From Moraxella nasicaprae (lineage in GTDB: Bacteria > Pseudomonadota > Gammaproteobacteria > Pseudomonadales > Moraxellaceae): a stretch of 32,000 nt of DNA. Within the stretch, counting starts at the first letter, position 1, and the number at the start of each line of letters is the position of its first letter. Shown piece after piece: positions 1 to 32,000 of this stretch. The notes beneath the pieces are model-generated. The model worked only from the letters and a program-made list of their open reading frames with translations. It ran no database searches and had not been told where the DNA came from. The stretch is taken from NCBI RefSeq assembly GCF_025643275.1, contig NZ_CP089977.1, positions 1,740,001-1,772,000 on the forward strand, in the 5' to 3' direction. The translations under genes and the position numbers were made by a program.

Positions 1-155
1 ATTTGGTAATTCTTTAATTTCTTTTTTGCCTAAAAATTAATACCCAAATCTTTGTTCTCTAAGGCTTTCTCAACTTCTTCTAGTGATGGCATTTTAAATA
101 CTCCTACAAAAAAAGTAACCATCATCATACACAATCAGCAACAAAATAGCAATGA

Positions 156-581
156 TTAGCCCATAATTTTATCAATCCGCTCCCCCAATTTCTGGGCAAA
201 GCGGCTTTCGGCATTACTTACATTGCCATCAAAAGCAGGGCGAATAAAGGGGATTGGCGGTCGCCCCCTTGCTCCATACTCTTCATGAAAGATGTAATAA
301 TAAGCATTTTGGCGGCTTTTGCGGCTGCCTTGAATTGCAACATAGATGGCGATTGCCGCACCGTCAATATTGGCAGAGTCGCCCTTTGTTAGTCTGCGAC
401 GCTTGATATTGGTTTTGATTACACCCGTTAAAAAAGGGGCGTTGTTCTTAGCCTGTTGCCACATCGGTGTACTGGCGAACATCAAGGACGAATACAGCAC
501 ACCGCCTGCGTCTTTGTTGCCGATTTCGTCTCGTAAGCGGTGTAGTTTGGCGTTCAGCTCGCTAAGTCCTTCAATTTTCAT
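156..581 (-). CDS. HK97 gp10-family head-tail/tail-completion protein
   Basis: 141 aa with the ...LTGVIKTNIK...HEEYGARGRPPIPFIRPAFD pattern typical of the HK97 gp10 family. It overlaps the stop of the upstream adaptor gene by 11 nt. Confidence 0.7.
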   Translation of the reverse strand: MKIEGLSELNAKLHRLRDEIGNKDAGGVLYSSLMFASTPMWQQAKNNAPFLTGVIKTNIKRRRLTKGDSANIDGAAIAIYVAIQGSRKSRQNAYYYIFHEEYGARGRPPIPFIRPAFDGNVSNAESRFAQKLGERIDKIMG

Positions 582-906
582 TGCTGACTGCCTTTAACAT
601 TAAGGTCAAATATTCCTTGCCACTCCCATTATCCGCCATCGGCTCGCCCACGATTTCATACATTCGCCCACCATATTGCACTCGCATTGTGCCATCAATA
701 TCATTACGATAACGGATTTTTGCCCGTGCCGTGATTTGGCTGTCTTGGGTTTGTCCTGCAATAATATCTTTGACCGATAAGGGCGTAAACTGCCCCCAAA
801 GCGTCAAAATATGTAGCCAATGCCCTGTTTGTACCGCTCCTGTGGCGGTGCGTTTGGTAACGGGCTGGTAGAGTTTTAGGCGGTGGCGAAGTGGCGTGGC
901 TTTCAT
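571..906 (-). CDS. Phage head-tail adaptor / head-closure protein (Phage_H_T_join-like)
   Basis: 111 aa. Shows the R-H-R..L...V......G......W......WGQF.PLS..D......Q....ITARAKIRYR..I....RV pattern of SPP1 gp16/HK97 gp9-like adaptors. Sits between the gp6-like and gp10-like genes. Confidence 0.7.
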   Translation of the reverse strand: MKATPLRHRLKLYQPVTKRTATGAVQTGHWLHILTLWGQFTPLSVKDIIAGQTQDSQITARAKIRYRNDIDGTMRVQYGGRMYEIVGEPMADNGSGKEYLTLMLKAVSNEN

Positions 907-922
907 GACTGTCTCTTAGTTT

Positions 923-1210
923 CTAAAAAGTGGGGGTGCGATAAGGGCTTAGTAATTGACGAACGGGGGCGGGTAAAAAGTTGCCAAATTCTGCCCCATT
1001 CTCGCTGTTTCTATTGTCATCAAGATAGCCTACCATGAGTAAGGTGGCGGTTTTTAGGCTTGGTAACATCTCATCGTTAATCTCGTCTGTGATGTAGTTT
1101 TTAACGGCATTTTCAGCAGTTTGCAGATAAATTGCCAAGATTGTGTCGTTACTGTCATCGTCATAACGCAGATGGTGTTTGACTTCATCAAGCGTGGCAA
1201 ACTCTGTCAT
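923..1210 (-). CDS. gp6-like head-tail connector (DNA-packaging/QLRG-type) protein
   Basis: 95 aa. N-terminal LDEVKHHLRYDDDSNDTILAIYLQTAENAV is typical of the Phage_connect_1 family. ATGA start/stop overlap with the portal gene. Confidence 0.7.
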   Translation of the reverse strand: MTEFATLDEVKHHLRYDDDSNDTILAIYLQTAENAVKNYITDEINDEMLPSLKTATLLMVGYLDDNRNSENGAEFGNFLPAPVRQLLSPYRTPTF

Positions 1211-2514
1211 TTTTTATCCCCTTTATCCAAAACTGCTCGTATTCTAAGGCGTGGCTTGACCGTCTTTTGTGGTTCAGTTTTTGGTGCATTGCCAAAAGGA
1301 TTGTCGCTGTTATCTCGTTTTGCCAACGCTGATAGGCTATAATTTTGCTGCTGCATCAGCGGAGACTCGCCACCGACCACAGGCGGTAGTCCAAGCATGG
1401 CACGGGCTTCATTGGGGCTAAAAATACCGCTTAGTGTGCCTTCTTTTAAGTACATAATTTGGCTGGTGCTATCCATACGGATAAGGGGGGATAAATCCGC
1501 CTCACATTCCACGCCTTCTTCAAGGTCAAGATGCTCATCAAGCAGGTTCTCAATCGCCTCGATGTAGTGTTGCAAACAGTCCGAATAATAAATCTCGTTC
1601 AAATCGGAAACTTTTTGACCTGCCTTTGCCTCACCCATACCGACTTTAAACGCTGGCACATGAAACACCGAGCAGACCGTTTCACTACTCATTTTTAGCT
1701 GTTCGATGGCTTGGGTGTCTGACGCACTCATGGCAATCGGCTCATATTTTGCCCCAGAGCCAAGCACGGCAATGCCACCACGATTGACACCGCTATAATT
1801 AGCTTGCCAATTTGCTTTGACTTCATCGGCTTTGCTTTGACTGATGTCGGTGGGGACGGATAAAATCCCAGATGGGCGAGAATTGTTACCAAACAGCGTG
1901 CGAGATTGGTTTTGGATTGACAGTCCAAGCCCCACGCTCAAATGACACGCCGTCAATGGCGAAAGACCCACAAGTGGGTGGTAAAAACAGTTAAAGCGGT
2001 CGTGAATGATTTCGCTCGCTGGCACGGTGGTTTCGGTCAGTCCAAAAAGTTTATCCGTGCTAATCTGATAAAAAACTTCGCCATCGTTGGACACAAGCAC
2101 CTTAACACGGTCAGGATTTAGCACCCATAGCTGATAGACATCGCTGAAAATGTCTCGTTGTTTCAAGATATACGCATTGCCACGCAGTAATTTACTGCTT
2201 ACCCAATTTTCAATAAACTGTTGCCAAGTTTGGTGCTTGTTCGGACGGTGCAGGATTGCTTGGCTACGAGATTTGGCAGGCAAAAGCACGCCATCTTGTA
2301 CCGACTTTGTGCGAATGCGGAGCTTGCCAATGTCGGTGCTAATCAAGCTCACACAGGCAAAAACAGCGTGAAAATGTGTCAAATCCGTGCGTTTGAGTTC
2401 GTCATTTTTTTGCCACGCCCCCATATAAGGTTCGCCCACAATGGGTAGCCAACCATTACCGCCATTTGAAATTGGGGTCAGCGATTTTTTCTTGAATAAA
2501 TCAAACAGTTTCAT
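1207..2514 (-). CDS. Phage portal protein, HK97 family
   Basis: 435 aa. Portal-family blocks are present (LLRGNAYIL, FNCFYHPLVGLSPL, NRGGIAVLGSGAKYEPI, SPNEARAMLGLPP). Confidence 0.9.
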   Translation of the reverse strand: MKLFDLFKKKSLTPISNGGNGWLPIVGEPYMGAWQKNDELKRTDLTHFHAVFACVSLISTDIGKLRIRTKSVQDGVLLPAKSRSQAILHRPNKHQTWQQFIENWVSSKLLRGNAYILKQRDIFSDVYQLWVLNPDRVKVLVSNDGEVFYQISTDKLFGLTETTVPASEIIHDRFNCFYHPLVGLSPLTACHLSVGLGLSIQNQSRTLFGNNSRPSGILSVPTDISQSKADEVKANWQANYSGVNRGGIAVLGSGAKYEPIAMSASDTQAIEQLKMSSETVCSVFHVPAFKVGMGEAKAGQKVSDLNEIYYSDCLQHYIEAIENLLDEHLDLEEGVECEADLSPLIRMDSTSQIMYLKEGTLSGIFSPNEARAMLGLPPVVGGESPLMQQQNYSLSALAKRDNSDNPFGNAPKTEPQKTVKPRLRIRAVLDKGDKK

Positions 2515-2526
2515 GCAAACCTGCCA

Positions 2527-2703
2527 TCAGCTTAATTCCAATTCTGCCGTTTTGTTAGTTTTTGCTTTGGACGGCTTAGGCTTTTTGTCCGCCACCGCTT
2601 CGGCAATGCCAAGCGTAATCAACACCTTTGCTTGGTCATCTGGCACTTCATGAATTTCGCCCATCGCTCCAAGCGGTGCGTCTTTTAGGTATTTGATTTG
2701 CAT
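2527..2703 (-). CDS. Small hypothetical phage protein (58 aa, below the ORF-track cutoff)
   Basis: Hand translation gives MQIKYLKDAPLGAMGEIHEVPDDQAKVLITLGIAEAVADKKPKPSKAKTNKTAELELS. AAGGGG RBS lies 6 nt upstream of the ATG at 2703. It fills the capsid-portal gap and ends 12 nt before the portal ATG. Confidence 0.4.
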   Translation of the reverse strand: MQIKYLKDAPLGAMGEIHEVPDDQAKVLITLGIAEAVADKKPKPSKAKTNKTAELELS

Positions 2704-2724
2704 TTTTAACCCCTTAATTAGCTA

Positions 2725-2786
2725 TTTTTGTTGTGAATAAGCTCTTTATCCACAACAAAAACAGCCCATTTTTGGACTGTTTTTTA
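2725..2786 (-). terminator. Two tandem hairpins downstream of the capsid gene
   Basis: Perfect 11-bp inverted repeat TTTTTGTTGTG (2725-2735) / CACAACAAAAA (2751-2761). A second hairpin, ACAGCCC (2761-2767) / GGACTGT (2775-2781), is flanked by A and T runs. Both lie 16-77 nt after the capsid stop. Confidence 0.45.
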
Positions 2787-2801
2787 AGTTTGGTTTAGGA
2801 C

Positions 2802-4148
2802 TTAGTCTGTGTATTTGATGAAGCCGACCGCCTTGGCATGGCGTTTTTTCCAGCGGATAAAGCGTTCGGCACGGATTGCCGTTAGGTTGTTTTGGAACAG
2901 ATTGACCAGATTTGGCGTGCGTTCATCACCTAAGTTGATGGTTGCTTCGTTCGACACCGAGAAATCCACACCGCCATCGTCGGCAAGCAGGATTTGGCTT
3001 GGGACAATCAGTACGATTTTATCGCCTAAGCTGCCAGAAGTATGCACAGGCAAGCCCTTAAATGAACGATTGCCCGTCAAGCTCATGCCTTCAAAATAGG
3101 TGCGACCAAGTGCATCACGCATACCGCTAATTTGCATCGCACGAGTTTCGCTCATGCCCCATACCGCCCCTTCTAGGCTAATGCCAGCGTCCACCAGCTC
3201 CTTGATAAGTGCATTGGTATCCGCATCAATCTTGTCAGCGGTCGCCCCTGTGGCGTTGATAGCCACCACACCGTTTAGCACCGATGCTGGTGATTCTGCG
3301 GCTTCTGCCTTGTCAGGGTCAAAAAATTGCTCATCAATGAACTGGGCAACAGTTGCCACCAAGTCATCACGCACCATCTGGTCAGCTTTTGGATTACTAA
3401 AACGAATCAGCTCATCAGACAGCAGTACAATGCCTGCGATTTTGGCGTGTCCTAGCGTCATTGAGCCAAATTGTGGGTTGCCAACTGGCTTCATTTTGCC
3501 TTCGCCCACCCAGCCAACCGAGCCACTGGCGGTCTGCATGGGGATTTTCACATTAAATGGCACTTGTCGCATTTGAGCGGCGATTTTATCCACCACGGTT
3601 TTTTGACGCACAAGGTCAATAAATTCGCCTGTCAAATTGGTATAATCAATGAGTTCTTTGCCAAAATTGGCATCGGTGGTCGTACCAGCCACCGCCTTTT
3701 GTGTCGCAGCATTGATGACGTTTTCTGGGGCGTTCCAGCCTTGCAGCACTTCACGGGTGGTAATGCCGCCTTTGGATTTGGTGGCAATGGCAGAGGCTTT
3801 GACCAGTAGGGCAAATCCTGTGCCTTTGGGCAGGTTGGATTCTACTTGCACGCTTTTGGTCTCTTTGGGGATAGTTTCGCCTTCGGCACTTGCTTTGGCT
3901 TGTTCTGGGTTTTCGCCACCAATTTCGGTAGGATTTGGGGCGGTTTCTACTGATTTAATGAGCTTTTGTAAGCGTTCAGCATTTTTTTCAAGGCGTGCGA
4001 TGTCGTCTTCTAACGCCTTAATTTGGGTCTCTTCATCATCATTGGGTGTGCGACCGCTTTTGACAGCTTTTGTCAAAATCTCGCCCATTTCTTTGCGTTT
4101 GGCTTCAATGGTGGCTTTGATTTGAGCCAGTTGTTGTGCATAAGTCAT
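2802..4148 (-). CDS. Major capsid protein, HK97 family, with N-terminal coiled-coil delta/scaffold domain
   Basis: 448 aa. The N-terminal ~100 aa are charged coiled-coil (AQIKATIEAKRKEMGEI...LEDDIARLEKNAERLQKLI), followed by an HK97-fold-type body. ATGA overlap with the protease stop. Confidence 0.9.
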   Translation of the reverse strand: MTYAQQLAQIKATIEAKRKEMGEILTKAVKSGRTPNDDEETQIKALEDDIARLEKNAERLQKLIKSVETAPNPTEIGGENPEQAKASAEGETIPKETKSVQVESNLPKGTGFALLVKASAIATKSKGGITTREVLQGWNAPENVINAATQKAVAGTTTDANFGKELIDYTNLTGEFIDLVRQKTVVDKIAAQMRQVPFNVKIPMQTASGSVGWVGEGKMKPVGNPQFGSMTLGHAKIAGIVLLSDELIRFSNPKADQMVRDDLVATVAQFIDEQFFDPDKAEAAESPASVLNGVVAINATGATADKIDADTNALIKELVDAGISLEGAVWGMSETRAMQISGMRDALGRTYFEGMSLTGNRSFKGLPVHTSGSLGDKIVLIVPSQILLADDGGVDFSVSNEATINLGDERTPNLVNLFQNNLTAIRAERFIRWKKRHAKAVGFIKYTD

Positions 4149-4759
4149 AATAACGATACTCCGCTTTTATTAGGTAAAATTAAAGCAACCGAGCCATCTG
4201 ACTGGTTGCTTTTTTGAGTTTGGGTGGGTGGTGGCTGGATTGGGTTAATCGGTGGATTTGGGGTTGGTTGCAGCGGCAGATTAAATGCGTCTTTGATTTG
4301 CTTGACGCTAGTAATAACCGCATCGGCATTAGCTGGGACGGTTACGACCGACAGCTCATACCATTCCCATTCCTTGATGTGTAAGCCCCACGAGCTTTCC
4401 AAATAATTGTATTCTTTGATTTTAAAGCCAACGGATAGGCATTTGACAAGCCCGCTTTTGATAGATTGCCACGCCTCATCGATACGGTCTTTTAATTTAC
4501 CATCATCAGCGATTTTGGCAATCTTGGCGACAATCTCAATACCTTTGTCTGTTACCGTTGCCGAAATCACTTCGCCAATCGGTTGATTATGATTGTGCTG
4601 CCACAGTAGCGGAATGGGTAGGGCAAATTTTGCCCCCAACGGCTCTAAAATGTCATCGTCCCTATCGGTACTGGGTGTGGTGGCAATGCCTGTAATAAGG
4701 CGTTCATCGTCCGTGTCGGTTACGGATTTGATTTGTAGGGTTGAGTAGGCTTTGGTCAT
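4145..4759 (-). CDS. Prohead maturation protease, HK97 family (peptidase S78/U35)
   Basis: MTKAYSTLQIKSV...ITGIATTPSTDRDDDILEP start; His motif LLWQHNHNQPIG; Ser motif LSVGF; ELSVVTVPANADA. The ATG at 4759 is preferred over the track's TTG at 4771. Confidence 0.85.
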   Translation of the reverse strand: MTKAYSTLQIKSVTDTDDERLITGIATTPSTDRDDDILEPLGAKFALPIPLLWQHNHNQPIGEVISATVTDKGIEIVAKIAKIADDGKLKDRIDEAWQSIKSGLVKCLSVGFKIKEYNYLESSWGLHIKEWEWYELSVVTVPANADAVITSVKQIKDAFNLPLQPTPNPPINPIQPPPTQTQKSNQSDGSVALILPNKSGVSLL

Positions 4760-4776
4760 AATTTTTTCCAATAAAA

Positions 4777-4797
4777 AACCGCCCTATGTAGGCGGTT
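4777..4797 (-). terminator. Rho-independent terminator closing the NYN cassette
   Basis: The minus strand reads AACCGCC-tacatag-GGCGGTT followed by TTTTTAT. It lies 19 nt after the NYN stop and before the protease start. Confidence 0.6.
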
Positions 4798-4815
4798 GGT
4801 TTTTGGTCTTTTTGG

Positions 4816-5493
4816 TTATTTTTGCTTTCGTTTGGTATGGTAAGTTGTCCGCAGTCCATCAATATGCTCAAACAAATCATCAGAAATCGGCTGGTGCATC
4901 GCATCTAGGATAAAGTCCACACCTTCACGCCGTGCCAGTTTGGCGGCAGGGACAAAATCGGCATCACCTGCAATCAGTACAATGCGATTGGCTTGCATTT
5001 TTAGGGCAACAGTCGCAATATCCACACCAATCCGCATATCTACGCCTTTTTGCATAATGTCAATGGTAAAATCATCATCCGTTAAATCACCCCATGCTTT
5101 CTTGTCTTTTAGGAGTTCGGATAGTACACGGGGTTTTAGTCGCCAGCCATTGCTATAATCAGATAATCTACCCAATCTCAGAGCAAATTTACGCTTTTGA
5201 ATCAGCTCTTTATGCAGTTCTCTGCGAAACACCGCTTCGTCTGATTTTGATAAATCCAGGGCTGTACGAGTCTTGGGGCGGTGCATTTTCTTTTCAAGAG
5301 GAGGGCAATCATAAAAGAAAACACGGTACAAATCGTCTGTTTGTGTGCTTTGATTGCGTAGTTTTAGATGTTCTAATGCCATACCCATTGCGACATCTGC
5401 CATCTTTTTGGCATTATAATGGTCGGTCTCTGGCAAATAATGGCGTAAGCGTTTGACAAAAAATGCTCCATCAATAAAAACAGCAGTTGTCAT
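4816..5493 (-). CDS. NYN/LabA-like (PIN-superfamily) predicted ribonuclease; prophage moron
   Basis: 225 aa from the ATG at 5493, with AAGGAA RBS 6 nt upstream. Carries the NYN acidic motifs AVFIDGAFF, QKGVDMRIGVD and LIAGDADFV. The track's 20-aa N-terminal extension is rejected. Confidence 0.75.
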   Translation of the reverse strand: MTTAVFIDGAFFVKRLRHYLPETDHYNAKKMADVAMGMALEHLKLRNQSTQTDDLYRVFFYDCPPLEKKMHRPKTRTALDLSKSDEAVFRRELHKELIQKRKFALRLGRLSDYSNGWRLKPRVLSELLKDKKAWGDLTDDDFTIDIMQKGVDMRIGVDIATVALKMQANRIVLIAGDADFVPAAKLARREGVDFILDAMHQPISDDLFEHIDGLRTTYHTKRKQK

Positions 5494-5583
5494 ACAATTT
5501 CCTTTAATTAACAAAAAAGCCCAAAGGATCGGCTCTTTGAATATGTACATCAAAGGCGTACTGCTAGGGGCTAGATGTGTGTA

Positions 5584-5612
5584 ATTATATTTACAACAAC
5601 ACCTTTTGTCAA
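5584..5612 (-). promoter_or_regulatory. Perfect consensus sigma70 promoter driving the NYN gene
   Basis: The minus strand reads TTGACA (5612-5607), a 17-nt spacer, then TATAAT (5589-5584). The promoter begins 8 nt after the terminase stop codon. Confidence 0.6.
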
Positions 5613-5619
5613 GCCAATA

Positions 5620-6714
5620 TCAAAAATAAATCCCCAGATCATCAGCCGACTTTGGCGGAGCGGGGTTTTGGCTCATCAAGGCAACAGCGTTTAGCATTGC
5701 AATGACGGGGTCAATCTTGCCATTGCCACTTTCTGATTTGCTCATCATCACGCCAGAACCTGACAGCTTGACCCTTGCATTGCCCACGCACCACGCCATT
5801 AACGGCTGGCTTGCGTGGGTTAGGTCACCGCTTGCGATTTTGCGTTCGCACACTTTTTGGTATCCGCCAAGGCGGTAGCCTTGCGACACACCTGTGATTT
5901 TACCTTCTTTGGGAATGCCAATGCTTTCAAGGGCGATGACAATATCGTCCGCCCCAGCAGGGTCAAGTCCAATGCGGTCAAGTTTACCGCTGTCATAGAT
6001 ACGCTTGGCAATATCGGCAAACTCCGCCACATCATCGCCCACATTTTCCACGATGACAAGGTCGCCATCTTTTTCAAAATCACGATAACGAGGCTCGTCT
6101 TGTTTGCGTCGCTCTAAGGCAATCGGGTGGCACCACGCTTTGACCCAGACCCACCATTGCTTAACCTCGTGGCGGATATTATTGTCATCTGTGTAGATGT
6201 ATTTTGGCGTAGGCAATCGCCCCACGACAGCACAGCCCAAAAGGTCATCAAGACCGCCACCATCTCCGCCCATTGTGATGACCTCACTTTTTTCAATCAG
6301 CTCATCAAGCGTAAACGCTCGTCCTGCCTTTTCCCAAAACTCTGCTCCTGCCCAGCGATTTGCTCGTAGGCTAATGCCAATGGGAATGTTGAGATGCTTG
6401 GCTAGGGCGGTTTGTAGCGTGTTTTTGTCGTGCGATTCTTTTGCTTTTCGCAAAATATCGGCAAGCTCATCAACGCCAACGCTCGCCCCAAGATTGGGGT
6501 TGGTAATGTACCAATTTTCAGGCTTGATATACTCGCCAGACTCGATGTAGCTTTGGGGAAACTCGAACAGTACAGGCAAAAATCTTGGGTCGTCAATCTT
6601 GCCATCTCGCACCGCTCGGGCGTAGTCCAGTTTTTCTTTAAACACCCCTGCGGGTGGCTCATCTGACATGGTGGTTAGCCAAATCACAAAGCCCTCATGA
6701 ATGAAAGTTCCCAA
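5620..6714 (-). pseudogene. terL: Large terminase subunit (Terminase_1-like), 5'-truncated; only the last ATPase motif and the nuclease domain remain
   Basis: The 364-aa remnant begins near the ITTAG-type motif (VIWLTTMSDEPP). It has no Walker A/B region and no ATG with an RBS; the track start is a TTG. Full-length family members are roughly 550 aa (from memory). Confidence 0.75.
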
Positions 6715-6877
6715 TTTTTTGACTTTGTATATCGGTTTTATTATTTGCTTTACTTGTGGTATATGGGGTTGGCAAGCAACAAATGGGTGGATTAGTTACT
6801 TCTTGATGGGCAACGCCATAGCTCTGTTTGCGATTCATTTAATCATGGCGATTTATTATATTGGAGCGAATAAATGA
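6701..6877 (+). CDS. Possible small two-TM membrane protein (58 aa), translationally coupled to the PrtN-like gene
   Basis: Hand translation gives MKVPNFLTLYIGFIICFTCGIWGWQATNGWISYFLMGNAIALFAIHLIMAIYYIGANK. Its stop overlaps the next ATG as ATGA. There is no clear RBS, and T-rich DNA yields hydrophobic ORFs by chance. Confidence 0.3.
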   Translation: MKVPNFLTLYIGFIICFTCGIWGWQATNGWISYFLMGNAIALFAIHLIMAIYYIGANK

Positions 6878-7152
6878 AACCACTTACCCCCAAAATCTCC
6901 ACCCAAGACTATCTATTTTTGCAGTTTGGGAAATTGGTGGTAGAACTTCGTGAAGTATGCCAAATTTATTATCCGCATTTAAGTCATACTGCGATGAACC
7001 GCACGGCAAGCGAACAAGGCTTTGCTTTTCCTTGCTTTCGCCTTGCCGATAGCCAAAAATCGCCGTATTTTGTCCATTTGTCCGACTTGGCGACCGCCCT
7101 TGACAAAGCAAAGAATGCGGTCAAGTCTAACCATTCAAAACTTCACGCATAA
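6874..7152 (+). CDS. PrtN-family (pyocin-activator-like) small DNA-binding protein; probable excisionase/regulator of the island
   Basis: 92 aa. LFLQFGKLVVELREVCQIYYPHLSHTAM...FPCFRLADSQKSPYFVHLSDLATALDKAK matches my recollection of the PrtN family pattern. It is convergent with the integrase and overlaps it by 26 nt. Confidence 0.55.
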   Translation: MKPLTPKISTQDYLFLQFGKLVVELREVCQIYYPHLSHTAMNRTASEQGFAFPCFRLADSQKSPYFVHLSDLATALDKAKNAVKSNHSKLHA

Positions 7153-8234
7153 CCTCATCAAAAGTGGGCGTGTTTGCCCGCTTATGTACCGACACATACT
7201 TTTGTAAACTCCCCCAACTTCTGTGCAGACTGACCGACTGGATTTGGGGGATTGTCATTCCAGTTTCGGCAAGTCGTGTACAGGCTTCGTGCCGTAAGTC
7301 GTGAAAATGCAAATCATCAATGCCAAGTAAATGACAGGCTTCTGTGAATAATTTACTTATTATCTTATGGCTTTCTGCCACCAAATAAGTGTCATTGGCG
7401 GTATGCTGTTTTAAAAGCTCAATGATTTGCCTTGCTTCTGGCAATACTGTAAATTTTTGATGGTTGCCAGCACTTCCTTTGGGGTTTTTGACATCTCGCA
7501 CCACAAACACATCGCCCAAATCGTCCGCCAGTTCTAGGCGGGTAATTTCGGCTTGCCGTCTGCCCGACAATAAGGCAAACCACATAATCAGGTGCATTGC
7601 CACACCGCCATTTTGCCATTTTTGATCAAAATGGGCAGTTAATTTAATCAACTCATCACTCGTTGGCAAGCGGTCTCGTTTATTGCTTGGTGCGACATTG
7701 CGAGTCTTTTTAAGCTGTTTTAAAGCTCGTTTTAGGGCGTTCATATCCAATTCCACCCCCCCACATAATTTCTGCGTGGTCTAGCACGCCAAAAAGGTAA
7801 GTAAATTCCGCCCCAAGCGTGGCAGGGGTGGTGGGGTCAAGGGCAAGCGACTTTACGCCAGTTTTACGCAGATTGGCGTGGTCGGTGATGTCAAGGGGAC
7901 TAATGGCGGTCAAAGGCAACTTGCTAATGGGAAATTTTTGCAAAAGCCTTAGGGCGTGCATTTTTGAGCGCCCAAAGCCTGCCCCAAGCTCGCTAATATA
8001 ACGGTCAATTGCATCGCTAACCGTCAAATCATCGCTGATGCCTTTTGCCCCAAACAAGAGTTTTGGATTGTCTTTTAATTCTTGTTCTCGCTTGGCTATC
8101 CACGCCTGAGCGAGTTTTTTTGTGCCAAAATTGGCAGATTCTCGGTAGGGCGGAAAACCTTGCTTACCGATACGAATTTCGGCATAATAACGACTGATAC
8201 CGTCTTTATTTTTGCGTGTGCGAATGCTACCCAT
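7127..8234 (-). pseudogene. int: dusA-associated tyrosine integrase, split by a 1-nt frameshift in a G7 homopolymer
   Basis: Track ORFs 7710-8234 (N-terminal SAM-like part) and 7127-7756 (catalytic part: LLSGRRQAEI, HDLRHEA, LQKYV Tyr) overlap in different frames. Removing one G from the run at 7756-7762 joins them as ...EIMWGVELDMNAL.... Confidence 0.85.
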
Positions 8235-8357
8235 TTTGATGACCTTTGATGATAATTTTACGCAAATTTTCCGTAAAAACTACAAAAATAATCAAAAACC
8301 CGCTAAAATCATCCAAAGTAATTTAAAATCGAAACCTTATAAAAGGCTTATATATCA

Positions 8358-9344
8358 ATGCTTTCCCTACAAAATCATTTAAAATCAAATACTAAAAGAA
8401 TATCGGTTGCTCCGATGATTGACTGGACAAGCAGTCATTATCGTACCTTTGCACGGCTGTTTAATCCTAACATTTATCTTTATACCGAGATGATTAGCAC
8501 GGGGGCGATTTTAAAGGGAGATACCGCTCATCATTTGCGTTTTTTTGATAATGAACCGCCTCTTGTGCTACAACTTGGCGGAAGTAATCCTACCGAGCTT
8601 GCTCAATGTGCCAAACTTGGGCAAGACTACGGTTATACTGAAATTAACCTAAATGTCGGTTGCCCCTCCGACCGTGTCCAGTTTAATAAAATTGGGGCGT
8701 GCTTGATGGCAGAAGCTTCCCTTGTGGCGGACTGTGTCAAGGCGATGAAAGATAATTGCGATTTGCCTGTTACCGTCAAGCACAGGATTGGCATTGATAA
8801 TTTTGACAGTTATGAATTTATGCGTGATTTTGTGGGGACGGTGGCAGAGACTGGTTGTACGCATTTTATTGTTCACGCTAGGATTGCGATTTTAAACGGC
8901 TTATCGCCCAAAGAAAACCGTGAAATTCCGCCCCTGCGTTATGATGATGTTTATCGTTTAAAACAAGAATTTCCAGAGCTTTTTATAGAAATCAATGGTG
9001 GCATTAAAACCCTTGATGAAATCAAAACGCACCTAAATTTCGTAGACGGCGTGATGATTGGGCGAGAGTTTTATCACAATCCAATGCTGTTGGGGCAATG
9101 CAATGAACTTTGGGGTAGGCAAGCACCCACCCATCAAGAAATTTTTGATAAACTTTTGATTTTATTAGAAAATTTTGAAAAAACGGGCGTGCCATTGACA
9201 CTTGTGATGAGGCACTATTTGGGGCTATTTCAAGGTTTGGCAGGCTCTCGCAAATGGCGACAGGCATTAAGTGGGCAAAAATCTTTAAGCCTATCACAAA
9301 TTGAGCAAGCAGGGCGAGCGGTACTTGCTCAAAATGCAGGCTGA
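8358..9344 (+). CDS. dusA: tRNA-dihydrouridine(20/20a) synthase DusA
   Basis: 328 aa. SVAPMIDWTSSHYR, LYTEMISTGAI, LQLGGSNP, EINLNVGCPSDRV, HARIAILNGLSPKENREIPPL and GLFQGLAGSRKWRQ are collinear with E. coli DusA. Confidence 0.9.
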   Translation: MLSLQNHLKSNTKRISVAPMIDWTSSHYRTFARLFNPNIYLYTEMISTGAILKGDTAHHLRFFDNEPPLVLQLGGSNPTELAQCAKLGQDYGYTEINLNVGCPSDRVQFNKIGACLMAEASLVADCVKAMKDNCDLPVTVKHRIGIDNFDSYEFMRDFVGTVAETGCTHFIVHARIAILNGLSPKENREIPPLRYDDVYRLKQEFPELFIEINGGIKTLDEIKTHLNFVDGVMIGREFYHNPMLLGQCNELWGRQAPTHQEIFDKLLILLENFEKTGVPLTLVMRHYLGLFQGLAGSRKWRQALSGQKSLSLSQIEQAGRAVLAQNAG

Positions 9345-9363
9345 TGCTTTTTGTATTGTCTGA

Positions 9364-10041
9364 TTAAGTATATGTCCACAGCACCCATGCCAGCACCCAA
9401 GTGTTATTGATGGCGTGCAAAATGATGGGCAAAATGAGTGAATTGGCATAATGGCGAGCTGCACCAAATACCCATGATAACATCAGCACCAACCCCATTT
9501 CGATGGGCTGGTATTGCAGATGAATGATGGCAAACAAAAAGCCGTTGAAGAGTATCATCAACCAAGGGCGATATCCCAACAGGCGTTCGCCGATTTGCCA
9601 TAACAATCCACGAAAAATCAGCTCCTCATAAATGGGTACAGCCACGCCAACCGCCAGCCATAAAAGCCAGCTTGGCGTATTAAATAAAAATGGCAATATA
9701 AAATCGTGCGATGTCAAAGAAAAATACTGCCCAATCATCTGGCTAATGACCCCAACCATCAGCAGTAGTGCCAAAAATACCATCAAAAGTTTTGGCGAAA
9801 ATTTTTGTAATGCCAAATATTGTTTGGTGTTACGACCTGTTTGATTAAGCCAGAACAAAGTGAGTGCCAGCAGACTACCTGCCGTACCCATCAGCGTTAG
9901 GCACAGCAGTACGCCACCACTAAATAAGCCTTGGGTAAGATGTTGTAATCCGATTGCCCAAATACTCTGCACAAACAACATGAATATGGGTAGCATGATG
10001 AGTGCAACATAGTATTTGGCACGCATTGATGATGTCGTCAT
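9364..10041 (-). CDS. CPBP-family (CAAX/Abi) intramembrane metalloprotease
   Basis: 225-aa polytopic membrane protein with EELIFRGLL, FAIIHL and ILHAINN motifs. Its start overlaps the upstream hydrolase stop (ATGA). Confidence 0.8.
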   Translation of the reverse strand: MTTSSMRAKYYVALIMLPIFMLFVQSIWAIGLQHLTQGLFSGGVLLCLTLMGTAGSLLALTLFWLNQTGRNTKQYLALQKFSPKLLMVFLALLLMVGVISQMIGQYFSLTSHDFILPFLFNTPSWLLWLAVGVAVPIYEELIFRGLLWQIGERLLGYRPWLMILFNGFLFAIIHLQYQPIEMGLVLMLSWVFGAARHYANSLILPIILHAINNTWVLAWVLWTYT

Positions 10042-10925
10042 GGTGTTATCTGACTGGCGATGGCTTGTAAAATCTGTGTGGCACAGGCATCAGGATATTC
10101 TAAGGGAAACAGATGTGAACCTGCCACAGTTTGAATATGTAGCCCATCTTTGGTCAGTGTGCGATATGAACCCATCTGACTAAAATGACTGTCTGCACCA
10201 ACAATCATCTGCACAGGGCGAGCGGGACGAATGGATTTTAGCCAGTATAATGATGGAATGGTGCGAAAAATGGCCACTTCTGTCATTTTTGGTATGGTTA
10301 AAGTTGCCGTGCCGTCTGCTTGTGTTGTCAAACCGTATTTAATATAATTGGCAAAACATCGTTCATCAAATTTGGCGAATAATGGTTTTGATTTAAGGGC
10401 TTGATAAGCAATCTCTTTGCTGGCAAAATGCTCTTTGCGGTATTTGGATTTTTTGGCAGGCGAAAGTTTATCAATCAGATGGTGTGGTTTATCCAGCCAG
10501 CGAGCCATTGGTTTGTCCAGCCACTTGGCAAGCTCATAAATCAAGCTGTTTTTATCGGTTAAGATTGAAGGGTCGAGTAGCACTGCCTGACTAATGGGCT
10601 TGGGATTGGCAATCAAAGACTGCAAAGAAGTTACCGCACCAACCGAATGACCAACCACAACCACTGTTGGTACTTGATGTTTATCGCAAGCGTCCAAAAT
10701 GCCATCTGCAACCTGACGAGTCAAACTTTGCCAATGATTATCCACAGGATAATTGGGGTGCGTACCCAGATAAGAGAGTGTCTCGATGGTAAAATGATGA
10801 GCAAGCGTATCTAAGATTGGCTGATAACATTCATTGACAAAGCCATTGGCATGAGCAAAATGCAGCACAGGTTTGCCTGTCATGGCGGATTTTGGCAACT
10901 TGGCAAAAACTTGGTAATGATTCAT
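10038..10925 (-). CDS. Alpha/beta-fold hydrolase
   Basis: GHSVGA nucleophile elbow after a beta-strand (VVVVGHSVGA) and a C-terminal GSHLFPLE His motif. The ATG at 10925 with AGGTG RBS is preferred over the track's GTG at 10934. Confidence 0.75.
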   Translation of the reverse strand: MNHYQVFAKLPKSAMTGKPVLHFAHANGFVNECYQPILDTLAHHFTIETLSYLGTHPNYPVDNHWQSLTRQVADGILDACDKHQVPTVVVVGHSVGAVTSLQSLIANPKPISQAVLLDPSILTDKNSLIYELAKWLDKPMARWLDKPHHLIDKLSPAKKSKYRKEHFASKEIAYQALKSKPLFAKFDERCFANYIKYGLTTQADGTATLTIPKMTEVAIFRTIPSLYWLKSIRPARPVQMIVGADSHFSQMGSYRTLTKDGLHIQTVAGSHLFPLEYPDACATQILQAIASQITP

Positions 10926-11076
10926 AATAAGCACCTATTAAGTAGTGTTTTAGCATAACCAATTTTGGTGATTTTTACCAGCGGTATTGTCAGATGCTTG
11001 CATCGGTTTTATTCAAATAATGTGCGAAATTTGTACGAAGTTTTACGCTTGGTAACACAATAACAACAAAGGATTG

Positions 11077-11085
11077 TGCTATAAT
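11077..11085 (+). promoter_or_regulatory. Extended -10 promoter candidate for glmM
   Basis: TGcTATAAT lies 50 nt upstream of the glmM ATG. The -35 is weak (ACAATA). Confidence 0.4.
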
Positions 11086-11134
11086 TTGGTGATGAATTTG
11101 ACTGTTTAGTCGTTGATTTATAAGGAAAATTTTT

Positions 11135-12493
11135 ATGAGTTATTTTGGTACTGATGGCATTCGTGGGCAGTTTGGCACTTTTCCTATTACTCCTGATTTT
11201 TTATTGCGTCTTGGTTTTGGTGCAGGGCGTGTTTTGGTGGCAAACAACACTCACAAAAAACGCCCAAGCGTCTTGATTGGTAAGGACACTCGTCTATCAG
11301 GCTATGTGATTGAGGCGGCATTGCAAGCAGGGTTTAATGCTGCTGGTGTTGATGTGTATATGCTTGGACCATTGCCAACACCTGCGATTGCTCATTTGGT
11401 TAAGAGCTTTCATGCGGACATGGGCGTGGTTATCTCAGCATCGCATAATCCTTATCAGGATAATGGCGTGAAGTTTTTCTCACACGAAGGCAAAAAAATC
11501 TCCGATGAGCTACAAGACGCCATCAATGTTGAGCTAGATGCATTGGTGGGCGATACCGATGCCAGACTGTCCCGATTGCAAGGCATTAAGGCTGATTCTA
11601 TTGGTAAAAATCATCGTGTTGCCGATGCCAAAGGTCGTTACATTGAATATTGCAAAGGCAGTTTCCCATACCATTATGATTTATCCGACCTAAAAATCGT
11701 GGTTGATTGTGCCAACGGTGCAGGATATAGCGTTGCTCCACGAGTGCTAAGAGAGCTGGGTGCAGAAGTCATTGCCATTCACAATACCCCAGATGGCATC
11801 AACATCAATGATAACTGTGGCTCAACACACCCAGAAGTCTTACAAGCTGCCGTCAAAGAACATGGTGCAACGGTGGGTCTTGCCCTAGATGGCGATGGCG
11901 ACCGCATCATCATGTGCGATGAGTATGGCAATATTGTCGATGGCGATGGTATTTTGTATGTGCTTGCCAAACATCTACGACCTGCTGGCGTGGTAGGGAC
12001 TTTGATGAGTAATGTGGCATTGGAGCTGGCATTGGCAGAGCAGGGCATTGGTTTTCATCGTGCCAAAGTGGGCGACCGCTATGTGATGCAAGACCTTGAA
12101 GCACATGGCTGGACGATTGGTGGTGAACCGTCAGGGCATATTTTGTGCCTAGATAAGAGTCGCACAGGCGATGCAATTGTGGCGGCATTACAGGTATTGT
12201 CTTGCATGGCAGAAACTGGCAAAAAACTTAGCGAGCTGACCGCAGGCTATACACCATTTCCACAGACGCTCATCAATGTGCGTCTTGGTCAGATGAGCGA
12301 CCCTTATGCCAATGATGAGCTGACTGCCTTGTTTGATAAAGCTGAACAAGAGTTGTCTGGTCAGGGTAGATTGCTGATTCGCAAATCAGGTACAGAGCCT
12401 GTCATTCGTGTGATGATTGAGCATCAAGATGCCGATACTGCCAAGCGTATCGCCAGCGAACTTGCCTCTCATATTGAGCGAGTATTGGGCTAA
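11135..12493 (+). CDS. glmM: Phosphoglucosamine mutase
   Basis: 452 aa. [11 protein letters not shown] start, active-site [17 protein letters not shown] metal loop, GEPSGH. AAGGAA RBS. Confidence 0.95.
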
Positions 12494-12514
12494 GTCCAGT
12501 TAGTCCGACCCGAC

Positions 12515-12555
12515 AAAAAATCCAGATGAATGCTAAGGCAACGCTGGATTTTTTT
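12515..12555 (+). terminator. Possible terminator after glmM
   Basis: AAAAAATCCAG (12515-12525) pairs with CTGGATTTTTT (12544-12554) around an 18-nt loop and runs into a T tract. The stem is AT-rich, so it is weak. Confidence 0.35.
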
Positions 12556-12834
12556 GTGCTAAGTACATCATTGAGCGAGGAATCATTGCTGGCAAATGGT
12601 TTGGTCATCATGATGGCATTGGATTGATTTTGCTGGATAATTCGCCCATCTTATCTACCCCAAGATGAGCTGATAAACAGTAAGAAAAGCGGTTTGATTG
12701 CCATCATTGGTCATGTTTGCTGACACTGTGCTTTTTTAATCCATTGCTAAAAATTCATCATATTTTGCTTGATTTTGATGTATAATTAGCCAGCAATGAT
12801 TTTTTTTGATGACATTGACAATCAGAGGTGTAAG

Positions 12835-13470
12835 ATGGATTTGACAGACGCACGACTTTCTTATGAAAAGCATGTTTTGCCTGATGAGGGCTTACCAGCC
12901 ACGCCATTTGACCTATTTCGTACTTGGTTTGATGAAGCGATGGTACAGCAGTTACCAGAGCCGTACACAATGAGTCTTGCTACCTGTGGGGCGGATAATC
13001 GTCCAAGTGTTCGTATTGTCTTGATGCGTGAATTGACCGCTCAGGGCGTGGTGTTTTATACCAATTATGACAGTGCCAAAGGACAGGCGATTGATGAAAA
13101 TCCTTATGGCGAAGCATTGTTTTTTTGGCAAGGATTGGAGCGACAAGTACGACTAAGCGGTCGCATTGTCAAGATTGACGCTCAAAAATCTGCTGATTAT
13201 TTTGCCAAACGCCCCATTGAAAGTCAGCTTGGTGCGTGGGTCAGTCAGCCCCAAAGTGGCGTGATTGCCAATCGTGCCGTGATGGAGCAACGCTATGATG
13301 AGCTTGCCAAGCAGTTTGGTCAGAGTGTGCCTTATCCAGAGTTTTGGGGTGGGTATGAACTAATCATCGATAAGGCGGAGTTTTGGCAAGGGCGGGCGGG
13401 GCGAATGCATGACCGCATCGTGTATCAGGCTGACAATCACGGCTGGCAGATTAGTCGATTGCTACCTTGA
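12835..13470 (+). CDS. pdxH: Pyridoxamine/pyridoxine 5'-phosphate oxidase
   Basis: Collinear with E. coli PdxH (VFYTNYDSAKG, LERQVRLSG, IESQLGAWVSQPQS, FWGGY, EFWQGRAGRMHDR). The ATG at 12835 with AGAGGTG RBS is preferred over the track start at 12796. Confidence 0.9.
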   Translation: MDLTDARLSYEKHVLPDEGLPATPFDLFRTWFDEAMVQQLPEPYTMSLATCGADNRPSVRIVLMRELTAQGVVFYTNYDSAKGQAIDENPYGEALFFWQGLERQVRLSGRIVKIDAQKSADYFAKRPIESQLGAWVSQPQSGVIANRAVMEQRYDELAKQFGQSVPYPEFWGGYELIIDKAEFWQGRAGRMHDRIVYQADNHGWQISRLLP

Positions 13471-13714
13471 TGTCTTGATGGCGGTGTTGTTGTCTGTTTT
13501 GTCATTATTTGTTACAATTTTGGCAAATATTACCCAAAAAATCGCCAAGACCTAGATTTAGCAACAAATCTGTGTGATGATTTGCATTTATCCTATGGAT
13601 TGCAACATAAAAAACTGGCACAATACGCTCATATCCCACGCAGATATTGAAAATTTGACCAAGCATTACTTTCATTATCCGCTTTTTTAATGATGCAATC
13701 ATCGTGGAGAAATT

Positions 13715-14386
13715 ATGAAAAATACAACAATCCGTGCATTGGCGTTCAATGCTATTACCGCCATCACTGCTGTGGCAGCAATCAGTACACCATCTTTGAT
13801 GGCAGTCGCTGCTCAATCGATGACTGCCGCCAGTCAAGATGACGCTGCCAAAAACCTAAATCGACTATTGACCAACACCAAATCCATGTCAGCAAGTTTT
13901 AGCCAAACAACCAAAGCTGGCAAAAAGACCACCAATTTTTCTGGTGTGATGAGTGTGCAACGCCAAAATCAATTTCGCTGGGAAACCAAACAGCCAGCCG
14001 AGCAGTTGATTGTTGCCAATGGTAGTACGCTATGGGTCTATGACAAAGATTTGCAACAAGTGACCAAGCAGTCAGTCAGCAACCAAGTGGGCGATACCCC
14101 AGCCTTGCTACTGTCTGGTAATCCTGCTCAAATCAGCCAAAACTTTAATATCAGTCAGCCTAATGCTGCCAAAAATTACTATGTCCTGACGCCAAAATCA
14201 GCCAATGCAAATTTTAAGAGCTTGACGCTAAGTTTCAATGGCGGTCGCCCTGTGATGATGGTGCTAAATGACAACATCGGTCAAGAAACAGTGATTCGTT
14301 TTAGCAATATCACGATGAATAAACGCATTGCCGCCAGTCAATTTGACTTTAAGCCACCTGCGGGCGTAGACATCATCAACCAATAA
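13715..14386 (+). CDS. lolA: Outer-membrane lipoprotein carrier protein LolA
   Basis: 223 aa. Signal peptide, then the LolA pattern (L..LL.....SMSASFSQT...GK......G.MSVQRQNQFRWE....AEQLIVANGSTLWVYDKDLQQV). GGAGA RBS. Confidence 0.85.
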   Translation: MKNTTIRALAFNAITAITAVAAISTPSLMAVAAQSMTAASQDDAAKNLNRLLTNTKSMSASFSQTTKAGKKTTNFSGVMSVQRQNQFRWETKQPAEQLIVANGSTLWVYDKDLQQVTKQSVSNQVGDTPALLLSGNPAQISQNFNISQPNAAKNYYVLTPKSANANFKSLTLSFNGGRPVMMVLNDNIGQETVIRFSNITMNKRIAASQFDFKPPAGVDIINQ

Positions 14387-14410
14387 GACAAACTGTGGCT
14401 TGATAACCAA

Positions 14411-14440
14411 AATCCCATCATGATTTGATGGGATTTTTTT
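14411..14440 (+). terminator. Rho-independent terminator after lolA
   Basis: AATCCCATCA (14411-14420), loop TGATT, TGATGGGATT (14426-14435), then TTTTT. Confidence 0.75.
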
Positions 14441-14522
14441 GTGAGGTGTTTTTTTGTAAACTGATGCGTTCAAAAATAATTTGTAAAAAATATCTTACCG
14501 AGTGCTGTGTTTTTGTAAATTG

Positions 14523-14531
14523 TGTTATAAT
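14523..14531 (+). promoter_or_regulatory. Extended -10 promoter candidate for the nuo operon
   Basis: TGtTATAAT lies 41 nt upstream of the nuoA ATG. There is no good -35. Confidence 0.45.
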
Positions 14532-14571
14532 AGTAGGGTTTTATAAAAGATAACAATCACAAGAGGTGATT

Positions 14572-15171
14572 ATGTTAGCCAATTGGTCAGCGATTGCATT
14601 TTTGCTAGCCGCCGCAGGGCTTGTGGTATTTATGTTGGTTGTGCCACGCTTATTAGGCGGGCGTTCGTCAGGTTCTCAAAAGCAGGAAACTTTTGAGGCT
14701 GGTGTCGTATCCGCAGGTTCGGCACGCATTAGATTGTCTGCCAAGTTTTATCTGGTGGCGATTTTTTTTGTTATTTTTGATTTAGAAGCCTTATTCTTAT
14801 ATGCGTATTCGGTCAGTGTTCGTGAGGTGAGCTGGGTTGGATTTGCTGCCGCTGCCACCTTTATTGCCATCTTGTTTGTCGGTCTGGTCTATGAGATGAG
14901 ATTGGGAGCGATGAATTGGGCACCTGCTGATAAACGCAAGAAAAAACCACGCATTTACACCAAACCAGAGGGATTTGATTTAGCCAGCATTACCGCCTTT
15001 AATGGTATTGATGAACTTCATTCTGACCCCACAGGCAAGGTTCCCGCTCAATCATCAGGTCGCATCAATGTCTCTAATGACATTGAAAAAAACAAAGCAC
15101 ACATGGCAAATATTGACCACATCAATAGCACAGGTCGTGTTACCACCCAAGATTTTAACCAAAAAACCTAA
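14572..15171 (+). CDS. nuoA: NADH-quinone oxidoreductase subunit A, with a long hydrophilic C-terminal extension
   Basis: The core FEAGV...GSARIRLSAKFYLVAIFFVIFDLEALFLY matches NuoA. The ATG at 14572 sits 5 nt after AAGAGG and is preferred over the GTG at 14566. Confidence 0.9.
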   Translation: MLANWSAIAFLLAAAGLVVFMLVVPRLLGGRSSGSQKQETFEAGVVSAGSARIRLSAKFYLVAIFFVIFDLEALFLYAYSVSVREVSWVGFAAAATFIAILFVGLVYEMRLGAMNWAPADKRKKKPRIYTKPEGFDLASITAFNGIDELHSDPTGKVPAQSSGRINVSNDIEKNKAHMANIDHINSTGRVTTQDFNQKT

Positions 15172-15283
15172 AAAAAGCGTTGCAGCTTGCCTGTGGCGTT
15201 TTTTCATTTTTATAAAAAAATCAAAAAGTGTAATTTAATAGCCAGATTTATCGAGCGATTTTGACAAACATCGGTTCTGTATT

Positions 15284-15955
15284 ATGAAATATACCCTAAC
15301 CAAAGCCAATCCAGAAGCAAATCAATACCCTAAGCAATCCAAAGAGTTGATTGATGACATTACCCAAGCTGAGATTGATAAGAATGTCTTTATGGGTAAA
15401 TTGTCCGATTTGACGCATGGTCTTGCCAACTGGGGACGCAAAAACTCATTGTGGCCGTTCAACTTTGGCACATCGTGCTGCTATGTGGAATATGCCACAA
15501 CTTTGACAGGCGTTCACGACTTGTCAAGATTTGGGGCAGAGGTCATTCGTGCCAGCCCTCGCCAAGCTGATGTGATGATTGTCGCTGGTACTTGTTTTGT
15601 CAAGATGGCACCTGTGATTTTGCGTCTATATGAGCAAATGCTAGAACCCAAATGGGTCATCTCGATGGGGGCGTGTGCCAACTCTGGCGGTATGTACGAC
15701 ATTTATTCGGTGGTGCAGGGTGTGGATAAAATCCTACCTGTTGATGTCTATATTCCAGGCTGTCCACCTCGCCCTGAGGCGGTCATTCAGGCATTGATGT
15801 TGCTACAAAATTCCATCACGCACGAACGCCGTCCTTTGGGCATTCATCTAAATGAGCAGGGCATCATTCAGCCTGTGATGACGCCAGAACGAGACCGAAA
15901 AAATGCCGACCGTATCGCTACTGTTAATTTGCGTAGCCAAGATGATGCGTTTTAG
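15284..15955 (+). CDS. nuoB: NADH-quinone oxidoreductase subunit B
   Basis: [36 protein letters not shown] and PGCPPRPEA (N2 cluster ligands). Confidence 0.95.
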
Positions 15956-15963
15956 GTATTAAA

Positions 15964-15995
15964 TGTGTTTTTAGGATAACATTGTAGATTTGCAA
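15964..15995 (+). repeat. Copy A of a repeated nuo intergenic motif (nuoB-nuoCD spacer)
   Basis: TGTGTTTTTAGGATAA-CATTGTA-GATTTGCAA; compare copy B at 18450-18487. Confidence 0.6.
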
Positions 15996-16053
15996 CAACA
16001 GATAGGCAATCAGACAATCAGCTGCCAGTGAATATATAAAACAAGTTGTCATT

Positions 16054-17802
16054 ATGAGTATTAACCACATTCACGATTTTGAGATTTTAAACGAGCTTAA
16101 TGCTCATTTTACAAATTTGACCGTCCAAGAGACGGCGGACGGCATTCCCACTGTTTGGGTGGATAAAGGGCAGGTGCTTGACGTTTTGCTGTATTTACGC
16201 AAATTGCCTAAGCCCTTTGTAATGCTGGTAGATTTATCCGCCATTGATGAGCGTTTGCGTCAGCATCGTTATGGTTTGCCAAAAAGTGATTTTACCGTAT
16301 TTTATCACTTAATGAGCTTGGAGCGAAATTCTGACATTCGTATCAAGGTTGCGTTGGCAGAAGGCGAAAGCATTCCATCAGCGACCAAGATTTATCCAAA
16401 TGCCAACTGGTACGAAAGGGAAGTGTGGGATATGTTCGGTGTGGTGTTTGACGGACACCCGCATTTGACACGCATTTTATTGCCCAAATATTGGGAGGGA
16501 CACCCACTTCGTAAAGAATACCACGCACGAGCGACTGAGTTTACCCCTTATTTTCTTAATACCGCCAAACAGCAGTTTGAACAAGAAAATCTGCGTTTTG
16601 TGCCAGAAGAATGGGGCATGAAACGAAGTGGGCGAGATGAGGACTTTATGTTCCTAAACATCGGGCCTAACCACCCATCTGCTCATGGGGCGTTTCGCTT
16701 GGTGTTGCAGCTTGATGGCGAGGAGATTGTCGATTGTATTCCTGACATTGGCTACCATCATCGTGGGGCGGAGAAGATGGCAGAACGCCAAACTTGGCAC
16801 TCGTTCATTCCTTATACTGACCGCATTGACTATCTGGGCGGAGTGATGAATGAATTGCCCTATATTATGGCGGTTGAAAAACTGGCTGGCATCACAGTAC
16901 CACCACGAGCCCAAACGATTCGTGTGATGATGAGTGAATTTTTCCGCATTACCAACAACCTTTTGTATTGGGGAACATTCATTCAAGACGCTGGCGGTAT
17001 GACCCCTGTGTTTTATATGTTTGCCGACCGTCAAAAGGCGTATGATGTCATCGAGGCGGTGACAGGCTATCGTATGCACCCAGCATGGTTTAGGATTGGT
17101 GGTACAGCTCATGATTTGCCAAATGGCTGGCAAAAACTGGTCAGAGATTTCTTGGATTGGATGCCAAAACGCCTTGATGAATACTTTAAGGCAAGTATGA
17201 CCAACAGCGTGCTAAAAGGACGCACCCAAAATGTCGCCCAATACGATGCCAAACAAGCGTTGGCTTGGGGGGTGACTGGTGCAGGTCTGCGTGCTACTGG
17301 TGTTGAGTTTGACTTGCGTAAAGCTCGTCCTTATATGGGCTACGAAAACTTTGACTTTGAAGTGCCTGTGTTCTATAACGGCGATGCTTATGACAGATGC
17401 TTGGTGAAGATTGAAGAAATTCGCCAATCTCTGCGTATCATTGAGCAATGTTTAAACAATATGCCATCAGGAGCCTATAAAGCCGAACATCCACTGGCTG
17501 TACCACCACCCAAAGATCGCACTTTGCAAGACATTGAGACTTTGATTAACCACTTTGTTTCTGTGTCTTGGGGTCCTGTCATGCCAGCTGGCGAGAGTGC
17601 CTGTATGGTCGAGGGCGTAAAAGGATTGAACAGCTATTATGTCACTTCTGACAATTCAACCATGAGTTATCGCACCCGTATTCGCACGCCAACCTTTGCT
17701 CATTTGCAGCAGATGCCGTCCGTGATTAACGGCTCTTTGGTGCCTGATGCGATTATTTATCTTGCCAGCATTGATATTGTGATGGCGGATTGTGATAGAT
17801 AA
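16054..17802 (+). CDS. nuoCD: NADH-quinone oxidoreductase fused subunit C/D
   Basis: 582 aa, collinear with E. coli NuoCD ([63 protein letters not shown]). Confidence 0.95.
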
Positions 17803-17816
17803 TCAAGGATAACAAT

Positions 17817-18401
17817 ATGCATAAACCCATCTCACCGCAAATGTTTTATTATGGCTTTCCTGTGATTTTATTAACAAGCATTGATGAAAATAATAAAACA
17901 AACATCACACCGATTTCTTCCAGTTGGTGTTTGGGTGATAATGTGGTGATTGGGATTAGTATGCAAGGAAAGGCTTTTGAAAACATCAGGACTTGTGGGG
18001 AAGTGGTATTAAATTTACCTGATGAAACACTTTGGGAAAAAATAGAAAAGATTGCCCCGACAACTGGTAAAAATCCCGTGCCTGATTATAAGAAGTCGGA
18101 TTATCAATTTTGTGCTGATAAGTTTGAACAGGGCGGATTTACAGCCCAAAGCTCCACAAAGATAAAACCGTCTCGCATTAAAGAATGCCCATTGCAAGCC
18201 GAAACCAAAGTGGTCAATGTGAGCGAAAGGGACGGTTATGCCATTATTGAATTAAAAATTGTACAGGTTCACGCCTGCAAGAATTTGATAATGGACAATG
18301 ATAAAATCGACCCAACCAAATGGCAACCACTCATTTATAATTTTCGTCATTATCAAGGGCTTGGTGACTTGTTGGGCAAAAACTTTCGTGCATCAAAATA
18401 A
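17817..18401 (+). CDS. Flavin-reductase-like (FMN-binding split-barrel) protein inserted in the nuo operon
   Basis: 194 aa. The N-terminal FYYGFPVILLTSIDENNKTNITPISSSW..GDNVVIGIS pattern is typical of Flavin_Reduct-domain proteins. AAGGAT RBS. Starts 14 nt after the nuoCD stop. Confidence 0.7.
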   Translation: MHKPISPQMFYYGFPVILLTSIDENNKTNITPISSSWCLGDNVVIGISMQGKAFENIRTCGEVVLNLPDETLWEKIEKIAPTTGKNPVPDYKKSDYQFCADKFEQGGFTAQSSTKIKPSRIKECPLQAETKVVNVSERDGYAIIELKIVQVHACKNLIMDNDKIDPTKWQPLIYNFRHYQGLGDLLGKNFRASK

Positions 18402-18449
18402 GCACCAAAACACCCATCGGAACTTGCTGGGCTGATGATGTTAAAAGAG

Positions 18450-18487
18450 TGTGTATTTAGGATAAAATCATTGTAAGAATTTTGTAA
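18450..18487 (+). repeat. Copy B of a repeated nuo intergenic motif (spacer upstream of nuoE)
   Basis: TGTGTATTTAGGATAA-aat-CATTGTA-AGAATTTTGTAA. The 16-nt core matches copy A at 15/16 and the CATTGTA block at 7/7. Confidence 0.6.
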
Positions 18488-18545
18488 AAATATTAAATGT
18501 AAAAAAGCCAGTCTGTGGTTAAGGACTAGCAAAAAAGGTAATGTT

Positions 18546-19055
18546 ATGAAAATCGTAACTGACAAAACTCCCAAAGTCGCTATTGAGACGATTTTAACGC
18601 CTGATGAGATTGCAGGCATTGATGAATACATTCATCACTATCCACAAGCTCGTGCAGCGGTGCTCGACGCTCTTAAACTTGTCCAAAAAAGAAATGGTTG
18701 GGTCAATGACGCTCAGGTTGCCGCCATCGCCAATATGCTTGATATTGCAGTGAGTGATGTGGAGGGTGTGGCAACTTTCTTTAATCGCATTTATCGTTCG
18801 CCTGTGGGTCGCCATGTGATTTTGATTTGCGATAGTATTGCTTGCTATCTCAATGGCTACGAGGAGCTTGCCAATGCCTTTAAGCGTGAGCTTGGCATTG
18901 AGTATGGACAGACCACGCCTGATGGTCGTTTTACACTTTTGCCGATTTGCTGTTTGGGCAACTGTGATAAGGGGGCAAGTGTATTGATTGATGAGGACAC
19001 TTATGGTCCTGTACTGCCAAGTGAAGTTGCTTATTTATTGGAGCAATATCAATGA
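18546..19055 (+). CDS. nuoE: NADH-quinone oxidoreductase subunit E
   Basis: 169 aa. 2Fe-2S ligand pattern ICDSIAC...PICCLGNCDKG. Confidence 0.95.
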   Translation: MKIVTDKTPKVAIETILTPDEIAGIDEYIHHYPQARAAVLDALKLVQKRNGWVNDAQVAAIANMLDIAVSDVEGVATFFNRIYRSPVGRHVILICDSIACYLNGYEELANAFKRELGIEYGQTTPDGRFTLLPICCLGNCDKGASVLIDEDTYGPVLPSEVAYLLEQYQ

Positions 19056-20479
19056 TTTATAATGAAATGACCAACAAGGCGGACTTAAAAAGCCAAATTC
19101 AAGCACGCCAAAATGGACTTGCTCCAAGCCAGCTAAACCGCCAAAAAACACCGATTTGGGGCGTGGGGCTAGCAGATGGACAAGCTCCCACCAGTCTAAC
19201 ACACCCGCTCACTTGGCGACTATATCATCAAGATGCGGTGCTAAAATTGGCAGATTATTTGGCACTAAAAGGGTTTGATGGATTTAAGATTGCCTTAACA
19301 AAAAGCCCAAAAGAAGTGGGCGAGATGATAAAACTTGCCAATGTGCGTGGACGAGGCGGTGCTGGCTTTAACGCAGGATTAAAATGGACCTTTATGACAC
19401 CCCCAGATGGCGGTGTACGGTATCTGATTTGTAATGCCGATGAGATGGAACCGGGGACTTTTAAAGACCGCCTTTTGATGGAGCGTTTGCCGTTTCAGCT
19501 GATTGAGGGAATGCTGATTACCGCTTATGCCATTGGGGCGAGTGTCGGTTATATCTTTATTCGTGGCGAGTATATTTTGGCGGCACAGCGATTGGAAGCT
19601 GCCATTGCCGAGCTGCATGAACATGGTTTGATGGGCGATGATATTTTAGGCAGTGGCTTTAATTTTGATTTACATGTGCATACAGGAGCAGGACGATATA
19701 TTTGTGGCGAAGAGACGGCACTCATTAACTGTCTAGAAGGCAGACGAGCCAATCCACGCACCAAACCGCCATTTCCCCAAGTATCAGGAGCATGGGGTCG
19801 CCCAACGGTGGTTAATAATGTAGAAACGCTTAATAATATGTCTGCCATTTTGTTAAATGGGGTACAGTGGTATCTTGACCTTGCCAAGATTAAGGGCAAA
19901 AGCGAGACCCCTGGTACTAAAATTATGGGGTGTAGCGGTCGTGTCAAGGACGCAGGTCTTTGGGAATTGCCTTTTGGTTATACCGCACGAGAGATTATTG
20001 AATTGGCTGGCGGTATGCAAGACGGCTTGAAATTAAAAGCGTGGCTCCCCGGTGGGGCAAGTACCGACTTTTTGACCGCCAGCGATGAACACCTTGACCT
20101 TGTGATGGACTTTGACCCCATTATGAAAGCAGGCTCACGGCTTGGTACTTGTTTGATGATGGTGGTGGACGAAACCCAAGACATGGTTTCTTTGTCTAAG
20201 AATTTGCAACAATTTTTCCAAAGAGAGTCTTGTGGCTGGTGTACGCCGTGCCGAGATGGTTTGCCATGGGGGGTAAAAATCCTTGATGCCATTGACAATG
20301 GGCAGGGCAAAAGTGAAGACATTGATAAATTGTCCGAATTGACTCGTGATTTGTGGATTGGTAAGACTTTTTGTGCTCATGCTCCTGGTGCGATGGAGCC
20401 TTTGATGAGTGCGTTAAAATATTTCCGCCATGAATTTGAACAAAAAATTCCCAACCAAGCAGAGCAAGGAGAGGTGTGA
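19052..20479 (+). CDS. nuoF: NADH-quinone oxidoreductase subunit F
   Basis: RGRGGAGFNAGLKW FMN/NADH site, CNADEMEPGTFKDR, GAGRYICGEETALI and ESCGWCTPCRDG N3 cluster. ATGA overlap with nuoE. Confidence 0.95.
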   Translation: MIYNEMTNKADLKSQIQARQNGLAPSQLNRQKTPIWGVGLADGQAPTSLTHPLTWRLYHQDAVLKLADYLALKGFDGFKIALTKSPKEVGEMIKLANVRGRGGAGFNAGLKWTFMTPPDGGVRYLICNADEMEPGTFKDRLLMERLPFQLIEGMLITAYAIGASVGYIFIRGEYILAAQRLEAAIAELHEHGLMGDDILGSGFNFDLHVHTGAGRYICGEETALINCLEGRRANPRTKPPFPQVSGAWGRPTVVNNVETLNNMSAILLNGVQWYLDLAKIKGKSETPGTKIMGCSGRVKDAGLWELPFGYTAREIIELAGGMQDGLKLKAWLPGGASTDFLTASDEHLDLVMDFDPIMKAGSRLGTCLMMVVDETQDMVSLSKNLQQFFQRESCGWCTPCRDGLPWGVKILDAIDNGQGKSEDIDKLSELTRDLWIGKTFCAHAPGAMEPLMSALKYFRHEFEQKIPNQAEQGEV

Positions 20480-23400
20480 TGGCAGTCATTCATATTGATG
20501 GTAAAACCGTTGAGGTTGATGGTGCTGACAATCTGCTTTCAGCGTGCCTGTCGTTAGGGATTGATATTCCGTATTTTTGTTATCACCCAGCTTTGGGGTC
20601 GGTGGGGTCGTGCCGTCAATGTGCGGTCAAGCAGTTTAATAACGAAGAAGATATGAAAGCTGGGCGTGGTCGCCTTGTGATGAGCTGTATGGTCGCCCCT
20701 ACCAATGACATGTACATCTCGGTGGACGATGCCGAAGCCAAAGAATTTCGCAAGCGTATCGTGGAATATCTAATGACCAATCACCCCCACGATTGCCCGA
20801 CTTGTGAAGAGGGTGGTCATTGTCATTTGCAAGACATGACCTATATGTCGGGACATCGCCAAAGACGCTACCGCTTTACCAAACGCACCCACCACAACCA
20901 AGACTTAGGGGCGTTCATCAATCACGAGATGAATCGCTGTATCGCCTGTTATCGCTGTGTACGCTTTTATAAGGATTATGCAGGTGGTGCGGATTTTGGC
21001 GTGTATGCCAGCAATAATCGTGTCTATTTTGGGCGAGAAGAAAGCGGTCAATTTGAAAGCGAATTTAGCGGCAACTTAACCGAAGTTTGCCCAACAGGGG
21101 TCTTTACCGACAAAACCCACTCTGACCGCTACAACCGTAAATGGGACATGCAGTATGCCCCAAGCATTTGTCACGGCTGCTCTTCTGGTTGTAATATTTC
21201 GGCAGGGGAACGCTATGGCGAACTACGCCGTATCGAAAATCGTTACAATCACGATGTGAATGGTTATTTTTTGTGTGACCGTGGGCGTTTTGGTTATGGC
21301 TATGTCAATCGTGCTGATAGACCAGTTGTTCCTTATGCCAACGAGCTGGGAGCTAAGCGAACCATGACTGCTGATGAGGCATTAGATAGGGCGTGTGAGC
21401 TGATTAAACACAAAAAAACCATTGGTATTGGTTCGCCAGCGACCAGTCTTGAAAATAACTACGCTCTAAAAAAATTGGTTGGCGATGGTCGTTATAGTAC
21501 AGGTCAAAGCCTATCTGAGCAAATTTTGACCGATAAAGCAGTACAAGTGCTTCGCCATCAAGATGTCTATAATGTGTCTTTAAGTCAAATTGAGCAAGCG
21601 GATGCGGTATTTGTCTTGGGTGAGGATATTACGCAAACAGCTGCTCGTGTGGCGTTGTCAGTGCGTCAAGCCGCCAAAAATCTTGCCAAAACGATGGCGA
21701 CAGCATTACGCACCGAGCATTGGCTGGCTGAGCCTGTCAAGCGTATCGGTCAAACGGCATACAGCCCAATTTATGTGGTTGATGTGGTGGACACCAAGCT
21801 GTCTGACATTGCCAAAGTTTCCGCGGTGGCAAATATTGAAGAGATTGCTCGTCTTGGTTTCTTGGTTGGCGAGGTCATCGACAGTTTTGGGGTGGATTTG
21901 AATCATTTGACCAAACCGATGCTTGATGCAGATGGCGAGATGCTTGATTTGGCGTATCAGATTGCGATGGATTTGGTGCTGGCTAATCGTCCATTATTGG
22001 TGTCTGGTGCTTCACTGTCTTCGCCAAAAATCATCGAGGCGGTTGGTTTTATCGCTCAAACTTTGAGCAAAAAACGCACTGCCATCAAAGCTGCCAATGA
22101 ACAAGCAATGCAAGATTATCAGACGAGCATTGACCAGTTGGCAGGTAGCGACACGCCAACACATGATGCACAGCTGATGGCAAAACCTGAACATGAGCAT
22201 ACCAACACTGATAAGCATGAACAAGCAAAACTGCCCAGATTGCCCAAGCCAAAAGAGCTGTCAAAAGATTTTGTCACTTTGACAGGGGTATATCTTGGCT
22301 TGCCTTATGCCAATAGTGCAGGATTGAGCTTGCTTGGTGGTCAATCGGTGGAAGAGATTTTGGCGACAGATTTTGAGGCGGTCATTATTTTGGAAAATGA
22401 CATCAGCCAGCTGGTTAGCACCAATCTGTTGCAGCTTTTGCAAGGTAAGACGCTCATCGTACTAGACCATCAGCATTATGCTTGGCATCAGATGGCTGAT
22501 TTGGTTTTGTCGTCAGCCAGCTTTGCTGAGAGCGATGGTACTTTGGTGTCAGCAGAGGGTCGGGCCCAAAGATTCTTTCAGGCTTATGATAAAAAATATT
22601 ATGAGCCAGATACTCAGGTTAAGGAGGCTTGGCGTTGGTTATCAGCCATCAAGCAGACGCTGGACGGTGCACAAGATGACATTCATCTTGATGAGATTAT
22701 TGAGGCGATGGTATTTGATTATTCGGCATTGTCAGGGGTGGAGCTTGCTGCACCGACTGCCGACTATCGTATTCGTGGTCTAAAAATCGCTCGTGAGCCA
22801 CGCCGTTATTCTGGTCGTACCGCCATGCGAGCTCCGCTATCTATCCACGAGCCAATGCAGCCCAAAGACATCGATACAGCATTGACTTTCTCAATGGAAG
22901 GCTATGTGGGCAATCAAACCAATCCTGCCAGTATTCCTTTTGCATGGGCGGCAGGCTGGAACTCGCCCCAAGCGTGGAATAAATATCAAGATAAAGTGGG
23001 CGGTAAGCTTAAAGGCGGTGATGTGGGCGTGCGTCTGTTTGACCGTTTGCCACGCCTTGATGAAGTGTATCAATCATCTCGTACTACGATTACTGACACT
23101 CAGCCAACCAGTGTGTTTAATGGCATTGCCAAGCTGATTCCAATCAATCATCTGTTTGGCAGTAGTGTGATGGCAAGTCGCAGCCCTGTGGTGGCAAGTC
23201 AGCTAAAACCTGCCATGTGGTACATCAACCAACAAGATGCAGATACTTGGCAGGTCTTGTCAGGAGATTTACTTGCCATCGGCAGTGTGGCTGGGGAGAT
23301 TATTTTGCCTGTATGTATCGTGGATTATTTGCCCGATGGCTGTATCGGCTATCCTGCTGGACAAGTACCATTGTCGCCACATTTACCAACAACCGTCAAG

Positions 23401-23544
23401 CGAGTGGGCAAGGACATGCCAATTTATCAACCTGCTTATCAGCTAAGTATGCAAGATTTAACAACAAATCATTGCAACCCTTTGTTTAAAGCCAGTCTGG
23501 TATCAGGCATGGCAAGCACCAATCAAACAGCGGAGGTGGTCTGA
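20479..23544 (+). CDS. nuoG: NADH-quinone oxidoreductase subunit G
   Basis: N-terminal 2Fe-2S and 4Fe-4S cysteine motifs ([45 protein letters not shown]) plus a molybdopterin-like domain. The ATG at 20479 follows AAGGAGAGG. Confidence 0.95.
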
Positions 23545-24575
23545 TGGCAATTCGTCTTATTCCACCCATGCCTGAATTTTTGACAGGCGTGCTAAGCACT
23601 CAATTATGGTCGGTGCTGTTTTTGGTATTGCAAGCACTCATCATTTTTTTGGGTGTAGTCATTACCGCAGCATTGATGATTGTCTATGAACGCAGAATGT
23701 TGGCGTTATGGCAAGACCGCTATGGACCAAACCGTGTCGGTTGGCAGGGCAGTTTGCAGCTGGTTGCTGATATGTTAAAGATTTTCTTCAAAGAAGATTG
23801 GACGCCAAATTTTGCTGACAAAAAAATATTCACATTAGCACCTGCCATCGCAATGTTCACCGCTTTGGCAAGTTTTGCCATCATTCCGTTATCGCCAACT
23901 TTTGGTGTGGCAGATTGGAACATTGGGTTGCTATTTTTCTTTGCCATGGCAGGGCTTGCGGTGTACGCTGTGATGTTTGGTGGCTGGGCATCTGCCAACA
24001 AATTCTCGCTATTGGGCGGACTTCGCTCATCGGCACAGACCATCAGCTATGAAGTGTTCTTGGGTTTATCCTTGATGGGTGTGGTGGCGATGGCAGGCTC
24101 GTTTAACTTGCGAGACATTGTTGAAGCCCAAACCACAGTCTGGAATGTGGTGCCACAGTTTTTTGGCTTTTTGACTTTTGTGGTGGCAGGGGTTGCTGTC
24201 ACGCACAGACACCCATTTGACCAACCAGAAGCTGAGCAGGAGCTGGCTGAGGGCTATCATGTGGAATATTCTGGCATGAAATTTGGTATGTTTTTTATTG
24301 GCGAATATGTCAATGTGGTGCTGATTTCTGCTTTGATGACGACTTTGTTTTTTGGTGGCTGGTTGCCTCCATTTGGACTAGATATTCCATTCATTGCCCC
24401 TGTGGTGTGGTTCATGGTCAAGACCTTGTTTTTTATGACAATGTTTGTGTTGGCTCGTGGCTCGCTAATGCGTCCTAGATACGACCAAGTGATGAATTTT
24501 GGTTGGAAAGTTTGCCTGCCTGTAACTTTGCTTAATTTGTTGGTTACGGCATTGGTTATCCTATTAACGCAATAA
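23544..24575 (+). CDS. nuoH: NADH-quinone oxidoreductase subunit H
   Basis: 343-aa polytopic membrane protein with [36 protein letters not shown] and PRYDQVM. Confidence 0.95.
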
Positions 24576-24588
24576 TTGGTGATTTTTT

Positions 24589-25137
24589 ATGCTTTCAACT
24601 CTTAAAGAGACCGCAGTTGGTATTGCAAGCATTGTCCGCTCCATGTGGATGGTCAATAGCCATGCCTTGCGTAAACGAGATACGATTTTATATCCAGAAC
24701 AACCTGTGCCAGTACCACCTCGTTTTCGTGGGCGGATTGTCCTAACACGAGACCCAGATGGCGATGAACGCTGTGTGGCGTGCAATCTATGTGCGGTTGC
24801 TTGCCCTGTTGGTTGTATCAGCCTTCAAAAAGCGGAGCGAGAAGATGGTCGCTGGTATCCTGAATTTTTCCGCATCAATTTTAGTCGCTGTGTCTTTTGT
24901 GGCATGTGTGAAGAGGCTTGCCCAACCACTGCCATTCAACTGACCCCCGATTTTGAAATTGGCGAGTACAATCGTCAAAATCTGGTGTATGAAAAAGAAC
25001 ATCTGCTCATCTCAGGTCCAGGTAAATATCCAGAGTATAACTACTACCGAGTAACAGGCATGGCAACCCAAAACCAACCAAAAGGTTCGCACCAAAATGA
25101 AGCGGCACCGATTGATGTACGGAGTTTATTGCCATGA
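24589..25137 (+). CDS. nuoI: NADH-quinone oxidoreductase subunit I
   Basis: Two ferredoxin-type 4Fe-4S motifs, [12 protein letters not shown] and [12 protein letters not shown]. Confidence 0.95.
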
Positions 25138-25772
25138 TGAATACATTGATGGAATTTTTGAGCAATGCTGACCGTGTGGGATTTTATGCGTTGGCATTGG
25201 TGGCGATTTTTGCCAGTTTTCGAGTGGTGACGCATGCCAATCCTGTGCATGCCATCTTATCAATGATTGTGTCGTTGTTATCGGTGGCAGGTATTTTCTT
25301 CATTGTCGGTGCATCTTTTGCTGGCGTACTAGAAATCATCGTGTACGCAGGAGCGATTTTGGTATTGTTTGTCTTTGTGATTATGATGCTCAATCTTGGC
25401 ACTGATGTGCGTGAAGAAAAATCTTGGCTGACAGCCAACGCATGGGCAACGCCTGTGTGTTTGACGATGATTATTGCTGCTGTATTGGCAGGTCTGATTT
25501 TCCAATCGCCTGATTCGGCTCAGTCATTGAGCACGCAAAGCATTGACGCTAAACAAGTGGGCATCAGCCTATTTACTAAGTATGTGTTATTGGTAGAAGT
25601 GGCGGCATTTTTATTATTGGGTGCTTTGGTGGCGGCTTATCATTTGGGCAAAAAAGCACTGGACGATGAGAACATCAGTCATTATCAGGATAGCAAGGCA
25701 GGAGAAAATGCTGCCAACCATCAACCTGACATGCCTGTATTTAGTAATCATCATAAGGAGGGCGTGCGATGA
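25134..25772 (+). CDS. nuoJ: NADH-quinone oxidoreductase subunit J
   Basis: Hydrophobic NuoJ core ([49 protein letters not shown]). ATGA overlap with nuoI. Confidence 0.9.
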
Positions 25773-26134
25773 GTGGTGTTCAGGCGGTCAATCAGCTGAC
25801 CGCACAAGCAGGGCAGACGCTGACAAATCTGGGTATTCCTGTGGCTCATGCTTTGATTTTGTGTGCGATTTTATTCGTCATTGGTTTGGTGGGTGTGATG
25901 GCTCGCCGCAATGTGCTTTTTATGTTGATGAGTCTTGAAATCATGATGAATGCTACTGCGTTAGCGTTCGTGATTGGTGGCAATGTCTGGGGTAGTGCTG
26001 ATGGTCAGGTGATGTTTATTTTTGTACTAACTTTGGCAGCAGCAGAGGCAGCGATTGGATTGGCGATTTTGTTGCAGTTTTATCATAGATTTCGCAATCT
26101 TGATGTGAATCAAGCCAGTCATTTAAGAGGGTAA
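25769..26134 (+). CDS. nuoK: NADH-quinone oxidoreductase subunit K
   Basis: The core [19 protein letters not shown]...[13 protein letters not shown] matches NuoK. The ATG at 25769 follows AAGGAGG and overlaps the nuoJ stop (ATGA). Confidence 0.9.
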
Positions 26135-26138
26135 GAAT

Positions 26139-28010
26139 ATGAGTATGTTAGCTTGGACTTTTATTTGCCCATTGATTGGTTTTTTGCTTTTGGCAAGTTT
26201 GCGAGACCGATTGTCACAAATGATGGCAGCCATCATTGGCGTGGGTAGCATGGCTTTTTCTGCCATCTTTGCTGCCATTGCCTCGTTGGATTATCTACAA
26301 AATTATGCAGGAGAGAGTCTTAACATTCCCTTGTGGACTTGGTTAAAAGTGGGTGACTTTGCCCCTGCGTTTGGTTTGCATTTTGATGGTTTGACCCTGA
26401 CAATGACCGCCATCATCACAGGCGTTGGTTTTTTGATTCATCTGTTTGCTTCATGGTACATGAATGGCGAGCAGGGGTTTGTTAGATTTTTTAGCTATCT
26501 TAATCTGTTTGTGACCAGCATGTTGTTGTTGGTGCAGGCGGATAATTTATTACTGTTATATCTTGGCTGGGAAGGCGTTGGGATTTGCTCTTATCTGCTG
26601 ATTGGTTTTTATTTTCATGAACGAGCCAATGGGCGAGCGGCAATCAAGGCATTCACCGTTACTCGTGTGGGTGATGTATTTTTAGCGATTGGACTATTTT
26701 TATTATTCCGTGAATTTGGCACGCTAAATATCCAAGAAATCATCACCAAAGCACCAACCGTGTTTAGTATGGATAATCCTGTGATGATACTAACCACAAT
26801 GATGTTGGTTGGCGGTGCTTGGGGTAAATCGGCTCAGATTCCGTTGCACACTTGGTTGGCTGATGCAATGGCAGGTCCAACACCAGTGTCGGCACTCATT
26901 CACGCAGCAACGATGGTGACGGCAGGCGTGTATCTGATTGCCAGAATGCACCCCTTATTCATCTTAACACCTGATGTGCTACTGTATTGGGTTGGTGGTG
27001 TTGGTGCAATTTCCATGCTGGTGGCAGGTCTGTGTGCATTGGCGCAGACTGACATTAAGCGAATTTTGGCGTACTCAACGATGAGTCAGCTTGGCTATAT
27101 GTTCATTGCCTTGGGAGTGGGTGCGTGGCAGGCAGCGATTTTTCACTTGATGACGCACGCATTTTTTAAGGCATTGCTGTTTTTGGCATCGGGTGCGGTC
27201 ATTGTTTCGGTTCATCACGAACAAAATATCTTTAAGATGGGCGGTCTTGCCAAAAAGATTCCATTGGTCTTTGCCTGTTTTGTGGTTGGCGGTGGTGCGT
27301 TGGTGGCTCTGCCTTGGATTACGGTGGGCTTTTATTCCAAAGAGGCAATTCTTTGGGAAGCGTATGCCGCAGGTCATCAGACATTATTTTGGGCAGGCGT
27401 GGTTGGAGCGTTCATCACTTCCATCTACACCCTAAGAATGATTTGGATTGCTTTTTTTGGCGAAGAAAAAACACACGCAGAAAAATTGTCTGGCATTTCT
27501 TATTGGTTGCCATTGAGTGTTTTGTTGGTATTATCAACAGGGATTGGTGCGTTGATTGCACCGCCTTTGATGGAAGTATTGCCCTTAGGTCAAGGTCAGC
27601 TATTGGAGCAGGCGGGTAACGCTCACGCCAAACATACTGCTGAATATATTGCAATGGCATTCATGGCGGCAGGCTTGTTGGTGGCGGTGTTCTTGTATGT
27701 CATTAACAAGGGTCGTTTGCTTGATGGCTTTAAAAAGACAGCGATTGGTGCAGCAATATATCATTGGTGCTATCACGGTTTGGGTTTTGATGCGTTGTAC
27801 GATGTGGTATTTGTTAAGCCGTTTTTGGCGATGGCTCGTCTGCTTAAATCTGACCCTGTGGATAAAGTCATTAACATCTTGCCTGCATTGGCATCGGTGG
27901 GTAATAAAGCAATCGCTAAGACGCAAACAGGGCTTTTGCGTAGTCATGCCATCAGCTTTGGGTTTGGTCTGGTGATTGTGTTAATTTTGGCAATGGTCAT
28001 GGTGGTGTAA
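26139..28010 (+). CDS. nuoL: NADH-quinone oxidoreductase subunit L
   Basis: 623-aa antiporter-like subunit (YLGWEGVGICSYLLIGF, GKSAQIPLHTWLADAMAGPTPVSALIHAATMVTAG). Confidence 0.95.
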   Translation: MSMLAWTFICPLIGFLLLASLRDRLSQMMAAIIGVGSMAFSAIFAAIASLDYLQNYAGESLNIPLWTWLKVGDFAPAFGLHFDGLTLTMTAIITGVGFLIHLFASWYMNGEQGFVRFFSYLNLFVTSMLLLVQADNLLLLYLGWEGVGICSYLLIGFYFHERANGRAAIKAFTVTRVGDVFLAIGLFLLFREFGTLNIQEIITKAPTVFSMDNPVMILTTMMLVGGAWGKSAQIPLHTWLADAMAGPTPVSALIHAATMVTAGVYLIARMHPLFILTPDVLLYWVGGVGAISMLVAGLCALAQTDIKRILAYSTMSQLGYMFIALGVGAWQAAIFHLMTHAFFKALLFLASGAVIVSVHHEQNIFKMGGLAKKIPLVFACFVVGGGALVALPWITVGFYSKEAILWEAYAAGHQTLFWAGVVGAFITSIYTLRMIWIAFFGEEKTHAEKLSGISYWLPLSVLLVLSTGIGALIAPPLMEVLPLGQGQLLEQAGNAHAKHTAEYIAMAFMAAGLLVAVFLYVINKGRLLDGFKKTAIGAAIYHWCYHGLGFDALYDVVFVKPFLAMARLLKSDPVDKVINILPALASVGNKAIAKTQTGLLRSHAISFGFGLVIVLILAMVMVV

Positions 28011-28011
28011 A

Positions 28012-29694
28012 ATGATGGAACAAAACTGGATATTGCCAGCCTTGATTGCAATTCCTTTTATTGCAGGATTTTTGTGCTGGTTGATTGAAAAGGTCAATGA
28101 CCGTTTGCCACGCTGGATTGCTTTATTGAGTATGCTGGCGACATTTGGCTTGACCATCTTATTGTGGCAGCAGGGTAATTTTACCAGCTTGCTGGCAACT
28201 GACGGAGCGACACATCAGGGCAATCTGCCTTGGGCGGCACAGTTTGTTCTGCCTTGGATTCCCACCTTTGGCATCAAATTTCATCTGGCGATGGACGGAT
28301 TATCCTTGCTGATGATTGCCTTGACGGCATTTTTGGGCATCATGGCGGTGGGCTGTTCTTGGGGTGAGATTCAACGCCGAGTGGGTTTTTTCCACCTTAA
28401 TCTGCTATGGAGCTTAGGTGGTGTTATTGGTGTATTTTTGGCGATTGATTTATTCTTATTCTTTTTCTTTTGGGAATTGATGCTATTGCCAATTTACTTT
28501 TTGATTGCTCTTTGGGGGCATAATGCCACAGGCGGACGCACCAAAGAATATGCAGCGACTAAGTTTTTTATTTATACCCAAGCATCTGGCTTAATCATGC
28601 TGATTGGCATTATCTTGATGGTCATCGTGCATTTTGCCCAAACTGGGGTGCTAAGTTTTGATTATCATGATTTGCTCGGCTTGGACATGGGCGGATTTGA
28701 ATACATCATCATGCTGTGTTTCTTTATTGGCTTTGCTGTCAAATTGCCCATCTTCCCCTTGCATGGTTGGCTTCCTGATGCTCATGCTCAGGCTCCGACA
28801 GCAGGTTCGGTGGACTTGGCTGGTATTTTGATTAAGACAGCTGCATTTGGTTTGCTAAGATTTGTACTGCCATTATTTCCAGAATCGTCAGCTCAGTTTG
28901 CTCCGATAGCGATTGTGCTTGGTATGATTGGGGTGTTTTATGGTGCATTCTTAGCCTTTGCTCAGACGGACATTAAGCGTCTGTTGGCTTATACCAGTAT
29001 TTCACACATGGGTTTTGTTGTGCTGGCGATTTATGCAGGCAATTTGGTGTCTTTACAAGGCTTAATGGTGCAGATGGTGGCTCATGGTCTATCAAGTGCG
29101 GCATTATTTATCATGTCAGGTCAGTTGTACGAGCGACTACATACCCGTGATTTGAGCGTGATGGGTGGCATGTGGGGTCAATTTAGATATTTTGCACCAT
29201 TACTGATGTTCTTTGCCGCAGCGTTGCTTGGCATTCCTGGTGCGGGCAACTTTATTGGTGAAATTCTGATTTTACTTGGTTCATTTGCTAAGCACCCAAT
29301 CGCCACGATTTTGGCGACAGTTAGTCTGGTGTTGGCAGGTCTGTATGCACTGATTTTGATTTATCAGGCATTGTTTGGTAAAAACACCGCCACAACGCTT
29401 GCCGTACAAAATGGTGGTCGCCTAAAAGATTTGGGAAAAAGAGAGCTGGTGATGCTGACAACTTTGGTGGCAGGCTTGCTATGGCTTGGTCTGTACCCTC
29501 AGCCTGTCTTGGATAAATCTTACAGTTCGATGCAGTGGATTGGTGCAGCATACGCACAGGGCGTGCAGGCGAGTAAGCCTCAGCATGGTGTGCGTTTGAT
29601 TGAAGGCAACATGGGCGATTATATGAATCAGCATAAGTTCGACCTGCAAGATGGACATCATCATGACCATCATCACCATCATCATGACCACTAA
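28012..29694 (+). CDS. nuoM: NADH-quinone oxidoreductase subunit M, with a C-terminal His-rich tail
   Basis: Antiporter-like core (FFFWELMLLPIYFLIALWG, KLPIFPLHGWLPDAHAQAPTAGSVDLAGILIK). Ends ...DGHHHDHHHHHHDH. Confidence 0.95.
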   Translation: MMEQNWILPALIAIPFIAGFLCWLIEKVNDRLPRWIALLSMLATFGLTILLWQQGNFTSLLATDGATHQGNLPWAAQFVLPWIPTFGIKFHLAMDGLSLLMIALTAFLGIMAVGCSWGEIQRRVGFFHLNLLWSLGGVIGVFLAIDLFLFFFFWELMLLPIYFLIALWGHNATGGRTKEYAATKFFIYTQASGLIMLIGIILMVIVHFAQTGVLSFDYHDLLGLDMGGFEYIIMLCFFIGFAVKLPIFPLHGWLPDAHAQAPTAGSVDLAGILIKTAAFGLLRFVLPLFPESSAQFAPIAIVLGMIGVFYGAFLAFAQTDIKRLLAYTSISHMGFVVLAIYAGNLVSLQGLMVQMVAHGLSSAALFIMSGQLYERLHTRDLSVMGGMWGQFRYFAPLLMFFAAALLGIPGAGNFIGEILILLGSFAKHPIATILATVSLVLAGLYALILIYQALFGKNTATTLAVQNGGRLKDLGKRELVMLTTLVAGLLWLGLYPQPVLDKSYSSMQWIGAAYAQGVQASKPQHGVRLIEGNMGDYMNQHKFDLQDGHHHDHHHHHHDH

Positions 29695-29703
29695 GGAGAA
29701 ATT

Positions 29704-31179
29704 ATGGAACAGTTGATTTTATCCATCGTGTCATTATTGCCTGTGGTTGTGGTTGCTTTGACGGCATTGCTGGTGATGATGACCATCGCCATCAAGCGTT
29801 CACATTTTGGGGTGGCAACCATCAGCGTCATTGGTCTTAATCTGGCGTTGATGACCGTGATTGCTCAGGCGGTGGGCGTGATAGACGCACCTCAGGTATC
29901 AGGCGACCTATTCATGTTTGATGGTTTTGCCAGATTTAATACAGGAGCAATCTTAATCGCTGCGTTGGCGTGTTGTACTTTGTCTTATGGTTACTTTGAA
30001 ACCCTCAAAGACAATAAGGACGAGCTGTATTTATTGATGTTGATTGCCACGATGGGCGCAATGTTAATGACAGCAGCACAGCATTTGGCGGCATTTTTCA
30101 TGAGCCTTGAACTGCTGTCTGTACCGATGTATGGCATGCTTGCTTATACTTTTTTAAGAGCTCGCTCATTAGAGTCGGGTCTTAAATATCTGGTCTTGTC
30201 AGCAGCGGCATCAGCGACTTTGTTGATGGGCATGGCATTTGTGTACATTGACACAGGTACTTTGTTATTCAAAGAGTTGTCATTGGCATTATTTACCAAT
30301 CAAGCCTCAACGCTGTTTGTATTGGGCTGTGTGATGATGCTTGCGGCCATCGCCTTTAAACTATCAGCAGCACCATTTCATGCTTGGGTGGCTGATGTGT
30401 ATGAAGGAGCTCCTGCACCGATTGCCGCATTCTTGGCAAGTGTCAGTAAGGTAGCGATGATGGCATTGGCGGTTCGATTTCTTGCTGATGCGATGCCAAT
30501 TGCGACAGTGGCGGTTGATGGTGTGCTAAGTGCAATCATTATTTTATCCATCGTGCTGGGCAACCTATTGGCAATCCGTCAAGACAACCTAAAACGCCTG
30601 CTTGCTTATTCGTCCATCGCACACATGGGCTACGCATTGATTGCATTATTGGCGGTGGGTGCTGGTGCAGCTGGCTTGGTTAGTATGTACATGGCGGTTT
30701 ATGCGTTGACTTCCATTGGTGCATTTGGCGTTATCACATTGATGTCTAGTCCATATCGTGAGCGAGGACACACTTCGATTACAGGCGAGGCGGACGAATT
30801 AAGATTTTATCAAGGTTTGTTTTGGCGTCGTCCTGTTTTGACAGCGGTTTTGACTGTCATGCTCTTATCGTTGGCAGGCATTCCTTTGACAGCTGGCTTT
30901 ATGACCAAATTCATGATGTTTTTTGCAGCAGTGCAAGGCACTAAATTTTGGGCGGCAATCTTCATTGTGCTAGGCAGTGCCATCGGCTTGTATTACTACC
31001 TAAAAGTGTTGGTGCATTTGTATCAAAAACCCAAAGTTCAATTAGAGTTTGATGCCCATACGCATTGGGGTATCAAGGCTGGGGGCATCATGGTGTTGAT
31101 TGTTACGGCACTGGTGCTTATCTTTGGTATTTTGCCAGATGCATTGATGCAACTTGCAGGATTTGCGGTCATTCGCTGA
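29704..31179 (+). CDS. nuoN: NADH-quinone oxidoreductase subunit N
   Basis: 491 aa (FKLSAAPFHAWVADVYEGAPAPIAAFLASVSK, LKRLLAYSSIAHMGY). AAGGAG RBS. Confidence 0.95.
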   Translation: MEQLILSIVSLLPVVVVALTALLVMMTIAIKRSHFGVATISVIGLNLALMTVIAQAVGVIDAPQVSGDLFMFDGFARFNTGAILIAALACCTLSYGYFETLKDNKDELYLLMLIATMGAMLMTAAQHLAAFFMSLELLSVPMYGMLAYTFLRARSLESGLKYLVLSAAASATLLMGMAFVYIDTGTLLFKELSLALFTNQASTLFVLGCVMMLAAIAFKLSAAPFHAWVADVYEGAPAPIAAFLASVSKVAMMALAVRFLADAMPIATVAVDGVLSAIIILSIVLGNLLAIRQDNLKRLLAYSSIAHMGYALIALLAVGAGAAGLVSMYMAVYALTSIGAFGVITLMSSPYRERGHTSITGEADELRFYQGLFWRRPVLTAVLTVMLLSLAGIPLTAGFMTKFMMFFAAVQGTKFWAAIFIVLGSAIGLYYYLKVLVHLYQKPKVQLEFDAHTHWGIKAGGIMVLIVTALVLIFGILPDALMQLAGFAVIR

Positions 31180-31207
31180 TGATTGATTTATCTGATGGCG
31201 ATTTTAA

Positions 31208-31243
31208 AAAACAAGCATCATTTTGGTGCTTGTTTTGTTTTTT
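31208..31243 (+). terminator. Rho-independent terminator of the nuo operon
   Basis: AAAACAAGCA (31208-31217), 9-nt loop, TGCTTGTTTT (31227-31236), then GTTTTTT. Confidence 0.75.
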
Positions 31244-31289
31244 AGGCTTTGGTATAGTGAAAGCCATATTTTTGATGTATGGATAATGT

Positions 31290-32000
31290 ATGAGTGATGA
31301 AAAAGCGGTTGCCTTGACCGTGTTATCAAAAACCGTCTGGTCGGATAATTTATTTAGCTTTACCACCACCAGACCTGATGGATTTCGTTTTGAGGCAGGA
31401 CAGTTTGCCAGACTTGGCATGAATCCCAGTCAGCTAGTTGCCAATCAAGGCAAGGCAATCTGCGATGAGCGAATTTTTCGGGCTTATTCTATTGCATCAT
31501 CGCCTTATGATGAGCATTTGGAATTTTTTTCAGTCGTTGTTCCTGATGGGGCGTTCACTTCTCAGTTGCAACATCTGCAAGTGGGAGACCCTCTTTACCT
31601 AAACCCAGAACCGTTTGGATTTTTGACGCTATCTCGTTATCAAGAGCCCAGCCCCAATGATTTGTGGCTTTTGGCTACTGGCACAGGGCTTGCTCCGTTT
31701 TTATCAATGCTGGGCGATTTGGACACTTGGCAAAACTATACAGATATTGTGCTTGCATATAGTGCCAGAACAGAAACTGAGCTGGCTTATGTGGATAAAA
31801 TCAAAGCACTACACGAACAGTTTGCCAATCTGATTGACAATCCTGCTCGTCTGCATTTTGTGCCAATCATCACTCGTCAGGCGGTGGAAGGCTGTCTTCA
31901 TCATCGCATTCCTGCCTTAATAGACAGCAATCAACTCCAAACTCATATTGGACTAACCCTAAATCCCGCCACTTCTCATGTAATGCTGTGTGGCAATCCG
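31290..32000 (+). CDS. fpr: Ferredoxin/flavodoxin-NADP+ reductase; 3' end runs off the window
   Basis: Hand-translated open frame with no stop before 32000: MSDEKAVALTVLSKTVWSDNLFSFTTTRPDGFRFEAGQFARLGM...RAYSIASSP...LLATGTGLAPFLSML...MLCGNP. RxYS FAD motif and GTGxAP NADP motif are present. Confidence 0.85.
   Translation, partial: MSDEKAVALTVLSKTVWSDNLFSFTTTRPDGFRFEAGQFARLGMNPSQLVANQGKAICDERIFRAYSIASSPYDEHLEFFSVVVPDGAFTSQLQHLQVGDPLYLNPEPFGFLTLSRYQEPSPNDLWLLATGTGLAPFLSMLGDLDTWQNYTDIVLAYSARTETELAYVDKIKALHEQFANLIDNPARLHFVPIITRQAVEGCLHHRIPALIDSNQLQTHIGLTLNPATSHVMLCGNP

Follow-up and report, generated by a model that had tools for sequence, protein, structure and literature searches.

A conserved leader RNA accompanies an NYN/LabA-like gene carried as prophage cargo in Moraxella nasicaprae

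In a defective prophage of Moraxella nasicaprae we found a small cassette on the minus strand of the window (the whole stretch of 32,000 nt that was analysed, to which all positions refer) running from the promoter at 5612..5584 to the terminator hairpin at 4797..4777. It consists of a sigma-70 promoter, a 68-nt structured leader RNA, a ribosome-binding site (RBS), a gene for a predicted RNase of the NYN/LabA-like type and a terminator, in this order (Table 1). The leader RNA and the NYN protein form a conserved pair that is found across many bacterial phyla, in phages and on plasmids. With middling confidence we propose that the cassette is a self-contained and mobile cargo module of two parts, a potentially toxic NYN RNase and the leader RNA that would control it, which is expressed in the lysogen. 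As such, the module looks like a toxin restrained by its own RNA.

Table 1. Features of the cassette and of the surrounding prophage remnant, ordered along the minus strand.
Feature	Position	Strand	Remarks
dusA	8358..9344		next to integrase
Tyrosine integrase	7127..8234	-	two frames, split at G7 run near 7754-7760
PrtN/excisionase-like gene	6874..7152	+	
Large terminase terL, 5'-truncated	5620..6714	-	364 aa; phrog_9 positions 350-674; upstream neighbour
Sigma-70 promoter	5584..5612	-	-35 TTGACA 5612..5607, 17-nt spacer, -10 TATAAT 5589..5584
Structured leader RNA (NYN-leader motif)	5510..5577	-	68 nt between promoter and RBS
Leader P1	5572..5564 with 5526..5518	-	paired stem
Leader internal loop	CAGUAC 5563..5558 vs CGAUC 5531..5527	-	consensus CAGUAM/CGANC, near-invariant
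Leader P2 hairpin	5557..5532	-	
Leader U-run	5518..5513	-	conserved
Ribosome-binding site AAGGAA	5499..5504	-	5 nt before ATG; read from sequence
NYN/LabA-like (COG1432-type) predicted metal-dependent RNase	4816..5493	-	225 aa, ATG, stop TAA
Intrinsic terminator	4770..4797	-	AACCGCC-UACAU-GGGCGGUU then U6; ends cassette
Prohead serine protease (S78)	4145..4771	-	full length, Pfam PF04586; downstream neighbour

The cassette and its host prophage

The cassette is located between terL and the prohead protease gene of a prophage remnant that adjoins dusA. This position had already been named in the original prediction, and the other elements described there could be retrieved as well, namely the 225-aa ORF with its NYN motifs, the perfect promoter 8 nt past the terminase stop, the AAGGAA RBS and the hairpin with T-run as terminator. 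The promoter is the sole 12/12 consensus match in a scan of 3 kb, with its -35 hexamer starting at the eighth base past the terL stop. Both hexamers are identical in the Moraxella phage Mcat4 and in M. nasibovis, the spacer being variable, and most of about 60 loci have a promoter-like hexamer pair at the corresponding distance. Transcription probably starts at or near a conserved CAUC (5577), and the gap of 22 nt from the U-run of the leader to the ATG has no room for a promoter. The terminator hairpin has a stem of 8 bp including five G-C pairs and is followed by the T-run; its folding z-score is -3.9 with none of 200 shuffles being equally stable, and the palindrome also forms a hairpin when read on the plus strand. 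Terminator and 3' UTR are 100% identical in Mcat4. As the promoter hexamers, the leader and the terminator are all conserved in this phage, the signals of the cassette are not a product of chance.

The prophage itself is damaged. A tblastn search with the full-length TerL proteins of Mcat4 and of the uncultured viral contig L125 showed that terL retains the equivalent of residues 215-571 only, and the missing approximately 215 N-terminal residues are presumably the region that carries the ATPase Walker A in TerL proteins. The integrase is split, and its DNA gave no match to phage records. The prohead protease (83% identity with its Mcat4 counterpart across 203 aa) and the capsid, portal and connector genes are all full length. 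The cassette had been described as intact amid decaying neighbours and this had been taken as a sign of selection. The decay of terL and of the integrase is real. However, the head genes are full length as well, so that the NYN gene is no exception in being intact, and the integrase was disrupted within a G7 run, which makes the argument from intactness weak.

Among the related phages the cassette is present in Mcat4 and L125 and absent from Mcat1, 2, 3, 5 and 6. In Mcat1 and Mcat5, the two that were inspected, a Dam-like methylase fills the space between terL and the protease gene, and L125 shows the same terL-NYN-protease order next to its full-length TerL. In this phage group cargo is regularly inserted between terL and the protease gene, and the insertion point is not the unusual one that had been assumed. 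For the NYN gene we obtained a Ks of 0.46, compared to 1.0-1.4 for the flanking phage genes. The classification as a moron was correct: the cassette is a true cargo gene and, like the morons of HK97 and lambda, a promoter-gene-terminator unit within a late operon that is variably present among related phages. It differs from classical morons as the cargo is a predicted RNase with its own cis RNA element and as the cassette also occurs outside of phages.

The leader RNA and its association with the NYN gene

The leader has the shape of a terminator hairpin, with a stem broken by an internal loop and a U-run at its end. For the isolated 70 nt the minimum-energy fold is the consensus structure (-15.9 kcal/mol), and the covariance model R1 scores the leader of the window with 73.6 bits (E 3e-24). 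Compensatory changes are seen in 13 of 16 pairs when 40 leader sequences are compared, with 87.8% of the cells being paired (72.3% after shuffling), and in 16 of 17 base pairs with 77 sequences. The observed values were reached in none of 500 shuffles, slid controls had 20-56% of cells paired, and RNAalifold independently recovered the same structure. The letters of the internal loop are invariant in 37-40 of the 40 leaders. Conservation of the leader greatly exceeds that of synonymous sites, with only one or two changes in 68 nt relative to Mcat4 at a Ks of 0.455 and with 54 of 68 positions identical in N. lisongii, where Ks is saturated. The CAGUAM/CGANC loop fits the bulged-G (loop E) class, a common protein-docking module. 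A cmscan of positions 4600-5800 against Rfam 15 with E values up to 10 yielded chance hits only (not above 21 bits), and in the literature searched we found no account of the leader RNA or of the function of the NYN subfamily. The leader represents a candidate class of structured RNA with no counterpart in Rfam.

Of 80 genome loci, 68 have the leader directly upstream of the NYN gene and in the same orientation, with Proteobacteria, Acidobacteria, Verrucomicrobia, Planctomycetes, Elusimicrobia, Bacteroidetes and Firmicutes among its carriers. The leader also precedes the gene in about 59 of 80 viral loci and was found on Xanthomonas and Aeromonas plasmids and in the phages phiE202, Dorea DO134P1 and Javan85. 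The order promoter, hairpin, RBS and NYN gene is kept in well over 100 loci, always with a single leader copy (one covariance-model match per locus, one in the window), and a scan of 1.48 Mb with the covariance model gave no confident match elsewhere. The original prediction had seen no protein antitoxin. This is right, but the conserved RNA between promoter and RBS had been overlooked, and it is the obvious candidate for a regulator or antitoxin. That the leader might simply be the terminator of terL was rejected, as it lies downstream of the cassette promoter and travels with the NYN gene outside of phages.

The pairing is not without exceptions. The canonical leader is absent from the NYN loci of Rhodanobacteraceae (Rhodanobacter) and from E. 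coli lambdoid phages, where a hairpin and a U7 run stand without the conserved loop. With such clades lacking it next to their NYN gene, the canonical leader RNA cannot be a universal obligate antitoxin. In metagenomes about 22 of about 68 true leader motifs are followed by no NYN gene or by a truncated one. Part of this excess stems from the method, as intact leaders were what the scan selected for and as a target of 68 nt is struck less often than an ORF of 680 nt. A frequent loss of the ORF with the leader being kept is what one would predict if the protein is a costly toxin and its RNA partner does no harm. We rejected the leader-only copies as proof of trans-acting decoys, since several retain the first 10-30 NYN codons and are deletion remnants. 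In a few contigs the leader precedes other genes (PRiA4_ORF3 twice, DUF3800 and ORF6N).

The NYN protein and its homologues

The protein carries the motifs FIDGAFF (aa 6-12), QKGVDMRIGVD (aa 148-158) and IAGDADFV (aa 174-181) and an insertion of about 80 aa (about aa 65-145) inside the NYN core. It is 100% identical to an M. nasicaprae database protein and matches phrog_5783, a PHROG of unknown function, over its full length (E 4e-91). The NYN assignment could be substantiated with Pfam, where PF01936 scores 31.2 bits and thus above the gathering cut-off of 24.2, for a match limited to aa 147-198 (profile positions 73-124 of 145); the same domain is present in all homologues listed. An alignment of 50 homologues shows no variation at D8, D62, D152, D158, D177 and D179. 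Among the solved NYN proteins 2qip could be aligned at the C-terminal GDxDF motif only, with D152-D179 aligning weakly (E 0.69) to its DxxxG...GDGDF stretch, and the N-terminal Asp is assigned from motif resemblance only.

The AlphaFold2 model (mean pLDDT 88.9) shows alternating strands and helices and predicts a PIN-like three-layer alpha/beta fold. With this model a Foldseek search against BFVD matched NYN/LabA-like proteins (E 7e-7 to 4e-4), including entries annotated as ‘NYN domain protein’ and ‘LabA-like/DUF88’ with a probability of 1.00 and TM scores of 0.39-0.52. In the PDB neither Foldseek (nothing significant) nor phmmer found a relative, and the NCBIfam search yielded nothing meaningful. 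Our protein appears to share with the LabA-like NYN group (PF01936, COG1432) the N-terminal hhhIDG, the C-terminal GDxDF and the invariant aspartates, and the predicted fold resembles that of viral NYN/LabA-like models, but it is divergent in the insertion and in the short Pfam alignment. For the NYN.COG1432 group of the PIN-like superfamily as a whole no biochemical function has been demonstrated (PMC5499597). In agreement with the original prediction the NYN gene of the cassette does not belong to a named defence system: PADLOC-DB v2 gave a weak and partial match to the generic model PDLC01154 ‘NYN’ only (22 bits, with aa 150-209 aligned to positions 230-287 of the 310 in the profile).

At E ≤ 1e-5 over 7,900 sequence clusters were retrieved for the NYN subfamily, which is present in genomes of at least 575 species, in 527 viral contigs, in 65 phage records and on 167 plasmids, of which 129 are conjugative. 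The homologue of E. coli lambdoid phages follows directly after cI, in the slot that belongs in phage lambda to the lysogen-expressed exclusion genes rexAB. In Javan85 the gene lies between an XRE repressor and the integrase, in the variable region of the P2-like phage phiE202 it lies beside a BrnT toxin-antitoxin pair and an integrase, and Stx2a phages of E. coli O121 carry it in the lysogeny region. These positions imply expression in the lysogen. In IMG/VR the gene is enriched close to contig ends, with 37 of 68 distinct NYN loci being no more than about 3 kb away from one, and has integrases, XRE/ImmA repressors and lysins as neighbours.

The chromosomal copies were analysed by a Pfam census of 125 immediate neighbours from the 63 genome loci where the ORF caller had recovered the NYN gene. 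Most neighbours are housekeeping genes and three are integrases; an enrichment in defence islands was not seen, with about seven of the 125 matching any PADLOC model. A predominance of homologues in housekeeping surroundings had been named as an argument against a mobile defence gene; this is what we found for the chromosomal copies, but not for the phage copies at lysogeny or moron positions. The sizes and families of the neighbours differ in nearly every locus, and a conserved protein partner or antitoxin was rejected for this reason. Even within Moraxella the distribution of the cassette is patchy. It is also carried by conjugative plasmids, by chromosomes outside of phage sequences and by other phages within their lysogeny modules.

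Possible roles of the module

For the module we propose the following mode of action. In the lysogen the host RNA polymerase would transcribe the cassette and most transcripts would stop at the leader hairpin, which would thus act as an attenuator: a short RNA of about 65-70 nt would be abundant, and few transcripts would extend into the NYN ORF. The NYN protein itself may recognise the internal loop of the leader, and the RNA would thereby restrain the nuclease, either by feedback on its own mRNA or as an antitoxin similar to type III systems. If this balance were upset, e.g. by a shut-off of transcription while another phage infects the cell, free NYN protein could cleave cellular or phage RNA, and the module would act as a toxin/abortive-infection or exclusion unit to the benefit of the prophage. 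An anti-phage role of the cassette is plausible as a hypothesis, although the chromosomal copies do not lie in defence islands.

A more far-reaching version, which we put forward only tentatively, is a new and widespread class of type III-like toxin-antitoxin (TA) or abortive-infection systems, with the NYN RNase as toxin and a single hairpin with a sarcin-ricin-type bulged-G loop as antitoxin. The loop might mimic the target, e.g. the sarcin-ricin loop of the 23S rRNA, and leader-only phage copies might be decoys. Like the type III TA systems ToxIN, CptIN and TenpIN, the cassette has a promoter, a structured non-coding RNA, a terminator and an endoribonuclease gene (in our case predicted) in this order, and both are small, mobile, patchily distributed over phages, plasmids and chromosomes and free of a protein antitoxin. 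They differ in that the classical antitoxin consists of tandem repeats whereas the NYN leader is a single hairpin, and in that the nuclease is an NYN protein and not a member of the ToxN/AbiQ, CptN or TenpN families. A precedent regarding the RNA is AbiF-RCd22 from a C. difficile prophage, where a toxic RNA-targeting protein is neutralised, in cis as well as in trans, by a leader RNA (abiF-motif RNA) that also lowers the transcription of the gene (bioRxiv 10.1101/2025.04.15.648962). Both are prophage-borne with a conserved, non-repeat structured RNA in the 5' leader, but the toxicity shown for AbiF is a prediction for the NYN protein, AbiF is Abi_2/HEPN-like and the RNA motifs are unrelated. 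Regarding the nuclease, HEC-09, a solitary NYN candidate within Hma defence loci, gave no protection from the phages tested (bioRxiv 10.1101/2024.01.29.577857). It is likewise a single-gene NYN candidate for defence, with conserved MARF1-like aspartates, but has an N-terminal helix-turn-helix-like domain, a different context and no reported leader RNA.

We consider it rather unlikely that the protein is an ordinary LabA-type RNase for RNA processing or regulation, which has a self-regulating 5' leader, plays no part in conflict and hitch-hikes on phages and plasmids. The chromosomal homologues would fit such a role, being mostly placed amid housekeeping genes without integrase or defence neighbours, and the Ka/Ks of 0.07-0.16 is that of ordinary purifying selection. 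Autoregulation at the mRNA level is common among RNases and RNA-binding proteins, a conserved leader is just what would be expected of such an autoregulated RNase, and cyanobacterial LabA-type proteins have been linked to gene regulation (PMC5499597). However, there is no conserved synteny, and the differing neighbours in nearly every genome point to repeated independent insertion of the module; the viral contigs, phage records and mostly conjugative plasmids typically carry it in lysogeny modules or at prophage edges, the ORF is often lost, and the distribution is patchy even within Moraxella.

That the protein alone is a single-gene anti-phage defence or toxin, with the upstream hairpin as a mere spacer or terminator of the terL transcript, appears improbable. 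The variable neighbourhood with no conserved protein, the post-cI slot in E. coli lambdoid phages, the P2-type variable region and the generic NYN model in PADLOC agree with it, but the hairpin lies downstream and not upstream of the cassette promoter, accompanies the gene in chromosomes and plasmids without any terL, and shows invariant unpaired letters and compensatory changes that a generic terminator would not keep. A function in the lytic cycle, such as shut-off of host mRNA, processing of late transcripts or counter-defence, is very improbable. The NYN gene does lie within the late packaging and head operon in the same orientation, and phage-encoded endoribonucleases exist, T4 RegB being one of them. 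But the cassette has its own host-type consensus promoter and terminator, the identical module is found outside of phages and, in other phages, in lysogeny modules rather than late operons, and its absence from five Mcat phages shows the gene to be dispensable. Least probable of all is a riboswitch-like OFF/ON element that senses a metabolite or stress without contact to the NYN protein, because in spite of the conserved loop within a terminator stem, an alternative fold in the window that pairs half of P2 with the RBS, and the few leaders ahead of other genes that suggest modular control independent of NYN, the leader is a very simple two-helix hairpin, its loop would fit a protein-docking bulged-G module rather than a ligand pocket, and no anti-terminator is conserved across the alignment.

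LabA-type NYN proteins are among the largest PIN-like groups without a known biochemical function, and the specific, covarying leader gives this NYN subfamily a concrete partner and a likely recognition motif. The NYN-leader pair would offer a second pairing of a toxin with a non-repeat RNA after AbiF-RCd22, and should the module prove toxic and under the control of its RNA, RNA-antitoxin systems would extend to a new nuclease fold. If true, this would also explain why the NYN gene is retained in the lysogeny regions of temperate phages of many hosts.

A conserved leader RNA in front of the NYN gene

Promoter, leader hairpin with its U-run, RBS and NYN gene form one conserved unit. By aligning the cassette from the window with those of the Moraxella phage Mcat4, M. 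nasibovis and N. lisongii we found a stretch of about 68 nt, from the -10 hexamer to the RBS, that is more conserved than the coding sequence. It shows 1-2 changes to Mcat4 and is identical to N. lisongii at 54 of 68 positions, while synonymous sites are saturated. Using nhmmer and then a covariance model (R1), the leader was detected in 68 of 80 genome loci from at least seven phyla and in approximately 59 of 80 viral loci, and wherever it was found with the gene it was located immediately 5' of it on the same strand. No confident match was obtained elsewhere in 1.48 Mb. The leader is also present in the phages phiE202, Dorea DO134P1 and Javan85 (a Firmicutes variant), on plasmids of Xanthomonas and Aeromonas and, as a weak match, in C. 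jejuni, and no canonical leader was found at the NYN loci of Rhodanobacteraceae. Rfam 15 holds no family matching it and the literature searched does not mention it, so that the leader appears to be undescribed. The single gene without a partner of the original prediction is replaced by a gene with an RNA in cis.

The leader forms a long hairpin composed of helix P1 (9 bp), an internal loop, helix P2 (8 bp with a one-base bulge) and an apical loop, directly followed by a U-run. When 40 sequences were simply aligned with MAFFT, compensatory changes were observed in 13 of 16 pairs and 87.8% of the cells were paired compared to 72.3% in shuffled alignments, with 0 of 500 shuffles reaching the observed values and slid controls showing 20-56% paired cells. 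RNAalifold independently proposed the same structure plus a covarying A-U/C-G closing pair, the model alignment of 77 sequences showed compensatory changes in 16 of 17 pairs, and the minimum-energy fold of the isolated 70-nt window leader is the consensus structure. The internal loop reads CAGUA(A/C) on its 5' side (first five positions in 37, 38, 40, 40 and 40 of 40 sequences) and CGANC on its 3' side (40, 37, 40, variable and 39 of 40). The bulged-G module (loop E, sarcin-ricin), a frequent protein-docking surface, is characterised by AGUA facing GA(A/N), and we infer that the leader loop is such a module.

The AU in the apical loop of P2 is invariant (40/40) and frequently part of CAUCC. 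CAUC(C) also stands at the 5' end of the leader (window 5577-5573; A5 columns 1-5) and recurs in the apical loop (columns 35-38); the repeated motif might be recognised or cleaved, or it might signal the start of transcription. As a sigma-70-like promoter is found at a fixed distance from the leader in most loci, the conserved CAUC just 5' of P1 is the expected transcription start. With the RBS included (window 5485-5583, minus strand), the leader has a different minimum-energy fold (z = -2.7), in which CCUUUGAU, the 5' half of P2, pairs with AUUAAAGG, the RBS, and the consensus hairpin is not formed. Such a second conformation may link termination to translation, or the pairing may arise by chance from repeated CUUUG/CAAAG words.

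The NYN cassette as cargo of a prophage remnant

The features read from the sequence alone were all recovered: the ORF with its three motifs, a TTGACA-17-TATAAT promoter that is the sole perfect match in our scan, the RBS AAGGAA 5 nt 5' of the ATG and a terminator hairpin with U-run that is far stabler than shuffled sequence (z = -3.9). The encoded protein scores above the cut-off for Pfam NYN over aa 147-198, matches PHROG phrog_5783 (function unknown) end to end (E 4e-91) and gave an AlphaFold2 model with a pLDDT of 88.9, whose top matches among viral structures are NYN/LabA-like proteins. D8, D62, D152, D158, D177 and D179 are invariant among 50 homologues with 53-89% identity. An M. nasicaprae protein in NCBI matches the 225 aa of the product with 100% identity. 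Within the LabA/COG1432 NYN group, a group of unknown function (PMC5499597), the protein is a divergent member. Existing annotations are limited to "NYN domain-containing protein", "helicase" or "Cpp15", the latter being the name given to gp9, the homologue in the phiE202 record.

Features of the window and of the compared loci (L-numbers)
Feature	Position	Strand
Tail-completion protein, head-closure protein, Ad1 adaptor	before portal in listed order	minus
Portal	1207-2514	minus
DUF7302	2527-2703	minus
Major capsid protein	2802-4148	minus
S78 prohead protease	4145-4771	minus
Terminator hairpin	4797..4777	minus
NYN gene (between protease and terL fragment)	5493..4816	minus
Promoter	5612..5584	minus
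Large-terminase (terL) fragment	5620-6714	minus
PrtN (pyocin activator)/excisionase-like gene	6874-7152	plus
Tyrosine integrase, two frames	7127-8234	minus
Run of seven G in integrase	7754-7760	minus
dusA	8358-9344	
Dam-like methylase, Mcat5	L007 2838-3671	
Dam-like methylase, Mcat1	L008 2838-3671	
Bro-N protein beside NYN gene in slot, Mcat4	L009 2822-3400	
Leader kept, NYN absent/truncated, high covariance score (IMG/VR)	L102, L120, L094, L103, L104, L110, L115, L121, L097	
Leader kept, NYN absent/truncated, full P1 pairing and U-run (metagenomes)	L243, L275, L277, L313, L318 and others	

Window positions 1-8300 hold the right end of a prophage remnant, whose genes lie on the minus strand, apart from the PrtN/excisionase-like gene on the plus strand. 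The element lies at the 5' side of the adjoining dusA, a known integration hotspot. The remainder of the window is housekeeping (glmM, pdxH, lolA, nuo operon), and the window contains no tRNA gene. The truncation of terL was confirmed, as only the equivalent of residues 215-571 of full TerL remains. The integrase is indeed split into two frames, but the break falls into a run of seven G and so may reflect slippage or a sequencing error instead of true decay. The PrtN/excisionase-like gene between truncated terL and integrase marks the deletion junction, where terL lost its 5' third and the whole early region disappeared. As protease, capsid and portal are also full length (83-84% identity to their Mcat4 counterparts), the NYN gene is not singled out by intactness among decaying neighbours, and the argument for selection derived from it is weak.

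In Mcat4 the NYN gene (88.9% identity) directly follows the terminase, and it is absent from Mcat1, 2, 3, 5 and 6 although they share the flanking terminase and head genes. Because the slot between terL and protease carries a Dam-like type II methylase in Mcat1 and Mcat5 (PADLOC MTase_II, E 4e-103) and a Bro-N gene in Mcat4, and because an uncultured viral contig (L125) shows full-length terL (571 aa), NYN and protease in exactly the window order, this junction is a regular cargo slot or hotspot of the phage group. The moron assignment therefore holds for a true cargo cassette with slot content varying among Mcat phages, and the moron architecture itself is ordinary. Synonymous divergence between window and Mcat4 is 0.46 for NYN compared to 1.0-1.4 for terL, protease, capsid and portal, indicating a cassette exchange more recent than the divergence of the phage backbones.

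Distribution of gene and leader

The NYN family comprises more than 7,900 clusters (E <= 1e-5) and occurs in genomes of at least 575 species, 527 IMG/VR contigs, 65 phage records (48 being Stx2a phages) and 167 plasmids, 129 of them conjugative and mostly of the Campylobacter pTet type. In phages the gene occupies positions of lysogen-expressed accessory genes: between cI and N, directly 3' of cI, in E. coli lambdoid phages, a slot that rexAB holds in phage lambda; between XRE repressor and integrase in Streptococcus phage Javan85; and between a BrnT toxin-antitoxin pair and integrase in the P2-like Burkholderia phage phiE202. In 37 of 68 distinct IMG/VR loci the gene is no more than about 3 kb from a contig end (chance expectation ~17%, estimated on contigs of ~38 kb), and its immediate neighbours there include 11 tyrosine and four serine recombinases as well as XRE repressors with ImmA peptidases, lysozymes, small terminases and portals.

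The E. coli lambdoid homologue has its own promoter and a C-terminal extension of about 60 aa. The region in phage ev099 (L004 5862-5988) shows a TTGACG-17-TAGATT promoter and a long hairpin with U7, and the CAGUA/CGA loop is absent from this leader. The homologue is present in 275 of 5426 complete E. coli genomes and is common in O121:H19 Stx2a prophages, for which public RNA-seq could show its expression.

In chromosomes, the ORF caller recovered the NYN gene at 63 genome loci, whose 125 immediate neighbours form a mixed, mainly housekeeping set with three integrases, one phage tail gene and approximately seven PADLOC model matches. The copies of M. nasibovis (82% identity) and Neisseria lisongii (62%) are flanked by ordinary genes, and no conserved protein partner was found among the compared loci. 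The phage copies agree with the proposed mobile context by their lysogeny positions, whereas the chromosomal copies do not place the gene in defence islands. Judged from these neighbourhoods, the chromosomal pattern is that of a solitary, repeatedly inserted mobile cassette, as with toxin-antitoxin modules, and not that of a defence-island resident.

A pattern scan of metagenomes, counting the motif only with P1 pairing and U-run, yielded about 68 true motifs, followed by a full NYN gene in ~46 cases, an internally deleted one in ~6, and none or only its first 10-30 codons in ~16. On viral contigs 9 of about 25 leaders were leader-only and two preceded degraded genes. That the cost is attached to the NYN protein and not to the RNA is suggestive only, because the leader-only excess is partly built into the search; such loci may be left over from decay, or their RNAs may have been retained to act in trans. 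In four metagenome contigs (L213, L245, L323, L259) the leader directly precedes PRiA4_ORF3 (twice), DUF3800 (once) or ORF6N (once), which suggests a modular control element re-usable for other cargo genes. On the Xanthomonas plasmid pXAS42 a PRiA4_ORF3 gene is the convergent neighbour of the NYN gene.

A possible RNA-controlled nuclease

As only 22 nt separate U-run and ATG in the window, NYN can be made solely from transcripts reading through the hairpin. The hairpin would act as intrinsic terminator or attenuator, giving abundant short RNA and little NYN mRNA, and a protein would dock at the invariant loop or cleave it, NYN itself being the most economical candidate. Either a dangerous RNase would thereby repress its own synthesis, or the RNA would neutralise the NYN protein in a type III-like manner. 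By analogy, the module probably works most like type III toxin-antitoxin/abortive-infection modules or AbiF-RCd22. It shares the gene order of classical type III systems but lacks their defining repeat antitoxin and ToxN-type toxin, in line with the earlier view that it is no known named system; the family is known but uncharacterised. An antitoxin role without tandem repeats is possible because AbiF-RCd22 of a C. difficile prophage uses a single structured leader RNA acting in cis and trans (bioRxiv 10.1101/2025.04.15.648962).

A serious rival is a cellular RNase that controls its own expression and simply travels often on mobile elements. The putative defence or toxin-antitoxin reading has against it the chromosomal copies outside defence islands, the Rhodanobacteraceae and E. 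coli lambdoid phages without canonical leader, the unrepeated leader RNA and the failure of HEC-09, to date the one solitary NYN candidate put to the test, to give protection (bioRxiv 10.1101/2024.01.29.577857), although the architecture of HEC-09 differs from that of our protein.

In summary, the whole is best described as a putative RNA-controlled toxin-like nuclease module built around a gene of a known but uncharacterised family. The pairing of RNA and protein is strong and very widespread, has no precedent in the databases searched and can be tested directly.

Follow-up and report, generated by a model that had tools for sequence, protein, structure and literature searches.

The nuo cluster and its additional gene

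The window analysed here is a stretch of 32,000 nucleotides from Moraxella nasicaprae. It holds a nuo cluster of 13 genes on the plus strand, with nuoCD fused, running from nuoA (14566) to nuoN (31179). The fused gene nuoCD (16054–17802, plus strand) encodes the 30-kDa and 49-kDa subunits, and was identified from the ORF list and the Pfam families Complex1_30kDa and Complex1_49kDa, while nuoE (18546–19055, plus strand) was identified by its match to 2Fe-2S_thioredx. Between these two genes, on the same strand, lies an open reading frame of 194 aa (17817–18401), found in the ORF list and classed by Pfam as a flavin reductase. The stop codon of nuoCD, TAA, occupies 17800–17802 and the ATG of the inserted ORF begins at 17817, leaving a gap of 14 nt. 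Within this gap a ribosome-binding site, AAGGAT (17805–17810, plus strand), could be read directly from the sequence, 6 nt ahead of the ATG. A spacer of 144 nt (18402–18545, plus strand) then separates the inserted ORF from nuoE. We refer to the space bordered by nuoCD on the left and nuoE on the right as a slot. The genus has a second slot for additional genes at the nuoB/nuoCD junction (15956–16053, plus strand), which according to the ORF list and the locus survey described below is empty in this window (98 nt). An earlier, sequence-only reading of this DNA had reported a 194-aa ORF beginning 14 nt past the nuoCD stop with an AAGGAT site of its own, and both observations are confirmed.

The base composition of the inserted ORF sets it apart from its surroundings. 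Its G+C content is 38.1% (GC3 36.9%), compared with 44.4–47.4% in the thirteen nuo genes, and at each codon position its G+C is the lowest of the 18 plus-strand genes that were measured. Three of its 18 isoleucine codons are ATA, against 9 of 419 in neighbouring reference genes, and two of its five arginine codons are AGG. The low G+C and the use of ATA and AGG codons that the sequence-only reading had suspected are therefore borne out by measurement. Because the composition is atypical and the nearest relatives of the gene are found in other taxa (see below), the gene is taken to be foreign in origin, and the horizontal insertion proposed earlier stands.

Protein family, predicted fold and selection

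The product of the inserted ORF matches the Pfam family PF01613 (Flavin_Reduct) with 46.7 bits, the gathering score being 27 (E = 4.6e-12). The match spans residues 11–182 and profile positions 3–152 of 153, in agreement with the FMN-binding split-barrel family to which the protein had been assigned before any HMM search. No NCBIfam model names the protein, and none of the PADLOC defence models matched it at E <= 0.01. A search of the PDB with a profile built from 21 homologues returned the FMN-binding protein MTH152 (1eje, E = 1e-7) and flavoredoxin (2d5m, E = 3.7e-7), with a weaker match to the 2-nitrobenzoate nitroreductase NbaA (4z85, E = 1.2e-3). An AlphaFold2 model made from 25 sequences reached a pLDDT of 90.1 and a pTM of 0.87. 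The top Foldseek matches of this model were 1eje, 3fge, 4z85, 2d5m and 3bnk, and also 3bpk, with TM scores of 0.63–0.71, while reductases of the HpaC, SMOB and PheA2 types ranked lower (TM 0.51–0.55). Foldseek gave 102 PDB matches at E <= 1e-3, and the best 50 of these 102 are all labelled as flavin reductases, FMN-binding proteins or putative oxidoreductases. The predicted structure thus has the split β-barrel fold of PF01613, and both the profile matches and the structural ranking place the protein in the flavoredoxin/MTH152/NbaA-like branch of the family.

Several lines of evidence suggest that the gene is maintained. Over five comparisons, with partner copies 97%, 85%, 72% and 69% identical, dN/dS was 0.10–0.23, and the reading frame is intact in 7/7 copies examined. 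An alignment of 25 homologues from several phyla contains 28 invariant columns. These patterns indicate a working gene under purifying selection.

Spacer and transcription signals

A consensus scan of the 144-nt spacer found no terminator-like site, in keeping with the earlier description of a spacer lacking a recognisable terminator, and the folding of its RNA is on a par with that of shuffled sequence (z = 0.02). The same type of scan gave only one promoter-like match in the spacer, a weak one (9/12) at 18441–18468. Promoter-like matches across the region numbered 16, against 10.9 ± 3.0 in shuffles, which is within about two standard deviations. A promoter for nuoE in the spacer was therefore rejected, resting as it would on a single 9/12 match in a region whose count is not clearly above that of the shuffles. 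There was no Rfam match within 14300–19200.

The spacer is 143/144 identical between the window and two close relatives (loci L006 and L004), though flanking dS is 0.07–0.20. In a four-way alignment the divergence is patchy, and just two sites vary over the first ~215 columns; the conservation of the spacer is consequently not exceptional, and its interpretation as a constrained element was rejected. An ORF on the minus strand (18353–18631, 92 aa) was also rejected, as it is broken by homopolymer indels among close relatives, and these same indels mark the spacer as non-coding. The spacer is lineage-specific: those that follow the same gene in the more distant loci L097 and L100 are unrelated to it, and homology between the lineages ends with the ORF.

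The gap in front of the inserted ORF is too short for a promoter, no terminator flanks the gene, and nuoE to nuoN still need to be transcribed. From these features we infer that the flavin reductase is carried as a passenger on the nuo transcript. Nothing in the sequence speaks against co-transcription, which is the most likely arrangement, and the same inference in the sequence-only reading still stands.

Two variable junctions around nuoCD in Moraxella

The region upstream of nuoE was surveyed, by way of NuoE look-ups and one metagenome scan, in named genomes and 80 metagenome loci. The NuoE of the window assigns it to Moraxella and is ~90% identical to those of the nearest named species, M. 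pluranimalium, M. porci and M. marmotae. In the Moraxella-clade set, comprising 31 loci with NuoCD at least 90% identical, the gap between nuoCD and nuoE is anywhere between 29 and 5,485 nt long (median 935 nt); it exceeds 300 nt in 26 of the 31 and is empty in four. The sequence-only reading had taken the nuo operon to be normally uninterrupted, but this does not hold for Moraxella, where interruption is the usual state.

The contents of the nuoCD/nuoE slot belong to about 17 unrelated gene families, in at least 14 distinct contents. In the lineage of the window (L006, L004/5) the slot holds the flavin reductase with the same 14-nt gap, and in L097–99 (the 85% relative) and L100 (the 72% relative) a flavin reductase begins 6 nt after nuoCD. 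Loci of the M. pluranimalium type carry a GFA-family gene, or are empty with a gap of 29–30 nt. M. marmotae has a GNAT acetyltransferase, M. ovis a peptidase S41, an AraC regulator and IS1595 fragments, and an isolate labelled M. catarrhalis an EcoRV-type endonuclease with a Dam-type methylase. Six genes fill the slot in M. cuniculi. The flavin reductase comes fourth among them, at a distance of 2.2 kb from nuoCD, and the two genes after it lie on the opposite strand. A TauE exporter is found in eight metagenome loci, and others have a PilT-like ATPase, YqcI/YcgG, LysE, MFS or Eco57I-type methylase gene. Two restriction-modification systems are among the cargo. The first cargo gene begins 6–55 nt past nuoCD, and of the 42 slot ORFs that reach 100 aa, 38 share the orientation of nuo.

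The nuoB/nuoCD junction behaves in a similar way, with a gap of 70–3,307 nt and cargo consisting of OsmC, GFA with PhzF, a fatty-acid desaturase with EamA, TauE, or an AurF-like gene. Over both slots there are about 20 gene families. More distant Moraxellaceae were covered by 45 loci with NuoCD 77–90% identical, a distance at which the named proteins are from Psychrobacter. Here the median nuoCD/nuoE gap is 144 nt and contains no genes, the sole outlier being M. macacae; the flavin reductase is absent from 45/45 of these loci, and the nuoB/nuoCD junction likewise has no genes in the more distant Moraxellaceae. With the same core flanks, many unrelated contents and an empty state, the nuoCD/nuoE junction is a hot spot of horizontal gene transfer (HGT) as such sites are defined. 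We found no description of these insertions in the literature available to us on Moraxella nuo genes, nuoC, nuoD and nuoE among them, and on interrupted nuo operons. Two gene-transfer hot spots inside a respiratory operon are an unusual feature.

Homologues outside the nuo cluster

The closest relatives of the flavin reductase, 97% and 85% identical, lie on short contigs assembled from sequencing runs. The nearest named homologues are from Pasteurellaceae (59–69%; Actinobacillus muris, Nicoletella, Ursidibacter, Lonepinella), followed by M. cuniculi (66%), Cardiobacteriaceae (65%) and Capnocytophaga (53–63%), with remoter ones in Paenibacillus (53–54%) and Enterococcus lactis (48%). An exhaustive search placed 345 clusters (at 50% identity) in the subfamily at E <= 1e-10, and homologues at ~50% identity were found on 43 plasmids.

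Four of these contexts were inspected. In a Pasteurellaceae MAG the homologue stands alone between a 615-aa GTPase gene and a 611-aa UvrC-like gene, as far as these neighbours can be read from their translations only. In Enterococcus lactis it is divergent from a helix-turn-helix regulator that is ArsR-like by reading, the neighbouring ORFs again being read from translations only. On a Bacillus plasmid the homologue is divergent from an ArsR/SmtB regulator, and on a Klebsiella IncF plasmid from a MarR regulator with an MFS transporter. No nuo gene adjoins the homologue in any of the four. Pairing with a regulator of this sort is typical of inducible reductases of xenobiotics or electrophiles. 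Taken together, the distribution suggests that the flavin reductase gene is mobile and stand-alone, and common to animal-associated bacteria and plasmids.

Insertion scars and a possible route of entry

Some of the occupied slots contain partial copies of nuoCD. In loci with the GFA gene, the 3′ end of nuoCD is present a second time in decayed form, and this copy precedes nuoE together with the original 30-nt spacer. In L097 a 29/33-nt copy of the nuoCD terminus follows the flavin reductase, and a further ORF comes after it, while in L030 178 nt of the nuoCD 3′ end are repeated exactly between an MFS island and a TauE cassette. The nuoB/nuoCD slot contains copies of the other end of the gene: a 179-nt copy of the nuoCD 5′ end in L028 and L029, and one of 109 + 29 nt in L032. 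Scars are clear in L030, L097 and L007/8/11. No recombinase was found in the scar-bearing slots.

Such copies are consistent with natural transformation followed by recombination with nuoCD as the anchor, which is probably how the cargo arrived. This could have happened by homology-facilitated illegitimate recombination, or else through a single crossover involving a circular fragment. The former is reportedly discussed in natural-transformation studies of Acinetobacter baylyi, a species in the same family as Moraxella. The cassette of the window has no detectable second copy of the nuoCD 3′ end (z = 0.3), and the insertion route is for this reason unproven for its lineage.

At least three diverged lineages of Moraxella have the flavin reductase immediately after nuoCD, namely that of the window, L097 (85%) and L100 (72%), and the gene is also part of the M. 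cuniculi island. Between the window and L100, synonymous divergence is 0.78 in the flavin reductase, lower than the 1.66 of the adjoining nuoCD segment. The simplest explanation for the recurrence of the gene at this junction is that it has been exchanged by way of the flanks, which are highly conserved. Recurrence could also hint at a preferred association between flavin reductase and nuo, but GFA and TauE genes recur likewise, and exchange via the flanking nuo homology would leave the same pattern.

Comparison with known systems

The inserted protein is most readily compared with flavoredoxin (Desulfovibrio and Methanosarcina; 2d5m, 3bnk) and MTH152 (1eje). These are stand-alone small flavoproteins of about 190 aa with the PF01613 split β-barrel, and align with the model of the inserted protein at TM 0.65–0.71, but the identity is only 17–21% and they come from anaerobes and archaea, in another physiological setting. 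NbaA of Pseudomonas fluorescens (4z85) is alike in fold (22% identity, TM 0.69 over 190 columns). It is a member of the family that reduces a small electrophile directly, and the presence of MarR, ArsR and MFS genes beside homologues agrees with this. However, there are no nitroaromatic pathway genes near the inserted ORF, and the distance between the two proteins is too great to infer specificity.

With regard to the locus, chromosomal HGT hot spots hold variable cargo between conserved core genes. The Moraxella slots resemble them in their conserved nuoB, nuoCD and nuoE flanks and in their alternative cargo, which includes restriction-modification genes, transporters and IS remnants. They differ in lying inside a respiratory operon, with cargo at 6–55 nt and almost always co-oriented, and in that the termini of nuoCD have in some cases been restored on insertion, as duplicated stretches of roughly 30 to 180 nt. 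As to its family, then, the inserted gene is of a known kind, a PF01613 protein in an HGT hot-spot type of locus.

Unidentified reading frames exist inside the nqo cluster of Paracoccus and the nuo cluster of Rhodobacter, and are conserved within their lineages. These clusters are alike in having non-nuo ORFs embedded among complex I genes, but closely related strains and species of Moraxella differ in what the slots contain. A survey of nuo clusters allowed for up to 10 non-nuo ORFs between nuo genes (Spero et al., 2015; PMC4453560).

The slots also share features with integron cassettes, in that their contents are co-oriented single-gene units without a promoter, for which one further upstream presumably provides expression, and are stacked serially in L097 and L030. 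They differ in that no integrase was present in any inspected slot and that the visible boundaries are copies of the nuoCD ends. An integron cassette was rejected for the window itself, where the spacer has no attC-like structure (z = 0.02) and neither the slot nor its immediate surroundings contain an integrase; a single integrase-like ORF (7127–7756) is present, as part of a prophage remnant 10 kb away.

What the inserted gene may do

The reading that we favour, with a probability of roughly 70%, is that the gene encodes a mobile, stand-alone FMN reductase that travels as a passenger of the nuo transcript in a variable slot and acts independently of complex I. Its product would be a predicted FMN-binding split-barrel oxidoreductase of ~22 kDa. 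Riding on the nuo mRNA with its own ribosome-binding site, it would be made whenever complex I is made, and the MarR or ArsR regulator that accompanies the gene in other hosts would have been lost in this Moraxella lineage. The chemistry is probably NAD(P)H-dependent reduction of a small electrophile (a quinone, nitroaromatic or enone) or of flavin. The position inside the operon is a property of the slot and not a clue to function, since the junction can hold unrelated families or nothing, and homologues are found away from nuo genes.

PF01613 is best known for the reductases of two-component monooxygenases. The inserted gene could accordingly encode the reductase half of a flavin-dependent monooxygenase of the HpaC, NtaB or RutF type, with its oxygenase partner elsewhere in the genome. 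One homologue has automatically been named ‘RutF’, and component B of NTA monooxygenase (3bpk) came fourth in Foldseek. Against this, no oxygenase gene adjoins the homologue in the window, in L002, L001 and L003 or on two plasmids, and the best matches are FMN-binding proteins (1eje, flavoredoxin and NbaA), with the classical free-flavin reductases scoring lower. The length of 194 aa, with a C-terminal extension, is also nearer to flavoredoxin (190 aa) than to the HpaC type (about 150–170 aa). We regard such a role as unlikely.

A dedicated accessory function for complex I, by which the protein would supply or scavenge FMN for NuoF, provide an auxiliary electron path or offer protection, had been suggested in the sequence-only reading. 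The gene would on this view have become fixed in the operon for that function. The idea draws on the embedding of the ORF in the operon with a 14-nt gap and no terminator, on the FMN family to which the protein belongs, on the recurrence of the gene right behind nuoCD in several Moraxella lineages and on the purifying selection acting on it. In sister lineages, however, the same junction is empty or filled with about 17 unrelated families while nuo is intact. The homologues without nuo neighbours (48–70% identical), some with stress-type regulators of their own, occur in a Pasteurellaceae genome, in Enterococcus and on plasmids, and to our knowledge Haemophilus-type Pasteurellaceae and enterococci lack complex I altogether. 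The M. cuniculi copy, 2.2 kb from nuoCD and followed by opposite-strand genes, also argues against such a function. Nor does the gene co-occur with complex I in the manner of a subunit or assembly factor: it is absent from most Moraxella nuo clusters. As strains with an intact nuo operon do without the gene, and the family thrives without nuo neighbours, the idea of a complex I chaperone or subunit is unsupported, and we consider it very unlikely. The same variable junction contents and nuo-free homologues leave the proposed parts of flavin chaperone, scavenger and auxiliary electron input without support; a protective NAD(P)H reductase, suggested alongside them, is compatible with our reading as a generic role, though not with a specific tie to complex I.

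That the gene is a decaying or neutral hitch-hiker, a recent junk insertion tolerated since transcription into nuoE to nuoN is not blocked, is highly improbable: its foreign composition and the many slot contents that look accidental, including IS fragments and remnants, would be in line with it, but the frame is intact in every copy examined, dN/dS remains at 0.10–0.23 even between copies 72–85% identical, and the 28 invariant columns and the confident AlphaFold2 model point the same way.

Implications for the nuo operon of Moraxella

A broader and more tentative interpretation, possible but on balance doubtful, is that the nuo cluster of Moraxella serves as an integrase-free expression platform, in which promoterless foreign genes (reductases, GFA, acetyltransferases, exporters and even restriction-modification systems) are captured, stacked and swapped between species in the two slots on either side of nuoCD. 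Capture would take place by recombination after transformation, regenerating the nuoCD ends and leaving duplications of roughly 30 to 180 nt. The captured genes would be expressed from the promoter of the respiratory operon, and the flavin reductase would be one cargo among others.

For the biology of complex I the result is negative, with no sign of a new flavin-handling accessory subunit. Given the lack of support for an accessory function, experiments would have to come before any further pursuit of the gene in that role. Of more interest than the flavin reductase itself are the variable slots within the operon: the respiratory operon of one genus tolerates, and perhaps drives the expression of, changing foreign genes at two fixed junctions. 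In mucosal bacteria that are naturally transformable, function should accordingly be deduced from membership of an operon (guilt by association) only with caution. The two junctions are also a natural system in which to study the insertion of foreign genes into operons that are left unbroken.

Gene content on either side of nuoCD

Across Moraxella, nuoCD is flanked by two hypervariable cargo slots, one at the nuoB|nuoCD junction and the other at nuoCD|nuoE (loci L003, L007-L014, L016-L041, L095, L096 and L103-L105), which correspond in the window to 15956-16053 and 17803-18545, respectively. Together, the two slots of the Moraxella loci compared hold approximately 20 unrelated Pfam families, while no genes are found at either slot in more distant Moraxellaceae.

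The slots also contain copies of the nuoCD termini. An exact 178 nt copy of the 3' end is found in L030 (6861-7038), and copies of the 5' end occupy the nuoB|nuoCD slot of L028 (3203-3381; 179 nt, 100% identical), L029 (3205-3383; 179 nt, 89% identical) and L032 (3647-3825; 109 + 29 nt). Copies of the two ends are near-equal in length, at about 179 nt. Shorter or decayed copies are present in L097 (713-745), a Moraxella lineage with a flavin reductase 85% identical to that of the window, and in L007 (about 9899-9970).

Other features of the nuo cluster and the window

The interval between lolA and nuoA is also variable (L007-L012, L095, L103, L104). Loci of the M. pluranimalium and M. catarrhalis types carry DUF305 and small HMA-domain genes here, M. 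marmotae (L013, L014) has HMA without DUF305, and the window interval has neither a DUF305 gene nor a small HMA-domain gene. A C-terminal extension makes the window NuoA long, at 201 aa, and most other Moraxella share this extension (197-209 aa); the NuoA of M. macacae is 172 aa. Directly 3' of nuoA lies a 14-bp hairpin (15172-15204; dG -13.7 kcal/mol, z = -2.4) flanked by A and T runs, which looks like a terminator or attenuator separating nuoA from nuoB. The natural His-rich C-terminal tail of NuoM noted in the sequence-only reading is present (DGHHHDHHHHHHDH, 29545-29694).

A prophage remnant on the minus strand (1207-8234) encodes portal, major capsid, prohead protease S78, an NYN-domain protein, a terminase nuclease fragment and a tyrosine integrase, the last of which may be split across 7127-7756 and 7710-8234. 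It adjoins a gene at 8358 whose syntenic counterpart in L006, from the same lineage as the window, is a Dus-family gene. The remnant and the nuo slots are unrelated.

Cargo families

Downstream of the flavin reductase in L100, a Moraxella lineage whose enzyme is 72% identical to that of the window, are three short palindromic REP-like elements (1018-1374; GGTGCGTAATACACACC and variants). On a Klebsiella plasmid (L101), a 'putative zinc-binding protein' (5653-6021) is encoded after the homologue of the flavin reductase. Slot cargo includes two restriction-modification systems, one each in L095 and L041. GFA-family (PF04828) cargo is found in either slot depending on lineage, at nuoCD|nuoE in L007, L008, L011, L016 and L022 and at nuoB|nuoCD in L038, L095, L103 and L104. 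A PilT/PilU-like ATPase of 400-405 aa (Pfam T2SSE) occupies the nuoCD|nuoE slot of five metagenome loci (L016, L019, L020, L022, L023), and the nuo cluster is an odd site for such a twitching-motility or competence gene.
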